A stretch of 64,000 nt of DNA. It comes from Patescibacteria group bacterium (GTDB taxonomy: Bacteria > Patescibacteriota > Minisyncoccia > Moranbacterales > UBA2206). The translations under genes were made by a program, and so were the position numbers. The stretch is taken from positions 131,016 through 195,015 of the forward strand of contig JAKLFF010000001.1 of assembly GCA_022711335.1 (NCBI GenBank). Reading direction: 5' to 3'. The notes under the pieces are model-generated. The model worked only from the letters and a program-made list of their open reading frames with translations. It had not been told where the DNA came from and searched no databases. Positions 1-64,000 of this stretch are shown in pieces. The number at the start of each line of letters is the position of its first letter. Positions within the stretch are counted from its first letter, which is position 1.

Positions 1-1857
1 ATGCTGGCGTCTCTTTTTTATTCCCTAAATTTATATACTCTCTTTCTTTTTTCCGGCAATCTAAGCTTTTCGCACTATCCGACGCTCTACATTTTTGTTC
101 CGGCGCTAGTCGGGCTTTTCATAAAATTTTTGAAAACCGAAAAAATTGCATATGGGATTTTTTTTGTCTTCGTGCTTCTTTTGAGCTCATCTGGCTTTGG
201 CAATCCGGCTTTTGTCCTTTCTCTTTCTATTTTTTTGCTGCTGATTTTTATAGCCCTGTCTATTTCAGGTTCAGTTGCCGTTAAGAAATCGCTTTTGGCA
301 AAAATTGCTCTTATCGGGGCGCTTTCAATTTTGATAAATGCTTTTTGGCTTTTGCCTATTATTCCCCAGATGAGAAGCGGAGTAGCAGAGCTGCAAAATA
401 GCAGCGTTTTGGAATTTGGATACACTATCCGCCATACCGCCAGCCCGATATTAAATACAATAAGCATGGTTAACTTTTCCGGAGATTATTTTCCTGAAAA
501 TTTTCCTTATGAAAAATTGTATTTTTTGAAAAAAATAATTCTGGCTCTGTCATTTCTTCCTGCGCTTGTTGTTTTTGGCGGATTATTTTTTCTAAAATCC
601 TTTGAAAAAGAGCATAAAAAATATTTTTTGGCTCTTGGCGCGGTATCGGCAGTCGCAATACTGCTTATCGCGAGGGTCGTTCCGCCTTTTGAAATAGTTA
701 ACTATTATATTTTTCGCGTCTGGGGCATGGAAACATTGCGCGGATTCGATAAGGTGGCCATCTACTTTCCTTTTATTCTGGCTTCGATGCTGCTTATTAT
801 TCTAGCTCAGTTTAAAAATAAGAAATGGCTGGAAATTTTGATGGTCGTCATCCTGCTTCTGCCTCTGCCTTTTTATTTGGGAAAAATCCAGCAAAATATG
901 AGCTATCGTTTTTCCGGAGCCAGCCCCCAAAACAAGGATTTCAGAAAATCAAAGTTGAGTTTTTTGGTGAAAATTCCCAAAGAATATTATGGAATACGCG
1001 GAAAGATAAACAGCGGCGGCGAAAAAGCTTTTATCGCCACGCTTCCTTATACTTCCAGCGACGGGTCAGGCATTTCTAATTTTCCAAAATGGAAAATGTA
1101 TGGAGCAGACATAACGCGACACTTGTATAGCAAGACTCTCTTGCCGGCGAACGCTAGTTATTTTTCCGATTGGAATTTTGCCCGGACTTTTAATGAAGAT
1201 AATCTTTCCGACAATCAGTGGCTTATAAAACTTTTGGGCATGATGGATGCAAAATATATAATTTATCACAAAGATTCGCCTGAAGATTCTGTCTTAAATT
1301 CGCAGGAGAAAATGAAAAAACTGGAACGGCAGGGGCTGATAGAAAATCTGGAAGACAATGATTATTTTACCTTATATGAAATAAAAAAGGATTATATCAT
1401 TCCATATATATCATGGCAGAACGAAAATGTATCGATAGAATCTGATTTATCGAGAATCGGCGGAGAATTGGATAAAATAATTAATAATTCTCAAGCATCG
1501 GAATTTAAGGAATTGAATCCTAAAAAATTTGAAGTAAAAATTTCCAAGGATAATTTCCAAAACGGCGTGCTAATTTTGGCGGAAAAATTCGATTCAAATT
1601 GGAAGGCTTATCTTATCTCGAAAGATGGCAAAGAAAAAGAAATAGGGGAGCATATTTTAGCCAGAGGGTATGCCAATGGATGGATTGTGCATGAGGATGC
1701 GAAAAACAGTGGTACTGATCATATTCTGATTGAATATTATCCAACTCGATTGATGGCGAGAGGCTTATGGATAAGCGCGGCAACAGCTTTATTTTTATTG
1801 GTTTATTTGGTAGTATATTATTATGGCAGAAAGAAAATTGCTAAAAAAGCTTGTTAG
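1..1857 (+). CDS. Polytopic membrane protein, 5' partial (N-terminus lies outside the window). YfhO-like architecture: N-terminal TM bundle, large extracytoplasmic domain, C-terminal TM anchor
   Basis: The ORF is open from base 1. It has multiple hydrophobic helices, a long soluble C-terminal domain and a final TM segment (RGLWISAATALFLLVYLVVYY). It sits in a glycosylation context. The family assignment comes from architecture only. Confidence 0.4.
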   Translation: MLASLFYSLNLYTLFLFSGNLSFSHYPTLYIFVPALVGLFIKFLKTEKIAYGIFFVFVLLLSSSGFGNPAFVLSLSIFLLLIFIALSISGSVAVKKSLLAKIALIGALSILINAFWLLPIIPQMRSGVAELQNSSVLEFGYTIRHTASPILNTISMVNFSGDYFPENFPYEKLYFLKKIILALSFLPALVVFGGLFFLKSFEKEHKKYFLALGAVSAVAILLIARVVPPFEIVNYYIFRVWGMETLRGFDKVAIYFPFILASMLLIILAQFKNKKWLEILMVVILLLPLPFYLGKIQQNMSYRFSGASPQNKDFRKSKLSFLVKIPKEYYGIRGKINSGGEKAFIATLPYTSSDGSGISNFPKWKMYGADITRHLYSKTLLPANASYFSDWNFARTFNEDNLSDNQWLIKLLGMMDAKYIIYHKDSPEDSVLNSQEKMKKLERQGLIENLEDNDYFTLYEIKKDYIIPYISWQNENVSIESDLSRIGGELDKIINNSQASEFKELNPKKFEVKISKDNFQNGVLILAEKFDSNWKAYLISKDGKEKEIGEHILARGYANGWIVHEDAKNSGTDHILIEYYPTRLMARGLWISAATALFLLVYLVVYYYGRKKIAKKAC

Positions 1858-2191
1858 CAAGCCAGTTATAGACGGCGCCTTTGTGGCTATTGTCTTTGCT
1901 ATGGGATTTTTTTTGCATTGGAAAATATATGAAATTGCCCTTTTTGCTCTGTTTATTTGGATAATTCTCAATCCGATTTTGAGCCGATACCTAGCTTTTG
2001 GGGCGATTTTCTTTTTAATCCTAACGCCGCTGTTTCTTATCGGCGGGAAAAAAATAATTGCTGACCAGCTGGCCATTTTCGCCTACTATTTTCTCATTAT
2101 GGCAGTTATGATGGGAATTTATGAATTGTGGAAAGACAAGCCAGAATCTTCAGGCGCGATTAATAATTTTAACGATAAAATCAATGAATGA
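1823..2191 (+). CDS. Small 3-4 TM membrane protein immediately upstream of GT2 (possible GtrA-like partner); overlaps the upstream gene end
   Basis: It is a 122-aa hydrophobic ORF. Its 3' end runs into the GT2 start. A GtrA-like small protein paired with a GtrB-like GT2 is a known arrangement. No diagnostic motif was seen. Confidence 0.3.
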   Translation: MAERKLLKKLVSKPVIDGAFVAIVFAMGFFLHWKIYEIALFALFIWIILNPILSRYLAFGAIFFLILTPLFLIGGKKIIADQLAIFAYYFLIMAVMMGIYELWKDKPESSGAINNFNDKINE

Positions 2192-3122
2192 GAAACCTTA
2201 TTTGTCAGTCGTCGTTCCGCTATATAACGAAGAGGGGAATGTGAGAGAGCTCCATAAAAGAATAGCGGAAGCGTGCCGCCAGCTGGAAAAAAGTTTTGAA
2301 ATAATTTTTGTCGATGATGGCTCAGAGGATAAAACTATAAAAGAATGCCAGGGACTTTCCCCGCTTAAGCTGGTTGTGCTGCGAAAGCGTTTTGGCCAGA
2401 CGGCGGGCATGGACGCGGGAATAAAAGCGGCTGTGGGTGAAATAATAATCACTATGGATGGCGATTTGCAAAACGATCCGGCTGATATAAAATTGCTCCT
2501 TGAGGAAATGGATAAGGGCTATGACGTTGTTTCCGGCTGGCGGGCCAAAAGAAAAGATCCGATCATGAAAAAAGTGTTTTCGCGCACTGCCAATCTTCTC
2601 CGGAAAATTCTGATCCAGGATAATATTCATGATTCCGGCTGTTCTTTGAAGGCCTATAAGCGAGAATGTTTTCAGGAAGTGGATCTGTTTGGCGAAATGC
2701 ACCGCTTTATTCCGGCCATTTTGGAGCTTCAGGGATATAAGGTCGGAGAAGTTGTGGTCAACCATCATCCGCGAATTCACGGAAAAACCAAATATAACTG
2801 GAAAAGGGGAATAAAGGGTTTTGTGGATATGATCTCTGTTTGGTTTTGGCGAAAATACGCCAATCGCCCGCTCCATCTTTTTGGCGGATCGGGAATATTA
2901 ATCTTTATTCTGGGGTCGGCTATTCTTGTCTGGATGGCAGTAGAAAAAATAATATTTAACGCGTCACTTTCCGAAAAAATCTGGCCGATGATGGGCGTGT
3001 TTTTGGTTATGATCGGCATCCAGCTTTTTATTTTCGGACTCCTTGCTGATATTCTCATTAAGAATTATTACAAAGAAAGAAAGCAGATGAATTATTCAGT
3101 CAAAGAGGTGATAGAGCAGTAA
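2184..3122 (+). CDS. GT2-family polyprenol-phosphate glycosyltransferase (DPM1/GtrB/ArnC-like) with two C-terminal TM helices
   Basis: Start is at MNEKPYLSVVVPLYNEEGNV, in the same frame as the longer listed ORF. GT2 motifs are present: VVPLYNE, FVDDGS, DGDLQND. Hydrophobic C-terminal helices are typical of GtrB/ArnC. Confidence 0.85.
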   Translation: MNEKPYLSVVVPLYNEEGNVRELHKRIAEACRQLEKSFEIIFVDDGSEDKTIKECQGLSPLKLVVLRKRFGQTAGMDAGIKAAVGEIIITMDGDLQNDPADIKLLLEEMDKGYDVVSGWRAKRKDPIMKKVFSRTANLLRKILIQDNIHDSGCSLKAYKRECFQEVDLFGEMHRFIPAILELQGYKVGEVVVNHHPRIHGKTKYNWKRGIKGFVDMISVWFWRKYANRPLHLFGGSGILIFILGSAILVWMAVEKIIFNASLSEKIWPMMGVFLVMIGIQLFIFGLLADILIKNYYKERKQMNYSVKEVIEQ

Positions 3123-3135
3123 CTAACTAATTTTT

Positions 3136-3252
3136 TTACCTCCTCTCCCTTAGGGAGAGGATGCCCAAAGGGCAGGAGAGGGATAAAACATAAATTTTTC
3201 CATCATCCGGTCCCGCCAGGGCGGGACCACCTTCTCCCTAAGGGAGAAGGGG
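3136..3252. repeat. Composite palindromic intergenic element, copy 1 (hairpins CCTCTCCC-TTAG-GGAGAGG, GGTCCCGCC-AGGG-CGGGACC, CCTTCTCCC-TAAG-GGAGAAGG)
   Basis: Three GC-rich perfect hairpins sit in an AT-rich spacer between the GT2 stop and the ugd start. A reverse-complement arrangement of the same hairpins occurs at 43024-43132. Confidence 0.6.
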
Positions 3253-3264
3253 ATAATTTATTTT

Positions 3265-4572
3265 ATGAAAATTGCAATTATTGGCACTGGTTATGTCGGA
3301 CTCGTCAGCGGGACTTGTTTTTCCGAGTTTGGACACAACGTAGTCTGTGTTGACAAAGACGAGAAAAAAATCGAAGCCCTGAAAAACGGCCAGATCCCGA
3401 TTTATGAGCCGGGACTCGATGAATTGGTCAAAAGCAATGTGGAAGCCAACCGGCTTATTTTTACTCTTGACACGGCCTTTGCCATAAAAGACGCGGATGC
3501 AGTTTTCATCGCGGTCGGAACGCCGACTTCAAGGCGCGGAGACGGATACGCTGATCTCAGCTACGTTTACGCGGCAGCCAAAGAGTTGGCCGGCCATTTG
3601 AACGGATATACGGTAATTGTGGACAAAAGCACTGTTCCGGTCGGAACAGCCAGGCAGGTAAAAAGAATCATAAAGGGGACGAATCCCAAGGCTGATTTCG
3701 ACATGGCATCAAACCCTGAGTTTTTGCGCGAAGGGGCGGCAATCTCCGACTTTATGAAGCCGGATCGGGTAGTGGTTGGGGTGGAAAGCAAAAAAGCCGA
3801 AGAAGTCTTGAGGAATATATACAAGCCCTTGTATCTCATTGAAACGCCTATGGTGGTGACTAATTTGGAAACAGCGGAGCTGATCAAGTACGCCTCAAAT
3901 GCGTTTCTGGCGGTCAAAATAAGCTATATAAATGATATGGCCAATCTTTGCGAAAAAGTCGGCGCCGATATCGTGGCTTTGGCCAAAGGCATGGGGCTGG
4001 ATAACCGCATCGGATCGAAATTTTTGCATGCCGGACCGGGATACGGCGGCTCATGCTTTCCTAAAGACACGCTGGCTCTTTCCAAAACCGCCCAGGAACA
4101 CGGTGCGGGTCTTCGCCTCGTCGAGTCGGCCATTGAGATAAATTCCGCCCAAAAAGCGCGGATGGTGAAAAAAATCAGAGAGGCGCTAGGAGGCAGTGAA
4201 GCAGGAAAAACAATCGCGTGCCTCGGACTTACTTTTAAGCCGGAAACTGACGATATGCGCCAAGCTCAGTCGGTCGCTATTCTTCCGGCGCTTGTTGACA
4301 AAGGCGCCCGCGTTCGCGCGCATGATCCGCATGGCATGGCTGAAGCCAAAAAAATGATGCCGGAAGTTGAATACGCGGATGATGCTTATGGCGCCTGCAA
4401 AGACGCCGACGCAGTCATCCTTATGACGGAATGGAACGAATATAGGGCGCTTGATCTTGACCGCTTGGCTGAAACTATGAAAGGGAAAATATTTATCGAT
4501 CTTAGGAATGTCTACGAACCGGAAGTTTTGAGAGAAAAAGGTTTCCAATATTTTGGGGTGGGGAGGAATTGA
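3265..4572 (+). CDS. ugd: UDP-glucose 6-dehydrogenase (nucleotide-sugar dehydrogenase family)
   Basis: N-terminal Rossmann motif MKIAIIGTGYVGLV. Catalytic Cys region GGSCFPKDT. Full-length family architecture, 435 aa. Confidence 0.9.
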   Translation: MKIAIIGTGYVGLVSGTCFSEFGHNVVCVDKDEKKIEALKNGQIPIYEPGLDELVKSNVEANRLIFTLDTAFAIKDADAVFIAVGTPTSRRGDGYADLSYVYAAAKELAGHLNGYTVIVDKSTVPVGTARQVKRIIKGTNPKADFDMASNPEFLREGAAISDFMKPDRVVVGVESKKAEEVLRNIYKPLYLIETPMVVTNLETAELIKYASNAFLAVKISYINDMANLCEKVGADIVALAKGMGLDNRIGSKFLHAGPGYGGSCFPKDTLALSKTAQEHGAGLRLVESAIEINSAQKARMVKKIREALGGSEAGKTIACLGLTFKPETDDMRQAQSVAILPALVDKGARVRAHDPHGMAEAKKMMPEVEYADDAYGACKDADAVILMTEWNEYRALDLDRLAETMKGKIFIDLRNVYEPEVLREKGFQYFGVGRN

Positions 4573-4599
4573 CAGTTTAGTTTTTAAATATCGAAAAAA

Positions 4600-7440
4600 A
4601 TGAAAAAGGAAATTCTAAGCAAAAAAATAATTTTCCTAAATCTTTTCATATTCTTGTTTTTTGCTTTTTCCTTTAATCTTGTTCAGGCTTCCCAAAATAT
4701 TCCTGATATTTGCGAGTCGGGAATTGAAGAAAAATTCCAATTCCTTTGTGAAAAAGATCAGCTTCTCGATCCCCGGGAACTTTTTGGCTTTGAGGAAAAA
4801 AGCGATAATAAGGCAAAAAAAGAAAGCTTTGGCGTAATGGCGGTTTCAAGTATCGAAGGCAAATCGGATGGCAGCGATGAAATCATAATCGGCGGAAATG
4901 AAGAATGGAATGAAAATAAAGTTTTTGACCATAAAATAATTACGATCGAACCGGGAGCCCAGCTGGAAATCAAAGCGGGCGTGACAATTACCCTTAAGGA
5001 TTCAATAATTAATGTTGAAGGGAAATTTATCACCAGTGGAACCAAAGAAAAAACGGTTATCATTAAATCATCCGGAGAAGAAAGCGATAGCGGATTCTCG
5101 ATCATTTCCGATTTGGACGATAAAGATGGCCAGATAAATGAAATACTGATGAAAAATACCGATATAAGCGGCAACAATAACGTATTGGGAGCTGTCATAA
5201 CTAAAAAGACCAAGCTTGATATGGAAGAATGCAGTATCCATGACAATGTGATTGGGGTAGTGATGGCGGAAAATGACTCCAATGAAAAGAAAGTCAATCG
5301 TTCTAAATTTTATGGCAACCAGATTGACGCGGTGAGCTATTACGAACTGGGCGGAGAAACTCTGGCTCCGGATTTCCGGTATAACTGGTGGGGAGAAAAC
5401 AGTTCAAAAATAGAGCAATATTGTAATGACGAATATGGATGTATTGCGTATCATGATAAAATTTTTGGACTTATCAATATAAGGCCTTGGTTTGTTTCGG
5501 AGGATTTTTTCGATCCAGTAGTGATTGTGCCGGGGATTATGGGGTCGGAAGAAAAAGATGGAGCTTGGAAAATAGATCCGGTTTATCATATTTATGATGA
5601 TCTTTATAATGAATTTATAGAAGAAGGTTTCGGTCCGGAAAAAAATTTGTTTACTTTTCCTTATGAGTGGCGAAATAGCAACCGAGATAACGCGCTCTTG
5701 CTTCGGGATAAGATTGCAGAAATTAAACAAGCCACTGGTCTTCCAAAAGTTGACGTTGTAGCACATTCCATGGGCGGTCTTCTGGCAAGAGAATATATTG
5801 AATCAGATTATTACCAGGATGATGTTAGTCAGTTGATTACGCTGGGAACGCCGCAAAACGGCGCTCCGGAGGCTTACATAAAATGGGAAGCAGGGGAATT
5901 TACCTTTTCTTTTGTAGATATGTATCTTAAACACAAATTTTCTCAGGAAGCCGAAGAGAACGGATATGACGATATTTTTCACTATATCCGCCAAAGACCG
6001 ATGACTTCTGTTCAAGAACTTCTACCCAACTACAGTTATCTTTATGAAGCTCTTGAAGATGATATACAGAGAACTTATCCAAATAACTATCCAATCAATG
6101 AGTTTTTGGATAACCTTAATTCCGAAGAAAGAAAAGAAAAACTCAAAAAAGTTTTGCTTTATAAAATTGTCGGAAATGTAGAAGACGATGAAAGCACTAT
6201 TTCCAGTTTCAGCGTGTTGGATGGACATATGGGAGAATATTGGGAACATGGCTATCCTCAAGGCTTTGAAATTCCTATTGGTGATAGAGGTATAAAATGG
6301 AAAAGGGGAGACAGAACAGTTCCATTTGAATCAGCCAGGAGTGAGAACATTCCAGCAGAAGAATCGATTGAGATAAATGCAGCTCATCGCGAATTGCCGA
6401 CCGAAGCCCAGAAAAATGTTTTAGGAATTTTGACGGCAAAAAGTCCAGGAAAAGAAACGAGGCGCAATCCTATAAAAGATCTGCTTTTTATTTCAGTTTA
6501 TTCGCCAGTTGATATACAAATAGAGAATTCTGAAGGCAAAAAAGTGGGAAAAAATTTTGCAACTGGAAACGAGATAAATGAAATAGAAGACGCCTACTAT
6601 AGCGGAGCAGGCGCGCTGAATGAGTTTCTGACCATTCCCATTTTCGGATCAGACGAAAAAGATTTCAAAATTATCACCCAAGGCACTGAAGAAGGCGTGT
6701 ATAAAATTGAGATATCCAGGATAACCGAAAGCGAAGGCTCCAGCGAAGCCAAAGAAATCAACGCGGCTATTTCAGGAACAGCCGTTCTCAATCAGGAAGA
6801 AAGCGTAGATTTGAAGGTTACTGAAAACGAAATAATAGTGGAATCAGACAAAACCCCTCCGGAAATTTCTATTGTTTCTCCCGAAGAAAACAAAACATAT
6901 CTCAACAGCGGAACCATCCCAGTGAATTATGGAATAAGCGATAATAAATCACCGAAAGAAAAAATAACCGATGAAGCATATCTGGACGAGGATATTTTAG
7001 AAAATAAAACCATAGACTTGGCTTTTTTGAATCTCGGAAAGCATAAAATAAAAATAATTGCCAAAGACGAAGCCGGAAACATCGGGCAGAAAGAAATCAG
7101 TTTCACAACAGAAACATCGGTGGATGCCATGATAAACAACACAGCTTATTACTACAGGCTGGGAATGATGAGAAAACAGGATAAAACTGTTTTGACAGCT
7201 CATCTTGAAATCATCAGGCAGCTTCAGGAAATGATAAAAATGATTGAAAAAAACAGATTTATGAAAAACAGAACCAAGGAAATGCTGGTTGCGAATCTCA
7301 AAAGACAAATCAATTTCTATCTGGACTGGCTATCATTCTACGCCAAAATGAGATCAAATCCGAATACGAAAAATGGCATTAACCCAGAAGTCGGGAAACT
7401 GCTAATTGAGAATTTCAATTTTTTGAAATATAATTTTTAA
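4600..7440 (+). CDS. Secreted multidomain protein: signal peptide, beta-helix-like N-terminal region, alpha/beta-hydrolase lipase/esterase-like domain (PGIMGS...VAHSMGGLLAREY), Ig-like/helical C-terminal region
   Basis: N-terminal signal peptide (FLFFAFSFNLVQASQ). Nucleophile-elbow pentapeptide GHSMG variant (AHSMGG) with an upstream oxyanion-like PGIMGS. Repetitive beta-strand-rich N-terminal part. 946 aa. Confidence 0.65.
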   Translation: MKKEILSKKIIFLNLFIFLFFAFSFNLVQASQNIPDICESGIEEKFQFLCEKDQLLDPRELFGFEEKSDNKAKKESFGVMAVSSIEGKSDGSDEIIIGGNEEWNENKVFDHKIITIEPGAQLEIKAGVTITLKDSIINVEGKFITSGTKEKTVIIKSSGEESDSGFSIISDLDDKDGQINEILMKNTDISGNNNVLGAVITKKTKLDMEECSIHDNVIGVVMAENDSNEKKVNRSKFYGNQIDAVSYYELGGETLAPDFRYNWWGENSSKIEQYCNDEYGCIAYHDKIFGLINIRPWFVSEDFFDPVVIVPGIMGSEEKDGAWKIDPVYHIYDDLYNEFIEEGFGPEKNLFTFPYEWRNSNRDNALLLRDKIAEIKQATGLPKVDVVAHSMGGLLAREYIESDYYQDDVSQLITLGTPQNGAPEAYIKWEAGEFTFSFVDMYLKHKFSQEAEENGYDDIFHYIRQRPMTSVQELLPNYSYLYEALEDDIQRTYPNNYPINEFLDNLNSEERKEKLKKVLLYKIVGNVEDDESTISSFSVLDGHMGEYWEHGYPQGFEIPIGDRGIKWKRGDRTVPFESARSENIPAEESIEINAAHRELPTEAQKNVLGILTAKSPGKETRRNPIKDLLFISVYSPVDIQIENSEGKKVGKNFATGNEINEIEDAYYSGAGALNEFLTIPIFGSDEKDFKIITQGTEEGVYKIEISRITESEGSSEAKEINAAISGTAVLNQEESVDLKVTENEIIVESDKTPPEISIVSPEENKTYLNSGTIPVNYGISDNKSPKEKITDEAYLDEDILENKTIDLAFLNLGKHKIKIIAKDEAGNIGQKEISFTTETSVDAMINNTAYYYRLGMMRKQDKTVLTAHLEIIRQLQEMIKMIEKNRFMKNRTKEMLVANLKRQINFYLDWLSFYAKMRSNPNTKNGINPEVGKLLIENFNFLKYNF

Positions 7441-7490
7441 TTTAAAACGCTTTTTCTTAAGAATTTAGGAAAAAGTGAAAAAACAAAAAT

Positions 7491-7769
7491 ATGTTTTCAA
7501 TGCCTGATTTGGATTTGCAAATCTCACTTTCTCTATTTGCAATCTCTTTTGTTGTTGGATTGATAACCTGGGCGATTTCCAGAAAGTGGTTCTTGGGATT
7601 GGTGGTTTTTTCTATTTTGGGAAATCTTAGTTTTTTGGGAAATATAGGTTCTTTTATGTTTAAATCATATGGGATAGAATGGCTTCAATATTTTTCCCTT
7701 TTTATCTGGCCGCTAATAAATATCTTTTTAATTATCAAATATCGAAAGCAGAGGAAAGGAAAAGCGTAA
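7491..7769 (+). CDS. Small 3-TM membrane protein, divergent copy 1 of a tandem triplicated family
   Basis: 92 aa. Same length class, TM topology and C-terminal basic tail (RKQRKGKA) as the next two genes. The upstream leader ...acaaaaatatgtttt... is shared. Confidence 0.55.
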   Translation: MFSMPDLDLQISLSLFAISFVVGLITWAISRKWFLGLVVFSILGNLSFLGNIGSFMFKSYGIEWLQYFSLFIWPLINIFLIIKYRKQRKGKA

Positions 7770-7779
7770 AAACAAAAGT

Positions 7780-8070
7780 ATGTTTTGGTCAAGTCCGAGT
7801 AGGGATTTAAATGTAATAATTTTTTTGGTAATTATTGCATTAATTATTTCAGTTGCTGTCTACTTTAAAACAAAGAAAAAAATATTAACATTATTTATTC
7901 TTTCTCTTCTAGGAAATTTAATTTTTTGGTCAAATTCAGGATCAACATTTTTTGACATCTATCATCTCAAGGGAGTTGTTAAATTTACACTCTGGTATTG
8001 GCCGTGGATAAATGTGGGACTCCTGGTTATTTTGCTGGTAAATTATTTTAGGAATAGGGGAAAAGCGTAA
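7780..8070 (+). CDS. Small 3-TM membrane protein, copy 2 of tandem family
   Basis: 96 aa, roughly 70% identical to copy 3 (MFWSS..RDLNVIIFLVI...VVKFTLWYWPWINVGLL...NYFRN.GK). It is preceded by the same aaaagcgtaaaaacaaaa leader. Confidence 0.7.
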   Translation: MFWSSPSRDLNVIIFLVIIALIISVAVYFKTKKKILTLFILSLLGNLIFWSNSGSTFFDIYHLKGVVKFTLWYWPWINVGLLVILLVNYFRNRGKA

Positions 8071-8080
8071 AAACAAAAAT

Positions 8081-8383
8081 ATGTTTTGGTCAAGCTCGAT
8101 CAGAGACTTAAATGTCATAATCTTTCTGGTTATTGTTGCAATGATTATTTCAATCTTTGTTTATTTTAAAACAAAAAATAAATTTGCTTCGCTGGTCATT
8201 TTCTCTATTTTGGGAAATTTAATTTTTTGGGATAATTCTGGATCGAGGTTACTTAATATACCTGATTTTAAATGGGTTGTGAAATTTACGCTTTGGTATT
8301 GGCCGTGGATAAATGTGGGACTTCTGGCTATTTTAGCGGTTAATTATTTTAGAAATAAAGGGAAAAATCAGAACTTAGGATAA
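8081..8383 (+). CDS. Small 3-TM membrane protein, copy 3 of tandem family
   Basis: 100 aa. The duplicated unit of about 300 bp includes the leader/RBS region. Confidence 0.7.
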   Translation: MFWSSSIRDLNVIIFLVIVAMIISIFVYFKTKNKFASLVIFSILGNLIFWDNSGSRLLNIPDFKWVVKFTLWYWPWINVGLLAILAVNYFRNKGKNQNLG

Positions 8384-8405
8384 TTGCGTAATTAATTACT
8401 TATGA

Positions 8406-8436
8406 AAAACAACCATGTTTCCGGGGTTGTTTTTGA
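8406..8436 (+). terminator. Rho-independent terminator after the tandem mini-gene array
   Basis: Hairpin AAAACAACC-N10-GGTTGTTTT followed by a T-run. Confidence 0.5.
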
Positions 8437-8491
8437 GTGTGTTTTATGCGACAATGGAGAAAGAAAATAATTTAAAAGTGATTTTGACATC

Positions 8492-9631
8492 ATGAAAGTT
8501 TTGTTTTTAAACTATGAATATCCGCCATTGGGCGGGGGAGCGGGGAACGCCGCTTCTTGTATTTTGCGGGAATTTTCGAAGATTCCTGATTTAGAAGTAG
8601 ATTTTGTGACTTCTTCGCATGACGAAGATTTTCATCTGGAGGAAATTGGAAGCGGCGTGAGAATTCACAAGCTTCCGATTGGAAAAAATCAGAAAAATCT
8701 TCATTTTCAGTCAAAAAAGGATCTCTTAGTTTATTCCTGGAAAGCCTATTGGTATTCCAAGAAACTGATAAGGCAAAATAAATATGATTTGAGCCATTCA
8801 TTTTTTTCTGTTCCTTGCGGTTTTTTGTCGCTGGTTTTTAAACGGAAATATAAAATTCCTTATGTTATTTCTCTTCGCGGAGCGGATGTGCCCGGATATT
8901 CGGAACGATTTTCTTTCCTTTACAAAATTTTGACGCCTCTTATCAAATTAATCTGGAAAAAATCCGGCGCGGTGGTTTCCAATTCGGAAGGGCTCCGAGA
9001 ATTGGCTTTGAAATCAAATCCAAAGCAGCCGATAGAAATAATCTGCAACGGAATCGACACGGAAAAATTCAAACCGGGGGAACCAAATAGGGAAAAATTC
9101 ATAATAACCCTGGGCGGAACGCGGGTGACGGCCAGAAAAGGAATAGCTTACCTCATTGAAACTGTTCGCATGCTGTCTCAGAAATATCCGAATGTATTTT
9201 TGAAAATTATAGGCGAAGGGGATGAAAAGAATGATCTCGAGAAGATGTCCCGAAAATTGGAAATTGGAAAAAAAGTCGAATTTTTGGGTCGGATTGAAAA
9301 CAAGGAAATGCCTTCCTATTATCAGGAAGCATCGGTTTTTGTTCTGCCGTCGCTGAACGAAGGCATGAGCAACGCGATGCTCGAAGCACTGGCATCAGGC
9401 CTTCCCATAATTGCGACCGACACCGGAGGAACAAAAGAGATTGTTAGGGACGGAAAAAACGGATTTATTATAAAAATGAAAGACAGCCAGGATATCGCGG
9501 ATAAAATAGAAATTTTGATAAAGGATGAAAATTTGCGCCGCAAAATGGGGGAAAACAGCCGTAAATATGCCCAGAGTATGAATTGGGAAAGCGTGGCAAA
9601 TAAATATTACGAGATTTATAAAAAGCAATGA
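8492..9631 (+). CDS. GT4-family glycosyltransferase
   Basis: N-terminal MKVLFLNYEYPPLGGGAGNA. C-terminal GT-B domain with EX7E-type region (SNAMLEALASGLPIIATD). Confidence 0.85.
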   Translation: MKVLFLNYEYPPLGGGAGNAASCILREFSKIPDLEVDFVTSSHDEDFHLEEIGSGVRIHKLPIGKNQKNLHFQSKKDLLVYSWKAYWYSKKLIRQNKYDLSHSFFSVPCGFLSLVFKRKYKIPYVISLRGADVPGYSERFSFLYKILTPLIKLIWKKSGAVVSNSEGLRELALKSNPKQPIEIICNGIDTEKFKPGEPNREKFIITLGGTRVTARKGIAYLIETVRMLSQKYPNVFLKIIGEGDEKNDLEKMSRKLEIGKKVEFLGRIENKEMPSYYQEASVFVLPSLNEGMSNAMLEALASGLPIIATDTGGTKEIVRDGKNGFIIKMKDSQDIADKIEILIKDENLRRKMGENSRKYAQSMNWESVANKYYEIYKKQ

Positions 9632-10557
9632 ATAGAAAATACCTAAAAATATTTTTTAAGATAATCGTAAGCCTAATTTTTGTTTATTGGGTTGTTGTCA
9701 AAACCGACTGGCCAGAATTTTTGTTTTATCTCAAAAAAATAGAAATCTGGCAGATTGGATGCTATCTCTTTTTTCTTGTTGTTGGAATGGTTATCTGTTC
9801 GTACCGCTGGAAAATACTGGCTGAATTTAAAGGCATAAAATTGCCGCTTTGGGAATATTTCAAGCTGTATTTGACCGGAACTTTCATTAATAATTTTATG
9901 CCTTCTTTTGTGGCTGGAGACGCTTATAAAGCCTATCAGATCGCCGGAGCGGAAAAAAGATACGCTGAGGCGACTTCCTCGGTGCTTATGGACAGAATCA
10001 CGGGGCTTTTGGGAGCAATGATCCTGGCGCTTATTTTCAGCCTTATAAACATCAAAACGGTAATGGGCAATAAATGGCTTCTTCTGGCCAACATTGGAAT
10101 CGTCCTTTCTTTTTTTGTGGATCTGGTTATCGCAAAACTTCGGGAAATAAGCTGGCTCAAGAATTTTGTTTTCAAAATAATACCCCAGAAAATTACAATT
10201 TTTCTTCGAGAACTTTATTCTTATAACAATAAAACCGGCGCAATAAGCCGGGCAGTTTTCATATCTATCTGGTTTTCTCTAATCGGGATAGCGCTCTTAA
10301 ACTACATTTTATTTCGGGGACTGGGAGTAGAAATCGGAATTTTGGATTATCTTTCCGTAATTTTCATAATCAGCATCGTTTCAGCCTTGCCAATTACAAT
10401 GAACAATATCGGCCTCAAAGAATGGGCCTACATCACTTTTTTTGGGTTTTTCGGAGTCAGTTCCGGGGCGGCAGTCGCGGCGTCAATTATCAGCCGGTTT
10501 TTGCAGATGCTGGTTAGCTTTCTTGCTTTTCCGATTTATATAAAAAGCAAAAAATAG
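9628..10557 (+). CDS. Lysylphosphatidylglycerol-synthase-TM-like ('flippase-like', UPF0104) polytopic membrane protein
   Basis: Start overlaps the GT4 stop (ATGA). About 8 TM helices. Motif FINNFMPSFVAGDAYKAYQ matches the F-x-N-x3-P-x3-G-D/E-x2-K signature of this family. Confidence 0.55.
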   Translation: MNRKYLKIFFKIIVSLIFVYWVVVKTDWPEFLFYLKKIEIWQIGCYLFFLVVGMVICSYRWKILAEFKGIKLPLWEYFKLYLTGTFINNFMPSFVAGDAYKAYQIAGAEKRYAEATSSVLMDRITGLLGAMILALIFSLINIKTVMGNKWLLLANIGIVLSFFVDLVIAKLREISWLKNFVFKIIPQKITIFLRELYSYNNKTGAISRAVFISIWFSLIGIALLNYILFRGLGVEIGILDYLSVIFIISIVSALPITMNNIGLKEWAYITFFGFFGVSSGAAVAASIISRFLQMLVSFLAFPIYIKSKK

Positions 10558-10565
10558 GCGATTGT

Positions 10566-12377
10566 TTATTTTAGGGCTTGCGCGCCTGAAGACAACTTTT
10601 TCCAGGTAAGAATTTGTGAAATTTGGATAGCCTGTTCGGAAGGCTGTTTTTTTGAAAGATCTTGAGCGTCTAAAGTGGAAGATTGGGGTTTTGGGGAAAG
10701 ATAGAGGACATAAAGAGAGCCGAAGTCTTTATTTTCCGCAATATCAAATGCAGCTCCAAGCATTTTGGTGTCTTTGGCTTTTTTCGAAAGGCTGCTCGAT
10801 ATTAGGAAATAATTCCCTTTGCGATAAATATCCTTGTCTATATCAGGATCATAGCTGAAATAATCATAGGGAATATTTTTTTTATCGAAGAAATACCAAA
10901 AAACCGGATCAAGCTCATGAATGCTTTTTAGATAAACCGGAAAGCCATTGTTCTCATATTTCTCGGCCATATAATCCAAAATCATAAGTTCTTGCTGGAG
11001 CGTTATTCTAGAATTGTCGGGAAAAACGTCTTCAGTTTCAAATCGCGCTTTTTTGTCGTAAGGCGAATTTTTCAGCTGCTTGAAATTTTCAAAAATTTTT
11101 CCAATATTGGAAAATAAAAGAAACAGGATTATCAGTGAGAATATCAAATAACGGAGAGGATTTTTCATGGAAAATACAAACTCTAGAATCAGCCCCAAAA
11201 ATATCATTGCTAGCGGAGCGGAGATTAGAAAAAATCGGGGATAGATATAGAAACCGTCATAAGTTATTAAAAGAAGGAAAAGGAAGGTGGCGATGAGCCA
11301 CAAAGCACAAATTGTCAGAAAATCTTTTTTTTGCTGATTTTTTTCCCGGGTCAGGCGAAAGGCAAGCGCGGATATTCCCGATATCCAAAAAAGAAAGCCG
11401 GCGATCCGGAGCGGCGCATCGTCGGAGCAGGTTTTGCAGAGAATTCCGGCGTCATATCCCTTGAGCCGTTTTCCGTTTATTGAATCTATGCCGCTTATGA
11501 CCAGAAAATATTCCAGCGCGTTATATCTTGCGTCCTGGAATATTTTTTCGCCCAAATTTTTTGAATTTCCCGCGTCTTCCTTATTTTCCTTTAAGCCTGC
11601 TTCCTTAAGCCCCAATTTTTCAAGAAAATAGCTGAAATTTTGGCCGTGGGTTTTTATATCGCTTATGATCATAGGAGAATAAAGAACAAGAAGAACAGTG
11701 AAAGCCGCGGCCCAAATTTTTAGATTAAATGAAGGCCGTTTGATGAGCAGAAAAATAATAAAAACCAGGGGAATGCTGAAAAAAGAAATAAAATGGATTT
11801 GTGAGGCTATTCCGGCGAGAGCAACTGATGCCAGGAACCAGGCGTTTTTTTTCGGCTCATTTTTCAAAACGCTGCGAAGGAGGCAGTAGAATGCCGCCAA
11901 AGCCAAAAAAGGCAGGACATTCGGACTCCATGAAAACCGGGAATAAGTTACCAAATAAAGTGAAACCGAAAAGATAGCAAAGATGCCGAGTGAAATCGGA
12001 ACAGAAAAATATTTTTTTGAAAAAAAATAGAAAAGAGGAAGGGAAAGGATTGATAGAATTAGAACTTGCATGGCATGTCCGGCGGGATTATTTCCGAAAA
12101 TTTTGGCGCTCAGATATTCCATATAATAAAAAGCCGGGCCAAGCCGAAGCGATCGCCCGCCTCCGGCCGTAGGTCCGAGAAGAGGGAGGTTGGAAATCCC
12201 GCTTTCCACAGCGGGAGAGACCAAAAGAGTGTCGTAAGTCTGATCAATTTCAAAATGGAGCCAGTCGGAAAAATGATAAGAACGCAAAAAAATCCCTATT
12301 AAAAAGATAATAAGGAAAATAGCGAGCGCCAGCTTATTTTTCCCGGCTTTTTCCATTTGTGATTGAAAAAAGTTCAT
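10566..12377 (-). CDS. GT-C fold membrane glycosyltransferase, ArnT/PMT (GT39/GT83)-like, paralog 1
   Basis: Shared paralog motifs FLRSYHFSDWLHFEIDQ and LGPxxxxxxLRLGPAFYY near the N-terminus. About 11 TM helices plus a C-terminal soluble domain. Confidence 0.75.
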   Translation of the reverse strand: MNFFQSQMEKAGKNKLALAIFLIIFLIGIFLRSYHFSDWLHFEIDQTYDTLLVSPAVESGISNLPLLGPTAGGGRSLRLGPAFYYMEYLSAKIFGNNPAGHAMQVLILSILSLPLFYFFSKKYFSVPISLGIFAIFSVSLYLVTYSRFSWSPNVLPFLALAAFYCLLRSVLKNEPKKNAWFLASVALAGIASQIHFISFFSIPLVFIIFLLIKRPSFNLKIWAAAFTVLLVLYSPMIISDIKTHGQNFSYFLEKLGLKEAGLKENKEDAGNSKNLGEKIFQDARYNALEYFLVISGIDSINGKRLKGYDAGILCKTCSDDAPLRIAGFLFWISGISALAFRLTREKNQQKKDFLTICALWLIATFLFLLLITYDGFYIYPRFFLISAPLAMIFLGLILEFVFSMKNPLRYLIFSLIILFLLFSNIGKIFENFKQLKNSPYDKKARFETEDVFPDNSRITLQQELMILDYMAEKYENNGFPVYLKSIHELDPVFWYFFDKKNIPYDYFSYDPDIDKDIYRKGNYFLISSSLSKKAKDTKMLGAAFDIAENKDFGSLYVLYLSPKPQSSTLDAQDLSKKQPSEQAIQISQILTWKKLSSGAQALK

Positions 12378-13084
12378 AGGCTTTTAAGAACTTTGTATTC
12401 AGGAACCAGTTCCGGATGAAAGATGATCTCCACTTCCGAATGGTTGTTAATGCCCTGGATGCAGGCATTCAGATCATGATTCCAGTCAAAACTGATCATA
12501 TAGTCAGAAGTGGCCATTGATGATTTTCTAAACTGCCAACCGTCCATCTTTTTTAACAGGTTTAGGATAGCGCAAACTTTGTTTTTGTGGCGATATGTTT
12601 CTTTGCCGAAACGGATGTAGCCTATGCCGTATTTTTCAGAAAGCCTCAGGAATTTTTTGAAATAGGGCGGGAAAAAATGGATATGCTCATGCGAGCTTGC
12701 GCCGTCAGGAGATTTCCCGAACATATTTTTAAAATCCAGAATTTGACGTTCCCATTCCCGCGCAATAACAGCCGGCCGGTTGTGGCCGAAAAGAAAATTA
12801 TAAAGAAATAGAAATATTCTTTTTATAGCGCCCTTTTCGATGACGCGGGGATTATTTTGCCAAAAATCCAGCCGATCTTTGGCAAGATGAAAGTGGATAT
12901 CCAGCTTTACGCCTGAAGCCAGGAGGCGGGAAATATGCTCTGGCGAGAGATTTTTGCTGATCATTATTTCCACTCGATCAAGCTTTTTTGCTTCGGCCAA
13001 TTTCAAAATATTGGCGCTAGCTGTCTGGCTAATGCCAAAATCATCCGCAGAAACAATGATTGTTTTTCCGCCAAGTTTAATCAT
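12374..13084 (-). CDS. YdjC/ChbG/HpnK-family carbohydrate deacetylase-like protein
   Basis: N-terminal IIVSADDFGIS (DDxG metal site) and conserved His-rich segments. 4-bp overlap with the downstream GT-C gene. Confidence 0.65.
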   Translation of the reverse strand: MIKLGGKTIIVSADDFGISQTASANILKLAEAKKLDRVEIMISKNLSPEHISRLLASGVKLDIHFHLAKDRLDFWQNNPRVIEKGAIKRIFLFLYNFLFGHNRPAVIAREWERQILDFKNMFGKSPDGASSHEHIHFFPPYFKKFLRLSEKYGIGYIRFGKETYRHKNKVCAILNLLKKMDGWQFRKSSMATSDYMISFDWNHDLNACIQGINNHSEVEIIFHPELVPEYKVLKSL

Positions 13085-13124
13085 ATTCTAATTGTAATAT
13101 ATAAATCAAAATAAGGAAAATACG

Positions 13125-13985
13125 TCAGTCGTTTGGCAGAGTCAGGGTCAAGGAATATCCTTCTTTGCCTTTTTGGGAGAGAGAAGGGATGATATAGTAT
13201 TCGATCCCGTTTATATTTTTATGCCACTCATTAATATGAAAATGTCCGGCCAGGACATATTTAACATTGCCGCTATCTTCGAACATTTTTTTCAGATATT
13301 CCAATTCAGGGTAAACTTTCTCAAAATCAAATCGGTCAAATATGGGCACGTGCATAGCTACGGCTATTTTTCGATCGGTTTTTAAAACCTCTTTGAGCCA
13401 TTCTACCTGCTCCGGTTCCATATATCCGCGCGGGATATATGCTTCTTTGGCGTAATCAATGGAGTGGTCTATATTGCCGTTATCCAAAATGACAAATCTC
13501 CATTTTCCCTTATCTATATAATAATGGTTAATCGGCTGAAATTCTTTGAATATCTCATCGTCTTCATGGTTGCCCTTGACCCAGGCCATAGGATATTTTT
13601 TAGTAAGATCTTTAATTTTTTTCGCATATTTTTTGCTGGGTTTATTTAGGCTGTCGCCGAGAGCAATTATCAGATCGCAATCTTCCATTTTTTCCAAAGC
13701 GGGCTTGAAATTTTCCTCGAATCTGGACGGGTATAGGATGTTTTCGTCTTCGAGTCCCTGGGTGCGCAAGTCCTGGCTGCCGGCATGAATGTCCGCGACA
13801 AAGCCGATAGTTATGGTTTGGGGTCCAATCAAAGATAAACCATGAAAAATAGTTTTATAATTATAGCCCGAAAAAAACCAGCCGCTGCCGACAGTTATTG
13901 CCGCTGAAGCCAAAAAAAATGCCGCAAGAAAAGGATGGAGGATTATTTTGCTGGATGCTTTTTTCACAATGCTTTTTATATCCAT
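13125..13985 (-). CDS. Membrane-anchored calcineurin-like metallophosphoesterase, copy 1
   Basis: N-terminal TM helix. MPE motifs DIH, GDSLN, GNHED, MHVP, GHFH. Confidence 0.8.
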   Translation of the reverse strand: MDIKSIVKKASSKIILHPFLAAFFLASAAITVGSGWFFSGYNYKTIFHGLSLIGPQTITIGFVADIHAGSQDLRTQGLEDENILYPSRFEENFKPALEKMEDCDLIIALGDSLNKPSKKYAKKIKDLTKKYPMAWVKGNHEDDEIFKEFQPINHYYIDKGKWRFVILDNGNIDHSIDYAKEAYIPRGYMEPEQVEWLKEVLKTDRKIAVAMHVPIFDRFDFEKVYPELEYLKKMFEDSGNVKYVLAGHFHINEWHKNINGIEYYIIPSLSQKGKEGYSLTLTLPND

Positions 13986-14001
13986 AATAATCGCTGTTTT
14001 T

Positions 14002-15669
14002 CTAAAATTTGTGACAGCTGCTGGCTTCTTTCGGATCGCTGGCAGGATTTTTTGCTTTGGCGTCTATTACCAGAATATTTCCAAATTTAAGCTGGTTTTT
14101 GATTGTGAATTGGCTGTTAAACTCTTCCGGCATCTCTTCATTTATGCTTCTTCTGTAGATGAAAAAATGATCTTCGTTTCCCGAGAGATGAAACGAGCTT
14201 GTTTTTATGTAACAAGCCGGAATGCCGTGTTCATATTCAAGAAGATAAAAAACAGCTCTGGCAAAAGTATTATCAACCACGACTCTCACGGGAGAATTTG
14301 TTTTTTTGTTCTCTATGATATAGGCTACTGCTCTTTCCATCTGTTCCAGGGTGACCTTCATATCATCATAAATTACGCGTCCAACCATATCTTCAACATT
14401 GTCTTTGGCCAAAGCTTTGTGCTGGCGCAAAAAAGTTATGTCATTTTTTACATTGAAAAAAATAAAAGCAGATGCCATGAGAACGACTGCCAAATTAGCA
14501 TGTCGACCAAAAAAAATTTTTGTTTTTTCAAAAATCATTCCTAAGAACACAAAAATTGGAGGAACAGCTGCCAGATAATAGTAAGGAGACATCCTATAGA
14601 TGATAGGAATAGAAATTATGAACATCAAGCCAGCCCATGCCCAAGACATGAAAATAAATTTTTTACGATCCCTATCTTGTTCGCGGAGATAAGAAAAAAT
14701 ACTGGCGGCGATACCCGCCAGAAAAATGAAAGTTTGCGCAATGAGAAAGGGAAGATCTTTACGGCATTGCTTGCTACAAACAGGAAGAAATTTTTTAGAC
14801 AACTTCATGGAACTGCCATGTTCGTCGGCGGTTATCATTTGCCAATTGATTATCTCCATTTTTTGAAAAGCGTAGAATGTCTTGTCAGCAACGTTGTGGT
14901 CGTCTTCAGCGGTGGGAACTCTTTCCATTGTGTTTTTAAAAAGCAATTTAGTATTGTCACCCTTTGTTGTTATCTCGCTGATGATCATGGGGAAATAAAG
15001 GGCTAGAATGATTAAAAATCCAAAAAAATATTGCTTAAATTTTAATTTTGGCTTCCAAATGATGAGGAAAATAATTATCAGAATTGGAGCTATGAAAAAA
15101 TAAATATAATGCAATTGAGTGGCTATTCCTGCGCTAAAAATAGCCAAATAAAACCAGCCGGGATGAACGATATTTTTCCAATCGGCTTTCAAAAGTCCGA
15201 AAAGCGCGAGTAGCGTGAAAAAAGGAAGCGAGTTGGGATTCCAGGCAAAACGCCCATATATGACTAAAAAAAGCGAAGTGCCGGCTATGGCGGTGAGGGC
15301 CAGAGAAGTTATTTTTGAAAAATAAAGCCGAAAAAATGGATAAAGAAGAGCAACAAAAAGGACGGAAAAAAACCAGTCGGGAATGGCGAAAGAATTTGGA
15401 TTGGTTCCAAATAAAAAGGCGGAAGCAGATAAGAGATAATAATAGGCAGGACCAAGCTGAAGAGTGCTGCCTGATATATGCGGCCCTAAGAGCGGTATTT
15501 TGCTAAAACCTTCTCTAACAAAATTTCCGACAATTATCGCGTCTCTGGATTGGTCCAGCTGGAAGCTTAGAAATTCCTTATGCTGATATGATCTTAGAAA
15601 TATAGCGGTAAATATTATGGCAGCAAGAATCACATATTCTGTTTTGAAGATTTTTTTTAAATGCCGCAT
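14002..15669 (-). CDS. GT-C ArnT/PMT-like membrane glycosyltransferase, paralog 2
   Basis: FLRSYQHKEFLSFQLDQSRD and LGPHISGSTLQLGPAYYY. Polytopic. Confidence 0.75.
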   Translation of the reverse strand: MRHLKKIFKTEYVILAAIIFTAIFLRSYQHKEFLSFQLDQSRDAIIVGNFVREGFSKIPLLGPHISGSTLQLGPAYYYLLSASAFLFGTNPNSFAIPDWFFSVLFVALLYPFFRLYFSKITSLALTAIAGTSLFLVIYGRFAWNPNSLPFFTLLALFGLLKADWKNIVHPGWFYLAIFSAGIATQLHYIYFFIAPILIIIFLIIWKPKLKFKQYFFGFLIILALYFPMIISEITTKGDNTKLLFKNTMERVPTAEDDHNVADKTFYAFQKMEIINWQMITADEHGSSMKLSKKFLPVCSKQCRKDLPFLIAQTFIFLAGIAASIFSYLREQDRDRKKFIFMSWAWAGLMFIISIPIIYRMSPYYYLAAVPPIFVFLGMIFEKTKIFFGRHANLAVVLMASAFIFFNVKNDITFLRQHKALAKDNVEDMVGRVIYDDMKVTLEQMERAVAYIIENKKTNSPVRVVVDNTFARAVFYLLEYEHGIPACYIKTSSFHLSGNEDHFFIYRRSINEEMPEEFNSQFTIKNQLKFGNILVIDAKAKNPASDPKEASSCHKF

Positions 15670-15674
15670 TTTTT

Positions 15675-16451
15675 CTAGTTCAAAGTTAGTTTCATGAAAT
15701 ATTGCGGATATTCTGATCCGGAAACCGAAGGAAGGATATAATAATGCACGCCGTTATAAACTTTGTCCCAAAGCCGGCTATGCAGATGCCCCATAAAAAC
15801 ATATTTAACGTTGCCGGCGCCGGAAATTACCTTTTCTGCTTCAGTATATTGAGGAAGCAATGCGTTTTCATCCCGGCTGGGAGAAAAGAAAGGAATATGT
15901 GTGACAATCAGAACTTTATTATCTGTTTTTAGCGAATTTTTCAACCAGTTTAGTTCGTCTAGATCAATGTCGATATCATGATCTAGCATCACTATTCTCC
16001 AACCGGCTTTATCGTAATCATGATAATAATAATCGACGTCAGAAAATGTTTTGAAACATTCTTTATCGTGGTTGCCTTTAGCCCAGAGGACGTTGAATCG
16101 GGAGAGCAACTTTATCAAATTATCGGCATAAGGATGGCACTTATTGTCATCATTAACATTATCGCCCAGGGTAATAATCAAATCTGGCCGGGAATCCATA
16201 AGAGGTTTAAGGTTATTTCTGTATTCTTTTGGATAGACTACGGCTGATTCACTATGACCTTTTTTTTCCGGTCCGACATGAATGTCGGTGACAATAGCCA
16301 CATTGAGAGATTTTTTATTTTCAATGTCTGGCTTGGCAAGATAGATGAACTTATAATATATCCCTCCGGCGATTGCCAACAAAATTATCAGAATAATAAT
16401 TTTTTTGTTTTTTTTAAAAAAGGCGAGAAGCTTATGGAGTATTTTTTTCAT
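15675..16451 (-). CDS. Membrane-anchored calcineurin-like metallophosphoesterase, copy 2
   Basis: N-terminal TM. Motifs DIH, GDNVND, GNHD, THIP, GHLH. Paralog of 13125-13985. Confidence 0.8.
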   Translation of the reverse strand: MKKILHKLLAFFKKNKKIIILIILLAIAGGIYYKFIYLAKPDIENKKSLNVAIVTDIHVGPEKKGHSESAVVYPKEYRNNLKPLMDSRPDLIITLGDNVNDDNKCHPYADNLIKLLSRFNVLWAKGNHDKECFKTFSDVDYYYHDYDKAGWRIVMLDHDIDIDLDELNWLKNSLKTDNKVLIVTHIPFFSPSRDENALLPQYTEAEKVISGAGNVKYVFMGHLHSRLWDKVYNGVHYYILPSVSGSEYPQYFMKLTLN

Positions 16452-16463
16452 ACGAGTAGGTTG

Positions 16464-18065
16464 TTAGTTTTTTAGAAGAAGGATGGTTAGCCCGGAAAGT
16501 TTTTTTCCGGCTGCCACTTCAAGATTCCATATTTTTTGTCCTATAGGAATTTCCCCAGGTTCATTCTCTTTCAGATAAAAAACTCGATTCTCGGGGTCGA
16601 TTTCATCCAGGCCGTCTTTTTTGAGAAGAGCGGTTTCAATCCCAGCTTTTTTAGTGAGATAGTTAACCGGCCGGAAAAATCTTTCCGCCAGGCCATTTTG
16701 GCCTCCGAGATGAGACTTGGAAGATGTTTTTGGAGAATTTTTCAAAATAAATTGAGAAATTGCTTCCGATTCGGAGAGCGTGCTGTTTTTAGAATTATTT
16801 TCCAAGCCTTTTCTATAGCTATCTGCTGTTCTGGCGTCCCTGGCCAAACAAAGAACGATAAGAATGGTTATTATCGCTATGGCCAATCCCTTGCCTTTGG
16901 AAGAAAATCTTTTTTCCATCTCCAAAATAATAAGCCCCAAAAGTACCAGCGGGATCATGTAGAGATTGATAAAATATCCAACAAACATGATTTTAGCGAT
17001 AGGGATCAATATGATGAATGAAAAAAAGTTGAAAAGAATAACAATTCCCAGAAAATTTTTCTTTTGCTGGTCTTTTTCCTGGAAAAAATATCTGAATAAC
17101 AAATAATATCCAACCAGAGAAAAAAGAACGCTCAGGGCCATGCCCAGGTAATATTTTAAATTTTCCGCTTGGGTGCCTTGTGGTGCGTAAAAAACGGCTT
17201 TGCATGGATCATCGTTGCCAAAAGCAGAAATAGTGTGCGAATTAGCCAGTATTTGGCACGCGCTAATGTGAAATGTAGCCCGTCCCAAATGACTGCTGGA
17301 GCTGGAGCTGTTAGTAAAGCCTTTTATGAAATATTTGGTATTTTTTCCGCCAGAATCAAGTTCGGATATTATTTGGGTTGTATTTAGAGCTAATGCCAGA
17401 GTTAGAATAATCAGGAAAATTTTCCAGATGTTGGGGGTTTTTTTCCGTAAAATGTAAATAAATACCAAAAAAGATATCGGCGGCAGGGCGATGAGCAATG
17501 TTGTATGGAGCTGGATACAGACACCTATGCCAATTCCGTTAAGGACAGCCCAAAGGTAGGTTCTTTTTTCGTCCGGGTTCATCAGCTTCAGCAGGGAATA
17601 CAGATAAACAAGAATAAAAAAGGGAATAAGATTGGGATTGGAAGAAAAACGGGAATTTATCACAAGAAAATAAGAAACACTCATTATGGCGGTGAGTGCC
17701 AGAGAAATTTTATCGCTGAAATATTCTTTCAGGAAAAAGAAAAGCAATGGAATAGCCATAATGGAAAAGAAAACACTCGGATAAGCCATTTTGTCCGGAT
17801 AGCTGCCGAATATCTTTTGCGACACATAGGAAAATTGATAGTATATCGGACCCAGTCTGAATTTTGTGACGCCCGCGTTAGGACCCAGATATGGCAAATG
17901 ATCTTTGCCTTCCAGCGCATCATCAATAAGTTTTATGTCCCTGACTTGATCGCGGCTGAATCTAAGCCAGTCATGAAATTCATAAGTTCGAAGAAATATT
18001 CCGACAAAGACAATTATGGCCAGAACAATTATTATCGTTTTGTTTTTTTTGAGAAAGTCGGGCAT
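16464..18065 (-). CDS. GT-C ArnT/PMT-like membrane glycosyltransferase, paralog 3
   Basis: FLRTYEFHDWLRFSRDQVRD and LGPNAGVTKFRLGPIYYQ. Polytopic. Confidence 0.75.
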   Translation of the reverse strand: MPDFLKKNKTIIIVLAIIVFVGIFLRTYEFHDWLRFSRDQVRDIKLIDDALEGKDHLPYLGPNAGVTKFRLGPIYYQFSYVSQKIFGSYPDKMAYPSVFFSIMAIPLLFFFLKEYFSDKISLALTAIMSVSYFLVINSRFSSNPNLIPFFILVYLYSLLKLMNPDEKRTYLWAVLNGIGIGVCIQLHTTLLIALPPISFLVFIYILRKKTPNIWKIFLIILTLALALNTTQIISELDSGGKNTKYFIKGFTNSSSSSSHLGRATFHISACQILANSHTISAFGNDDPCKAVFYAPQGTQAENLKYYLGMALSVLFSLVGYYLLFRYFFQEKDQQKKNFLGIVILFNFFSFIILIPIAKIMFVGYFINLYMIPLVLLGLIILEMEKRFSSKGKGLAIAIITILIVLCLARDARTADSYRKGLENNSKNSTLSESEAISQFILKNSPKTSSKSHLGGQNGLAERFFRPVNYLTKKAGIETALLKKDGLDEIDPENRVFYLKENEPGEIPIGQKIWNLEVAAGKKLSGLTILLLKN

Positions 18066-18081
18066 CTTGGTTTAATTTATT

Positions 18082-20406
18082 TTAATTATTAAGATCCATT
18101 AATTTTTCTCCGGAAATTATTTTTACGAAATTATTCGGTCTTCCTCCAATCTCAAGCTTATAGTCGTAAACATTTTCCGAATAGAACTTGTTTATAGCTT
18201 CGGATATTTTGTCTCCCCCGATTACTTTTCCGGCGGTCATTTTGGAGGTTCGCGATTCTCTTCCTGAGGATACTACGAAATAATCGATTTTTTCCATGTC
18301 TTCAAAATCAAATCCGCTGCGGCAAGTTCCTACGAAAAAGGCGCAAACTCCGCGCTTGTCAGTCCATGCGACCAGCTTCTCGGCATCGGGCAGATTATTG
18401 AGATAAATGGCGGCTTCATAGCTTCCGTCTCCCATATCTTTGAGATTTAAAACGTAATTTCTCGGTAAAAGATCAGAAGCGTAGCTGAAATAAAAGGGCT
18501 TGATCGAATTCAAACTGTAAAGGCTGAAAATGAAAACAATAAGATAAACAAGGCCGGGAGCGATATATTTTTTGATTTGTTTGGCGTTTATAAATTGGTA
18601 AATTCCAATGCCAGAAAGGATCATAGCGAGAGGGTAGAGGATAATTTGATATCTGACGGTAGCGCTGACTCCGGAAATTGTGGAAGCCAGATAATAGAAG
18701 ATAATAAAAAGAACGATGCAGGTAGACCAGACAGTTGTTTCACCGTACGCCTTTTTTTTTGGAAAAATATTGGAAAGGCTCCCGAAAGACATGGCCAAAA
18801 AGGCTAAAGGAGTGAGGCCGAAAATCAGAGAATAAAAGTTAGCCAGCATCATTCCCGCGAGCCCTTCAAAAGTCTTCGAAGATTTGGGTGAAGCTAGAAT
18901 TGCCTCTAAGTCATAGAATCTCATTCCCAGATAAGTGTCAGCTAAAGTCGAAATAATCAGAAGAATAAAAATTGAATTTATGGCGATGATCAAAAAAGAT
19001 TTGTATTTGGATAAAAAATCAGTCAAAGGAGCAATAATTTTGTTTTTTAAAAAAACTATGTCAAAGAGCGTGAGGGCGATTATTCCCAAAAAAACAGGCC
19101 AGATCGAGAGAAAGGCTTTAGAAAGAATGGTTCCCTCAAGCACTCTTCCGGCATTAACCCAGGCAGCCGGAAGAAAAACAAAAAAAGTTGCTAAAGAGAA
19201 AAAAATCAGGGTGAAATAATCGGCAAAAACAGCCTTAAAATAATTTGCCGGCCCCATTTCTTTGTATTTTCGGCTGTTTAGAATATATTCCAAAAATATC
19301 AGCCCAAAAAAGAACACGTATAAAATATTGGCTACGTATTTTGTCAGCAGAGCAAATCCCAGGAAGATCCCGCACCAATATAAATATTTGTTTTCATGGT
19401 TTTTGAGATAAACAAAATAAGCGATTAAGGAAAGCGGCGCAAACGTCCAAAGAAGGCTGTCCGGATTGATTATAATCGAAATTCCGATAAGCAGCGGGGA
19501 AAGGCCGATTAAAATCAAAGAAATAAGCGCGGCAGTTTCTCCTGATAATTTTTTAATCAGAAAGTAGAAAATCAGGAGCATTAGGCAATTGAAAAGGAGA
19601 AGCGGAAATCTAAGAGAAAAATTTAAATCCCTGGTATCAAGATAGTTTCCCAGATTTTCTCCTTCCCAGTGGGAGTTCTTGTAATACATCGGATTTACCC
19701 AATTTAGCGCCACTCCTGATATGATAGCGACAGTGATGCCCGGCTTGTCGCTTACCATGGTTTTTTGAAATTCTCCGTCAGCTACATTGCTCCAAAATTT
19801 GGGAATTCGGCCATGAGACCAGAGAGGCTCGTCAACGGCGGCAAATTCAGCGATATGATAGCTACCGAATCCTAAATTCAAGGCAATTACCGAAACAATT
19901 ATGGCTATTTTGATAAACTTTGATTTTTTGTTGATTCCTTTTGCGGCAGCGGATTCATTTTTTTTCCAAAACTCTTTGAAAAAATCTTTTATTTTCGAGT
20001 ATTTTTTATGTTTGGAAACAAAATAAAAACCGAATAATATGAAGTAAATTCCGACAAATGGGCGCAAAGTATACATGTAAATATCATTTTCATATTTCAA
20101 GTCAAAATTAAAATAACTGCAGATCAAAACCAGTTCCATGGGAAAAAAAACAAAAATGATTTTTTTTATTGCAAGCAGGCTTTCGCGCGAATTTCTCGAA
20201 TAATATTTAAGAATTCCTGCTAAAAAAATTGCCAGGATTATGTAGGTGAAGCTGATTTTGTTGATTCCAAAAAAACTGAGAAAACTGCTTTTTTGAACTC
20301 GCAAGTAAAAATAAAAGAAGGTATTTAGCGCGAACAAAAATGAAGCAGAGAAAAGCGACAGATTTTCCAACGTCAAAAAACTCTTTAATTTTTTGTCGAG
20401 TTTCAT
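18082..20406 (-). CDS. Large (774 aa) polytopic membrane protein, probable GT-C glycosyltransferase with N-terminal extension and C-terminal soluble domain
   Basis: More than 12 predicted TM helices. A DE-containing first-loop segment (AAVDEPLWSHG) resembles the conserved acidic loop motif of ArnT/PMT enzymes. It is first in the long minus-strand operon. Confidence 0.45.
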   Translation of the reverse strand: MKLDKKLKSFLTLENLSLFSASFLFALNTFFYFYLRVQKSSFLSFFGINKISFTYIILAIFLAGILKYYSRNSRESLLAIKKIIFVFFPMELVLICSYFNFDLKYENDIYMYTLRPFVGIYFILFGFYFVSKHKKYSKIKDFFKEFWKKNESAAAKGINKKSKFIKIAIIVSVIALNLGFGSYHIAEFAAVDEPLWSHGRIPKFWSNVADGEFQKTMVSDKPGITVAIISGVALNWVNPMYYKNSHWEGENLGNYLDTRDLNFSLRFPLLLFNCLMLLIFYFLIKKLSGETAALISLILIGLSPLLIGISIIINPDSLLWTFAPLSLIAYFVYLKNHENKYLYWCGIFLGFALLTKYVANILYVFFFGLIFLEYILNSRKYKEMGPANYFKAVFADYFTLIFFSLATFFVFLPAAWVNAGRVLEGTILSKAFLSIWPVFLGIIALTLFDIVFLKNKIIAPLTDFLSKYKSFLIIAINSIFILLIISTLADTYLGMRFYDLEAILASPKSSKTFEGLAGMMLANFYSLIFGLTPLAFLAMSFGSLSNIFPKKKAYGETTVWSTCIVLFIIFYYLASTISGVSATVRYQIILYPLAMILSGIGIYQFINAKQIKKYIAPGLVYLIVFIFSLYSLNSIKPFYFSYASDLLPRNYVLNLKDMGDGSYEAAIYLNNLPDAEKLVAWTDKRGVCAFFVGTCRSGFDFEDMEKIDYFVVSSGRESRTSKMTAGKVIGGDKISEAINKFYSENVYDYKLEIGGRPNNFVKIISGEKLMDLNN

Positions 20407-20488
20407 AAATTTTGGCTGTTATTTGTTATTTGATTAAAAACAAAAAATAACCTACAATTGGAGTATTCACAAATATTATACAGGCAAA

Positions 20489-22288
20489 TTGATGAAAAAT
20501 AAAGCCCTTGATTTTTTTAGAAAAAGAAAAAATTTCCTCATTGTTTCTTTTGCTGTTATTTTTCTTATTGGCGTCTTTTTACGCGCCTATCATTTTTCTG
20601 ACTGGCTGCATTTTGAGCTGGATCAATCAAGAGATGCCAAGGTCATTGATTTGGCTGTTGAGGAAGGGCCGTCCAATTTGCCCCTTCTTGGGCCCAAAGC
20701 AGCCGGAACTTTCCTGCGTCTCGGGCCGGCTTTTTATTATTTCAAATATCTGAGTGCGCTGGTTTTTGGCAATACGCCTTCCGGGGTGGCAGTGATTATT
20801 ATGATTTTTGGAATTTTGGCTATCCCGGTTTTTTATTTATTCGTAAAAAGGTATTTTAGCGAGTCAATATCTTTGGGCCTAATGCTTATTTTTTCTGTTT
20901 CTCTTTTTCTGGTTATGTATTCAAGATTTTCCTGGAATCCTAATCCTTTGCCGCTGTTTACGCTTTTGACTTTTTATTTTCTGCTTCGGGCAGTGGATAC
21001 AAACGAAAGCGAAAAGAAAAGGGGAATTTGGCTGGTGGCTTTTTCAGTATCATTGGCGATTGCTACCCAGTTTCATTTTTTGGCTTTTGTGGGCGTGCCG
21101 GCCATATCTTTTCTGTTTCTAGTTGTTAAGAGGCCTAAAATAAAAATAAAATACTGGCTTTTTTCCATTGCGGCGATCGTTTTTCTCTATTTGCCGGCAA
21201 TAGTCAATGATTTTGAAACCGGCGGCGATAATATCGGCCAGTTTTTGGAAGTCGCCCGGGGGAAATCGGAAAAAAGCGAGCATGATATCGTTGAAAAGAT
21301 CGTAAAAAGCTACAATGAAAATTCCTTGGGATACGCAACAGTTTTATTTGGAATTGAAAAAAGGGAGCTTCCCCGGGTTATTTTTGAAAAAAATAAGCTG
21401 TTTAGTTTTATATGCGATGCGGATTGCAAAAGCGAGTTGGGGATGGGAATTTTTTCGCTTCTGTTTTTCACTTTGGGCGCGGTTTTGCTTGTCGCAAATG
21501 CCGTGAAAGAAAAAGATCCTAAAAGAAAAGATTTTTTAATCCTGGCATCTATCTGGTTCTTTGTTGTTTTGGGGCTTTATGTTCCCATAGCTTATAATAT
21601 TTCTCCCCGCTTTTTCCTTTTAGCGGCGGCTATTCCGTTTATCTTTTTGGGATTTGTGTTTGAATTTCTGGAGATTACCATAAAAAACAAAAAAATAAGT
21701 CCGATGTTAACAATAGTTCTTATTTTAGCTGCCAGCGGCTATAATCTTTGGAAAATAAATCAGCGCTTTTGGCAGTTGCAAAATGCTTCTACTCAATCTT
21801 TTAAAGTGGAAACAGACAGGATTCTCAAGGAAAAAACGAGAGTAACGCTAGAACAGCAAAATAAAATAATAAATTACATTTTATTAATACAAAAAAGCAA
21901 CGGCTATCCGGTTTATCTCAACAGCGATCCGGAATACCGAAGATCATTTCTTTACCATCTTGATAGAAATGATATTCCCAGAGATGACTTCAGAAATGCG
22001 ACAAATAGCGATAAAGTTTATGAACATGGAAATTATTTTTTGATTTACCCAACGTTTTCCAACTGGAAAAAAGATCTGGATAAATACGCAGGAAAATTCG
22101 ACCTTGCGAATCAGAAAGAATTTGGAACTCTGACGCTTTTTGAACTCAAGCCAAGGCTAGAGGCTGTCAACGCCGTAGAGCAGGATTTTTCAAAAGACAA
22201 GTCGAAAGGATCATCCGGAACGCCTAAAAGATTTAAGTGGGATGAAATATTTAATGAAAATAGTGATGATGAAAATACTAATGATTAG
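20489..22288 (+). CDS. GT-C ArnT/PMT-like membrane glycosyltransferase, paralog 4 (divergently transcribed)
   Basis: FLRAYHFSDWLHFELDQSRD and LGPKAAGTFLRLGPAFYY. Acidic C-terminal tail. Confidence 0.75.
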   Translation: MMKNKALDFFRKRKNFLIVSFAVIFLIGVFLRAYHFSDWLHFELDQSRDAKVIDLAVEEGPSNLPLLGPKAAGTFLRLGPAFYYFKYLSALVFGNTPSGVAVIIMIFGILAIPVFYLFVKRYFSESISLGLMLIFSVSLFLVMYSRFSWNPNPLPLFTLLTFYFLLRAVDTNESEKKRGIWLVAFSVSLAIATQFHFLAFVGVPAISFLFLVVKRPKIKIKYWLFSIAAIVFLYLPAIVNDFETGGDNIGQFLEVARGKSEKSEHDIVEKIVKSYNENSLGYATVLFGIEKRELPRVIFEKNKLFSFICDADCKSELGMGIFSLLFFTLGAVLLVANAVKEKDPKRKDFLILASIWFFVVLGLYVPIAYNISPRFFLLAAAIPFIFLGFVFEFLEITIKNKKISPMLTIVLILAASGYNLWKINQRFWQLQNASTQSFKVETDRILKEKTRVTLEQQNKIINYILLIQKSNGYPVYLNSDPEYRRSFLYHLDRNDIPRDDFRNATNSDKVYEHGNYFLIYPTFSNWKKDLDKYAGKFDLANQKEFGTLTLFELKPRLEAVNAVEQDFSKDKSKGSSGTPKRFKWDEIFNENSDDENTND

Positions 22289-22492
22289 TTTTTTTGAAAA
22301 AATAAAAAGACCGGGCGGTCTTGTGTGCGACTTGGGATAAGTATGAATGCGAGTTTCGCATTAGGAGTCCTTATCGACAGCCATATAGACTATCTGCCTC
22401 CCTAACCTATCCGGTTATCGCACACTGCCTCGGTCTTGTAATGTGCAACAATCCTATCATATTATTAAAATTTTGTCAATAGCCAACGGTAA

Positions 22493-23497
22493 TGTCCACA
22501 CACATTTGGCGGTTTTTCCAGAATAGCGATATTCTGGAAAATGAGTATCAATATGCCAAAAACAATTAAAGAAGAACGGCTAAGGTGGATTTTGCCTGTT
22601 ACCAGAAAGGAGGTAAGGTTAATCGATGTGACCAAGGTCTGCCCGCACAGTAAACGTAGTCTGGAAAGATGGGTAGCAGCCTACAAAGAGTACGGAGAGG
22701 AGGGATTAATCCCAAAATCAACCAGACCCAGAACAAACCCCAATGAAACACCGATAAGGATCAAGGAAAGAATTATCGAACTCAGAAAGGATAAAAAGAA
22801 ATGCGCCCTGAAACTGAAATGGCAGTTGGAAAAAGAAAACATTTTTATCCACAAAAATACCGTTCATAAAATCGTTAAAAGCGAGGGTTTGGTAAGGAAA
22901 TACAGAACCAGGAAATTAAAGTACAAATATATCAAAATTCCGTTAGCACCAGGCGAATTAGTGGAAATTGATGTTAAATATGTGCCGGAAACAGTGGGAA
23001 ACAAGCAGTATTATCAATTTACAGCCATCGACTGCGCTACCAGGTGGAGATATCTGAAAATCTATGATGATTATTCCAGTTTTAATTCCATAAGGTTTTT
23101 AAAAGAATTAATTGCTATCACTTCGTTTAGAATCAGAGCCATCAAGACAGACAATGGAAGTAATTTTACTAATCGATATACGGGCTATCTCAAGAGTTCT
23201 GACCCGATAAATCCCAGGCTTCATCCTCTTGATATTTTTTGTCAAAAATACAACATCATCCATTACCTGATTGATCCAGGAAAACCAGCTCAGAACGGTA
23301 AAGTGGAAAGAAGCCATCGCGAAGACCAGGAGAAATTCTATGAACGTGTCTCATTTAAAACATTAAGGGAGTTGGAAAAAAAGATAAAAATATGGAATGA
23401 TGAATACAACAATCTGGAACATTGTTCCTTAAATGGAAAAACACCAAATGAAATGTTAAAAATACTAACTATCTAATGCGACAAATGTCTGTGTACA
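22493..23497. mobile_element. IS481-family insertion sequence (approximate boundaries)
   Basis: Imperfect terminal inverted repeats TGTCCACACACATTTGGCG (22493-22511) and CGACAAATGTCTGTGTACA (23479-23497) match at 16 of 19 positions. They flank a single rve-type transposase gene. Length is about 1 kb, as for IS481. No clear target-site duplication was identified. Confidence 0.5.
22541..23476 (+). CDS. IS481-family DDE transposase (HTH + rve integrase core)
   Basis: Catalytic D...D...E spacing (AIDCATRW, KTDNGSNF, NGKVERSHRE). N-terminal HTH. Confidence 0.85.
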   Translation: MSINMPKTIKEERLRWILPVTRKEVRLIDVTKVCPHSKRSLERWVAAYKEYGEEGLIPKSTRPRTNPNETPIRIKERIIELRKDKKKCALKLKWQLEKENIFIHKNTVHKIVKSEGLVRKYRTRKLKYKYIKIPLAPGELVEIDVKYVPETVGNKQYYQFTAIDCATRWRYLKIYDDYSSFNSIRFLKELIAITSFRIRAIKTDNGSNFTNRYTGYLKSSDPINPRLHPLDIFCQKYNIIHYLIDPGKPAQNGKVERSHREDQEKFYERVSFKTLRELEKKIKIWNDEYNNLEHCSLNGKTPNEMLKILTI

Positions 23498-23585
23498 AAA
23501 CACTATTTATCTATTTTTTGGAAAAAGAAAAGAGGCTGTATCTCTAAAATCAGAGATACAGCCTATAAGGTCACAGGTGAAATGT

Positions 23586-24038
23586 CTACTTCTGGCGGAT
23601 GAAAACTTTTGGCCTCCCCCCGCTCGAAGTTACCTCCGAATAAGCAGCTTTTCCATTCAGTTTTGTTGCTGCTATCCAGGACCCAGAACAAATGAATGGT
23701 CCGTCATTTAAGTACATTTTTTTGACGGCGGCTATATCCGCAATCGAAAATTTTGGTCCTGAAAGCCATGGAGTTGGCACCTGCTTGTCGTCGCAAAGAA
23801 CCATTCGCTGTGTTTTGTCCCGATCAGGATGGTAAGAAATACCAATTTCCGGCACACCCTTCGAAAGAATATGCAATGTAACATCTTCCGCAGAGGTGTA
23901 GAAATTCCCTTTTGGACAAGTCATCGTTGCCACCGTCGTTGTTTGACTCTGTCCGTCCATTTCATTTTGGGCGAACGCTTGCGCGCTCAAACCTATAAAA
24001 AGAACTGCTGTCAGCACTACTGTGATACCCTTCATCAT
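23586..24038 (-). CDS. Secreted hypothetical protein (signal peptide ...LSAQAFAQ)
   Basis: 150-aa ORF with a cleavable-looking signal peptide and 3 Cys. GC noticeably above the genome background. Confidence 0.5.
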   Translation of the reverse strand: MMKGITVVLTAVLFIGLSAQAFAQNEMDGQSQTTTVATMTCPKGNFYTSAEDVTLHILSKGVPEIGISYHPDRDKTQRMVLCDDKQVPTPWLSGPKFSIADIAAVKKMYLNDGPFICSGSWIAATKLNGKAAYSEVTSSGGRPKVFIRQK

Positions 24039-24195
24039 CTTTCTCCTTAATAGTCTGCGTTTCTGTCATTGTGCCATCTATGCTATCTTCCGGTTTTTCA
24101 ACAACTGGCTAGCCTACTACATCAAAAAGATAATGTCAATAAGAAATACAAAGATAATTTAAAAACATGTATAAATTAGGTATGGTTTTAGTAAC

Positions 24196-24224
24196 TTGAC
24201 AAATTTTGATAAATAGTGTAGTAT
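24196..24224 (+). promoter_or_regulatory. Near-consensus sigma70-type promoter (TTGACA-17 nt-TAGTAT) upstream of the 24266 gene
   Basis: TTGACA at 24196-24201, a 17-nt spacer, TAGTAT at 24219-24224, about 40 nt upstream of the ATG. Confidence 0.35.
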
Positions 24225-24265
24225 GGACAGTTAACTTAGCAATTAAGAGATTTTAAGGCAATTTT

Positions 24266-24961
24266 ATGGCTCAAAATAAGGAAATTACGCTAAACTCAAT
24301 AACTCGAAACTGGCGGTTTATAGTCATAACCGTTATGCTTTTCGCTTCTCTGTCTTTTTTTGCGAGCACTATGATTACGCCGGAATATAAAAGCCAGGCG
24401 GAAATTCTTATACTCCAGAAAAATCTGGATATCGATCCTTATCGGGCCGCAAAGGCTTCGGAATATGCCGGAGAAGTTCTGGAAGGAGTTTCCGGATCTT
24501 CCGATTTTATGAACGGAATTCTGGAAAAAATCGGATCAAATGCCGGAAAGTTCGGTGAAAATCCGGAAAAGCAAATGGAAAACTGGAAAAAGGCAGTCAG
24601 TGTCACTCCTTTGGTCAACACCGGAATTGTAAAAATAACCGTACTTGATCCCAATAAAAGAGAAAATAGGAAGCTTATGGAAGGCGTTATGGCCGAGCTT
24701 CAGGAAAACGGCGTCGCCTATCATGGCAATGAAAACATTACGCTCAAAAAAATCGGCGGACCGGTATATTTTGAAAATCCGGCCTACCCGGTCATCTGGC
24801 TTAATGTTTTGGTTGCGGGAGCGGTTGGATTATTCGCTTCTATCGGGATGATTTTGCTGTTTGGACAAAATTTGGGAAGTTGGTTTACAAACAGATCAAA
24901 GATAAAATTTCAAAACGGAAATCTAAATCAGGCATTTTATCATTATCCGGAAGTGCGTTAA
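24266..24961 (+). CDS. Wzz/PCP-like polysaccharide chain-length-determinant-type protein (N- and C-terminal TM helices flanking an extracytoplasmic domain)
   Basis: Topology TM1 (FIVITVMLFASLSFF), soluble middle, TM2 (VIWLNVLVAGAVGLFASIGMILLF). Assigned by architecture only. Confidence 0.45.
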   Translation: MAQNKEITLNSITRNWRFIVITVMLFASLSFFASTMITPEYKSQAEILILQKNLDIDPYRAAKASEYAGEVLEGVSGSSDFMNGILEKIGSNAGKFGENPEKQMENWKKAVSVTPLVNTGIVKITVLDPNKRENRKLMEGVMAELQENGVAYHGNENITLKKIGGPVYFENPAYPVIWLNVLVAGAVGLFASIGMILLFGQNLGSWFTNRSKIKFQNGNLNQAFYHYPEVR

Positions 24962-24979
24962 AAAATTTGCTTTTCTTGA

Positions 24980-25006
24980 GGTTGCGTAATTGAAAATTAC
25001 GCAACC
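24980..25006 (+). terminator. Perfect 12-bp stem hairpin (GGTTGCGTAATT-GAA-AATTACGCAACC) 19 nt after the stop codon; terminator or attenuator candidate (no T-tract)
   Basis: The palindrome is read directly from the sequence. Confidence 0.35.
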
Positions 25007-25105
25007 GAAAAGAAGCGCAATTCAAGCTTCGAAGATAAAGCTACTGGCGGGCGTTCCGTCGGAGCTATTATCCAAAAACTCTCAAGGCTAAAAGGAGAAA
25101 AAGCC

Positions 25106-25459
25106 ATGAGAAAGTTGTTCTTTATTATTTTGGCAGTTGTCGGTATTTTGGTGGGCTTGAGCACTTCGGTGTTCGCCCAGGACTGTGTCGGGAGTAATCC
25201 CAACTGGACTATGATTGGTTCGCCAACTGTATTGGCTAATGGAGTCGTATTGATTCATGGTACGAATCCCCGCGTGTCCGACTGTCGAATTGAAGGAAAA
25301 TGGTTTTCCCCAAAAGGTGGCCAGCGACAGGTGGTGTTGACAAACTGCGAAGGCGTAGTGGATGTCGATGCCAGGGTCAATGCGGCCATTGAATATGCCG
25401 CACAGTTGACCGGCCCCGGTTCCTGCCAAGATCGAAACTGCGAAAGAAAAAACTTTTAA
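25106..25459 (+). CDS. Small secreted Cys-rich hypothetical protein (signal peptide ...LSTSVFAQ)
   Basis: 117 aa with 6 Cys in the mature part. AAGGAG RBS. GC-rich codon usage compared with the genome background. Confidence 0.55.
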   Translation: MRKLFFIILAVVGILVGLSTSVFAQDCVGSNPNWTMIGSPTVLANGVVLIHGTNPRVSDCRIEGKWFSPKGGQRQVVLTNCEGVVDVDARVNAAIEYAAQLTGPGSCQDRNCERKNF

Positions 25460-25734
25460 AGCAGTGCGACTTGGTAGCCAAGACCTCGTTTCCTATTCTT
25501 AATATGGCATATACATTAGTATCGCCAGATTAGAAGGACTCGGGGTCTTTTTTTTGAATATTAAGCTGTTTTATTTGTATAATAAGGCAGAAGCTTGCAA
25601 TTTTTTGATAAATATGATTAGGTTTAGATAATAAAGGAGGGGCGGTTCCCTAAAAATAAGCAGGCAAAAGCAGTCAGATACTGTTTGGGCCATTTTTTTT
25701 GTAATTTTTTCATGCCAACAAAGGAGGAAGTACC

Positions 25735-26409
25735 ATGAAAAAGTTGTTTGTTGTAGCTTTGGCAGTTTTGGCAATCGCAAGCTTGAGCGCGCAAGCGTTC
25801 GCTTCCCAGCAGGGTGTAAATGCTATTGTGGGAGTAAGTCAGGCTTATTTTAAAGACACTCCTTCTGTCAAGGATCTTGGTAATGATAATTACTCTGTTG
25901 CTGGACCAGGTGGCGTTCAGAAAATCAAATTCACCAACTCGACCATCAATAGGATGAATTTGGCTCTGAATAATCCAGGCTCCAGCGAAAGTCTCGACAC
26001 TATGTGTCCTGCTCAAGCGAACCAGCTGCGCTTGGCTATGAAAGCACCGGTTAAAAAACCAGTTACCGTAGCTCCTGTGAAGCCCTGCGAAGGTTGCAAA
26101 GAGCAGGAAGGCACTTGGAAGGGTCGGCCGCCCGCAGGAACTGTAACAGCCACTATCAAAAACGGCCAGTATGGCCAGTTTGAGATAGTGTATGATTCTA
26201 AAAAGCGATGCCCTGCAGTCCAGCAGTGGCGGAAAACCCCGAATGATTTTCCAAGCGAGCACAAAAGGCTATGGTTCAAGGACAAAACTATGGCAGAACA
26301 ATGGCTCGCCAATGCCCTGACTCCTGAACAGCTGGAGCAGAGACTGTCTGGCGCTAGCTACAAAGCCGCCAGCATCGGTTATCAAAAGTGGGTGGACCTG
26401 GCTTTATAG
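25735..26409 (+). CDS. Secreted hypothetical protein (signal peptide ...LSAQAFAS, related to that of 23586-24038)
   Basis: 224 aa. AAGGAGG RBS. 4 Cys (CPAQ, CEGC, CPAV). Confidence 0.6.
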   Translation: MKKLFVVALAVLAIASLSAQAFASQQGVNAIVGVSQAYFKDTPSVKDLGNDNYSVAGPGGVQKIKFTNSTINRMNLALNNPGSSESLDTMCPAQANQLRLAMKAPVKKPVTVAPVKPCEGCKEQEGTWKGRPPAGTVTATIKNGQYGQFEIVYDSKKRCPAVQQWRKTPNDFPSEHKRLWFKDKTMAEQWLANALTPEQLEQRLSGASYKAASIGYQKWVDLAL

Positions 26410-26430
26410 CCAATTCTGCCCCCAACCAAA

Positions 26431-26476
26431 AACCCCGATTCTTGTCTCAACGAGAGGATCGGGGTTTTGTTTATTT
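26431..26476 (+). terminator. Rho-independent terminator
   Basis: AACCCCGAT-N18-ATCGGGGTT followed by TTTTGTTTATTT. Confidence 0.6.
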
Positions 26477-26509
26477 ATATGGCAGAAGCAAGGTTGTACC
26501 TTGCTCCTT

Positions 26510-27028
26510 TTAGTTTACAATCCGAAAATCATCAATATCATCGACTTTCAGCTCGCATTCGGTATTAGCCGAAGACCAATACCAATATTCCGGTTGCGCA
26601 ACATAATTTTTCCTGACCGGATTATTGTAAATATATTGCAATTTTTGATCAAAAAAATTTTGCGATTCAATCAGTTTAGGCATGTTGGTTTTTTCCCAAA
26701 ACTCATATTTTCCATCTTTATCTAAAAATATTTTTAAAACATTTGGTTCGGTTGTTTTTATGTTCCTGTGCAATTCTTTAGATGTAAATCTTTTAAAATC
26801 ACGAATGAATCCAGAAACATCCAATGAATAAGTGATTAAATGAATATGATTGAGCATAAAAACAAAACCAAAAAGTTTTAGCCCTTTGTTATCCTGGCAA
26901 TATTTGATTGAACTGGCCAATATATTCCAGCGGTATTGTCGGTCAAAAAGATAGTACAAATTTTTAACGCTAAAAGTAAGAAAATATACGGAATTATTGA
27001 ATTGCTTCGGTACTCTTACGGATGGCAT
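26510..27028 (-). CDS. REP-associated tyrosine transposase (RAYT; IS200-like Y1 HuH transposase family)
   Basis: HuH motif LNHIHLI. C-terminal YIYNNPVRKNYVAQPEYWYWSS matches the NPV..GLV..PE.Y.WSS catalytic-Tyr region of the RAYT/Transposase_17 family. About 170 aa. Confidence 0.75.
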   Translation of the reverse strand: MPSVRVPKQFNNSVYFLTFSVKNLYYLFDRQYRWNILASSIKYCQDNKGLKLFGFVFMLNHIHLITYSLDVSGFIRDFKRFTSKELHRNIKTTEPNVLKIFLDKDGKYEFWEKTNMPKLIESQNFFDQKLQYIYNNPVRKNYVAQPEYWYWSSANTECELKVDDIDDFRIVN

Positions 27029-27118
27029 CGAGTTTTGTTTAGAATGTTAACTATGAGGAGCATAGTGCAACTATGCTCCTGCACTAGGTGCAACTATGCT
27101 CCTGCGCCTTTATATTTT
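27029..27118. repeat. REP-like palindromic repeats flanking the RAYT (AGGAGCATAGT-GCA-ACTATGCTCCT plus two direct GTGCAACTATGCTCCTGC units)
   Basis: An 11-bp perfect-stem hairpin and a duplicated 18-mer lie immediately 5' of the RAYT gene. Confidence 0.5.
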
Positions 27119-28051
27119 TTACTTCCTTTTCCTGAAATCCACGCAACCTTCCTTGATCGCCAGCGTGCATTTGCAATGCGGCACCACGCAGTTTTTCACT
27201 TTTTTATGAAGTTTCATTTTTCCTTTGAACATATTGCCCAATCTTTCCCGGTCGTGCGGGCAGCGCGTGATAGAACCGCCCGGATTGATCCGGATCAGAT
27301 TCATTCCGGCCGTGCAGGGAACGCCGGTGAAGCTCAAATTGTCAAAGCTGGCCGCCCGGTCGATTTCGGATGGAATAAAATCATAAAAAACTTTCCGATC
27401 TTCTTCCGTATAAGCCTTGGGATATAATTTGCCACCGTACGCGCCTCGAAAAACTTTGGCTTGAAGCTCAAATCCTTCATCCTCGAATTTTTTATAAATC
27501 TCCGGAAATCTCGGAATAAGCGGCGGATACATGACATAATTTATTTCCACCCGGAAACCAGCCTCGCGAAGCTTCTTCACTTTAGAGAGTAAATCTTCTA
27601 CTGAAAATCCCTGCCTTTCCCGCTCCCCCAAATGCATTGAGACATAAAAAGACCAGATATTTTTCGGGCTTATCTTGGAAATAAATTCGTCGATCGGAAG
27701 GCTTAAATTAGTCCCAATAGTGATTAGATGCTTTTCGGACAGCCTTTTCACTATTTCCACGAATTTTGGATAAACAAACGGCTCTCCGCCGGAAATCTGG
27801 ATATACCAGCGCTTCCCGGTTTCATCAAAAAACTTTCCGATTTCCTCCGGAGTTGCAAAGCGGGTTTTGTATGGGTCGAGAGCAGGCACTTTTTTTCTCA
27901 CCCAGTCAGCCGCCCGGGTTTTCATGCTTCGCTGGCTGTCGTCGTAAAAACAATAGGGGCAGCGGAAATTGCATTCCAGGTTCAGTAGCCACATGGCAAT
28001 TTTGTCATATTCTTTTTTTTCGGGTGATTTTTCGTTCATACAGTTACACAC
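27119..28051 (-). CDS. Radical SAM domain protein with Cys-rich C-terminal (SPASM/twitch-like) region
   Basis: CNFRCPYC (CxxxCxxC) cluster motif, GGEP glycine-rich SAM-binding motif, 6 C-terminal Cys. Start codon is ambiguous (several in-frame Met near the N-terminus). Confidence 0.7.
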   Translation of the reverse strand: MCNCMNEKSPEKKEYDKIAMWLLNLECNFRCPYCFYDDSQRSMKTRAADWVRKKVPALDPYKTRFATPEEIGKFFDETGKRWYIQISGGEPFVYPKFVEIVKRLSEKHLITIGTNLSLPIDEFISKISPKNIWSFYVSMHLGERERQGFSVEDLLSKVKKLREAGFRVEINYVMYPPLIPRFPEIYKKFEDEGFELQAKVFRGAYGGKLYPKAYTEEDRKVFYDFIPSEIDRAASFDNLSFTGVPCTAGMNLIRINPGGSITRCPHDRERLGNMFKGKMKLHKKVKNCVVPHCKCTLAIKEGCVDFRKRK

Positions 28052-28198
28052 AAGAACTTAAAATTTTTAAAAGCCAACTCGAATCCTAAAAATTATAGCT
28101 AAAATTTTTCCTCAATCAACGGCTGCTAAAGAAAAATTTTAGATAATTTTTGAATTCTCGGACAATAGCTTTTAAAAATGTTAAGTTCTTGAAAAATA

Positions 28199-29656
28199 CT
28201 AATTTTTTAATTTAAACTGACTGCAAGCTCCCAACCAGCTTCCCAGAATCGTCCAGGCGAAAATCTGATAGACAAAGTCCATGGAAGGCGCTTCCACCAG
28301 TGAAATCGGAATCATTATAGTGAAAAGGAGAAGCGGAATCATGCCGAGCATTTTGAAATCGATTGAAAAATTTTTACCCCAAAAATAAATTTCTTCCTTC
28401 CCTTTCGGATATCTGATATAACTTTTGACAGAATAGTAAATGGCGCCCAGCATATACAAAAAATACAAAACTATCCCCAGAATTCCTCCTTCCAGAAAAA
28501 AGCGGATGAAATCATTGTGGGGATATACGTTTCCGCTTTCCTTTCCCTGGACGTTTCGAATCGTGTTTTCAAAGGTGCCGATGCCATACCCGAAAATCGG
28601 GCTTTTTTTGGCGGCAAAGAGAGCCATGTCCCAAATTTCCCGCCGTCCGTACATTGAATCAAACATATGGCTTTCAAAAATTCCCGCAATCCTTTCCCGG
28701 GTTTTTTCAAAAACCAAAACTAAAGCCGCCGCTAAGGATCCCAGATAGACAAGCGGTATGCGAAAATAAGGCCGGACCAATCCTATGGCTAAAAGGGAAA
28801 GGGCAAAGCCTATCCAGGCAGTCCGGGAATAAGTCAGGATTAGGAATAAAAATAATATTGCAAGAGGGATAAATTTTAAAAACTTTTCAATATTTTTTCG
28901 GTTGCCGGCACTTTTTTTCTTTACAGAAAAAAAGGCTACTGCCGCAACTGTCAAAACCACAAAAAGATAAGATCCGAAAGTATTGGAATGCGGAAAAGTT
29001 CCCCTTATCCTTCCCAAACCCGAATCTCCTTCATAGAGATAATCGCCCATAAGAAGCTGGGAGATAGCAAATACTGCCGGAATAATTGAAGATAAAACAA
29101 CTATTGAAAGCAATTCCAGATATTTCTCCTTTTTTCCCATAAACAAATATCCCAAAAAATAAGCGGCAAAACCGGAAATCAGATAAAGTTCGAAAACCAA
29201 GCCGTCCATTTTATATTTTGACTGCAAAAATATGACCAGGCTCAAAATAGCCGAGGCTGGCAAAACAAAAGAAAGAGGAATTTTAAACAGCAACCCCCTT
29301 TTTTTTATAAGTTCGATTCCGGCAAAGAAAAGAATGACAAGGCAAGAAAGCGAAAAAGGATTTATATATAGATCTTTGACCGAAATAAAATTTTGCAGAA
29401 AAGAGCCGATGTTTATCTGGTAAGCGTCTGCTCCGATAAGATAAGGAATGAAGAAAACAAGCGCTAAAAAGACGTTCGAGGCGCTGAAATAAGAAAAAAG
29501 AAGCACCGCCATAAAAATCAGCGCTCCTGCGACCAGCCTGGGATTTTGGGCGGAATAGCCGAAAATTACGGAATAAAGAAAAAATAGGACAAACACAAAA
29601 AGAGCGCAGATATACACCTTTGATCGCTGTTCCGTTTTCTGGTTCAAATCGGCCAT
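28199..29656 (-). CDS. O-antigen ligase/Wzy-like polytopic membrane protein
   Basis: About 12 TM helices. Wzy_C-type motif YSRTAWIGFALSLLAIG in a periplasmic loop. Confidence 0.6.
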   Translation of the reverse strand: MADLNQKTEQRSKVYICALFVFVLFFLYSVIFGYSAQNPRLVAGALIFMAVLLFSYFSASNVFLALVFFIPYLIGADAYQINIGSFLQNFISVKDLYINPFSLSCLVILFFAGIELIKKRGLLFKIPLSFVLPASAILSLVIFLQSKYKMDGLVFELYLISGFAAYFLGYLFMGKKEKYLELLSIVVLSSIIPAVFAISQLLMGDYLYEGDSGLGRIRGTFPHSNTFGSYLFVVLTVAAVAFFSVKKKSAGNRKNIEKFLKFIPLAILFLFLILTYSRTAWIGFALSLLAIGLVRPYFRIPLVYLGSLAAALVLVFEKTRERIAGIFESHMFDSMYGRREIWDMALFAAKKSPIFGYGIGTFENTIRNVQGKESGNVYPHNDFIRFFLEGGILGIVLYFLYMLGAIYYSVKSYIRYPKGKEEIYFWGKNFSIDFKMLGMIPLLLFTIMIPISLVEAPSMDFVYQIFAWTILGSWLGACSQFKLKN

Positions 29657-29702
29657 GCGCGCGGTTTGTTAATTTTGCGATTTTACCTTAAAATTATAGC
29701 AT

Positions 29703-30959
29703 ATGGAAAATTCCAAAACAATTATTTTTCTTTCAGAAATGCCAGTGACAAATGGAGTCATCCAGGCCCAGATGCTACCGATTGTTTTTGCTGCGGCTGG
29801 CGAAGGATATAAAACATATCTTGTTGAAACGATCAGCCGATTCGATAGCCAGGAAAATTATCGAAAAATTGTCAAAAAGAAGCTTGAAAAAAAAGGCATA
29901 CATCTTCTAAAAATAAAAGTTCCGCGCTATACATTATTTCCTTCTATTTTATATTTCACCTTGAAAACATGCCCCAAGGTCAGAAAAGTTTGGAAAAAGA
30001 ACGGAAAATCCAAAGTTATCATTTATGCCAGAAATTATAAATTCTGCTTGGTGCTTATCATAAATAAAATTTTCCGCCACATTAGTTTCATATACAGCCC
30101 GCGCGGAGCTTATGTGGCTGAGCGAAAATATTACAAAAAAATCAAGGATGTTCTTTTTGGAAATCTAATCGGTTTTTTTGAAAAAAAAGCGATCAAAAAA
30201 AGTGCTAAAACAGTGGTGGAAACGGCATATTTCAAAAAGCACCTGGAAGAAATATATGGCATAGAAAGCGATAAAATTTCCCTAATCCCCAATTATTACG
30301 ATGGTTCCCTCCTTCCTCTTTCTGGCTGGAACCGGGAAAAAATGCGCGAGAAGCTCGGTTATCAGAATAAAAAAGTAATTGTTTATGCCGGAACCATTGA
30401 AGTTTGGTATGAATTCGAAAAAATGTTCGATTTAGTTGCGAGATTGAAAAAGAAGGAACCGGGCGTATTTTTCCAGCTTTTTACAAAAAAAGATTATGCA
30501 CGGGATGAATCCAAAGGGCTTTTTGAAAAGCTGCAAGATATGGCGAAAAAACACGGCTTGTCGGAAAACACTGATTATTCAATTTCATCTTATCCTCCAG
30601 GGGAGCGCTATCAATATCTTTCCGCCTGCGACGCGGGCATCTGCCTGACTACACCTCAAGAATTCAAGACTATGATGCTATATCTGAAAATTGTCGATTA
30701 TCTTGGCGCCGGACTTCCGGTTATCGTAAATTCAGAAGTCAAATCAGCCGTAGAAATAATAAAAAACTTCGGTATCGGAGCAGTTGTCGACTATAACAAT
30801 TGGGACAATTCGATTTCAATAATCGATCCAAATTCTTTTTTCGGAAAATCTGGCAAAAATAGCATTGAATACAAAAAGTTTTCTTCTCTAAATATTCTTC
30901 CCGCATATCTGGATCTTTTCAGCTCTGTTTTTGAAAAAAATGAAAAAAAACGAACTTAG
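29703..30959 (+). CDS. Putative GT-B fold glycosyltransferase
   Basis: C-terminal segment YLGAGLPVIVNSEV resembles the GT-B nucleotide-sugar binding half. No clean EX7E. Tail-to-tail 4-bp overlap with the next gene. Confidence 0.4.
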   Translation: MENSKTIIFLSEMPVTNGVIQAQMLPIVFAAAGEGYKTYLVETISRFDSQENYRKIVKKKLEKKGIHLLKIKVPRYTLFPSILYFTLKTCPKVRKVWKKNGKSKVIIYARNYKFCLVLIINKIFRHISFIYSPRGAYVAERKYYKKIKDVLFGNLIGFFEKKAIKKSAKTVVETAYFKKHLEEIYGIESDKISLIPNYYDGSLLPLSGWNREKMREKLGYQNKKVIVYAGTIEVWYEFEKMFDLVARLKKKEPGVFFQLFTKKDYARDESKGLFEKLQDMAKKHGLSENTDYSISSYPPGERYQYLSACDAGICLTTPQEFKTMMLYLKIVDYLGAGLPVIVNSEVKSAVEIIKNFGIGAVVDYNNWDNSISIIDPNSFFGKSGKNSIEYKKFSSLNILPAYLDLFSSVFEKNEKKRT

Positions 30960-31996
30960 TGAATTTTTTTTTCAGCTTGATTGCTCTTGTTGATTAGCTT
31001 ATTGATAAATTCAATATCCTTCTCCCAGCGCAGCTGATCCCTGATGAGAAAAGCATCGATTTTTCCTTTTATTTTAAAGCGATTTTCCCAAGCTTCTTCT
31101 ATTTTTTTCCTGAGATCCTCCGGACTCATATCTGAAAACAAGGCTGCTTCGCCAAAATAATGGCGCAAAACTTCGTTATCGGTTGTAACAAATGGTTTCT
31201 CAAGAGCCATGATTTCGCGAATCGACCAAAGCACTGTGTCTTTTCTTTTGGTAAGAGCCAGAACCACGTCGCACTTTTCCATAAGCCTTATAAATTTCTT
31301 ATGATTGATATAACCCGTTAGCACGACATTTTTCGGATATCTAAGCTCTGACGCTTTCGTATAATCTCCGGTTAGAAAAAAAAGATTTTCCGGCATAAGC
31401 CTTGCCGCTGCGATTACTTCTTTCCAGGCATCGTCCGCTGCAAACCGGTTCACCATAAAAACCTTAAGCCCTAGTTGTCCGGCGAGCTTTTTAGAAATAA
31501 AATCAGGAAGATCCTCCTCTTCATTCAGAATTTCTTCAAGTTTTGGATTATAAAACTGAAGGACATAGCCGTTTTTGATCCCCCATTTCTTTTCGGCGAA
31601 TTCCAGATTTTTATAATTATGAAAGGTTGTCAGAGCGGCGCGCCGAGATAAAAATTTCTGAAGCGGATGGAAATAAATCCACTTTTTGTCTAGGTATGCC
31701 GTATGCGAATCGATCGCATAAGAGGCTTTATTAAAAAGGCAGTATATATACACTGTCAGCACGGCAAAAATAGGAGGATTTTGAACATATATGAAGCGCG
31801 GCCTTAATTTTCTTAATTTTCTGTAAGTGTCCGCTCCTTGAATAAAATAGCGAAAAAGCGCAGGAATATTTATGTTCCCCCATTTTTTCCGATATGAAAC
31901 GATTATTTTGGCATCCAGGCTTTTCCCCAAAAACTGGCTAAGTTTCACTTCCCTGGCCCAGATAACAAAAGCTTTCCTCATATTATTTGGTTTCAA
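30956..31996 (-). CDS. Putative glycosyltransferase (GT-B-like C-terminal half); function unconfirmed
   Basis: 346-aa ORF in the operon with GT4 and the initiating transferase. C-terminal VVLTGY...LEKPFVTTD pattern. Confidence 0.4.
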   Translation of the reverse strand: MKPNNMRKAFVIWAREVKLSQFLGKSLDAKIIVSYRKKWGNINIPALFRYFIQGADTYRKLRKLRPRFIYVQNPPIFAVLTVYIYCLFNKASYAIDSHTAYLDKKWIYFHPLQKFLSRRAALTTFHNYKNLEFAEKKWGIKNGYVLQFYNPKLEEILNEEEDLPDFISKKLAGQLGLKVFMVNRFAADDAWKEVIAAARLMPENLFFLTGDYTKASELRYPKNVVLTGYINHKKFIRLMEKCDVVLALTKRKDTVLWSIREIMALEKPFVTTDNEVLRHYFGEAALFSDMSPEDLRKKIEEAWENRFKIKGKIDAFLIRDQLRWEKDIEFINKLINKSNQAEKKIH

Positions 31997-33206
31997 AAAT
32001 CATTATACCTGGATTATTGAAAATAAATTCATAAGCAGTCATGAGCTCTTCCCGGGATGATTCTTCGCGGAAATTATTTTTCACTCTTTCCTGGCCGTAT
32101 TTGCCCTTGGTCAGCCGAAGTCCCGGATCATCGATGAGTTTTAGAATAGCCTTGGCAAACTTTAATTCATTGTTGTTTTTTACGAAAATAGCCGCTTCTC
32201 CGGCGCTTCTTTTCGCTTCTTTGAGATCATAAGCTACCAAAGGAAGTCCTGCATACATGTATTCTAACACTTTTTTGTGAAGAGAGTTATTAGTGTATTC
32301 GTTTCGCGGCTCCGGCATAAGGCCCACCTGGGAACTATAAAGATAGGTAGAGATAACTTTGGCATCCGCCCAGCCGGTGAAAATGACGTTTGACTCAATT
32401 CCAAATTTTTTAGCCATATTTTTGAGGCGTTCGAAATCATCCCCGTCTCCCATAAGAACAAAGCCGATGTCTTTTCTTCCCATATCCCTTACGATAATTT
32501 TAATGCTTCCTAAAAGCTTGTCCACACCGTCTTGCGGCCCCATAACTCCGATGTAGGAGCAAATATATCTGAATTTCTTTTTGGCAGCGTCAGCCAAAAC
32601 TTTATCCGCCAGTTTTTTACTGATTATATTTTTATCTGGAACAGAACGGACAATAAAGCTTTTTTTCCGGTCTTTTACTCTGGATAATATTTTTTCCAGT
32701 CCGGATTGGCAAGTTGCTATGTGGACATCAGCAACCTTATAACTTAACTTTTCAAGATAAAGCAATATCTTATAGAGAAAGTGTTTTTTGCTTTTTTTGA
32801 ATCTGGCCAGAAGCATTTCTGGCATGAGATCATGCTGATCATAAACAAATTTAACCCCGAAAGGCTTAAAAAGCAGCGCGACCAGAAAGAAAAAATCAGG
32901 AGGATTGGCCGTGTGAATAACGGAAAATCCGCGCTGAAAATATACTTTAACTGCCAAAATCATAGTGTTTAGAAGAGAATAGCCATATTCCCATAAATAA
33001 TCGAAATATCCTTCTGATTTGGGAGGTTTCAAATATCGGTATATAAAAATACCGTCAATTACATCGAATTTGGACTGGCTTTTGTTTCGCGGAGAAATAA
33101 CTGACACCTCGAAACCGTTTCTCTGAAGCGCTGCTGCTTCCATCCAAACACGCCGATCCTGGGGGACAGGCAGATTTTGCACTAAAAATAAAACAGATTT
33201 CTTCAT
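31983..33206 (-). CDS. GT4-family glycosyltransferase
   Basis: Typical GT4 N-terminus and C-terminal E...E motif region (GLMPEPRNEYTNNSLHKKVLEYMYAGLPLVAYD). Confidence 0.8.
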   Translation of the reverse strand: MKKSVLFLVQNLPVPQDRRVWMEAAALQRNGFEVSVISPRNKSQSKFDVIDGIFIYRYLKPPKSEGYFDYLWEYGYSLLNTMILAVKVYFQRGFSVIHTANPPDFFFLVALLFKPFGVKFVYDQHDLMPEMLLARFKKSKKHFLYKILLYLEKLSYKVADVHIATCQSGLEKILSRVKDRKKSFIVRSVPDKNIISKKLADKVLADAAKKKFRYICSYIGVMGPQDGVDKLLGSIKIIVRDMGRKDIGFVLMGDGDDFERLKNMAKKFGIESNVIFTGWADAKVISTYLYSSQVGLMPEPRNEYTNNSLHKKVLEYMYAGLPLVAYDLKEAKRSAGEAAIFVKNNNELKFAKAILKLIDDPGLRLTKGKYGQERVKNNFREESSREELMTAYEFIFNNPGIMIFETK

Positions 33207-33859
33207 TATTTTTTAAGATTTTTAATCATGAATAGAGCGGTCTCAAGCATAATTGCCAGATCCAGCATCAGGGACTTATTTAAAATATAATTCAAGTCGT
33301 ATTCGATGTTTTCATGGATAAGTTTTTTCCGATTGCCTTTTATCTGCCAAAGGCCGGTTATTCCCGGTTTTATGGAAAGACGCCTTTTTTCAAAATCGTT
33401 ATATTCTTTCACGATAAATTCCATTTCCGGCCGCGGGCCGACTATGCTCATCTCGCCTTTAATGACATTTATAAACTGCGGAATTTCATCGATTCCGGTT
33501 TTTCTCAAGAATCTTCCGACTTTTGTAATTCTTTTGTCGTTTTCTGTAGTTGGAGAATAGGCATATCCAACATTTCCTTTCATGGAACGAAATTTATAAA
33601 GATAAAAAATCTTTCCATTTTTCCCTACTCTCTGTTGTTTTATTATAGCAGGTCCAGGCGATGTAAAAACTATCAAAATAGGGATGAAAAGAAAGAGGGG
33701 GCCAAATACGATAAGGATCATCGCGGAAAAAACTATATCAATTATTCTTTTCAGAAAAGCATAAAAAAGTTCGGAAAGGTTTTTTGTTGTTTCCGTTCTG
33801 CCGCTTAGCGCGTATATTTTTTGAGATTCTATGCAATAATCAGTTGAAAATCTATTCAT
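33206..33859 (-). CDS. Polyprenyl-phosphate sugar phosphotransferase (small PglC/WbaP C-terminal-domain type 'bacterial sugar transferase')
   Basis: Single TM helix. Motifs KQQRVGKNGKIFYLYKFRSM and VGPRPE. Confidence 0.85.
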   Translation of the reverse strand: MNRFSTDYCIESQKIYALSGRTETTKNLSELFYAFLKRIIDIVFSAMILIVFGPLFLFIPILIVFTSPGPAIIKQQRVGKNGKIFYLYKFRSMKGNVGYAYSPTTENDKRITKVGRFLRKTGIDEIPQFINVIKGEMSIVGPRPEMEFIVKEYNDFEKRRLSIKPGITGLWQIKGNRKKLIHENIEYDLNYILNKSLMLDLAIMLETALFMIKNLKK

Positions 33860-33875
33860 TCTTTTGCGTTAATAT

Positions 33876-34790
33876 TTAGAATTCTCCCCGAAGAAGCTTG
33901 TTGAGCCTTTCTTTGACTTCTTCCGGAGTTGCTTCGCGGATAACCGGTTTTTCCGGCACTTCTTCTTTTTTTACTTCTGATTTTTCAGCCGATTTAACGA
34001 TTTTTTCGGAAAACAAAAAGTTCTCGGCAATTGGAAGATTTTCCGGAGCAGTTGATTTTTTCCCCATCTGAATGGCAGTTTCTTTTTTTTCAAGTCCGAA
34101 AGGTTTTTTATCAAATGTCAGCGGCTCTATTTCCGGCTTAATAATCATCCGAGGCAATTTTCGGACGGTCGCAGAAAATTTTATTCTTTGAGCTTTAGTT
34201 CCCACGCCGAGCATTTCTAAAAAATTGTTAATAATAAAGACCATAAAAGCTCCCAGGATTCCTCCAAAAATACCCTCTGCGGCAAGTATCCAGGCGCTCT
34301 TTTCAAGCCCATAGCTGATAATCGGCCCGTCAACGATTCTTATTTCCAATTCTGTTCTGATGTCATAATACTGGCTCATCACCCCGGCAATTTCCAAACC
34401 GGCTTGTCGGCTCAAATCTTCAGCTTGGGTCTGGCTTTTGTCAAAAATGATTATTTTTACCATTGAACTGTCGTCTATTTTTTCTGTCCTGATTCTTGAC
34501 TCCCAATAGGCTTTCCTTTTATAGCCAGGAAGCTCTTCAATATCATCGTCAATCAATGCATCATTGGAAAAAAGAATCCTGTCATAGAAAGAAAGCGTTT
34601 TGGGAATCTCTTTTACGCTGTTTATAATCTGGCTGATATTTTTTGAAACCGCGTCGTTTCTGGGAACGATCAAAACATCCGTTTCCGCTTTATAGGTCCG
34701 GTTTATATTAATAAGCGCGACAAAAACTGCTATTGAGGCTGCCGTTGAGAACCAAATATAGAATTTTAACTGTTTTTTATCGTTCGCCAT
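33876..34790 (-). CDS. Wzz/PCP-like chain-length-determinant-type protein
   Basis: N-terminal TM, about 150-aa extracytoplasmic region, second TM (AWILAAEGIFGGILGAFMVFII), then a charged C-terminal tail. Confidence 0.45.
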   Translation of the reverse strand: MANDKKQLKFYIWFSTAASIAVFVALININRTYKAETDVLIVPRNDAVSKNISQIINSVKEIPKTLSFYDRILFSNDALIDDDIEELPGYKRKAYWESRIRTEKIDDSSMVKIIIFDKSQTQAEDLSRQAGLEIAGVMSQYYDIRTELEIRIVDGPIISYGLEKSAWILAAEGIFGGILGAFMVFIINNFLEMLGVGTKAQRIKFSATVRKLPRMIIKPEIEPLTFDKKPFGLEKKETAIQMGKKSTAPENLPIAENFLFSEKIVKSAEKSEVKKEEVPEKPVIREATPEEVKERLNKLLRGEF

Positions 34791-35037
34791 TCTGGTAATA
34801 AGCCTTATTTAAGCCTAATTATATTGGATAATTTAACTTACTATTGTAGCACTAATAATAAAATTGTCAAGTCTGCCCGCAAGCCTAAAAATGGCTGCTG
34901 CTAGCACTACGGCATCTATATTCGCGCCTTTTTAATTATCGACTGCAGGATTTTTTTCTCGCTTGTAAAAAAGTGTTTTAGCGCAAAAAAAAGCGCGCCT
35001 GGCGCTTTTTTGTTAGGATGATTTATTCTGTTTTTTT

Positions 35038-36189
35038 CTAAAGTTGAACTTTTATTTCCATTTCCCGGGAATCCCTTATAATTGTAAGTTTAATTTCTTC
35101 CCCCTTTTTATACTTGTAAAGCAAATCAGGAAAGCTTTTATCTTCGCTGATTTTTTCTCCGTTGACTTGGGTTATTATGTCATTAATTTTAAGATCTGAT
35201 TTTGAAGCTGGAGAACCGGAGATAATTGCCAGGCCCTGCTGTCCAGAAGAGGAATAAACTAGAGCGCCTTCGCTTTGGGGCAAATTATTAGTCAGCGAGT
35301 AAGTTTTTGTCAGAGGGATATAATAAACTCCCAGCTGATAATTATTGTCCAGTTCTTTTTTTATAGCGCGGTCCATAACCAATTTTATCTTGTTTGAAGG
35401 AATTCCAAAATAATCAAGCTGGCTTTCTTTTTCAACTGAACCTAAAACTCCAATCACTTGGCCGGAATAATCAACAAGAGGCCCTCCGACATAATCTTTT
35501 CCTAAATCGACGTTAAATTCAAAAATTCCTTCCAATTTATCGGACATTGAAAGCGCTTTCCCCGATAAATTATATGTAGGGTTGAAGCTGGAAATTTGTC
35601 CGGAGGCGTATCGGTTTCGATATCCTCCCTGATTATTTCCTATGCCGACAATTTTTTCTCCTGATTTTACATCGTCAGAATTTCCAAAAGAAATTGCCGG
35701 GAGATTGCTGGCATTTATTTTCAAAAACACCAGATTGCTCCATAAATCAACGCTGGATATTTCGGCATCATACACGTTTCCGTCGGCGGCGATTATCTTA
35801 TATCTGGAATTTTCCGAATTTATGGCTCCAAGACAGGTCATAATCAAGCCATCGCTGGTTATAATTACGCCGGCTCCATTTTTGGAAAGAGCCGCAGCGC
35901 CAACATTGGCGCTTTTGGAATTTTTAGTTTCAGAATTGGGATAGGAAATGATATTTACTACTGATGAGGAAACTTGATTGGCAATTTTATCCAAAGAAGA
36001 CTCTTCCTTGACATAAACCTGCTCTGTTTTGTTGATTACAGTAACATTTTCCGCCGACTTTTTTAAAAATTCGTATTTCGAAAAAAGTTTGGTGGCAATA
36101 AGGTGGGGAAACAAATAACGGTCGGCAACAATGCCGCTTATGCCGGAAACAAAAATTATAAGTATTATAAAAAGTATTTTCTTGAACAT
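35038..36189 (-). CDS. HtrA/DegP-like trypsin-fold + PDZ protein with degenerate catalytic triad (His and Ser positions substituted): probable pseudo-protease
   Basis: Aligns to the canonical paralog at 39741-41027. The His motif (A)TNKHVV corresponds here to MTCLGAI. GNSGGPL corresponds to DYVGGPL (Ser to Val). The Asp motif (DLWSNLVFLKI) and PDZ are retained. Confidence 0.6.
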   Translation of the reverse strand: MFKKILFIILIIFVSGISGIVADRYLFPHLIATKLFSKYEFLKKSAENVTVINKTEQVYVKEESSLDKIANQVSSSVVNIISYPNSETKNSKSANVGAAALSKNGAGVIITSDGLIMTCLGAINSENSRYKIIAADGNVYDAEISSVDLWSNLVFLKINASNLPAISFGNSDDVKSGEKIVGIGNNQGGYRNRYASGQISSFNPTYNLSGKALSMSDKLEGIFEFNVDLGKDYVGGPLVDYSGQVIGVLGSVEKESQLDYFGIPSNKIKLVMDRAIKKELDNNYQLGVYYIPLTKTYSLTNNLPQSEGALVYSSSGQQGLAIISGSPASKSDLKINDIITQVNGEKISEDKSFPDLLYKYKKGEEIKLTIIRDSREMEIKVQL

Positions 36190-36282
36190 TTTACTAGAAT
36201 TTAGATTTAGAATAAAAATATAGCCTAGTGAATATTGAGAAAAAGTTACTCAAAATTCAAAATTCGCAATTCAAAATTCTAT

Positions 36283-37038
36283 TTATATGACCGGTATCCA
36301 TTTGGCGCTCATAAGAACGAACCCGACGAGGAAAGCTACTAGTACCGCATTAGAAGCTACCCTTTTTTTGCTTAAAATATCTTGAAAATAGCATTGGGTT
36401 ATATCCCAAATCATATAATAGAGTATAAGCGCGATCACTCCGGTCGTCAAATATCCAAACGGCCAATAATTCATTGTCCAGATTATTTCTGCCATGATAA
36501 GCGCCAGAATAAAGCTATATACCCAGACTGTTGTTTTTGGATGCGAATCTGATTTTTGCAAATAAACCAGAGAAAAATACTGGAAGCTGACCAGAAGGGT
36601 GGCTATCGCATAAACTGCCATAAGGGCGTACAGAGGAACGAGAAAATTAAGATAAAGCCCGTAGGCGCCGGCATAAGTGAAAAAAATGGTGGATATCGCT
36701 GAAGCCATAATCATTCCTTTGGCTGTTTTGTCTCCTTCATATTGCCCTAGACGAAATGCTCCCAGCAAAGACAAATAATACATCAGGGAGACCAGGACTA
36801 TAAAAATTTGCTGCTCATAAAAAAGGCCGACCAGATAGAGTAGCGAGATGCTAGAAACAGTGAAAAAGGCAGGAAGTATCGAATGTTTCCATTTTCCGCC
36901 AGATTTTTTCCCGAAATAAATGGAAAGAAAAATAAGAAAAAAAGCCACCACGAAAACATGGCGGTGAAATAGGACGATGAGCTCAAGCCCAATCAAAAAT
37001 ATCAGACTGAATAATAATGAGCGGAGTTTTAAAAACAC
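36283..37038 (-). CDS. Hypothetical polytopic membrane protein (about 8 TM)
   Basis: 251-aa hydrophobic ORF directly downstream of clpB. No recognisable motif. Confidence 0.5.
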   Translation of the reverse strand: MFLKLRSLLFSLIFLIGLELIVLFHRHVFVVAFFLIFLSIYFGKKSGGKWKHSILPAFFTVSSISLLYLVGLFYEQQIFIVLVSLMYYLSLLGAFRLGQYEGDKTAKGMIMASAISTIFFTYAGAYGLYLNFLVPLYALMAVYAIATLLVSFQYFSLVYLQKSDSHPKTTVWVYSFILALIMAEIIWTMNYWPFGYLTTGVIALILYYMIWDITQCYFQDILSKKRVASNAVLVAFLVGFVLMSAKWIPVI

Positions 37039-37041
37039 AAT

Positions 37042-39654
37042 TTAATACTTAAAATTAATTTTATTTTTTTCTGCGTCTACGACGATTTTGTTCCCTTCTT
37101 TAATTTTCTTTTCAATCATGAGAAAAGCCAGCTCGTCCAAAATTTCATTTTGAATAATCCGCTTTAGGGGTCTTGCGCCAAATTGAGGATCATATCCCTT
37201 GCGCGCCAAATATTCTTTGGCCTGGAAAGTCAGGCGCAGCTTTATGTTTTTTTCATTTAGTCTTTTTTGAATAAGATTCAGCTGGAGATCGACAATTTGC
37301 TTGAGCATTTTCCGGTTTATGGGATGGAAAATTATTATTTCATCTAGTCGATTTAAAAATTCCGGCTTGAAATTTTCCCGAAGCGATGCCAGGACTTTCT
37401 CTTTCATATCTTCCTCTCCAATAGTCTCTTTTTCTTCATTCTCCTTAAATCCCAATCCGCTCTTATAAATTATATCCGATCCGACATTGGAAGTCATTAT
37501 AATCACGGTATTTTTGAAATTCACTTTTCTTCCCTTGGAATCAGTAAGATGCCCTTCATCAAGAACCTGCAGCATTATGTTAAAAATCAGCGGATGGGCT
37601 TTTTCAATTTCATCAAAGAGAATTACGCTATACGGACGTTTCCGAATAAGTTCCGTAAGCTGTCCTCCCTCGTCATATCCAACATATCCCGGAGGAGAGC
37701 CGATCATTTTGGATACGCTATGCGATTCCATATATTCGCTCATGTCCACCCGGATAAGCGCTTGCTCTTCGTTGAATAAAAATTCCGCCAGAGCCTTGGC
37801 CAATTCTGTTTTTCCTACTCCCGTCGGTCCGAGAAAAACAAAAGATCCAATCGGCCGATCCGGTCCGGAAATTCCGGAGCGCGATCTTCTTATGGCGTTA
37901 GCAATCGATTTTATGGCTTCTTTTTGACCAACTACCCTTTTTTCCAGCTCTTCTTCTATTTTTAGAAGCTTCTGTGTTTCATTTTCAAGCATTTTAGAAA
38001 GCGGTATTCCCGTCCAACGGGACACAACTTTGGCGATATCTTCTTCCGTCACCTCTTCCTTGAGAATCGGGTTTTTGCTTTGAATTCCATCCAGCTTCTT
38101 TTTTTCCGCCCCTATCTGTTTCTCCAGTCCCGGTATTTTTCCGTAGCGTATTTCCGCTACCCTATCCAGCTCCATTTTCCGCTCGGCAATTTCCGCTTCT
38201 GATTTTAATTTCTCAATTTCAGCCGAATGCTTGCGAATATTGGTGATCATATCCTTTTCAGTTTTCCATTGAAGCATTGTTTTTCCGGCTTCTTCTTTTA
38301 TTTCTGCCAGTTTTTTATTTAATTCTTTTATTCTTTTTTTTGAATCGGGATTTTTTTCTTTCTCCAAGGCTTTTTTTTCAATTTCCAGCCTTCGGATGAG
38401 CCTTTGGGCGCTGTCTATTTCTGCCGGCATAGAATCAATTTCCATTCGAAGCGCCGAAGTGGCCTCGTCGATAAGATCAACCGCTTTATCCGGAAGAAAG
38501 CGGTCGCTTATATATCGGCTAGAAAGAGCTACGGCCTCCCGAATGGCGTTATCGGTTATCTTCACTCCGTGATGCACTTCATATTTTTCCTTGAGTCCCC
38601 GAAGAATTGCTATTGTATCTTCAAGCGATGGCTCTCCGACCATAATCGGCTGAAATCTTCTTTCCAAAGCCGCATCTTTTTCAATATATTTTTGATATTC
38701 GCGGGTGGTAGTGGCTCCTATCATCCGAATTCTTCCTCGCGCCAGAGCCGGCTTTAACATATTAGAAGCGTCGAGTGCTCCTTCAATTGCTCCTGCGCCA
38801 ACTAGCGTATGAAGCTCATCGATAAAAAGAATATATTTTCCAGCCGCACGGTCTACTTCTGAAATAATTGCTTTCATTCTTTCTTCAAACTCTCCGCGAA
38901 ATTTCGTTCCTGCCAAAAGAAGGCCCAGATCTAAAGTCACTAAAACCTTGTTTTTCAGCGTTTCCGGAACATCTCCGTCGGCAATTCTTTGAGCTAAACC
39001 CTCAACAATAGCAGTTTTTCCCGTTCCAGCCTCTCCAATGAGAACCGGGTTATTCTTAGTTCTCCTGGAAAGAACCTGCATAACTCTCCTAATTTCATTA
39101 TCCCTTCCGATTACCGGATCGAGTTTTTTGTTTTTAGCCATCTCAACAAGATTTATGGTATATTTTTCCATCACTTGAAATTTAGCCTCCGGATCGGGCG
39201 AATCGACTTTTTGGGTGCCTCTTACTTGTGACATAATTTTCAAGACATTTTCGTATCTGACATTATTTTCTTCAAGAAATTTTTTAGCCTTGGATCCGTT
39301 GTTTATAAGCGAGAGCATCAGATGCTCCGTTGAAATATAATCGTCGCCTATTTCTTTAGCTATTTTCTCTGCTCCGCCGAGGATCATAATCAAGTCCGGC
39401 GTTATGAAAATTTGGGCAATTCCATTTTTTCTCATTTTCGGGTATTTGTCTATTTCTTCCATCACTCGGTTTTTCAGGACATTTATGTCTACTTCCAATT
39501 TTTTAAGGATTACCGGAACAATTGAATTCTCTTGGGAAATTAGCGAATAGAGAAGGTGAAAAACATCCACCTGCTGCTGGCCTTTGAGTATGGCGATTTC
39601 TTGAGAATTTCGAAGCGCCTCTTGTGATTTAGTGGTGAGTTTGTTTAAATCCAT
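37042..39654 (-). CDS. clpB: ATP-dependent chaperone ClpB (two AAA+ modules with long coiled-coil middle domain)
   Basis: Clp N-domain. Walker A GEAGTGKT and GPTGVGKT. Sensor/arginine-finger regions. About 130-aa coiled-coil M-domain. 870 aa. Confidence 0.9.
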
Positions 39655-39740
39655 AATGACTCACTAATTTTAGCGAATTATAGCTAACAAAAACAAATTT
39701 GCATACATTCGCTTTCAATTAGCTTTTGATTCGCGAGTTT

Positions 39741-41027
39741 TTATTTTCTTTCTTCCAGTACAACAGTTATACTTTTCATATCTCCCTTATGCCAGACTTT
39801 AAGAGTGATTGTGTCTCCGACGCTGTAGCTGGCGATCATATTGGAAAAACTGCTGTCCTCGGTTATTTTTTTGCCATCTATTTCAAGCACAATGTCATTT
39901 TCAACCAACCCTGCTTTATCTGCCGGGGATCCGGGAATAACCGCAAAATCAGTAATTTTTTGTCCCCTAGCCACCAGTACTCCATAATCATACGGCAAAT
40001 TATTTTCATTTTTAATGGAATCATTGATGGGAATATATCGAATTCCTATGTATGGAGTGGTTATTTTTCCCGTTTTTTTGACTTGATCGATGATTTTTTT
40101 AATTTGGTTAGACGGAATAGCAAATCCAACATTTTGGGCGCCTTGCGCCATGGCAACATTGATGCCAACTACTTCCCCTGAAATATTAAGAAGCGGCCCG
40201 CCGGAATTTCCTGAATTGATGGCTGCATCAGTCTGAATGATATTGCTTAACTTTTCCGTTTCTCCAGATCCGCCGCCAGCTGTCAGATTGCGCTTAAGCC
40301 CGGAAATTATTCCTCGGCTTACGGTGTTGGAAAATTCTCCCAGTGAATTTCCAATGGCAATGACAGTTTGTCCGGTTTTTAGCGCTTCCGAATCTCCAAA
40401 ATTTAAAGTTGGAAAATCAGATCCGTCAATCTTGATGACAGCAATATCGTTTATCGGATCGCGCGCCAGCACTTTGGCCGGATATTCTTTTCCTTCATTG
40501 GTTATAACGGTATAATCGGCGGCTGTATCGGAAACAACGTGCTTATTGGTTGCAATCATTCCATCGTTTGATATGAAAAATCCCGTTCCTCCTCCGATTT
40601 TTTGCTTTTCTGTTGCTCCTCCTTGATTTTCTTCAAACAGATCCGGAAAAGAAAAAAATGGATTTCCAAAAACACCACGCATTTTCGGAACATCTTTGGT
40701 TATCACGATACTTACGACCGCTGGAGTAGATTTTTCCACTACGTCAATCACCCCGCTGTCTTCCTCAATTACCTGTTGTTTTACAATATCCGCCAAACCA
40801 GCGTTTTTTTTCGTTCTAAAAATACTTTTCAACGCTCCTTTTTCAAAAACTTTTTGAGACACGCTTCCTCCAATGAACCCAAATACAGCCCCAAAACAGG
40901 AGGAAACAAGAACGGACAGAACCAAAACGACCGCAAAAAAACTTTTTCTTGACGCCGGCTTGGCTGGCAGCACGGCTGAAGCTTCATTGGGATTTTTTTG
41001 AATAGAATTGATATTGGCGGTTTCCAT
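39741..41027 (-). CDS. htrA: HtrA/DegP-family serine protease with PDZ domain (canonical triad)
   Basis: His motif ATNKHVV, Asp motif DIAVIKI, Ser motif GNSGGPL, C-terminal PDZ, N-terminal TM anchor. Confidence 0.85.
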   Translation of the reverse strand: METANINSIQKNPNEASAVLPAKPASRKSFFAVVLVLSVLVSSCFGAVFGFIGGSVSQKVFEKGALKSIFRTKKNAGLADIVKQQVIEEDSGVIDVVEKSTPAVVSIVITKDVPKMRGVFGNPFFSFPDLFEENQGGATEKQKIGGGTGFFISNDGMIATNKHVVSDTAADYTVITNEGKEYPAKVLARDPINDIAVIKIDGSDFPTLNFGDSEALKTGQTVIAIGNSLGEFSNTVSRGIISGLKRNLTAGGGSGETEKLSNIIQTDAAINSGNSGGPLLNISGEVVGINVAMAQGAQNVGFAIPSNQIKKIIDQVKKTGKITTPYIGIRYIPINDSIKNENNLPYDYGVLVARGQKITDFAVIPGSPADKAGLVENDIVLEIDGKKITEDSSFSNMIASYSVGDTITLKVWHKGDMKSITVVLEERK

Positions 41028-41122
41028 ACTTTTTTTATTTAATTCTTACAAGAACAACCGTCCGCACTTTTCAAAAAAATACGGACGCTGTTCCTGCATT
41101 TTACTACAGCGGCAATTGCAAT

Positions 41123-41302
41123 TTATTCCATCGATATGGCTGATACCGGACAGCTGTCAATCACTTCCTGGCAGTTGCAATCCGCGCAGTCATCTGCTAC
41201 AACTTTAGATTTTCCGTTTTCAATTTTGAAAACTTTGGCGCAAAGAGACTCGCATGTTCCGCATCCGATGCAAAGCTCTTCGTTTACTTTTGGCTTCGGC
41301 AT
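41123..41302 (-). CDS. Small single-cluster [4Fe-4S]-type ferredoxin (59 aa; not in the ORF track because it is under 60 aa)
   Basis: Manual translation of the minus strand gives MPKPKVNEELCIGCGTCESLCAKVFKIENGKSKVVADDCADCNCQEVIDSCPVSAISME. It has CxxCxxC...CP cluster ligands like Thermotoga/Pyrococcus-type ferredoxins. Confidence 0.6.
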   Translation of the reverse strand: MPKPKVNEELCIGCGTCESLCAKVFKIENGKSKVVADDCADCNCQEVIDSCPVSAISME

Positions 41303-41345
41303 ATTGTTGTTAATTTATTATTAATTAATTTAGTTTGCAGAGAAT

Positions 41346-42425
41346 TTAGAACATCACTGAAACATCATCCGGCGAATTTTCGCGGAGTTTTTTTTCAAAG
41401 CCTTCCAGTTCCGCGTTATTAAATTCTACCATAAGGCTTTCTTTGCTCCAATGATAATCCTTGAGCAAGACATAAATCCTTGCTTCTTTTTCCCATTCAG
41501 CCAGATATTCTCCGAAATTTTTTGTTCTCACAAAGATTTGGCTGATTTTGAAGAGTTCTTTGTCATTCTCACTTTTTCTGTCCTCGATTTTTATTATATG
41601 ATAGCCGATTGAACTTTCCATAATGTCGCTAGTTTGCCCTTTTTCCAAAGAAACTACTGTTTGCGCTATTTCTGGAAGCATCTGGCTGAGCTCAAACCAG
41701 CCGAGAGCTCCTTTATTTTTAGCACTGTCCCCTTCTGAATATTTTTCAGCCACTTGGAAAAATTCTTTTTTATTCTCGAGGTCTTGGGCAGCTTTGGAAA
41801 TTTTTTCTTTCGCTTTCTGAAAAACAGGTTCGTTTTTTCTAATGTTCTCTGTGAGTTTTTCCTTATAAAGGTCTGGTTTTACTATATTTTTTTTGAAATC
41901 CTCAATATCCCAGCCATAAAGCCGGCTCATATTTTCCCTAAGATCATTTTCATTTCCGTATTCTCTTATTTTTCGGTCAACTTCCTGGGAAACAATATCA
42001 TCGGTAAGAACAATCTCTCTCTTTTTTGCTTCTTTCTCAATTATCAAGTTCTCAATCATTTTGTTTAATACGTATTTTTCCTTTATTTTAAGCCTTTTTT
42101 GGCCATCTTCCGTGTTGAAATCAACTCGCATTCCCAAATCGGAAAAATCCTGATTTTCATAAAACTTTTTCACCGATTCAGTCTTGCTGTCAAGCTCGCT
42201 GATTCTCACTATTTTTGAGTTGCAGAAGGCAGCCGGATAGGGAATTATTTTGACCGTCTTTTGAATCAAAATATTATCCGCGTTGAATATATATATGGCT
42301 ACAGCGGCAAAAATAATGTAAACGGCAAGAAAAGTTCCAACTGCATACATAATCGTCAGGATGCCGACTTTTTTATCCTGTATTTCTTTTTTATCCTCCT
42401 TATTTTTTTTGATATTTTTACTCAT
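41346..42425 (-). CDS. Membrane-anchored parvulin-type peptidyl-prolyl isomerase (PrsA/SurA-like foldase)
   Basis: N-terminal TM. Parvulin signature KGALGWF ... SSIGYHIIKIE in the C-terminal domain. Confidence 0.7.
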   Translation of the reverse strand: MSKNIKKNKEDKKEIQDKKVGILTIMYAVGTFLAVYIIFAAVAIYIFNADNILIQKTVKIIPYPAAFCNSKIVRISELDSKTESVKKFYENQDFSDLGMRVDFNTEDGQKRLKIKEKYVLNKMIENLIIEKEAKKREIVLTDDIVSQEVDRKIREYGNENDLRENMSRLYGWDIEDFKKNIVKPDLYKEKLTENIRKNEPVFQKAKEKISKAAQDLENKKEFFQVAEKYSEGDSAKNKGALGWFELSQMLPEIAQTVVSLEKGQTSDIMESSIGYHIIKIEDRKSENDKELFKISQIFVRTKNFGEYLAEWEKEARIYVLLKDYHWSKESLMVEFNNAELEGFEKKLRENSPDDVSVMF

Positions 42426-42454
42426 TTGCCTTTTTTATTCTTTTTTGCGGGCTT

Positions 42455-43003
42455 TTAATACTTAAAAAAGTAACTCCACCATTTTTTATAAATCGGGATA
42501 TCTTCAGCTTCAATGTCATTTTTTTGCGCCATATTCGCAACCTCGCTCTTTTCTCGCCCGGACAAGCCTGGCTTGACAATTACCATATTTTCATCAGGAT
42601 TTTGAAAACTTAGCTTATCCCGCACTTCTTTTTCCTGGAAATCGCGGCTTTCAAAATAGGCTATTTTTTCCTTGAGGTCCAGGTTGTTTTTTTCGATTCT
42701 GGCAGCTTCTTCCTCAAGAGCGGAAATTTCTTTTTGAATCTGGTTTTTTTTGTATATAACTTTAGATGCTGAATAAGCCACATAAGCCAGTATAATCAGG
42801 CCCAGCAACAAAAAAAACTTAATAAAACGCATTTTTCCGCCTACTTTTTCTCCTTTTTGCATTTTTTTCATTATTTTAGAGTGAGAAGCGGTGCAACGGT
42901 AAAGGCTACCATAGCCAAAACGGCTACAAGAGAAATTGCTATCCAGATTTTTCTCATCCTTTTGTTGCGTTTTTGAATATAGCTCATGAGGATATAATAA
43001 CAA
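42455..43003 (-). CDS. Septum-formation-initiator (FtsB/DivIC)-like protein: TM helix + coiled coil; true start probably internal (MRFIKFF...)
   Basis: Single TM (FIKFFLLLGLIILAYVAY) followed by a heptad-rich segment (EISALEEEAARIEKNNLDLKEKIAYFE). The N-terminal about 55 aa of the listed ORF are probably not translated. Confidence 0.4.
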   Translation of the reverse strand: MLLYPHELYSKTQQKDEKNLDSNFSCSRFGYGSLYRCTASHSKIMKKMQKGEKVGGKMRFIKFFLLLGLIILAYVAYSASKVIYKKNQIQKEISALEEEAARIEKNNLDLKEKIAYFESRDFQEKEVRDKLSFQNPDENMVIVKPGLSGREKSEVANMAQKNDIEAEDIPIYKKWWSYFFKY

Positions 43004-43023
43004 AATAAATACTAAAAAACAAT

Positions 43024-43132
43024 CCCCTTCTCCCTTAGGGAGAAGGTAGTTCGCCTAGGCGAGCCGGATGAGGGAGCTACTTGCGAAGTTTCTTCCCTCT
43101 CCTGTCTTTCAGACATCCTCTCCCCAAGGGAG
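43024..43132. repeat. Composite palindromic intergenic element, copy 2 (inverted orientation relative to copy 1)
   Basis: Hairpins CCTTCTCCC-TTAG-GGAGAAGG (exact reverse complement of the copy-1 hairpin), TCGCCTAGGCGA, TCCCTCTCC (reverse complement of GGAGAGGGA in copy 1), and CCTCTCCCC-AA-GGGAGAGG. It lies between the lepA 3' end and the next gene. Confidence 0.6.
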
Positions 43133-43147
43133 AGGAAGACAACAAAT

Positions 43148-45022
43148 TCACTTTTTCAGTACGGCTAAAAAGGCTTCTCCGGGAATACTTACTCTTCCGA
43201 TGTTTTTCATCTTTTTTTTGCCTTTTTTCTGCTTTTCCAGAAGTTTTTTCTTCCTGGATACATCTCCGCCGTACAGCTTGGCTATAACATCTTTTCTGAA
43301 GGCCTTAATGGTTTCCCTGGCGATCACTTTTCCGCCAATAGCGGCTTGCAAGGCAATTTGGAAATTTTGTCTTGGAATTGCATTCTTCAGCTTTCCGACT
43401 ATCCTCTTGCCCTCACTGAAAGCCCTTTCTTTTGGTACAATCCTTGAAAAAGCATCTATTTTTTCTTCAGCTACCAGAATATCCAATTTAATGAGGTCAT
43501 AAGGCCGCCAATCCTTTATTTCATAATTTAGAGAAGCGTATCCGGACGATGCGCTTTTGATGTCATCATGGAGATTGGTGATAATATCAGTCAAGGGACA
43601 GATGAATTTCAAAATCATTCTTTCTCCATCCAGATATTCCGTATCCAAATACTGAGCTCTTGTATTTTTCATTACTTCCATAATGGCGCCAAGATAGCTT
43701 GAAGGAGAAATGATTTCTAAATTAGCATAGGGCTCGGAAATTTCTTCAATTTCCGACGGATCAGGAAGCTCCGAAGGGGAATAAATCAGCATTTCTCCGA
43801 TTTTATTTTTTAATTTTACCCTATATACCACGCTTGGAGTTGTAACAGTCGGCGTAATTTCAAATTCCCGTTCAAGCCTGGATTGAATTATTTCCAGGTG
43901 CAAAAGCCCTAAAAATCCGCACCGAAATCCCCGTCCCAATGCCAAATTGCTTTCCGGTTCGAAAGTAAACGCTGCGTCGTTCAGCTTTAATTTATCAAGC
44001 GCATCGCGCATGAAGTTATAATCGTCGCCTTCAATCGGATAAAAAGATGCATAAACCATTGGTTTAACTTCCTTATATCCCGGCAATGGAATAGCACCTC
44101 TATTCCTGTCTGAAATTGTATCCCCGACGCGGCAATCCGCAACGCTTCGGAGGCCTGTCGCAATATATCCGATTTCTCCAGCTGACAAAACCTGGCTTTT
44201 CACAAGCTGCGGCTTGAAATGGCCCACTTCAATGACATCGCACGTCGCATTTGCCGCCAGCATAGAAATTTTATCTTCAGCTTTAATTTCTCCGTCAATA
44301 ATCCGCACATGAGCTAAAACGCCCTTATAGATATCGTATTTGGAGTCGAAAATGAGAGCCTGTAGCGTCTTTTTTGCGTCTCCTCGGGGAGCTGGTATAA
44401 TTTCCACAATTTTTTCCAAAAGTTTTTCCACTCCCTGCCCTGTTTTTCCAGAAACTTCCAGGATTTCTTCTTCTTTGCATCCCAGAATATGGATTATTTC
44501 CCGTTTTGTTTTTTTTATATTGGCATTAGGAAGGTCGATTTTGTTCACTACCGGGATAATTTCCAAATTATTATCAATCGCTTGATAAAGGTTAGCCAAA
44601 GTCTGGGCTTGGACGCCCTTAGTTGCATCAACCAGCAATACCGCGCCTTCAACTGCTGCAAGAGACCGCGAAACTTCATAGCCGAAATCCACATGCCCTG
44701 GAGTATCAATTAGATTCAGAATATACTCACCACTGTCATTCCCGCGAAAGCGGGAATCCTGTTTTAAATTTTGATCATTTATATTTTGAATTTGTTTTGG
44801 ATTTAGGATTTCGGACTTCGGATTTTTCGCATGGTAAACCATGCGAACCGGCTGCATTTTGATCGTTATCCCCCGCTCCCGTTCCAAATCCATGGTATCC
44901 AGAAGCTGTTCTTTCATCTTGCGTTTTTCAACTGTTCCGGTCATTTCCAACATCCGGTCGGCTAAGGTCGATTTTCCGTGGTCAATATGAGCCAAAATTG
45001 CAAAGTTTCTTAAATTATCCAT
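43148..45022 (-). CDS. lepA: Elongation factor 4 (LepA)
   Basis: G-domain NFAILAHIDHGKSTL and DTPGHVDF. LepA-specific C-terminal domain with KLYGGDVSRKKKLLEKQKKGKKKMK. It contains an unusual 36-codon insertion (see findings). Confidence 0.9.
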   Translation of the reverse strand: MDNLRNFAILAHIDHGKSTLADRMLEMTGTVEKRKMKEQLLDTMDLERERGITIKMQPVRMVYHAKNPKSEILNPKQIQNINDQNLKQDSRFRGNDSGEYILNLIDTPGHVDFGYEVSRSLAAVEGAVLLVDATKGVQAQTLANLYQAIDNNLEIIPVVNKIDLPNANIKKTKREIIHILGCKEEEILEVSGKTGQGVEKLLEKIVEIIPAPRGDAKKTLQALIFDSKYDIYKGVLAHVRIIDGEIKAEDKISMLAANATCDVIEVGHFKPQLVKSQVLSAGEIGYIATGLRSVADCRVGDTISDRNRGAIPLPGYKEVKPMVYASFYPIEGDDYNFMRDALDKLKLNDAAFTFEPESNLALGRGFRCGFLGLLHLEIIQSRLEREFEITPTVTTPSVVYRVKLKNKIGEMLIYSPSELPDPSEIEEISEPYANLEIISPSSYLGAIMEVMKNTRAQYLDTEYLDGERMILKFICPLTDIITNLHDDIKSASSGYASLNYEIKDWRPYDLIKLDILVAEEKIDAFSRIVPKERAFSEGKRIVGKLKNAIPRQNFQIALQAAIGGKVIARETIKAFRKDVIAKLYGGDVSRKKKLLEKQKKGKKKMKNIGRVSIPGEAFLAVLKK

Positions 45023-45025
45023 GAT

Positions 45026-45847
45026 TTATTCCAACGGGCTTTTTATGTTTCTTAAAGCAGGATTTGTTACTTTGGTGTAAATCTGCGTTGTTCTAATATT
45101 AGCATGACCCAAAAGTTCCTGCACATACCGTACATCCACTCCGCTTTCCAGAAGATGAGTCGCAAAACTGTGCCGCAAACTATGAAAAGTCGCTTCTTTT
45201 TTGATCCCAGCTCTCCTTAGGGCATTTTCAAAAACTTTCTGGACGCTGCGTTCATCCAATCTGCCGCCGCGATTACTCTCAAATATGTAGTCATAGCCAT
45301 TTTTTAAAACAGCCAAATTCTTTATTAAAGGCAGCAGTTTTTCCGGAAAAATTGTTATTCTGTCCTTATTTCCTTTCGCGCCTTTGATATGAATAGTCAA
45401 TTCATCCAGATTAATATCTTTGACTCTCAGATTTATTATTTCGCTCACGCGCAAACCTGCTCCATAAGCCAATGCAATTAGCAATTTATGTTTCATGTTT
45501 CCTAAAGAGCTAATTATTTTTTCAATTTCAGCTCGAGACAGGACAATTGGCAGTTTACTGGCTGTTTTAGCGAATTTAACATCAATAGCCGAGGAATTTT
45601 TCATTACTTCGCGGTAAAAATACTTAATAGCTTGCAAATGCAAATTTATCGTTTGCGATGATTGTTTCCGGTCTTGTTTTTCCAATAGATATTTTTTAAT
45701 CAAAGCGACATCTGGCTCACGCTTTATATTCTTTGTATATTTAAAATATTCGTTTAAACAACCTAAATAACTTTCAACAGTTCGCGGACTGTAATTTCGC
45801 AGTTTTAGCTCCTGTCTTATTTTTTCCAGCAACTCTTTGAGATTCAT
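45026..45847 (-). CDS. xerC: Xer-type site-specific tyrosine recombinase
   Basis: N-terminal core-binding domain. Catalytic R...HxxR...Y region HSLRHSFATHLLESGVDVRYVQELLGHANIRTTQIYTKV. Confidence 0.85.
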   Translation of the reverse strand: MNLKELLEKIRQELKLRNYSPRTVESYLGCLNEYFKYTKNIKREPDVALIKKYLLEKQDRKQSSQTINLHLQAIKYFYREVMKNSSAIDVKFAKTASKLPIVLSRAEIEKIISSLGNMKHKLLIALAYGAGLRVSEIINLRVKDINLDELTIHIKGAKGNKDRITIFPEKLLPLIKNLAVLKNGYDYIFESNRGGRLDERSVQKVFENALRRAGIKKEATFHSLRHSFATHLLESGVDVRYVQELLGHANIRTTQIYTKVTNPALRNIKSPLE

Positions 45848-45941
45848 GGAATTTATGCTATATTTTATTCATAAATAAGTATTGTATACATTATACAAAA
45901 AGTTCGCATAACACACAACTTTTAGCTATTGTTTAACACTA

Positions 45942-45970
45942 AGTTCGCATATAAACGAGTTATGTGAAAT
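45942..45970. other. Candidate dif-like Xer recombination site (AGTTCGCATAT-AAACGAG-TTATGTGAAAT)
   Basis: The right arm TTATGTGAAAT matches the E. coli dif XerD arm TTATGTTAAAT at 10 of 11 positions. The left arm contains the CGCATA core of the XerC arm. The site is about 95 bp upstream of and divergent from the xer gene. The central region appears to be 7 nt rather than 6, so the call is tentative. Confidence 0.35.
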
Positions 45971-45997
45971 ATTTTTCAGTTTTAATATAATCCACGT

Positions 45998-46615
45998 ATG
46001 GCAGCACCAATAACACACATCGCTTTAACCGAGAAAATTTTTGATAAATTTTTTAAAGACAAAATAAGGAAAGATTTTTTTATTGGCACATCGTTTCCAG
46101 ATATTAGATATTTGAAAGTAATTGATAGAGATAAAACACATTACAAGGATTTATCTATTGTAGACTTGGGAAACGATGAATCTTTTTCGGCAGGAGTAAA
46201 ATTTCATTCAATTCTAGATCACGCTAGAGAAAAATTTATTGTTGAAAATAACACTTATTCATTATGCCCCGAATCAAAATATATTACGCAATCGTTGAAA
46301 ATTTTGGAGGACGAAATTTTTTATCAACACGTCAAGGATTGGACTATCTATACAGAGTATTTGAATGAAATTTTACAAGCGGAAAGAAATTATAGAGTTG
46401 CCGAAAAAGATTTGAAGAAATGGCACTCATTATTACAACAATATTTTCAAAAACAACCTGATGAAGATGCTGTGAAAAATTTTACACTTGGTATTGGATT
46501 CACAGAAGAAGTTACTTCTGAAATAAATGAAAATATTGCAAAAATGAAAACCAATAAAAAAATCATTAAAATAATAGAAAATTTATACAAAAATTTTGAT
46601 TTGCTGATAACGTAA
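45998..46615 (+). CDS. Hypothetical protein (205 aa), no recognisable domain
   Basis: Clean ORF with coding-like composition. It lies in an accessory segment between xer and hicBA. Confidence 0.45.
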   Translation: MAAPITHIALTEKIFDKFFKDKIRKDFFIGTSFPDIRYLKVIDRDKTHYKDLSIVDLGNDESFSAGVKFHSILDHAREKFIVENNTYSLCPESKYITQSLKILEDEIFYQHVKDWTIYTEYLNEILQAERNYRVAEKDLKKWHSLLQQYFQKQPDEDAVKNFTLGIGFTEEVTSEINENIAKMKTNKKIIKIIENLYKNFDLLIT

Positions 46616-46637
46616 CTGAAAAATACATCATATAACA

Positions 46638-46763
46638 GCGTGTATGAGGTTCAAGAAAAAGTGCGTTAATATAATTTTCAGAGGTTGCACTTTTTCTTTC
46701 ACCCAAATTTCGCCTACTCTATGAGAAAATAATAAGGAAGTCGGCGAAACTTCTCATACACGC
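46638..46763. other. Structured intergenic element: outer stem (GCGTGTATGAGG / CTCATACACGC) enclosing two hairpins (AGAAAAAGTGC-N22-GCACTTTTTCT; TTTCGCC-N28-GGCGAAA); candidate small RNA / cis-regulatory RNA / MITE
   Basis: Nested perfect or near-perfect inverted repeats were read directly. The region is 126 nt, has no ORF, and lies about 190 nt upstream of hicB. Confidence 0.3.
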
Positions 46764-46898
46764 AAACGTTGTGGCGAAAAAACTAAAAATTTCCTCTCTA
46801 TTTTTGAAAAGAATTTTTGGCAATTTTGCTCGGTTGAATAGCTTTTTAAATATAATAAAATAACTTTTAACAAAGCAATAGGTCGTCCTTTTCCCGAG

Positions 46899-46927
46899 TT
46901 TGACATATTTTTGCCATTGTGGCAGTA
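46899..46927 (+). promoter_or_regulatory. Putative hicBA promoter (TTGACA-17-CAGTAT) overlapped by palindrome TGCCATTGTGGCA (possible antitoxin operator)
   Basis: -35 consensus hexamer, weak -10. The inverted repeat TGCCA-TTG-TGGCA overlaps the -10 region, as is common for TA autoregulation. Confidence 0.3.
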
Positions 46928-46951
46928 TTACAGCATAGAAGCAATAAATTT

Positions 46952-47170
46952 ATGCGTAAAATTGACTTAAAAAACGTGGTTTGGAAAGAAGGGAAATATT
47001 ATGTTGCCCAGTGTTTGAACGTGGATGTTTCTAGTTTTGGCAAAACTAAAAAGGAAGCCTTGGTGGCGTTAGATGAAGCTTTAGAATTGTATTTTGAAGA
47101 TATTAAGGTTCCGAAAGTGACAAAAATTGAGGAACCGGAACTCATTAAAATGTCCGTTTGCCATGCCTAA
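46952..47170 (+). CDS. hicB: HicB-family antitoxin (start at internal Met, MRKIDLK...)
   Basis: About 72 aa. GKYYVAQCLNVDVSSFGKTKKEALVALDEALELYFE fits the HicB N-domain pattern (YVA.C..L.....G.T.EEA...L.EA.ELY.E). Its stop overlaps the hicA start (ATGCCTAA). Confidence 0.6.
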   Translation: MRKIDLKNVVWKEGKYYVAQCLNVDVSSFGKTKKEALVALDEALELYFEDIKVPKVTKIEEPELIKMSVCHA

Positions 47171-47381
47171 GTTGTATTCATCTTTAGAAATCATCAAAGT
47201 CCTTCAGAAAAAGGGCTTTATTTATATTTCGCAAAAAGGCAGTCATGCTAAATTCAGGAAAATCGGCAGTCCAACTTTGACCGTCATTGTTCCGGCTGGC
47301 AAAAGAGAAATCCCTTTCGGAACTTTTAGATCAATTTTGCGCCAAGCCAATTTAACCGAAGATGATTTTAGGAAAAAATAA
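47163..47381 (+). CDS. hicA: HicA-family mRNA interferase toxin (start at MPKLYSS)
   Basis: MPKLYSSLEIIKVLQKKGFIYISQKGSHAKFRK...LTVIVPAGKREIPFGTFRSILRQANL matches the HicA/YcfA-like consensus, including the GSH catalytic His. Confidence 0.7.
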   Translation: MPKLYSSLEIIKVLQKKGFIYISQKGSHAKFRKIGSPTLTVIVPAGKREIPFGTFRSILRQANLTEDDFRKK

Positions 47382-47503
47382 GTCAAACTTCGTACATTCT
47401 TAAATGTTATGCGAAAATAAATTTTTTATCTTGGCAATAATTTAGGTTTTGCGCATTGAATTACAGTAAAAATTAAATAAATTACCCTATAATAACTAAT
47501 ATT

Positions 47504-47932
47504 ATGAATGACAAAAAGAAAGAAATTCTCAAAAAGCTGAAAAATACCTATTGCCGGCTGCAGCCGTCTGGCATTGAAGGCGTGGGCGTTTTTGCAATAA
47601 GAAATATTCCGAAAGGAATAAACCCGATGATTCCACCAAAAGAAGCGCTGGATGCGCACTGGTATGAATTCAAAACTTCCGAACTTAAGGGTTTGGATAA
47701 GGGAGTAGCAAGAATGATAGATGATTTTCTGGTTATTGAAGAAGATAAAACTGTTATGGTTCCCGAACATGCCTTCAATGGAATGGATATTTCTTTTTTT
47801 GTCAATAATTCCAAGACTCCCAATATGAAAACTACCGATGATGGCTTTACTTTCGTTACACTCCGAAAAATAAAAAAAGGAGAAGAGCTGACTGTCGCAT
47901 ATGAAACGTATGACTATAAATACAAAAAATAG
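47504..47932 (+). CDS. Small bacterial SET-domain protein (putative protein-lysine methyltransferase)
   Basis: GIEGVGVFAIRNIPKG (SET N-region GxG motif), FVNNSKTPNM (degenerate NHSxxPN) and GEELTVAYETYDY (ELxxDY post-SET-like). 142 aa. The antisense 201-aa ORF in the track is rejected. Confidence 0.65.
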   Translation: MNDKKKEILKKLKNTYCRLQPSGIEGVGVFAIRNIPKGINPMIPPKEALDAHWYEFKTSELKGLDKGVARMIDDFLVIEEDKTVMVPEHAFNGMDISFFVNNSKTPNMKTTDDGFTFVTLRKIKKGEELTVAYETYDYKYKK

Positions 47933-47949
47933 CCCCTCCGTATAAAACA

Positions 47950-47975
47950 AGGCCCTGATAAAACTCCCCGCGAAG
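47950..47975. terminator. Bidirectional rho-independent terminator between the SET gene (+) and murJ (-)
   Basis: AAAACTCCC-CGCGAA-GGGAGTTTT flanked by A/T runs. The hairpin shares the CTCCC...GGGAG theme of the dispersed palindromic elements. Confidence 0.55.
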
Positions 47976-47996
47976 GGAGTTTTTATCTTCTTCGCA

Positions 47997-49643
47997 TTAT
48001 AATCCGCTGACTTCCCCAGTATCTTCAACAATATCCTTTCTTTCCCTAAATAATCTTTTTGAAAGAGATTTTTTGAAGTTCATAAATTCTTCAAGCTTGA
48101 TCGCGTGGCACACGGCGGCAAAAATCAGTACGCCGGCGGATGCCGAGACGGAAAATTGCACAAAAACGCCGATAAATGTGTCCATATCAACGGATCTTCC
48201 GACGATATATTTGAGCAGCTGGATTCCAATTCCTGCTGCAAAAGTTGCTAGAACAATTTTTAAGATGGCGCGGATTATTTTTTTGTCATCCAGATTGTCA
48301 TATCGGGTTCTGAGCCAAAACAAAAGCAGCATCATCTGGGCTATGCTAGAAAGGGAAAATGCAATCGCCAGGCTTAAAATTTGATATTTGCCAATGAGAA
48401 GCAGAACGGTTCCGATATTAACAACTTCTGAAACAATTGCGATATAAAAAGGGGTTTTTGTGTCATGCATGGCATAAAACGAACGAGCCAGAAGCGGAAT
48501 AACGCTTTGGGCAAAAAGGCTGGCAGCCAAAATCCCGAGGCACGAAAACGTAAGCTCTGTATCTTCCCAATCGAATTTTCCGGATCCCAAAATAATACGA
48601 ACCAGCTGGGCTCGGAGAAGTAGGATAAAAACGCTGGCTGGAATGACAAAAAACAAAATTTGGCGGAACGTCTGTGAAAATGAAATTATGAAATTTTGGT
48701 CATCTTTTTTGGCCGCAAAATGAGAGAGGGTCGGAAAAACAGCAATAGAAAAAGAAATGCCAAAAATTCCCAGCGGCACGCTTTCAAGGTTTTGGGCAAA
48801 ATTAAAAATTGCCAGGCTTCCCGCAGCCATGGTTGAAGCAAAAATTGTTATCACCAGAAGATTTATTTGTCCGATAGCTATTCCCAAAGTCCTTGGAATC
48901 ATTAGGCGAAAAATTTTCCTTATTTCCTTATTGGAAAAATGGCCGATAAACGACCAGGAGTGGCGATAGCCAAGATTTCTGGCAGCCGGATATTGGACTA
49001 TCACATGCAAAAACGCCCCAAAAACCACCCCCCAAGCCAATCCTATCGGACCCATAAACCTGACAAAAACCAAAACACCGACAATAATGCCAAAATTATA
49101 AAATATGGGTGCCAAAGAATATATCAGAAATCTTTTAAACGAGGTTAAAATTCCCCCGAAAATTCCGGAAATTCCCAAAAACAGCGGACTTAAAAACATT
49201 ATTCTCGTAAAAATAACGACTTGAGAAATTTTTTCGGGCGAGAAGCCGGGAGTAATCATTTTCATAATCCACGGCGCAAACAGCGCGAATATTAACGACA
49301 AAACAGATATAAAAACAATTGCCAGATTCATTATTCCCCCAGCCAATTCCCAAGCCTCGCCTTCTTTTTCATGGCTGATAAGCGACGTAAAAACCGGAAT
49401 GAAAGCGGCGCTAAGCGCTCCGAGAATGAGAAGATTGTAAATCAGATCCGGAACTCGAAAAGCCGCGTAATAAACATCCAAAACATCTCCGGCACCGAAA
49501 GTTGAAGCTAAAAAACGATCTCGAAAAAGCCCAAGCAGACGACTGGCTAGCCCTGACAAAGTTATAACAAATGCCGCTGAAACAACCGATCGGGAGGGCG
49601 AGGAATTCAGGATTATTTTATTGTTTAGAAATTTTTTTATCAT
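47997..49643 (-). CDS. murJ: Lipid II flippase MurJ (MviN)
   Basis: 14-TM MOP-superfamily protein. N-terminal RLLGLFRDRFLASTFGAGDVLDVYYAAFRVPDLIYNLLILGALSAAFIPVF is the MurJ signature region. Confidence 0.9.
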   Translation of the reverse strand: MIKKFLNNKIILNSSPSRSVVSAAFVITLSGLASRLLGLFRDRFLASTFGAGDVLDVYYAAFRVPDLIYNLLILGALSAAFIPVFTSLISHEKEGEAWELAGGIMNLAIVFISVLSLIFALFAPWIMKMITPGFSPEKISQVVIFTRIMFLSPLFLGISGIFGGILTSFKRFLIYSLAPIFYNFGIIVGVLVFVRFMGPIGLAWGVVFGAFLHVIVQYPAARNLGYRHSWSFIGHFSNKEIRKIFRLMIPRTLGIAIGQINLLVITIFASTMAAGSLAIFNFAQNLESVPLGIFGISFSIAVFPTLSHFAAKKDDQNFIISFSQTFRQILFFVIPASVFILLLRAQLVRIILGSGKFDWEDTELTFSCLGILAASLFAQSVIPLLARSFYAMHDTKTPFYIAIVSEVVNIGTVLLLIGKYQILSLAIAFSLSSIAQMMLLLFWLRTRYDNLDDKKIIRAILKIVLATFAAGIGIQLLKYIVGRSVDMDTFIGVFVQFSVSASAGVLIFAAVCHAIKLEEFMNFKKSLSKRLFRERKDIVEDTGEVSGL

Positions 49644-49644
49644 T

Positions 49645-52251
49645 TTATTTGCGAGACAGCGCTACTCCAAAAAATTTATCCATTTTCAGATTGCTGCTGA
49701 TATTGAACGACTTATTTTTCTGGCTTAATCCATCTGGATATTTCCATAGCATTTTATAAAAATCCGGGTAATCAATTTGTAAGTCAAACTCACTTTCGAT
49801 GCTTCCTGACTGCTTTTGAACCAGAAGGGAATAGGTGTCTGCCGGCTTGGATGTGAAATTAGTTTCGAGCTTAAATGGCAGAAGATATGTATATTTGATT
49901 TCAACAGTTTCTTTGGGGCTGACATAAACCCAGTTTGCAAAAACTGTTTTTCCGGCATCTTGATAAATGCGAGTTCCAGATTCTTCATCAACAATTATAG
50001 ATTCCTCTTCGGTCTCCACTTGCGGATCCCTCTTATATCCCAGCGCATCATAATCCAGCGGAGGCGAATTGAATTCCCTGGTTTGTCCGGATGCGGAGAT
50101 AAGCTTAGAACCTTTTGGAACATAAACCCGCATGTAATCAGCATTGACTTTATTCCAAAAATCATAATCTGTGTCTCCCCCATTATGCCGCCTGGATATC
50201 GCTACGGTATCAATAATTGAGCCATCTGCTTCAATTTTCGCCTCATGGCTTATTTTTTCCGAAATAACCCCATCAGTTTTATATCCGTTTATGTTGGTAT
50301 TTATGACGCTAAGATAATCTTTTGACGCGTCGAGAACTTCTCCTGACCAGCCTTTTTGGGATAATATTTTTTCAATCTCCCAATTTTTGGAATAAATCAA
50401 TACATGTTTTTCATCCAGACTTTCGGCAAAAATCTGCATAGTTTCGGCTATATCGGAAAAATTATCGGCATTGAAAATCTTATCAAGAATGACGGGCGCC
50501 AGATCGGAAATTATTTTTTTGGGCTCATTTTTTTCCTTATCATAATTATATTCAACTTCATTTTGAATGGCTTCCATAAAATTATTTTCATCAATAGTCA
50601 CGCCGTAGTCCGGCATTTCAATCGGACCGGTTATTTTAAGAAGTTTTTCTAAAACAGTTGGGGTTATGGCAATAACTCCGTCAACCGTCGGCCCGCCCGT
50701 CTTTTCATAAAACAAAGTGGCTTTTTCAGCTGACACGGGAAAATCAGGAAACCAGTTGCTGTCGTGCATGCTCCAGTTGGCGCTGATTTTTTGAATTGGA
50801 ACGGGAGGAACGATCCTGTCTTCAAGCTGTCCGTCGGGATTAAAAATTCCATCAACAAAAAAATTTCTGACACGCCCGTTAAAAATATCCAAAACCGCGT
50901 AGGTCCCGATAAATCCTCCCGTAGCGCGCATTTCCTGATTGTTTTGAAAAAGAAAAAGGTATTTTCTCGGCCCATTTCCGCCCAAAATATCAGTAAATAT
51001 TTTTTCATTGGCCACAAATTCATCCAAAAATTTTCCGGCTTCCGGAAGGCCTTTCTTGAGTTCTATAAATTGATTTCTCTTGTCTTCTGGAATATCGGAA
51101 ACATCAACCAACTCAAGATTTTCCTGGACATTTTCTAGAAGGAAAGCGATTTCATCAATGCTGGATTTGGTATCGTTAAAAATTTTGAGATAGGAGATGT
51201 CTTTCTCTTCAATTTTGCCAGGATTTTTTATTTTTTCCAAAATTGCCATGTTTTCCGAAGCCAGCGATCCAATTCGAGAAAGATCTTTAGCCGCCTTTAC
51301 GAGATGCGAACCGGAAGAAAGCTTGGAAAAATAAGGAATATATCTTGAAGACTCTACGGCTATTTTCCCCAGACCATCGATATCTTTGGAAATTTTTTCC
51401 AGTTCATAGCAAGCCTCGTTAAAATCCAGCGCAGCTGATTGAAAATTGCTTCTCTCAAGCCCACTTTTGGCTGATACCAGGCTAGCAAAAACCTTGCCGC
51501 TGTTTTCCATAGCCGCTTTTTCGACCCGAAGACCTTTGTTTATAAAATTAAAACCGAAAATAACCAGAAAAACTGCTGCTGCTGTTCCAGCAAAAGAAAA
51601 AAATGTTTTTTTGGATGAAAATGGCTTAAAATATTTTTCGTAAAAAAATATATCCTTAAAAGAAAAATTTTCTTGTCCGTTGTCTCTGCTTTTTCTTTTA
51701 TCCCTCTTTTTCTTTTTTTGGGGATTTTTGAATTTTTCAAAATAGTCCGTCTTTTCCAAATCATAGTCGCTGATATAGTTCGGCTCTCCCAAATAGCTGT
51801 TCTCCTTTTTCTCCAAAAATTCAACGGTAACTTTTTCCACGTTGCCGACATCATCAGAAACAATAGGAACTGCGTGTTTTTTGTAAACTTCTTTTCCTTT
51901 ACCGTGAAATTCTTTTAATTTTTTTTCTTCGCGAAAAATTTCGGAAAATCGCTGCATTCCCGAGGTATATGCGTCATTTTCCTTTATATCGGCGGCGAAT
52001 CTTTGATCTTTTGCAGCAGTCCCTTGAAGAGAAGAGCTTCTTTCCAAATTCAATTTGTCGAATCTTCCCGACCGTATCACGTCGGAAGTAACGGGAAATA
52101 TGTTTTTGATCGGGCTATTTTTCTTTTTTATTCCGCTTTCCCGGATATGCCTCTCTACTGAATTAATTTTTTCCACATCCAAAATTCCGCTTGCATCTGC
52201 GGGCCTGACATCAAACATTTGAGGAATGATGTTTTTCTTTTTTTCTTTCAT
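49645..52251 (-). CDS. Large membrane-anchored protein with extracytoplasmic domain, DUF4012-like (PRKYLFLFQNNQEMRATGGFIGTY)
   Basis: About 200-aa charged cytoplasmic N-terminus, single TM (TFFSFAGTAAAVFLVIFGF), about 640-aa outside domain. The (L)LFQNN(A/Q)E.R.TGG motif is recalled from DUF4012. Start abuts the murJ stop (translational coupling). Confidence 0.45.
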   Translation of the reverse strand: MKEKKKNIIPQMFDVRPADASGILDVEKINSVERHIRESGIKKKNSPIKNIFPVTSDVIRSGRFDKLNLERSSSLQGTAAKDQRFAADIKENDAYTSGMQRFSEIFREEKKLKEFHGKGKEVYKKHAVPIVSDDVGNVEKVTVEFLEKKENSYLGEPNYISDYDLEKTDYFEKFKNPQKKKKRDKRKSRDNGQENFSFKDIFFYEKYFKPFSSKKTFFSFAGTAAAVFLVIFGFNFINKGLRVEKAAMENSGKVFASLVSAKSGLERSNFQSAALDFNEACYELEKISKDIDGLGKIAVESSRYIPYFSKLSSGSHLVKAAKDLSRIGSLASENMAILEKIKNPGKIEEKDISYLKIFNDTKSSIDEIAFLLENVQENLELVDVSDIPEDKRNQFIELKKGLPEAGKFLDEFVANEKIFTDILGGNGPRKYLFLFQNNQEMRATGGFIGTYAVLDIFNGRVRNFFVDGIFNPDGQLEDRIVPPVPIQKISANWSMHDSNWFPDFPVSAEKATLFYEKTGGPTVDGVIAITPTVLEKLLKITGPIEMPDYGVTIDENNFMEAIQNEVEYNYDKEKNEPKKIISDLAPVILDKIFNADNFSDIAETMQIFAESLDEKHVLIYSKNWEIEKILSQKGWSGEVLDASKDYLSVINTNINGYKTDGVISEKISHEAKIEADGSIIDTVAISRRHNGGDTDYDFWNKVNADYMRVYVPKGSKLISASGQTREFNSPPLDYDALGYKRDPQVETEEESIIVDEESGTRIYQDAGKTVFANWVYVSPKETVEIKYTYLLPFKLETNFTSKPADTYSLLVQKQSGSIESEFDLQIDYPDFYKMLWKYPDGLSQKNKSFNISSNLKMDKFFGVALSRK

Positions 52252-53387
52252 CTTCTGGCTTTATTATATACCTCCAAAGTTATTTTTGCCATTTTCTTCC
52301 ATGAATATTTTTTAATTCTTTCATAGCCGCGCCTTATCAGATCTTTTCGCAAATTATCATCCGAGAGGATATTATTTACGGCCTCCGAAATGCTATTCGT
52401 ATTTTTCCCGTCAAAATAATATGCGCTTTCGCCCAAAACTTCTTTCATGCAAAGATGGTCGGAAGAAGCCACTGGAGCGCCTTTGGCCATAGCTTCAAGA
52501 GGCGGCAATCCGAAACCCTCATAAAGCGACGGGAAAACATAGACAGATGTATTGTGAAAAAGAGTGTCCAATTCATAATCCGGAATATATCCGACAAAAA
52601 TAATGTCTTTAATTTTTTCTTTTTCTGAAAAATTTTTGAGCCGCGAATAAAAATAATCAATCTTTCCCACAAGGACCAGACTGAGATCTTCCCTGCTCTT
52701 TTTTATCTGTCCAAAGGCCAAGATTAAACGCTCCAGATTTTTATGCGGATAAGCATTTCCGACATACATAATATATGGTTTTTTTATTCCATAGCGAGCC
52801 AGAATTTCATCATCTTTATTGGGGCTAAGCATACAAAAATCTTCACAGGCTTCATAGGTAACAACAATTTTTTTTTCAGGAATTGATTTATAATTTTTCA
52901 GGATGTCTTTTTTGGTGAAATTGGAAACAGCAATTATTTTTTCAGATCTTGCTATGGCCGATTTGATGACAATTTTATAAACCAAAAATTTTATCCAATA
53001 CAAAAGCGGACTTAGCGTAGAGCTTTTGACGGTAGGAAAATTAATCAGGATCAAATCGTGGATTGTCACTATGAATTTCCCTAGATAAAAAATAGGCACA
53101 TTGAAATGCGGAAAGTGGACAAGATCGAGGTTATATTTTTTAAGAAGCCTTGGAAACCTGATTTGTTCAGAAAATCCGTACCAACGGTAATCAGCCTTCA
53201 CTTTTTGAAAATTGGGATTTTTCGGCTTATATTCATCAAAATTTTCCGATTTTAGAAAAATAAAATACTGGTGGCTCTTGCCGCCTTTGGAAGAAACTTT
53301 TTCCAAATTCTCTATAAGTTTTTGCGTATATCTTCCCAGTCCTTTGCCAATCGGTCCGAAAAACCGGGCATCGATTCCAATCCTCAT
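52248..53387 (-). CDS. GT4-family glycosyltransferase
   Basis: MRIGIDARFFGPIGKGLGRYTQ N-terminus and EX7E region (PSLYEGFGLPPLEAMAKGAPV). Confidence 0.85.
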   Translation of the reverse strand: MRIGIDARFFGPIGKGLGRYTQKLIENLEKVSSKGGKSHQYFIFLKSENFDEYKPKNPNFQKVKADYRWYGFSEQIRFPRLLKKYNLDLVHFPHFNVPIFYLGKFIVTIHDLILINFPTVKSSTLSPLLYWIKFLVYKIVIKSAIARSEKIIAVSNFTKKDILKNYKSIPEKKIVVTYEACEDFCMLSPNKDDEILARYGIKKPYIMYVGNAYPHKNLERLILAFGQIKKSREDLSLVLVGKIDYFYSRLKNFSEKEKIKDIIFVGYIPDYELDTLFHNTSVYVFPSLYEGFGLPPLEAMAKGAPVASSDHLCMKEVLGESAYYFDGKNTNSISEAVNNILSDDNLRKDLIRRGYERIKKYSWKKMAKITLEVYNKARR

Positions 53388-53411
53388 AGCGTAATTATAT
53401 CATATTACGAT

Positions 53412-53444
53412 AAAAAAACGCGAAATTGACCAAGGCAATTTCGC
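53412..53444 (-). terminator. Rho-independent terminator (minus strand)
   Basis: On the minus strand: GCGAAATTG-N7-CAATTTCGC followed by a T-run. Confidence 0.55.
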
Positions 53445-53473
53445 AACATTGAGATAATCGGCTGGCTATCCAT

Positions 53474-54631
53474 CTAAACGAAGAGTTCCCGAGTTAATTT
53501 GGCGGTTTTTTTCCAGTCAAACTCCTTTGCTTTTTCCAGTCCATTTCTGATTAAAGTTTCTCTTAATTCCTTTTTAGTCAATATTTCTTTCATCGCCCAA
53601 TAAATCTCGCTTGGCCTATCGGAATCGATAAGGATTCCGCCTTTTCCGACAATTTCCGGAAGCGAAGAATTATTCGAGGCGATTACCGGCACGCCGCATT
53701 TTATGGCTTCAAGCGGAGGAAAGCCGAAGCCTTCAAAAAAAGAAGGATAGATAAAAAGTGAAGCAAGATTATAAATATACTTTTTGTCCTCATGCGGAAT
53801 TTTTCCCGCAAAAAATATGCTTTTTGATCCCCGCGTCAGTTTTATTTCTTCGAATATTTCCTGGCTAAGCCAGCCTCTTTCTCCTGCAATGACCAGTTTA
53901 TATTTTAGAAGCCCGTCGTTTTTCGACTCGTATGAAAATTTATGGAACTGGTCAAAAGCCCTGATAACAGCGCGAATATTTTTTCTCGGTTCAATCGTTC
54001 CCAGATAAAGCACAAACTTATATGGAAGTTTGTATTTTTCCTTTATTTTCACAAGCTTCTCGTCATTTCTATCGATAATTTGGAACTCATCAGAAACCGC
54101 GCTATGGATCATTTCTATTTTTTTAGAATTGATTTTATAAAGGGAAACCAAATCATTTTTAGTCGAATCAGAAACAGCAATTATTTTGTCGGCGCGGCGG
54201 CAAATTTTTTTCGGATTTATAAAAATGTGCCAGAATCTCCGCTTCCAGGAAAAATATTGCGGATATCTTTCAAAAGAAAGATCATGCATAGTCAAAATCA
54301 GCCTGGATTTTTTGCTGACAGATCCAAAAATTATGTTTGGCATAAAAACAACATCTGCTCCGCCTGCCAGCTGATCGATTTTCGGCCAATTAAAATACCA
54401 AAATGAAAAATTCAAGAACTTATTGGGAATTCTAAGCCTTTTTATCTTCACGTTTTTATATTTCTTAAAAACGCCGAAGTCAAAAGCAGGTTTTTTCCAG
54501 GAATTAAAAAAAAGAACATAGCGATTCTTTTGGTCAATTTCAAACAGATTTAAAAGCAAGTTCAAAGTATATTCTTCAACTCCAGTCCTCCTTCCATCCA
54601 TAAGACAGCGGATATCAACGCAGACTTTCAT
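53474..54631 (-). CDS. GT4-family glycosyltransferase
   Basis: [23 protein letters not shown]-terminus and EX7E region ([21 protein letters not shown]). Confidence 0.85.
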
Positions 54632-54634
54632 AAA

Positions 54635-55246
54635 TTATTCGAGATAGTGCTTTATCATTACAATCCAAAAAGCGGTAAAAACAGCTCCAAAAAAAACAAG
54701 AACGGAAGTCAAAAAGCTGACTTCATCAATTCTTATAACCGGATTTTCAAAAATTACATGGAACCAAGCGCTGTCTTTCTGGTCTTTGTTGAGATTCTCA
54801 GTTTTTTGGGAGATTATTTTTGAAACGGCCTGAGCCATGTTTTCGGAATTTTTTTTGTTTTGCGCAGAAAAGCTTGCCGCCACAACTTGAGAAGATTTCT
54901 TTTCCGCTTTTATGTTTTTCGCAAGTTTTTTCAAGCTGTAGCTTGAAGCATCTATGCCTGCTTCTTTTAATATTTCTTCCTCAATTCGCGGACTTTTCAG
55001 CCATTCAACCAAAGTTTCTGCGAATTTTTCATCTGCCTGAAGGCGGTAGAAATCGTCATATTTGTAATTATCGGTATTTTGCGCTCCGCTTCGAGTGATG
55101 TTCATGACAAGCGAAGTTGTGTAGGAAACAGGACGGAAAGAAAAATACGCAAAAGCGGACAGGATAATAATGACTGCTGTACATATAAACAGCTTTAAAT
55201 GTTTTTTTATGATTTGAATATACTCTTTAAGTTCCATAATTATCAA
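54635..55246 (-). CDS. Small Wzz/PCP-like bitopic membrane protein
   Basis: TM near the N-terminus (LFICTAVIIILSAFAYF), soluble middle, C-terminal TM (FLTSVLVFFGAVFTAFWIV). Sits between GT4 genes. Confidence 0.4.
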   Translation of the reverse strand: MIIMELKEYIQIIKKHLKLFICTAVIIILSAFAYFSFRPVSYTTSLVMNITRSGAQNTDNYKYDDFYRLQADEKFAETLVEWLKSPRIEEEILKEAGIDASSYSLKKLAKNIKAEKKSSQVVAASFSAQNKKNSENMAQAVSKIISQKTENLNKDQKDSAWFHVIFENPVIRIDEVSFLTSVLVFFGAVFTAFWIVMIKHYLE

Positions 55247-55249
55247 TTT

Positions 55250-55380
55250 ACAATTATCAATTTTAAATCAATTCACAATTTATCAATTTACAATTTTCAA
55301 ACCTGATATTTATTGAAAATTGAATTATTGAAAATTTATTGTAAATTGTAAATTGATCATTGAAAATTGTTCTTGCCAAA
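55250..55380. repeat. AT-rich extended imperfect palindrome built from CAATTTACAATT / AATTGTAAATTG units
   Basis: Arms centred near 55315 were read directly. The region is intergenic within a minus-strand operon, so it is probably a promoter/operator or terminator region. Confidence 0.4.
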
Positions 55381-55388
55381 AGTTTATG

Positions 55389-56495
55389 TTATTTGTTGAT
55401 ATCTTTACGCTTATCAAATTCTTCTGTTATATATTGTAGTATTCTATCCTTAAACAGATTTTTGTCAAATTTTTTGGCTTTTTCGCGGATATATTCCGAA
55501 TTAAAATTCATTTCTCTAAATTTATTTACGGCTTCAGTTAAATCGTCAGCCGTTTGATTTTCGAAAAAAACGCCCATCTTCCCTTCTTCCATATGCTCGG
55601 GGATATCTCCTCCCCGGTAGGCAATAATCGGCCGTCCGGACGCCATAGCTTCAATAGCCACTATGCCAAAATCTTCTTCTTGAGGAAAAATAAACGCCTG
55701 ACATTTTGCATAATAATCCGCCAGTTTTTCGTCTGGCACCCGTCCCACAAATTCAATATTCGATTTTGCCATTCTTTTGAGCCTTTTAAGTTCCGGCCCC
55801 CTTCCAATAATTTTAAGTTTTAGCCCAAGATTATTGAAAGCCTGGATGGCAATATCGAATCTTTTATATGCAATCAGCCGCCCGACCATCAGAAAATAAT
55901 TTTCCCGCTTTTTGGAGATATAGAAATTTTCCGTGTTAACCGGCGGGTAGATGACAAGGCTGTTTTTTCTATAATATTTTTTAATTCTTTTGGCAACAAA
56001 ATTGGAATTAGCGATGATTTTATCAACTCTTTCAGCGCTTGTTCTATCCCAAATCCGGACATAATTCATGGCCAGCGGAACCAATTTTTTTATAAAAGAC
56101 GGAAAATAAAAATCCTGGGTATATTTTTGGCAGTCATCCCAGGCATAGCGCATCGGCGTGTGCATATAGCAGATATGGAGAGTTTCCGGACCCGTAATAA
56201 CGCCCTTGGCGTAGCTTGATGAATCAGACAAAACTATATCATAAGCGGAAAAATCAAATTGTTCAATTGCCATCGGCATAATATGGGGAAAAATGCGGTG
56301 GTGATTTTTTGCAAACGGAAGCTTTTGGACAAAAGAGGTTTTTATATTTTTTCCCTCAAATTTTCCATGCATCAAGTCTTTGTTATAGACAAGCGTATAA
56401 ATCGGAGCATATGGGAAAAGCTCGCAAAAACACTCGAGCACCCGTTCCGCGCCTCCATATTGGACTAAGTAATCGTGAACTAAAGCTATCTTCAT
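55389..56495 (-). CDS. GT4-family glycosyltransferase
   Basis: MKIALVHDYLVQYGGAERVLE N-terminus and EX7E region (FPQEEDFGIVAIEAMASGRPIIA). Confidence 0.85.
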   Translation of the reverse strand: MKIALVHDYLVQYGGAERVLECFCELFPYAPIYTLVYNKDLMHGKFEGKNIKTSFVQKLPFAKNHHRIFPHIMPMAIEQFDFSAYDIVLSDSSSYAKGVITGPETLHICYMHTPMRYAWDDCQKYTQDFYFPSFIKKLVPLAMNYVRIWDRTSAERVDKIIANSNFVAKRIKKYYRKNSLVIYPPVNTENFYISKKRENYFLMVGRLIAYKRFDIAIQAFNNLGLKLKIIGRGPELKRLKRMAKSNIEFVGRVPDEKLADYYAKCQAFIFPQEEDFGIVAIEAMASGRPIIAYRGGDIPEHMEEGKMGVFFENQTADDLTEAVNKFREMNFNSEYIREKAKKFDKNLFKDRILQYITEEFDKRKDINK

Positions 56496-56523
56496 GTTAG
56501 AATTTTAGCATATTAGCGCCGTA

Positions 56524-56547
56524 ATAAAAAGCCGCCCAGAAGGCGGC
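56524..56547 (-). terminator. Rho-independent terminator (minus strand) after the WbaP-like gene
   Basis: On the minus strand: GCCGCC-TTCTG-GGCGGC then TTTTTATT. Confidence 0.55.
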
Positions 56548-56596
56548 AACAAGCTCTTTTTGGAGGCTTTGCTTGCTTTCTCATCATGTCCTCCTT

Positions 56597-58012
56597 TTAT
56601 AAATTTCTTCTTTTCTTAAACAGCACCCCGATCGTTTTGAGGCATATCTGGATATCCAGCCACAGCGACCAATTTTCGATATAATATAAATCCATTCGAT
56701 ATTCATCTTCGAAATCCAAATCAGACCGGCCAGAAACTTGAGCCATTCCAGTCACACCCGGCTTTATAGTCAAAAGCCGGCGGTGATATTCCATATATTT
56801 TTCCACTTCCCGCTCCTGATGGGGCCGAGGTCCAACCATGCTCATAGTGCCGAAAAGGACATTAAAAAATTGGGGAAGCTCGTCTATGGAAAATCTTTCA
56901 ATGATATTTCCTACTCTTGTTTTTCTGGGATCCTTTTTAATTTTATATAGCGGCCCTTTTCTCACGCTCTGCTTGCTTATCAGTTCTTTTTCAAATTTCA
57001 GTGCTTCTTCGAACCCAGGATTTTCTTTTGTCACACAATCTTCCCATTTCATATAGCGGAATTTATAGACAAAGAATTTTTTTCCATCACTTCCTATTCT
57101 TTCATTTTTATAAATTATCGGGCCGCAGCTGTCGATTTTTATGGCAATAGCGGTCAAAATTGTTATCGGAGAAGTTATAATTATTCCGATAATTGAGGCG
57201 ATAAGATCAAAAATCCGCTTAAGGATCCTTCCCCAGCCGTCCAATGGAGTGTTTTTAACTTCAATAATCGGTTCGCCGTTCAAAACTCCAATCTGAAACT
57301 GGGAGGTTTCCCTGGTTGTAGGGATGAATTTGTAAGTAATATTGTGAATGGCGCAATAATCAATGAGTTTTTCTTGCTCGTCTTCGGTAAGCGACGGTTC
57401 GCAAAGAATTATTTCGTCTATTCCCCGAAATTGTTTGATTTCTTTGATGACTTTGAGGCTTCCGGTGTCCACCTGATAGACAACGCGATAGCCTAAATTT
57501 TTATTATGTTTGAATAATTTTGAAAGATAATTCATTTTTCCGTTTCTGCCGATAAGAAGGACTCTGTGAACCCCGATCCCTCGATTTCGAAGCAGCCATT
57601 TTTGGATCAGCTGGATAAAATAGCGGGCAGTTATGACATACAAAACCGCTAGGCCCCAGGCTGCTAAAATCACAAAGCGGGATGAAAACCATTCCCGCTG
57701 CAAAAATATCACGACTATTATCACCACGAGGCCAATGGAAGTGGCCAAAAAAACATGGACTGATTCTTTCCAAAATTTTCTGGTTACTTTTATGGTATAA
57801 AGGCCCTGGAGCGCGTAGATTAATATGAAAATTGGCGTAATAATCAAAATAATTTTTATATAAATATCCAAAGGATAGTTATATAATTTTGGCCGTCCGG
57901 CAAAAAATTCCGGGACGTTCCGAATGTAAAAAGCTGTAAGAGCGGCTAAAACAATCATCGCAAAATCAACCGGAACCTGAAGGGCGCTAAAAAATAATTC
58001 TGATCTTTTCAT
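56597..58012 (-). CDS. Large-form polyprenyl glycosylphosphotransferase (WbaP/CpsE-like initiating transferase)
   Basis: Five N-terminal TM helices, central domain, C-terminal sugar-transferase domain with KFFVYKFRYM and VGPRPHQ. Confidence 0.85.
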   Translation of the reverse strand: MKRSELFFSALQVPVDFAMIVLAALTAFYIRNVPEFFAGRPKLYNYPLDIYIKIILIITPIFILIYALQGLYTIKVTRKFWKESVHVFLATSIGLVVIIVVIFLQREWFSSRFVILAAWGLAVLYVITARYFIQLIQKWLLRNRGIGVHRVLLIGRNGKMNYLSKLFKHNKNLGYRVVYQVDTGSLKVIKEIKQFRGIDEIILCEPSLTEDEQEKLIDYCAIHNITYKFIPTTRETSQFQIGVLNGEPIIEVKNTPLDGWGRILKRIFDLIASIIGIIITSPITILTAIAIKIDSCGPIIYKNERIGSDGKKFFVYKFRYMKWEDCVTKENPGFEEALKFEKELISKQSVRKGPLYKIKKDPRKTRVGNIIERFSIDELPQFFNVLFGTMSMVGPRPHQEREVEKYMEYHRRLLTIKPGVTGMAQVSGRSDLDFEDEYRMDLYYIENWSLWLDIQICLKTIGVLFKKRRNL

Positions 58013-58124
58013 GTTTTTCTCTATAAATTACGAATAAGCTAGCGCTCTACGAACATACAAACTACGAATTGAATAATTCATATATTCGTAAAAATTTATA
58101 ATTCGTAGAGATTTCAGATATTTA

Positions 58125-58462
58125 TCAAGGCAAATCTATAAGCCGGATTCTGTCGGGAACGATCATTTATCTTGTCTCGACGTTACCGTCGGGATCGCGC
58201 GGCATTTCCCGTTTTTAGCTAAAAAAACAGGACACAGCCTTGCACTCACGCAGGGATTTGGCCGTTTCACCTTCGATGTTTCCATTGAAGCTTATCCCTT
58301 GCGGGATACTTTTATTATCTCTAATAAAAGCGTCTCTGTTCGCACCCCTCGAGTTGCCCCGGATGGGAATTACCCACTACGCGTGCCAATGCACAGCACT
58401 GGCCGAGTGTCCGGACTTTCCTATCCATAATAAATTACGGATTGATCGCTCAATTTGCCTTG
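58125..58462 (-). ncRNA. rnpB: RNase P RNA (bacterial type A-like)
   Basis: Minus-strand read: P1 CAAGGCAAAT...ATTTGCCTTG pairing at the ends. P4 5' strand GGAAAGTCCGGAC. GGTGAAA motif. P4 3' strand ACAGAATCCGGCTTA. GC-rich island of about 338 nt with no credible ORF. Confidence 0.85.
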
Positions 58463-58617
58463 ATAAATACCAAAATAATGTTTTATTTAAGCCAAAATTT
58501 TAATGTTCATCCTCTTAACAATAGCATATTTAATACAAAGTGGCAAGGCGTTTGTCAACAGAAAAAGCGGCTGGCGTGCAAGCCATACCGCTTCCGTTCC
58601 CATCTCCTTTTGGATAA

Positions 58618-58839
58618 TTATTCCTTTTTGCCATAATTCGGATCAGTTGCGATCTTGTGTGCGTTCACTACTCCTTCGACAAATTCCGGATTTTCAGAAT
58701 CAGCCAAGGCTTGGTGGACAGCATCGCCTCCTGCACCATGGCACTTTATTGCCTTAGCCATCTGGATTCTGGTTGAAAAAGCATTAATTTCTGAAAAAGG
58801 CCCTTTGCCGGAAAACCATCGTTTTGGTCCCTTGTGCAT
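58618..58839 (-). CDS. Small hypothetical protein; C-terminal 47 aa (MAKAIKCHGAGGDAVH...H) resemble DUF1059-type small metal-binding proteins; start uncertain (Met at 58839 with GGA RBS, or Met at 58761)
   Basis: The MAK.IKC......D.V........E......H pattern is recalled from the DUF1059 family. The alternative is a spurious ORF between rnpB and valS. Confidence 0.3.
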   Translation of the reverse strand: MHKGPKRWFSGKGPFSEINAFSTRIQMAKAIKCHGAGGDAVHQALADSENPEFVEGVVNAHKIATDPNYGKKE

Positions 58840-58940
58840 AGCTAATCCTTTTTCTGATATTTCCCCGGATTTCCGTTTCCCTTGCCCCGGTGAACTTATT
58901 TTTCCTACTCTGGAATCGCACATAAACCCTCCTTCTGTTT

Positions 58941-61532
58941 TTAAAGTTGATTTAAGTCTTCAAGCAGGTTCTGCCGCAAACTTATTTTCTCCTTATATTC
59001 CAAAACTCTATTCTTATTATCTTCAATAATTTTTTCTGGCGCGCTTTTTATAAATTTTTCATTTTTAAGCAGGTTTTCTGTTTTCAAAATGGCGCTTTCC
59101 AGATTTTTTATTTCTTTTTCCATTCTTTCCGTTTCTTTTTTGACATCAATAAGCGAAGCAATATCAAGATTTAAATTGCTTATTTTTATCATCTTTACTT
59201 CGGGCTTTTCCAAAATTATCTTGACCCTGGCCAATTTTTCAATAATTTCCCTGTTGTTTTCTATTTTTTCGGAATAAGCATTGATAATCACAGACGGGCT
59301 TATTCCATAGCTAGCCCTCAAGTTTCTTATTTTTGTGGTGATATTTTGAAGATTTTTGAAATCTTTTTCTGCTTTTTTGTCTATCATCTTTCCGTCTGCT
59401 ACCGGCCACTTTTCAACCATTAATAATTTTTTGCCTTCGGCTAAATCCTGGAAAATTTTTTCCGTCACAAACGGCGTGAACGGATGCCAAAGTTTCAAAA
59501 TTTTATCCAAAACATATCCCAAAACTTTTTCATTTTTTTCAATTTTGTGGATTTCCAAATACCAGTCGGCAAACTGATCCCAGGTAAATTTGCGGAGTGC
59601 TTCCTGCGCCAAAGAAATATCCTTGTTTTCCAAAAAGCTTGTCACGACAAGAATTATTTTATTGAGTTCATTAATAATCCATTTATCCGCAAGGGTTTTT
59701 ATTTCTTTTTCATAAATGCTTCCAACCAATTCAAAATTTTCGCTTGAGCTGATGCAATATCTATATATGTTCCAGAGTTTTGTGACAAAATTTCGAAAAC
59801 TTTCTATTTTTTCTTCATATATCCTTGAATCCTGCCCCGGAGTTACTCCAGAAAATACACTTAAACGCAATGCGTCCGCGCCGTATTTATCAATCATTTC
59901 CAAAGGATTGATCCCATTTCCCCGTGATTTTGACATTTTGCGTCCTTCTTTATCCCTAATTAATCCTGTAAAATACAAATTTTTAAAAGGAATTTTTCCA
60001 GTACGATACAAACTCATCATAATCATCCTGGCTGACCAAAAAAACAAGATATCCCTCCCCATTACCATCATATCTGTCGGATAAAATTCTTTGAAATTTT
60101 TTCCTTCAGGATAGCCGAGAGTTGAATATGCCCATTGGCCGGATGTAAACCAGGTGTCAAAAGTATCCGGATCCTGGTATAATTTTGGATCTTTGCAAAG
60201 CGGGCATTTGTCTGGTTTTTTAATGGAAACGATGTATTTATCTTCGCCGCAATTTTTGCAATACCAGACAGGAATCCGCGGACCCCACCAGATCTGGCGG
60301 GAAACGCACCAATCGCGCAGATTGGAAAACCACTGAATCAATGTTTTCCTAAAGTTTTCCGGATAAACTTTTATTTTATTGTTTTTTACGGCTTTCAGCG
60401 ATTCATATTTGAGGGAATATTTTTTTGCATCGACGCTGATAAACCACTGCTTGGATATGAGCGGCTGAATCGTATTTTTGCATCTTTCGCAAATCAGCAC
60501 ATTTATTTTTGTTTCTTCTGTTTTTTCCAAAAGTCCCAATTTTTCCAAATCTTCAAGTATATTTCCTCTGGCTTCCAAAACTCCCTGCCCCTCATATTTT
60601 CCTCCCAACTTTGTGATTTTGGCTTCCTCGTTTATCACCTGGATTGTTTCCAGCTTATGATCATTCCCTATTTCCCAGTCCAGCGCATCATGAGAGGGAG
60701 TGATTTTCACTGCCCCCGTTCCAAATTCCCTGTCAATTCTCTTGTCAGCAATAATTGGAATTTCCCTGCCCACCAAAGGCAAAACTGCAGTTTTTCCAAT
60801 AAGGTCTTTATATTTCAGATCGCCTGGATTCACTGCTACAGCAACGTCTCCCAGCATTGTTTCCGGACGAGTAGTGGCGACAGTTATAAATTTTTTAGAA
60901 TCTTTGATCGGGTATCTAACATAATACAATTTCCCGTCTGTTTCTTTGTGGATTACTTCCAAATCGGAAAGGGCGGTTGCGCATCTGGGGCACCAATTGA
61001 TTATTCTTTCTCCGCGATAAACCATTCCGTCTTTATGCATATTGACAAAAGTTTCAAGAGCAATTTGAAGCACGTCCGGATCAAGAGTGAATTTTTCCCG
61101 AGACCAGTCGGCTGAAATACCGATTTTCTTTTCCTGAGCGCGCATATAACTGGCGCGGTCTATGCAAAAATCATAAGCCTCTTTGTAGAACTTTTCCCGC
61201 CCCAAATCATGGCGAGTAATATTTCGCTCTTCTTTTATTTTTCGCTCATACACCACTTGCGTTAAAATTCCAGCATGGTCTTTTCCGGGAAGAAGAAGCG
61301 TTTTTTCACCTTTCATCCGGTGATACCGGCCAAAAATATCCATAAAAACATATCCGCTAGCATTGCCTACATGCAATTCTCCGTTAGCATTAGGCGGCGG
61401 AAGCACATTGCAATATTTCTTCTTGGATTTAATTTTATCAGGCGAAAAAAACCCTGAATTTTCCCAGAGTTTATAAATCTCGTCCTCATATTTTCCCGCT
61501 TCGTAGGTTTTAGAAATATTTTTCATAAACAA
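58941..61532 (-). CDS. valS: Valyl-tRNA synthetase
   Basis: Class I HIGH (PPPNANGELHVGNA) and KMSKS (KMSKSRGN) motifs. Editing domain. C-terminal coiled coil. 863 aa. Confidence 0.9.
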   Translation of the reverse strand: MFMKNISKTYEAGKYEDEIYKLWENSGFFSPDKIKSKKKYCNVLPPPNANGELHVGNASGYVFMDIFGRYHRMKGEKTLLLPGKDHAGILTQVVYERKIKEERNITRHDLGREKFYKEAYDFCIDRASYMRAQEKKIGISADWSREKFTLDPDVLQIALETFVNMHKDGMVYRGERIINWCPRCATALSDLEVIHKETDGKLYYVRYPIKDSKKFITVATTRPETMLGDVAVAVNPGDLKYKDLIGKTAVLPLVGREIPIIADKRIDREFGTGAVKITPSHDALDWEIGNDHKLETIQVINEEAKITKLGGKYEGQGVLEARGNILEDLEKLGLLEKTEETKINVLICERCKNTIQPLISKQWFISVDAKKYSLKYESLKAVKNNKIKVYPENFRKTLIQWFSNLRDWCVSRQIWWGPRIPVWYCKNCGEDKYIVSIKKPDKCPLCKDPKLYQDPDTFDTWFTSGQWAYSTLGYPEGKNFKEFYPTDMMVMGRDILFFWSARMIMMSLYRTGKIPFKNLYFTGLIRDKEGRKMSKSRGNGINPLEMIDKYGADALRLSVFSGVTPGQDSRIYEEKIESFRNFVTKLWNIYRYCISSSENFELVGSIYEKEIKTLADKWIINELNKIILVVTSFLENKDISLAQEALRKFTWDQFADWYLEIHKIEKNEKVLGYVLDKILKLWHPFTPFVTEKIFQDLAEGKKLLMVEKWPVADGKMIDKKAEKDFKNLQNITTKIRNLRASYGISPSVIINAYSEKIENNREIIEKLARVKIILEKPEVKMIKISNLNLDIASLIDVKKETERMEKEIKNLESAILKTENLLKNEKFIKSAPEKIIEDNKNRVLEYKEKISLRQNLLEDLNQL

Positions 61533-61553
61533 CCCTTTCGGTTTTAGCGCCTA

Positions 61554-62216
61554 TTAGTATCTGTAATTGCCATGGTTTCCTGCTGGCGGCGGCTGATGAT
61601 AGCCACGCCCATTCCCACCCCTGCTATCATCCACATGAGTGCGCGCTGGCGGGGGTGGATTATAGCCGCTGCCATGGTTATTGTCATGATTACTACCACG
61701 GTAATCGCTATTATAATTATAATTATAATTATCATTCCTTCCATAACCGCCTATATAAATCCTGGCTGGCTGGGGCGGATAATAACCATTGTCATGATGA
61801 TTATTATCATAGTCATAGTAATCATCATTTCTCCCATAATCACCTATATAAATGCGTGCTGGCTGAGGAGGGTAATAACCGGCATCATCATCGTGGCCAT
61901 TATAATCATCATAATAATACTCCCTTTGATTATCCACATAAATCCTTGCTGGTTCGTATCCGGTATCATTTCCGTCATCGTCTATATAGATTCTACCGTA
62001 TCCGTTGTCGTTGTCATTCTCATCCACATAAATTCTTGCTGGTTCATAATCATTGCCCGATGCCCAGTCGTCTGAACTATAACGGCCATATTTATCTCCT
62101 CCACAACTTGCTTCGACATTATTTGCGCCAACAGCAAAAGAAAACAAGGATAAAAGCACAATTATAAAAGAAAGTAAGATGTTTTTCTTCATATTTTTGC
62201 CGCGGCTAATTATCAA
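61554..62216 (-). CDS. Secreted low-complexity repeat protein rich in D/N/Y/G with about five (E/Q)PARIY(V/I)(D/G) repeats
   Basis: Signal peptide (ILLSFIIVLLSLFSFAVGANNVEA). Repeats EPARIYVDENDNDNGY..., PPQPARIYIGDYGRNDDYYDYDNNHHDNGYY... The opposite-strand ORFs in the track are artefacts of the repeat DNA. Confidence 0.6.
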   Translation of the reverse strand: MIISRGKNMKKNILLSFIIVLLSLFSFAVGANNVEASCGGDKYGRYSSDDWASGNDYEPARIYVDENDNDNGYGRIYIDDDGNDTGYEPARIYVDNQREYYYDDYNGHDDDAGYYPPQPARIYIGDYGRNDDYYDYDNNHHDNGYYPPQPARIYIGGYGRNDNYNYNYNSDYRGSNHDNNHGSGYNPPPPARTHVDDSRGGNGRGYHQPPPAGNHGNYRY

Positions 62217-62221
62217 AGCCT

Positions 62222-64000
62222 CTATTTTCTCACTGTCACTCCCAATTCAGCTTCTAATGTAGATACAATTTTTTCTATTGAACGTTCCACCTCAGCTTTT
62301 TCAAAAGTCTTTTTTTTATCTTCAAATTCTATGCGAAACGCCAGGCTTTTTTGGCTATCTTTCTCGAAAACATCAAAAAGTTTTATATTTTTTACCAGAT
62401 TTTTGCCAATTTTTTTAATAGTATCAACGATCTGTGCATAGGTCGTATCATTGGAAACAAGCAGAGAAATATCACGGGTAACAACCGGATATTTGCTTAT
62501 CGGATTGTAAATTTTTGATTTATTCGCATGTTTTTTGAGGATTTCCAAATCAAATTCTGCCACAGCTACCGGACTTTTTATTTTATACGCCGAAAGTACA
62601 GCTGGGTTGATTTCAGAAAGGACGCCGATTTTTTCTCCTGCGATTTTTATTTCCGCCGACCGAAAAGGATGGCATATTTTTTCCGGATTCTTACGAAGTC
62701 TGACTTCGTAAGAATTGACGCCAAAACCTTCCAGCATATCTTCAATTGCGCCTTTCAAATCATAAAATATTTCACCCTTGCTGTCTTTATTCTTTGCCAC
62801 TGCCATGGCCAACATTCTTTTTTCTTCGACTTTTTTTCCATCCGGCCGGTAGCATCTTCCCTCTTCAAATACCCGAAAATCTTCAAAATTTTTCAAATTC
62901 TCATAAATATTTTTTAAAATATTGGGAATCAGGCTTGTGCGAACATATTTCTGCTCCGAATTCATCGGATTTTCAAGCTCTAAATGTTTTATATTATCAA
63001 AACCGCAGCTAACCATATCCTTTTCGCCATAAAAGGAATAATTATAAACCTCATCAAATCCAATCCCTGTGAGCTTATCCTGGACTTTTCGCTCAAAGAA
63101 AACTTGCTCATTTATTTTAGCCGGCAATATTTCAGAAATCATCGGCTGCTCTTTCACTTTTTCATACCCCCAGATTCTTCCAATTTCTTCGATAAGATCT
63201 TCCTGAGTCTTAAGATCAAACCGGTATGTTGGAACAATGCATTCGATTATTTTTCCGTTTTTTGTTTTTATCCCGAGAATATTCAAAATTCTCGTCATAT
63301 CTTTCACCAAAATAAATTCACCCAAAAGGCTGTTGACATAGCTGGAATCCAGCTTTATTTTCCATGGCGCCACTTTCTTGGAATATACGTCAACCACCCC
63401 CGTTAATTTCCCTCCGGCGGTATGTTCAATTATTTCAATAAGCCGCGCCATAGCTTTTTCGGCCAAATTCGGATCGATGTCTTTTTCAAACCGATCCGAC
63501 GAGTCTGTTTTCAAATTCAGGCGCGTTCTGGTTTTTCGGATGCTCACCGCGTTAAAATTAGCTGATTCCAAGACGATATTTTTGGTATTCCCGTCAATTT
63601 CCGCCAGCTTTCCACCCTTAATTCCAGCAATTGCCAATGGATTATCGCCGTCAGTTATCAACAAATCATCGGAGGTTAATTCTTTTACTACTCCATCAAG
63701 CAATTTAATCTTTTCTCCAGTTTTTGCTTTTCGTACAACTATTCCTAACTTTGAATTTTGAACTGTAACTTTTAACTTTTCACTTTGAACTTTTAACTTA
63801 TCCACATCAAAAGCATGCAAAGGGTTTCCAAGCTCCAGCATTACATAATTTGTCGCATCAACTACGTTATTAATCGCTCTTATTCCTGAAGCTTCTAATC
63901 TTTTCTTCATCCAATCCGGCGATTCTTTTATTTTTATATTTTCCATTACCGCTCCGATATATCTTGGACAAAGCTTGCTGCTCTTGACCGCAATTTTCAA
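62222..64000 (-). CDS. pheT: Phenylalanyl-tRNA synthetase beta subunit, C-terminal about 590 aa (N-terminus beyond the window end)
   Basis: B3/4 domain CPRYIGAVM...SPDWMKKRLEASGIRAINNVVDATNYVMLELGNPLHAFD. B5 and FDX-ACB-like C-terminus. The ORF is open to base 64000. Confidence 0.9.
   Translation of the reverse strand: MKIAVKSSKLCPRYIGAVMENIKIKESPDWMKKRLEASGIRAINNVVDATNYVMLELGNPLHAFDVDKLKVQSEKLKVTVQNSKLGIVVRKAKTGEKIKLLDGVVKELTSDDLLITDGDNPLAIAGIKGGKLAEIDGNTKNIVLESANFNAVSIRKTRTRLNLKTDSSDRFEKDIDPNLAEKAMARLIEIIEHTAGGKLTGVVDVYSKKVAPWKIKLDSSYVNSLLGEFILVKDMTRILNILGIKTKNGKIIECIVPTYRFDLKTQEDLIEEIGRIWGYEKVKEQPMISEILPAKINEQVFFERKVQDKLTGIGFDEVYNYSFYGEKDMVSCGFDNIKHLELENPMNSEQKYVRTSLIPNILKNIYENLKNFEDFRVFEEGRCYRPDGKKVEEKRMLAMAVAKNKDSKGEIFYDLKGAIEDMLEGFGVNSYEVRLRKNPEKICHPFRSAEIKIAGEKIGVLSEINPAVLSAYKIKSPVAVAEFDLEILKKHANKSKIYNPISKYPVVTRDISLLVSNDTTYAQIVDTIKKIGKNLVKNIKLFDVFEKDSQKSLAFRIEFEDKKKTFEKAEVERSIEKIVSTLEAELGVTVRK

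Follow-up and report, generated by a model that had tools for sequence, protein, structure and literature searches.

Integrons are defined by an integrase, IntI, that carries an extra domain, together with folded attC sites. To our knowledge, the origin of integrons from Xer-like recombinases is assumed and undocumented. Other mobile DNA uses Xer recombination. CTX has a folded single-stranded attP, and its single strand exchange is resolved by replication. The pdif sites alternate in orientation and are plasmid-borne, and they are not known to lie beside xer or to have a hairpin partner or head site. Sedentary chromosomal integrons are organized as intI, attI and an array of cassettes with attC sites, and integrons are also found in archaea (Ghaly et al., 2022; PMC9668308). 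In known integrons, the IntI additional domain is needed for attC recombination (Messier and Roy, 2001, cited in PMC9668308).

The locus considered here belongs to a Candidatus Moranbacteria genome and lies in a window of 64 kb, which is the whole stretch of DNA that was analysed. Its initial annotation proposed that a dif-like site beside a single xer gene marks either the dif site of the chromosome terminus or a Xer-mobilised islet. The islet reading is strongly supported and can be made specific as an integron-like cassette array recombining at G/TT, where the slash marks the crossover. With a probability of about 0.8, the dif-like core site is the primary, attI-like site of an integron-like cassette platform served by the adjacent XerA-type recombinase. 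The crossover point, the arrays, their orientation, the strain-level turnover of cassettes and the circular-cassette logic can be read directly from the sequences compared. A literature search of incomplete coverage returned no integrons or cassette arrays in CPR bacteria and no description of a Xer-type integron.

The recombinase gene and the core site

The xer product matches Pfam Phage_integrase (5e-45) and a SAM-like N-terminal domain, and it belongs to the Xer family of tyrosine recombinases by its score of 234.6 against NCBIfam NF040815 (recomb_XerA_Arch; cut-off 220). XerC and XerD models match at E-values of 1e-55 to 1e-57 with scores under their cut-offs, and the integron integrase model TIGR02249 gives 214.6, below its cut-off of 265, with the match split in two. 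The protein is colinear in alignment with XerA of P. abyssi (4a8e), the closest solved structure. No counterpart of the IntI4 insertion was found by alignment, and nothing in the protein matches IntI residues of about 213-238 when it is aligned to VchIntIA (2a3v); the additional domain around patch III that is specific to IntI-clade integrases is thus absent from the xer product. The protein is probably a member of the Xer-related subgroup designated ‘Cand’ (PMC8138268). A recombinase that lacks the IntI-specific domain and scores below the integron-integrase cut-off is evidence against an integron reading. It is the position of the gene next to the array that suggests Xer as the catalyst of cassette recombination. 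No second tyrosine recombinase was found in the 64-kb window, and a 27-aa match at 25.2 kb (E = 0.2) was dismissed as chance. Homologs with 70-82% identity to Xer are found across Moranbacteria, and at the same loci Xer is about as conserved as LepA (65-80% vs. 56-74% identity).

The core site lies 95 bp upstream of the recombinase gene and diverges from it, as attI adjoins and diverges from its integrase gene in integrons. The 29-mer occurs at 45942-45970, exactly where the initial annotation had placed it, and the right arm agrees with the E. coli XerD arm TTATGTTAAAT at 10 of 11 positions, also as first described; the left arm is like GGTGCGCATAA at 8 of 11 positions. The layout, read from the sequence, is 11-7-11, with arms symmetric at 8/11 positions about the 7-bp spacer, and falls within the range of dif sites (about 28-31 bp, with two inverted 11-bp arms and a center of 6-8 bp, up to 11 bp). 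A check for further copies found the 29-mer to be unique within the window. The full pattern with up to three mismatches occurs once vs. 0.06 expected, and a weight matrix built from the sites of 34 relatives scores the core site at 47 bits and the next best position in 64 kb at 6 bits. When the E. coli and B. subtilis dif consensus was scanned over the window, no second dif was found (best match 19/28). Single half-sites counted in the window are not beyond chance. The real support for the core site is its conservation in relatives. In 56 of 87 of them it is kept at a distance of 92-95 bp upstream of the xer start codon, most of the remainder being contigs too short to show it. Across 51 relatives, the right arm varies while the left arm and spacer do not.

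Two further elements lie between xer and the core site (Table 1). The first annotation was right about a proximal copy of the left arm: AAGTTCGCATAA is present at 45900-45911 and conserved in nearly all relatives. This accessory element is an exact 11-nt repeat of 45941-45951, and its offset from the core left arm is fixed at 41 nt (positions 56 and 97 from the ATG) in most relatives. It falls within the spacer of a putative xer promoter formed by TATAAT (reverse complement of 45890-45895) and TTGTGT (reverse complement of 45913-45918), and may aid assembly or autoregulation. The second element, detected by a promoter scan (10/12 with TG), points outward, and most relatives have a TGnTAnAAT motif at 8-18 nt from the xer start codon. 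This predicted element is possibly a Pc analog, in which case a conserved promoter beside xer would express the array. The co-orientation of the largest ORF in 42 of the 50 cassettes with an ORF bears on such Pc-driven expression. Since cassette 1 carries a promoter-like element of its own by the same type of scan, not all cassettes are promoterless.

Table 1. Features of the locus, in window coordinates.
Feature	Coordinates	Strand	Basis or remark
xer, encoding a XerA-like tyrosine recombinase of 273 aa (presumed array integrase)	45026..45847	-	Pfam, NCBIfam
Outward promoter-like element, TTGAGA-16-TATATT with TG extension	45837..45864	+	From xer start into array
Accessory arm-type repeat AAGTTCGCATAAC (copy AAGTTCGCATAA)	45900..45912	+	Direct copy of core left arm
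attI-like/dif-like core site, AGTTCGCATAT-AAACGAG-TTATGTGAAAT	45942..45970	+	Crossover between 45959 (G) and 45960 (T)
Cassette 1: ORF205 (45998-46615) and attC-like site	45960..46768	+	Bounded by G/TT sites
attC-like site of cassette 1	46629..46780	+	Weight matrix, folding, covarying family
Boxes of this site: R'' CATATAAC; L'' CGTGTATGAG	46629-36; 46639-48		
Boxes of this site: L' CTCATACACG; spacer CAAAC; G/TT; R' arm TTGTGGCGAAAA	46753-62; G/TT at 46768/69; R' 46769-80		
Cassette 2: hicB-like (46952-47170) and hicA (47163-47381), toxin-antitoxin pair	46769..47406	+	Bounded by G/TT at 46768 and 47406
Simple hairpin-less cassette-end site, AACTTCGTACATTCTTAAATG/TTATGCGAAAAT	47386..47418	+	Crossover 47406/47407
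Cassette 3 (probable): SET-domain protein (47504-47932) and terminator-like hairpin (47960-47983)	47407..47996	+	

Cassettes and their end sites

The window contains the attI-like site and two clear cassettes, ORF205 with its attC-like hairpin and hicBA, while the SET-domain unit is probably a third. Family searches bear out the gene content given by the initial annotation, with a recombinase (Phage_integrase/SAM), a HicB-like protein (DUF7387), HicA, MurJ and a SET-domain protein; the two internal recombination sites, with crossovers at 46768/46769 and 47406/47407, had been missed. ORF205 has no match in Pfam or NCBIfam. The attC-like site behind it scores 28 bits, one of only two weight-matrix matches in 128 kb (both strands), and either strand of its 150-nt hairpin folds as ssDNA (z = -5.5 and -6.2). 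Rfam has no family for the hairpin at 46629-46780, RNase P at 58 kb being its sole match in the window. What had been described as a structured RNA-like element is the attC-like site of the first cassette. The reverse complement of its R'' (GTTATATG) agrees with the start of the cassette (GTTATGTG) at 7/8 positions vs. 4/8 for the adjacent R'. In cassette 2, the proteins match HicA_toxin (9e-16) and the HicB-like DUF7387 (4e-06) in Pfam, and the end site scores 17.6 bits; no R''/L'' partner was found upstream of it. The SET-domain protein (Pfam SET, 2.7e-09) also has a counterpart as cargo of one cassette in a relative (L159), and no 3′ recombination site was recognizable in the SET unit of the window. 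A distal half-site, CTTCGCATTATAA, had been read as the far end of the segment at 47981-47993; it lies at 47990-48002, overlapping the murJ stop codon, and was rejected as an array boundary since TTCGCAT has 17 occurrences vs. 17.3 expected.

All relatives are metagenomic contigs. A profile search of genome contigs with the family alignment returned mostly distant homologs (Bacteroidota, DPANN), and a crude repeat search found no arrays beside five of the distant homologs (L011, L012, L017, L029, and L034). The cassettes share a consensus start, TTRNNNGAAAT, and a consensus end, AAC-TTCNNAT-N6-NNACG, giving the junction AACTTC..ACG/TTRNNNGAAAT. Each cassette-end site is in itself a complete two-arm core site, with the left arm AACTTCNNAT, a spacer of about 9 bp and the right arm TTRNNNGAAAT. 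A weight matrix for these sites, trained on the same loci that were scanned, gives 71 matches distal to xer in a single orientation, none in the opposite orientation, and one in 331 kb downstream of xer; a regex count of cassette-end sites gives 134 vs. 23. The window has exactly two, both in the xer-distal segment.

Most cassette-end sites are built like attC sites. An inverted partner of the form nnTAAC-AN-(10 nt complementary) is found 40-195 nt upstream in 34 of 46 unique sites (shuffled-control mean 7.5/12). About 70% of the sites thus have R''-L''...L'-R' ends that can fold as single strands, and about 28% are hairpin-less, including those of hicBA and of a mobile 889-bp cassette. Since these sites have no hairpin, folding cannot be an obligatory step and double-strand recombination may also operate. 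Minimum-free-energy folding misses the AAC/GTT closing pairs, as an asymmetric loop sets the terminal R box apart, and it was replaced by a complementarity search with shuffled controls. In an alignment assembled from sites pre-selected for complementarity, pairing of the L helix reaches 97.8%, and 9 of 12 pairs have changes on both sides; no extrahelical bases are evident in the L box. For 18 of 28 R'' boxes, the reverse complement agrees at 8/8 positions with the start of the cassette to which the box belongs, at distances of 0.4-3.9 kb (permutation mean 2.5, maximum 10 in 20,000 shuffles). At the level of sequence, this match demonstrates the logic of a circular cassette with crossover at G/TT, the pairing of R'' to the cassette start that is also characteristic of integrons. 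Outside Moranbacteria, the same attC-like site is present in two copies upstream of a 58%-identical xer in a contig of Peregrinibacteria.

Cassette turnover is visible between closely related strains. A contig of the same species with a 100% identical Xer (L162) carries a clean 889-bp insertion relative to the window, positioned exactly at G/TTA. On the left, the insertion is joined as ...CGCATATAAACGAG/TTAGGCGAAAT, and on the right as ...CCGAAACG/TTATGTGAAAT; beyond that point the contig and the window are colinear. These junctions place the crossover at G/TT, as in integrons. Among near-identical strains, homology breaks at the G/TT crossover in four groups, at the attI site in two (L126/127/131/132; L162 vs. 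the window) and at an internal cassette boundary in the others (L094/095; L138/139), and sister strains differ in the first cassette at the attI site. Comparison of relatives also shows that xer-lepA synteny is kept and that gene content distal to the site is hypervariable. Of contigs with at least 3 kb downstream, 16 of 50 stop within 300 nt upstream of xer, and the converse was found in 0 of 18; the cassette platform offers an explanation for these breaks of metagenomic contigs just upstream of xer. The cassette units have a median of about 0.8 kb and mostly hold one co-oriented ORF reading away from xer: of 61 unique cassettes, 42 have a co-oriented largest ORF and eight an opposite one, while 11 have none. 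The cargo is accessory and includes DNA methyltransferases, a restriction enzyme, SMODS/AGS_C, HEPN, NUDIX, radical SAM and SET proteins, and transporters. The same cassettes recur across lineages and array positions, with nucleotide identity above that of xer.

It is proposed that cassettes are inserted and excised by an exchange of strands that falls between G and TT, where spacer and right arm meet. Since the exchange would fall there, right arms would be swapped on insertion: the attI side would acquire the right arm of the incoming cassette, and the old right arm would pass to the 3′ end of that cassette. A cassette end with an inverted partner could fold into a two-box hairpin (R''-L''...L'-R') resembling integron attC. 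On such a folded single-stranded substrate, a single strand (the bottom strand, at the R-arm border) may be exchanged, and replication would then resolve the product, as happens in integrons and with CTX phage.

Alternative explanations

The best-surviving alternative, though an unlikely one, is a tandem array of the IMEX type (integrative mobile elements exploiting Xer), in which small mobile elements, perhaps phages, integrate as double strands into the host dif through the host Xer and the hairpins are incidental, for instance as terminators. The cassettes do resemble IMEX in having no recombinase of their own, a dif-like end site and insertion at a Xer-adjacent site. That the cassette-end sites all double as complete two-arm core sites, and that some 28% of sites, one of them in the polymorphic 889-bp cassette, are hairpin-less, is also consistent with this explanation, as are attC-like sites with intact R''/R' in IMG/VR viral contigs near terminase, helicase and replication genes. 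However, the attI spacer, AAACGAG, is unlike the cassette spacers (e.g., CCGAAACG) in length and sequence, and it follows that two staggered strand exchanges are hard to reconcile with these sites. Covariation of the L helix (10-11 bp) and the R box (8 nt) across cassette families also implies selection on the folded form. Furthermore, IMEX are autonomous entities (phages, plasmids or islands), whereas most units here are single promoter-poor accessory ORFs of median 0.8 kb without replication or mobilization genes.

It is less probable still that the core site is just the dif of a single-recombinase Xer system at the chromosome terminus, with ordinary chromosomal genes as neighbors. A dif-like sequence next to the gene of a Xer-family recombinase that is conserved about as well as LepA would fit this explanation. 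The core site is also the only full dif-like site in a 64-kb window that spans a GC-skew switch at about 26 kb. Yet the site is 20 kb from that switch, the GC skew has the same sign on either side of the locus in the window and in the relative L161, and no sign change at the site was seen across 15 loci with long flanks. A terminus dif alone also does not account for cassette polymorphism at G/TT, for oriented arrays of secondary sites, for the complementarity of R'' to cassette starts or for the contig breaks, and on these grounds dif was refuted as an exclusive explanation. Since the skew switch is 20 kb away, it is possible that the core site additionally serves as dif.

Regulatory or REP/MITE-like repeats unrelated to the recombinase (operators, terminators or targets of an IS200-like transposase) are barely credible: a hairpin between conserved motifs is reminiscent of REP or terminator elements, the window has a gene for an IS200-like Y1 transposase at 26.5 kb and a 190-nt ORF-less repeat fills boundaries in two relatives (L119 and L120), but the sites lie only distal to xer in one orientation (71 vs. 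0, with 1 in 331 kb downstream), their arms match the conserved core site beside xer, and whole units are inserted or deleted with junctions at G/TT.

Within the preferred reading of an integron-like platform, a stronger version is less likely than not. In this version, one housekeeping Xer would do both jobs and the core site would be dif and attI at once, making the system a ‘Xer-integron’ without the IntI-specific domain, either a living relative of the ancestor through which integrons arose out of Xer/dif or an independent reinvention, and phages of the host would carry the folded site as attP.

Significance and comparison with known systems

At this locus, an XerA-type enzyme without the IntI domain heads arrays that obey integron logic, including the G/TT crossover, R''/R' pairing and L-box covariation. 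If confirmed, the platform would make the domain requirement for structure-specific cassette recombination directly testable and would be a candidate intermediate between dif/Xer and attI/IntI. It would also represent a main route of gene flux in the reduced genomes of CPR bacteria, carrying defense, toxin-antitoxin and restriction-modification genes.

The array shares small modules bounded by Xer sites, in varied contexts, with the pdif modules of Acinetobacter plasmids, which are resistance modules flanked by XerC/D sites. As in IMEX (the CTX, VGJ, and TLC phages at V. cholerae dif1; the gonococcal genetic island), the mobile units have no recombinase of their own, target a dif-like site and pile up in tandem, and phage-like contigs bear the cassette-end site. 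In contrast to IMEX, the units are mostly single-ORF cassettes of about 0.8 kb with a structured end conserved across the family, and neither phages nor islands; the arrangement is kept throughout a phylum-level clade.

The resemblance to the single-recombinase systems XerS/difSL of streptococci, XerH/difH of Helicobacter and Campylobacter and archaeal XerA/dif lies in one Xer-family recombinase and a site of about 29 bp with two inverted 11-bp arms. As in XerS and XerH, the site lies immediately upstream of the gene, and the comparison with these two systems made in the initial annotation holds for this adjacency. Unlike in the single-recombinase systems, the distal arm varies, and beyond it secondary sites and cassettes form an oriented array; the 7-bp spacer and the 20-kb distance from the skew switch differ as well.

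As in sedentary chromosomal integrons such as the Vibrio superintegron, a divergent recombinase gene lies beside the primary site. The cassettes share one orientation, mostly hold one ORF and end in an imperfect inverted repeat, R''-L''...L'-R'. Because the crossover is at G/TT, R' is swapped between neighbors. The attC-type sites are similar within a lineage, and the cargo includes toxin-antitoxin and defense genes. Integron attI1 has the accessory direct repeats DR1 and DR2, and the array has comparable repeats beside its core. The array differs from integrons in its XerA-like recombinase of 273 aa, which has no IntI additional domain and falls under the TIGR02249 cut-off. Where integrons have GTTRRRY alone, the core here reads GTTRYRY or GTTANNN with a conserved GAAAT behind it, forming a full 11-bp arm. 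The R''-L'' spacer is 1-2 nt vs. 3-5 nt on the other strand; all 10-11 bp of the L box are perfectly paired, and about 28% of sites are hairpin-less. Lastly, the hosts are CPR bacteria, the Moranbacteria and Peregrinibacteria.

The core site and its recombinase

The tyrosine recombinase encoded by xer is the only one in the window, and the initial annotation had described a dif-like site beside its gene, with an accessory segment beyond, an observation confirmed here together with its comparisons of the arms to those of E. coli dif. The full pattern of this core site occurs once in the window against 0.06 expected, and a matrix built from the sites of relatives scores it at 47 bits, the runner-up in the window reaching 6 bits. 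Half-sites by themselves do not exceed chance in the window, and the degenerate half-site that had been taken to close the segment distally has its true position at 47990-48002, overlapping the stop codon of murJ, and is no commoner than chance would give. Of 87 related loci with a recombinase identity of at least 55%, 56 have a matching site at 92-95 bp before the xer ATG, and most of the others are short of upstream sequence. The xer-proximal arm and spacer (AAGTTCGCATAT-AAACGAG) are near-constant among aligned relatives; the distal arm retains only TTR...GAAAT, with variable positions between. An accessory left-arm copy at a fixed 41-nt offset and an outward-facing TGnTAnAAT element beside the xer start are likewise conserved in relatives. 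The putative xer promoter recurs in relatives with the same layout (TTGTAT-17-TATAAT), and since the conserved accessory arm site sits inside the spacer of this promoter, xer may be subject to autorepression.

The exact Xer protein is recorded under Candidatus Moranbacteria (CPR/Patescibacteria), the source of the window, on contigs of up to 471 kb, and homologues 70-82% identical are abundant across Moranbacteria. In these loci Xer and LepA show roughly equal conservation, which suggests that Xer is under housekeeping constraint. Synteny with lepA downstream of xer is retained in many lineages. An in-frame insertion (...SRFRGNDSGE...), built round the palindrome cattcccgcgaaagcgggaatc, lies in the GTPase-domain part of the window lepA, and in one relative (L159) the gene is interrupted there over a greater length; the insertion looks like a palindromic element inside a coding region.

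Features of the window and of compared loci (the slash marks the crossover)
Feature	Position	Strand	Remarks
rve-family transposase gene	22541-23476		
IS200-like Y1 transposase gene	26510-27028		
lepA	43148-45022		
Insertion in lepA	44736-44830		in frame
xer, tyrosine recombinase	45026-45847	minus	273 aa; Pfam Phage_integrase 5e-45
Putative xer promoter	45890-45918	minus	TTGTGT, 17-nt spacer, TATAAT
Second left-arm copy	45900-45912		AAGTTCGCATAAC
Core site	45942-45970		AGTTCGCATAT-AAACGAG-TTATGTGAAAT; 95 bp upstream of xer ATG
attC-like site, cassette 1	46629-46780		R'' CATATAAC; L'' CGTGTATGAG; L' CTCATACACG; spacer CAAAC; G/TTGTGGCGAAAA
Cassette-end matrix match	46744-46779		28 bits
Cassette-end matrix match	47382-47417		17.6 bits
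hicBA site	47386-47418		without upstream partner
RNase P RNA, bacterial class A	58123-58461	minus	139 bits
4.2-kb unit, relative L161	L161:5038-9230		between two cassette-end sites; all genes away from xer
Repeat of ~190 nt, relative L119	L119:2113-2307, 3739-3943, 4879-5074, 5701-5910		at four cassette boundaries
Viral sites (examples)	L168:4520-4740, L171:3222-3648, L175:10040-10250		

Gain and loss of cassettes at the core site

The genes beyond the core site (ORF205, hicBA, SET, murJ) were not found in relatives. Of 50 contigs that extend 3 kb or more downstream of xer, 16 end within 300 nt upstream of the gene, including contigs of 245, 104, and 69 kb, and the converse break occurs in 0 of 18. 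A contig of the same species with a 100% identical Xer (L162) differs from the window by a clean 889-bp insertion, with the left junction ...AAACGAG/TTAGGCGAAAT and the right junction ...CCGAAACG/TTATGTGAAAT; beyond the right junction the two are colinear from window position 45960 onward. In three further groups of near-identical strains, homology is lost at the G/TT crossover, either at the attI-like core site (L126/127/131/132) or at an internal cassette boundary (L094/095 and L138/139). Whole units are evidently gained and lost site-specifically at G/TT beside xer, in oriented arrays with paired R and L boxes.

Over the 175 kb distal to xer, the motif GTTR-N3-4-GAAAW is found 134 times in one orientation and 23 times in the other; over the 331 kb downstream, the counts are 13 and 33. 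Internal boundaries share the consensus AAC-TTC[GAT][CG]AT-N6-NNACG/TTRNNNGAAAT, and the cassette-end matrix has 71 matches distal to xer in one orientation, none in the opposite one, and one downstream; in the window it finds only the two matches tabulated. Arrays comprise 1-7 units. Across 61 unique units, the median length is ~0.8 kb, and the largest ORF points away from xer in 42 and towards it in 8, with 11 lacking any ORF of at least 50 aa. The cargo consists of accessory genes: D12 methyltransferases, a BpuJI-type endonuclease, HEPN, NUDIX, and radical SAM proteins, a SET-domain protein (in L159), transporters, and an IS110 transposase. The 4.2-kb unit, on a 1.27-Mb Moraniibacteriota contig, is a multi-gene defence "cassette" that combines an ApaLI-type restriction-modification pair (endonuclease and N6/N4 methyltransferase) with a 170-aa ORF and one SMODS/AGS_C (CBASS-like) gene. 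Some cassettes are common to several lineages at differing array positions, with nucleotide identity above that of xer; cassette 2 of L102 and cassette 1 of L131 share 83% identity over 951 nt starting at base 1, compared with 72% for their xer genes.

The ~190-nt repeat of L119, also present in L120, holds no ORF, starts with TTATGCCGAAATCGCTCGC, and ends with CCGAAGCCA/TT, its junction being A/TT instead of G/TT; it resembles either an "empty cassette" without coding sequence or a MITE-like array parasite. The array region of L119 also contains duplicated fragments like a tRNA 3' end (L119:1513-1609 and 4164-4260; GGTTCAATACCCC...), which points to insertion of a further integrative element that uses a tRNA-type att site.

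Folded cassette ends and a proposed mode of strand exchange

What had been annotated as a structured RNA-like element at 46629-46780 is indeed structured, as single-stranded DNA folding on either strand (z ~ -6), and matches no Rfam family; its identity is that of a cassette-end site. In 34 of 46 unique sites, the 10 nt after AACTT have a near-perfect complement 40-195 nt upstream, invariably preceded by nnTAAC-A-N, and shuffled controls have a mean of 7.5/12 matches. When the two halves are aligned, the L helix is 97.8% paired with both-side changes in 9 of 12 pairs, for sites pre-selected for complementarity, and shifting the partner columns abolishes the signal. Unlike this alignment, the comparison of the R'' box with the cassette start is independent and non-circular. 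In 18 of 28 cases the 8-nt R'' box, read as its reverse complement, is identical to the opening 8 nt of the cassette to which it belongs, at the previous boundary 0.4-3.9 kb off (permutation mean 2.5, maximum 10 in 20,000 shuffles), and R'' matches the physically adjacent R' less well. Such a pattern is the mark of a cassette circle cut open between G and TT, as integrons show it. A partner is lacking at about 28% of sites, among them the hicBA site and that of the mobile 889-bp cassette.

By tyrosine-recombinase and integron geometry, the junction at the border of spacer and right arm would reflect bottom-strand exchange by the R-arm monomer, and in a single-stranded cassette the hairpin would offer L'-spacer-R' as a pseudo-duplex. 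Since attI and cassette spacers are unlike in length and sequence (AAACGAG and, for example, CCGAAACG), two staggered exchanges would be less likely than one strand exchange followed by resolution through replication. Double-stranded recombination is also possible, because hairpin-less sites exist.

A possible terminus role and relation to integrons

The initial annotation offered two readings, a terminus dif or a Xer-mobilised islet. The second holds, in the form of a cassette platform, and the first becomes a possible additional role. GC skew is positive from 1 to ~26 kb and negative on to 64 kb, largely independently of gene strand, and the change at ~26 kb is a terminus-type switch. The core site lies in the terminus region yet off the switch, because it is 20 kb away, the skew sign is equal on both flanks of the locus (in the window and in L161), and the 64 kb spanning the switch contains no further dif-like site. 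A dual role for the core site as dif and attI is plausible. The sign change adjoins the two transposase genes, and 22541-27028 also holds two small ORFs for secreted-like proteins, with G+C locally elevated (0.44-0.45). The window contains no dnaA and, by ARAGORN, no tRNA genes in its 64 kb; RNase P RNA is its sole Rfam match.

Two copies of the same type of attC-like cassette-end site are present on a contig from Peregrinibacteria (L004), whose Xer is 58% identical, and a crude test of five distant homologues (DPANN, Bacteroidota, Ignavibacteriota) revealed no obvious arrays. In IMG/VR viral contigs (L168-L175), 7 of 8 exact-pattern matches have the full R''-L''...L'-R' architecture. In two of these sites (that of L168 and the second of L171), R'' and R' agree at 8/8 positions, which is what an episomal site that has not recombined should show. 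Genes adjoining the viral sites include those for a terminase (L171), a DnaB helicase and methyltransferase (L175), and the element's own integrase (L174), as well as replication genes. Phages that infect these hosts may employ such a site as attP or carry cassettes.

Candidate-phyla Xer-related recombinases form the group "Cand", proposed as stand-ins for Xer (PMC8138268). The window Xer passes NCBIfam NF040815 recomb_XerA_Arch (234.6, cut-off 220), a family named "site-specific tyrosine recombinase/integron integrase" by PGAP, and fails the integron integrase model TIGR02249 (214.6 vs 265), with its match split in two. No CPR integron and no Xer-type integrase were found described in the literature searched; the integrons described there are in Bacteria and Archaea, all with an IntI bearing the additional domain (PMC9668308, PMC9024848). 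The closest solved structures to Xer are P. abyssi XerA (7e-46, colinear) and V. cholerae IntI4 (2e-45), and in the alignment the IntI-specific additional domain (IntI4 residues ~213-238) has no counterpart in the window Xer. The segment is very probably an integron-like platform of cassettes with a XerA-type recombinase at its head.

Follow-up and report, generated by a model that had tools for sequence, protein, structure and literature searches.

A minimal SET-domain protein gene on a Moranbacteria chromosome and a PurD-like ligase encoded beside its relatives

Small SET enzymes and the SET gene of the window

SET lysine methyltransferases of prokaryotes have been described from M. mazei (Go1-SET), Chlamydia (cpnSET/NUE), Legionella (RomA/LegAS4), B. 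anthracis (BaSET), and Burkholderia (BtSET) (PMC3980110). By its description, Go1-SET is comparable in its small size to the protein reported here and has an endogenous protein as its target (PMC3980110), while the sequence similarity of the protein reported here to LegAS4 is marginal (E 0.5). Compared to these known proteins, the subfamily dealt with in this study has no effector domains, carries a conserved signature of its own, and is found with a different genomic partner. In terms of architecture, three enzymes of like size (about 105–170 residues), namely vSET of PBCV-1 (3kma), Set7 of S. pombe (5h6z), and PFL0690c of P. falciparum (4rz0), resemble our protein in consisting of the SET core only, with no Cys-rich pre- or post-SET region, and they are among the top Foldseek matches at a probability of 1.0. 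However, sequence identity to them is only 16–20% at TM-scores of 0.4–0.55, and the protein of the window differs by an N-terminal helix, by NNS in place of NHS, and by a Tyr-rich tail; moreover, all three act on histone H3, whereas a CPR bacterium has no histone H3. The best PDB matches in profile-to-sequence comparison were the SET domains of the MLL/KMT2 proteins (KMT2C/D, 5f59, 4z4p; E 3e-5, profile positions 17–131), though the middle (SET-I) region aligned poorly and the YxG motif of MLL (EYIG) found no counterpart. In the MLL proteins, a Cys-rich post-SET closes the SET domain, which functions as part of the WRAD complex.

In the window, i.e. the whole stretch of 64,000 nucleotides analysed here, the SET gene extends on the plus strand from the ATG at 47504 to the end of the stop codon at 47932 and encodes 142 amino acids, as evidenced by the open reading frame, the Pfam match, homologues, the codon-position pattern, and public gene calls. 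The Pfam SET profile (PF00856) matched with 37.8 bits (E 2.7e-9; gathering cut-off 22.4 bits) over nearly its full length, namely positions 1–104 of 105. The preliminary description of this DNA, made from the letters alone, had proposed a stand-alone minimal SET-domain protein and a profile search as a check; this proposal held up, with the Pfam match, the profile match to MLL3/MLL4, the fold search, and the conservation tests all in agreement. An identical protein is found at NCBI (HRZ95615.1) under the name [quoted passage not shown]; public annotation already covers the gene, but with a generic name only. Public gene callers reported the plus-strand gene on all 21 of the 21 contigs that carry it. 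Relative to L088, the closest sequenced relative (77% amino acid identity), substitutions numbered 28, 13, and 58 at codon positions 1, 2, and 3, respectively; of the codon changes, 39 were synonymous and 32 non-synonymous, and the same codon-position pattern was seen in three more distant homologues. The open reading frame is almost certainly a real gene for a protein of the SET fold. No curated NCBIfam family covers the 142-residue protein. A membership in a defence system or a phage was considered and rejected, as PADLOC gave no match and PHROG only marginal ones of unknown function.

An AlphaFold2 model built from an alignment of 36 sequences reached a mean pLDDT of 88.3 and a pTM of 0.79, with lower-confidence blocks at residues 41–50 (pLDDT about 70) and 91–100 (pLDDT 71, joint-lowest). 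In Foldseek it retrieved 189 PDB matches at E≤1e-3, the best 50 of which were all SET methyltransferases at a probability of 1.0; the matches include S. pombe Set7, MLL1/3/4, vSET, SUV420H, SET7/9, and SET8, and at the top of the list stood the minimal enzymes Set7 and PBCV-1 vSET together with MLL1/3/4. Among viral structures (BFVD), 26 matches were obtained at E≤1e-3, the named ones being nearly all SET-domain proteins and several being unnamed. The comparison to known SET structures, also proposed in the preliminary description, led to SET methyltransferases. With TM-scores of only 0.4–0.5 and a large rmsd, the model is securely assigned to its fold class but not reliable in its fine geometry.

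The alignment, comprising 36 sequences of 59–80% identity, has 16 invariant columns, including G26, G28, N101, N107, E127, E128, and Y133. Its profile matched the SET domains of MLL3/MLL4 (E 3e-5) with GxG, NHSxxPN, and EELxxxY in register, and the motifs quoted in the preliminary description (GVGVFA, FVNNSKTPNM, and GEELTVAYETYDY) were all found in the open reading frame. GVGVFA, the GxG motif for AdoMet binding (residues 26–31; 47579–47596, plus strand), aligned in the profile match with GLGLYA of the MLL3 SET domain, with G26, G28, and A31 invariant. NNSKTPN (N101-N102-S103-K104-T105-P106-N107; 47804–47824, plus strand) is a variant of NHSxxPN that aligned with NHSCAPN of MLL3/MLL4; N101 and N107 are invariant, and S103 and P106 are conserved in at least 90% of the sequences. 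The His of NHS is replaced by Asn in the protein of the window and in most relatives, while 10 of the 36 sequences have His, and both residues are interleaved among close relatives. The C-terminal SET motif GEELTVAYETYDY (residues 126–138; 47879–47917, plus strand) contains the putative catalytic Tyr133; E127, E128, Y133, Y136, and D137 are invariant in this region, and EELTVAY aligned with GEELCYDY of MLL3, ending at the Tyr. No conserved Tyr-x-Gly was found in SET-N, where a segment beginning INPF aligned with EYIG without matching it, and no Cys-rich post-SET exists in the 142 residues, the C-terminal tail being rich in Tyr (YETYDYKYKK). The conserved signature of the subfamily comprises LKNTYCRLxPS, W53, F75, and YxTYD. 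In the alignment, a loop at residues 42–52 (MIPPKEALDAH; 47627–47659, plus strand), located in one of the two lower-confidence parts of the AlphaFold2 model, is three residues longer in the clade of the window than in most relatives, an insertion common to P0003, P0004, and P0006 only.

Distribution and chromosomal setting

A word-indexed search revealed at least 585 homologues at E≤1e-3, with top E values from 1e-89 to 1e-45, nearly all of them 135–145 amino acids long and carrying PF00856. Among their source names are Patescibacteria, Jorgensenbacteria, and Parcubacteria, and, at about 60% identity, Woesearchaeota and Nanoarchaeia of the DPANN archaea. Exhaustive searching of 1.84 billion cluster representatives (50% identity clusters) with a profile gave 2318 matches at E≤1e-3, 751 at E≤1e-10, and 62 at E≤1e-30. 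When one genome per species was scanned, at least 396 species had a relative, at 41–67% identity in CPR and DPANN and at 38–49% in Bacteroidota, Hyphomicrobiales/Beijerinckiaceae, and Chthoniobacteraceae; relatives on viral contigs (giant-virus MAGs and phage-like ones) reached 43% at most. The subfamily has its centre of distribution in the CPR bacteria and the DPANN archaea. Such a distribution among relatives had been named beforehand as a point to be examined, and it turned out to be wide within CPR/DPANN and beyond; with at least 396 species-representative genomes and 751 clusters at E≤1e-10, the earlier remark that bacterial SET proteins are uncommon was overstated. Ten longer relatives (209–881 amino acids) showed only SET by Pfam. 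The protein of the window is 61–67% identical to archaeal copies and 62–64% to other CPR copies, and in a neighbour-joining tree the two domains are intermixed, with the clade of the window and Woesearchaeota grouping at only 19% bootstrap. Exchange of the gene across domains, between CPR and DPANN, would be implied by these comparisons.

The gene is located between LepA (minus strand) and MurJ. On the LepA side, a tyrosine recombinase gene (45026–45847, minus strand; Pfam Phage_integrase, also so named by NCBI) forms the edge of a variable segment. It is followed on the plus strand by a gene for 205 amino acids (45998–46615), without any significant Pfam, NCBIfam, PHROG, or PADLOC match, by a HicB-like antitoxin candidate (46952–47170; DUF7387, 27.3 bits against a cut-off of 27.9), whose product has 72 amino acids in public gene calls, by a HicA toxin gene (47163–47381; Pfam HicA_toxin, 57.4 bits) overlapping the former by 8 bp, and by the SET gene. 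The MurJ flippase gene (47997–49643, minus strand; Pfam MurJ) is convergent with SET and is its conserved neighbour, and beyond it lie DUF4012, glycosyltransferase, and Wzz genes.

Regarding expression signals, a TATAAT hexamer is read on the plus strand at 47488–47493, 10 nt upstream of the ATG, which offers weak evidence of a possible promoter element; a promoter scan upstream of the gene revealed no full −35/−10 pair. Between the hexamer and the ATG there is no Shine-Dalgarno sequence, and so the leader may be very short or absent. Between the convergent SET and MurJ genes, a terminator-like hairpin (47960–47983, plus strand; 9-bp stem, 4 GC pairs) precedes a T-run and folds at −15.5 kcal/mol (z −1.9). 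Rfam, applied to 45800–48100, yielded only a sub-threshold snoRNA match, taken as chance.

How far the SET gene belongs to the variable segment can be seen from its relatives. The stretch separating the recombinase from the HicB-like gene varies among strains of the same organism. In the P0006 contig (73% SET identity), LepA and MurJ are the immediate neighbours of SET, and no recombinase or other gene intervenes, whereas L088 (about 78%) has a recombinase remnant of 124 amino acids and two unrelated small genes in the slot between LepA and SET, with MurJ still adjoining. The HicA/HicB-like pair is absent beside SET in both of these, and HicA is absent also from the other SET loci examined in detail. 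This synteny, with SET–MurJ kept and the LepA–SET segment variable, led us to reject SET as the cargo of an integrase/HicAB island. As SET and MurJ stay together with or without the integrase/HicA segment, SET is rather a stable gene that flanks a hot spot of insertion. The preliminary description had placed the gene in an accessory context next to a toxin–antitoxin module; indeed, HicA lies directly upstream, but that SET is part of this segment is contradicted by the gene order in relatives of 73–78% identity.

A PurD-like ligase beside related SET genes

Neighbour genes were clustered for 86 SET loci, 70 of CPR/DPANN type and 16 of Bacteroidota/Alphaproteobacteria/Verrucomicrobia type. The dominant neighbour was a protein of about 440–460 amino acids with the Pfam domains GARS_A and GARS_C, named “hypothetical protein” by NCBI. 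Its gene lies within 1.5 kb of SET in 39 of the 70 CPR/DPANN-type loci (34 of the 54 that are well flanked) and in none of the other 16. Both genes are on the same strand in 35 cases, and the ligase gene is downstream of SET in 24 and upstream in 15. In the reverse direction the association is weaker: SET was found within 1.5 kb in 21 of 80 metagenome ligase loci and in 8 of the 37 well-flanked ones, which means that the ligase works without an adjacent SET gene. Between CPR and DPANN, the ligase is 54–87% identical, with a mean column identity of 71%.

By its sequence, the ligase is a predicted ATP-grasp enzyme that is PurD-like but is not PurD. It shares with PurD (GAR synthetase) the GARS_A and GARS_C domains and the HK and GPxTGxMG motifs, and its PDB sequence matches are PurD enzymes only (E 2e-28). 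However, it scored 100–113 bits against a TIGR00877 cut-off of 288, with the N-domain unmatched, and it has RFGYPT where PurD has RFGDPE, so that Tyr and Thr are the equivalents of Asp295 and Glu297 of human GARS. These two residues bind glycine and the PRA amine in the human enzyme (PMC2978367), so that neither glycine nor PRA is a likely substrate of the ligase.

Other genes recur at these loci. A second small SET family (about 131 amino acids; canonical NHS and FDY, Pfam SET 67 bits), unrelated to and barely alignable with the protein of the window, occurs beside the ligase or beside SET genes of the present subfamily; 13 ligase loci have a DUF2156/LPG_synthase_C-like gene in common, and a zinc-ribbon protein (CxxC-x17-CxxC) recurs in 16 loci, mostly of Staskawiczbacteria type. 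A small basic protein was considered as a recurrent neighbour and substrate, but only this zinc-ribbon protein recurs and it is absent from the window, while the other “conserved small ORFs” proved to be shadow frames of the ligase gene. A polyamine link was likewise dropped, since the genes for arginine decarboxylase, a saccharopine-dehydrogenase-like protein, and Orn/DAP decarboxylase were seen next to SET and the ligase in L089 only and do not recur. In the 64-kb window itself, neither tblastn nor HMM searches found the PurD-like ligase, and it holds neither a DUF2156-like nor a zinc-ribbon gene and a single SET gene. The SET protein of the window groups with L005, L008, L009, L010, L035, L088, and L090, which have no ligase nearby (unbootstrapped neighbour-joining tree). 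Still, it has every invariant residue of the ligase-linked copies, and its main difference from them is the longer loop at residues 42–52.

In a comparison of 72 near-full-length ligases, the column that discriminates best between SET-adjacent and SET-free loci was residue 237. It is the second Lys in FEH-K-K-LFPGD and corresponds to the Arg of DHKR in PurD. All 38 of the 38 SET-adjacent copies have Lys at this position, while the well-flanked SET-free copies comprise 9 with Lys and 11 with Arg (Fisher 7e-7, calculated without correction for phylogeny, and with a non-adjacent SET gene possibly lying elsewhere in the genome). In an unbootstrapped neighbour-joining tree, the Arg-type ligases fall into at least five separate clades, and some of them are sister to Lys-type, SET-adjacent copies at 74–77% identity. 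According to the spacing of D217-H-K219 and R292-F-G-D295-P-E297, the Lys before residue 237 is equivalent to K219 of human GARS, which may help to stabilise the transition state, as suggested by the authors of that study (PMC2978367). Being tied to SET adjacency, the pattern of Lys237 leads to the specific, correlative hypothesis that the SET protein methylates Lys237 of the ligase.

Proposed activity and competing readings

Considering all lines of evidence, the likely explanation is that this chromosomal gene of Moranbacteria encodes a minimal SET enzyme with a putative endogenous lysine target, for which the ligase provides a lead. The protein would consist of an N-terminal helix, SET-N, a short helical insert, and SET-C, without a Cys-rich post-SET. 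It would bind S-adenosylmethionine through the GxG and N..S..PN elements and, via the invariant Tyr133 of EELxxxY, methylate the side-chain amine of a lysine belonging to an endogenous protein. Judging from fold and motifs, it is quite probably an active AdoMet-dependent methyltransferase, and a protein lysine as its substrate is somewhat favoured. The candidate substrate or pathway partner, known from relatives, is the PurD-like ATP-grasp ligase, with the second Lys of EHK-K-LFPGD as the presumed site; that the ligase has this role in the organism of the window is a tentative possibility. A search of the literature found no data on activity or substrate for any member of the subfamily and no paper on SET proteins in CPR/DPANN or on SET genes in ATP-grasp neighbourhoods. 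A further-reaching proposal, rather doubtful at present, is that this subfamily and the second SET family are dedicated modifiers of the ligase, which would tune or enable it by methylating the catalytic-loop Lys (EHK-K vs DHK-R), and that the solo copy of the window would act on a ligase encoded elsewhere in the genome.

Instead, the SET protein might methylate a nucleoid, chromatin-like, or ribosomal protein of the cell's own. Indeed, the prokaryotic SET enzymes with a known endogenous target act on DNA-binding proteins, as does the archaeal Go1-SET on MC1-alpha and a chlamydial SET protein on histone-like proteins (PMC3980110), and a conserved, abundant substrate would fit the identity of about 60–67% between bacterial and archaeal copies. 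Yet nucleoid proteins are not common to CPR and DPANN, despite this very identity of their SET copies; genes for HU, histones, MC1, Alba, or ribosomal proteins do not recur beside SET in about 160 loci, and the neighbour which does recur is an enzyme and not a DNA-binding protein. We consider such a target unlikely, and the substrates suggested in the preliminary description (host chromatin, ribosomal, and nucleoid proteins) found no support in the genomic context.

It is less probable again that the protein is a catalytically dead SET fold serving as a binding or regulatory subunit. The exchange of His for Asn in NHS, the loss of YxG, and a structural superposition that is only moderate (TM 0.4–0.5) could be read in this way, and mutation of the NHS His inactivates SUV39H1. 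However, every other cofactor or catalytic position is kept invariant by strong purifying selection, and even close relatives may have either His or Asn in the NHS motif, which suggests interchangeable residues and not decay of the site.

Very improbable is the notion of an episymbiont effector that is sent into a host cell to methylate host proteins. It draws on well-documented SET effectors of pathogens (PMC3980110), on the concentration of the family in CPR and DPANN, largely host-dependent groups, and on LegAS4 being among the best PDB sequence matches, but at an E value of only about 0.5. Against it, the hydrophilic N-terminus shows neither a signal peptide nor a hydrophobic stretch, the single-domain protein of 142 residues has no ankyrin or other targeting domains, no secretion genes lie near SET in the loci examined, and copies of about 60–67% identity occur in symbionts whose hosts belong to different domains. 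Furthermore, relatives of about 40% identity were found in MAGs labelled Bacteroidota (Chryseolinea, Ferruginibacter, Saprospiraceae) and Alphaproteobacteria. These groups are generally free-living.

Finally, a spurious shadow frame of 201 amino acids (47426–48031, minus strand) covers the SET gene and is longer, so that naive ranking picks it, and longest-ORF-first calling lost SET to it in four loci of the same organism; both the preference of the ORF track for this frame and its spurious nature had been stated in the preliminary description and are confirmed. Pfam does not match it, and its only NCBIfam match is at chance level (E 0.38, 10 bits with a cut-off of 220). One antisense frame is open in the window, and this is the case only in its lineage, while in six homologous genes of other organisms every antisense frame contains 1–16 stops. 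That the antisense frame is the real gene and the SET-like frame a coincidence has next to no chance of being correct and is refuted by these stops and by substitutions that track the plus-strand codon phase, and hundreds of homologues exist for the plus-frame product.

Returning to the minimal SET enzyme with a putative endogenous target, the gene of the window taken alone encodes an ordinary member of the SET superfamily and confirms minimal SET enzymes as a well-established feature of CPR bacteria. The association of SET with the PurD-like ligase in CPR/DPANN relatives, together with the Lys/Arg pattern, is, as far as the literature search goes, an unreported lead. The ligase is among the most conserved proteins common to CPR and DPANN, and the cross-domain identity of about 60–67% of both proteins points to gene exchange or a shared constraint. 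For prokaryotic SET proteins, very few of which have an assigned endogenous target, this subfamily gives a concrete candidate lysine. If the SET proteins do modify the ligase, a prokaryotic SET protein would for the first time have an endogenous enzyme as its assigned substrate, and a new system of two genes, SET and ligase, or of three where a DUF2156-like transferase is added, would be defined in ultra-small symbionts.

Variable surroundings and start region of the window gene

The segment upstream of the SET gene (window 47504-47932) was examined by setting window 45848-46951 against the four strain loci L001-L004, the relative of about 78% identity (L088), and the P0006 contig of a relative with 73% identity. 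Between the tyrosine recombinase on the LepA side and the HicB-like gene the strains vary, a 179-aa gene contrasting with genes of 293, 90, and 110 aa, and in the 73%-identity relative the stretch from LepA to SET is wholly empty. This segment looks like an insertion hot spot. It also holds a 205-aa ORF (window 45998-46615) without known family, for which searches of Pfam, NCBIfam, PHROGs, and PADLOC brought up nothing significant; gene callers placed it in three strain loci (L001, L003, and the window), but not in L002 or L004. Next to it, the HicB-like (DUF7387) and HicA genes (window 46952-47381) overlap by 8 bp, the DUF7387 match lying slightly below the Pfam cut-off. Here the antitoxin-like gene precedes HicA, opposite to the classical order hicA-hicB.

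Immediately before the SET gene (window 47488-47503), a TATAAT hexamer is located 10 nt 5' of the start codon, with no Shine-Dalgarno sequence between the two, and the promoter scan returned no full match upstream of the gene. The SET mRNA may be leaderless or carry a very short leader. A match to the plant snoRNA R64 in Rfam (window 47351-47437), running from the 3' end of hicA into the intergenic region, was sub-threshold (26 bits versus a cut-off of 45, E 0.05) and was taken as chance.

Paralogs, a second SET family, and viral relatives

Several loci (L054, L055, L057, L059, L061, L070, L071, and L074) each carry two to four paralogs of the window-type SET subfamily, and in the four archaeal ones (L054, L055, L057, and L059) these tandem copies adjoin a PurD-like ATP-grasp ligase. 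A second small SET family of about 131 aa was also observed as a neighbour of either the ligase or the window-type SET gene (L099:161-962, L096:585-989, L043:4545-4940, L040:4601-4999, L023:3170-3571, and L025:2117-2518). Its score for the Pfam SET profile is 67 bits and its NHSxxPN and FDY motifs are canonical, while its pairwise similarity to the window protein is almost nil. Relatives of the window subfamily, with identities of up to 43%, are furthermore encoded on 135 viral contigs of IMG/VR (loci L171-L250), including giant-virus MAGs and phage-like contigs.

A zinc-ribbon gene of about 60 aa (CxxC-x17-CxxC) immediately precedes SET, with which it shares a strand, in L006:4538-4720 and 15 other loci, for the most part of Staskawiczbacteria type, and is absent from the window; this adjacency could reflect lineage synteny or a functional link.

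The neighbouring ligase and its residue 237

The PurD-like ligase, an uncharacterised and highly conserved protein, is absent from the 64-kb window and adjoins the window-type SET gene in 34 of the 54 well-flanked CPR/DPANN loci (for example L006:5001-6795, L015:5001-6773, L043:4545-6780, and L054:3565-5870); the two genes occur in either order and for the most part share a strand. At L089:153-5380 the pair adjoins three genes suggestive of polyamine synthesis, namely a pyruvoyl arginine decarboxylase, a saccharopine-dehydrogenase-like gene, and an Orn/DAP/Arg decarboxylase, a neighbourhood found in no other locus. An LPG_synthase_C/DUF2156-like protein of about 280-300 aa repeatedly neighbours the ligase (L030:5424-6329, L007:7929-8771, L141:6677-7573, and 10 more ligase loci) and accompanies ligases with Lys or Arg at residue 237 alike; in MprF proteins, the C-terminal domain acts as an aminoacyl-tRNA-dependent transferase.

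Some ligase copies are extended to 772-832 aa (L007:5481-7799, L012:1348-3666, L025:2723-5221, and L065:618-2966), and a 713-aa copy (L023:3759-5900) has a reading frame continuing past the contig end. Four of these five loci bear an archaeal label, L065 being labelled Nealsonbacteria. The extra length of the L007 ligase shows a weak LAGLIDADG match, pointing to an intein.

In an alignment of 72 ligases from L005-L170 (L006 numbering), all 38 SET-adjacent ligases revealed the catalytic-loop motif EHK-K, the second Lys being residue 237, while EHK-R, the form of PurD, was present in 11 of the 20 ligases without SET nearby. The Arg-type ligases are spread over at least five clades of an unbootstrapped NJ tree. 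The lysine at residue 237 may be the target of the SET protein.
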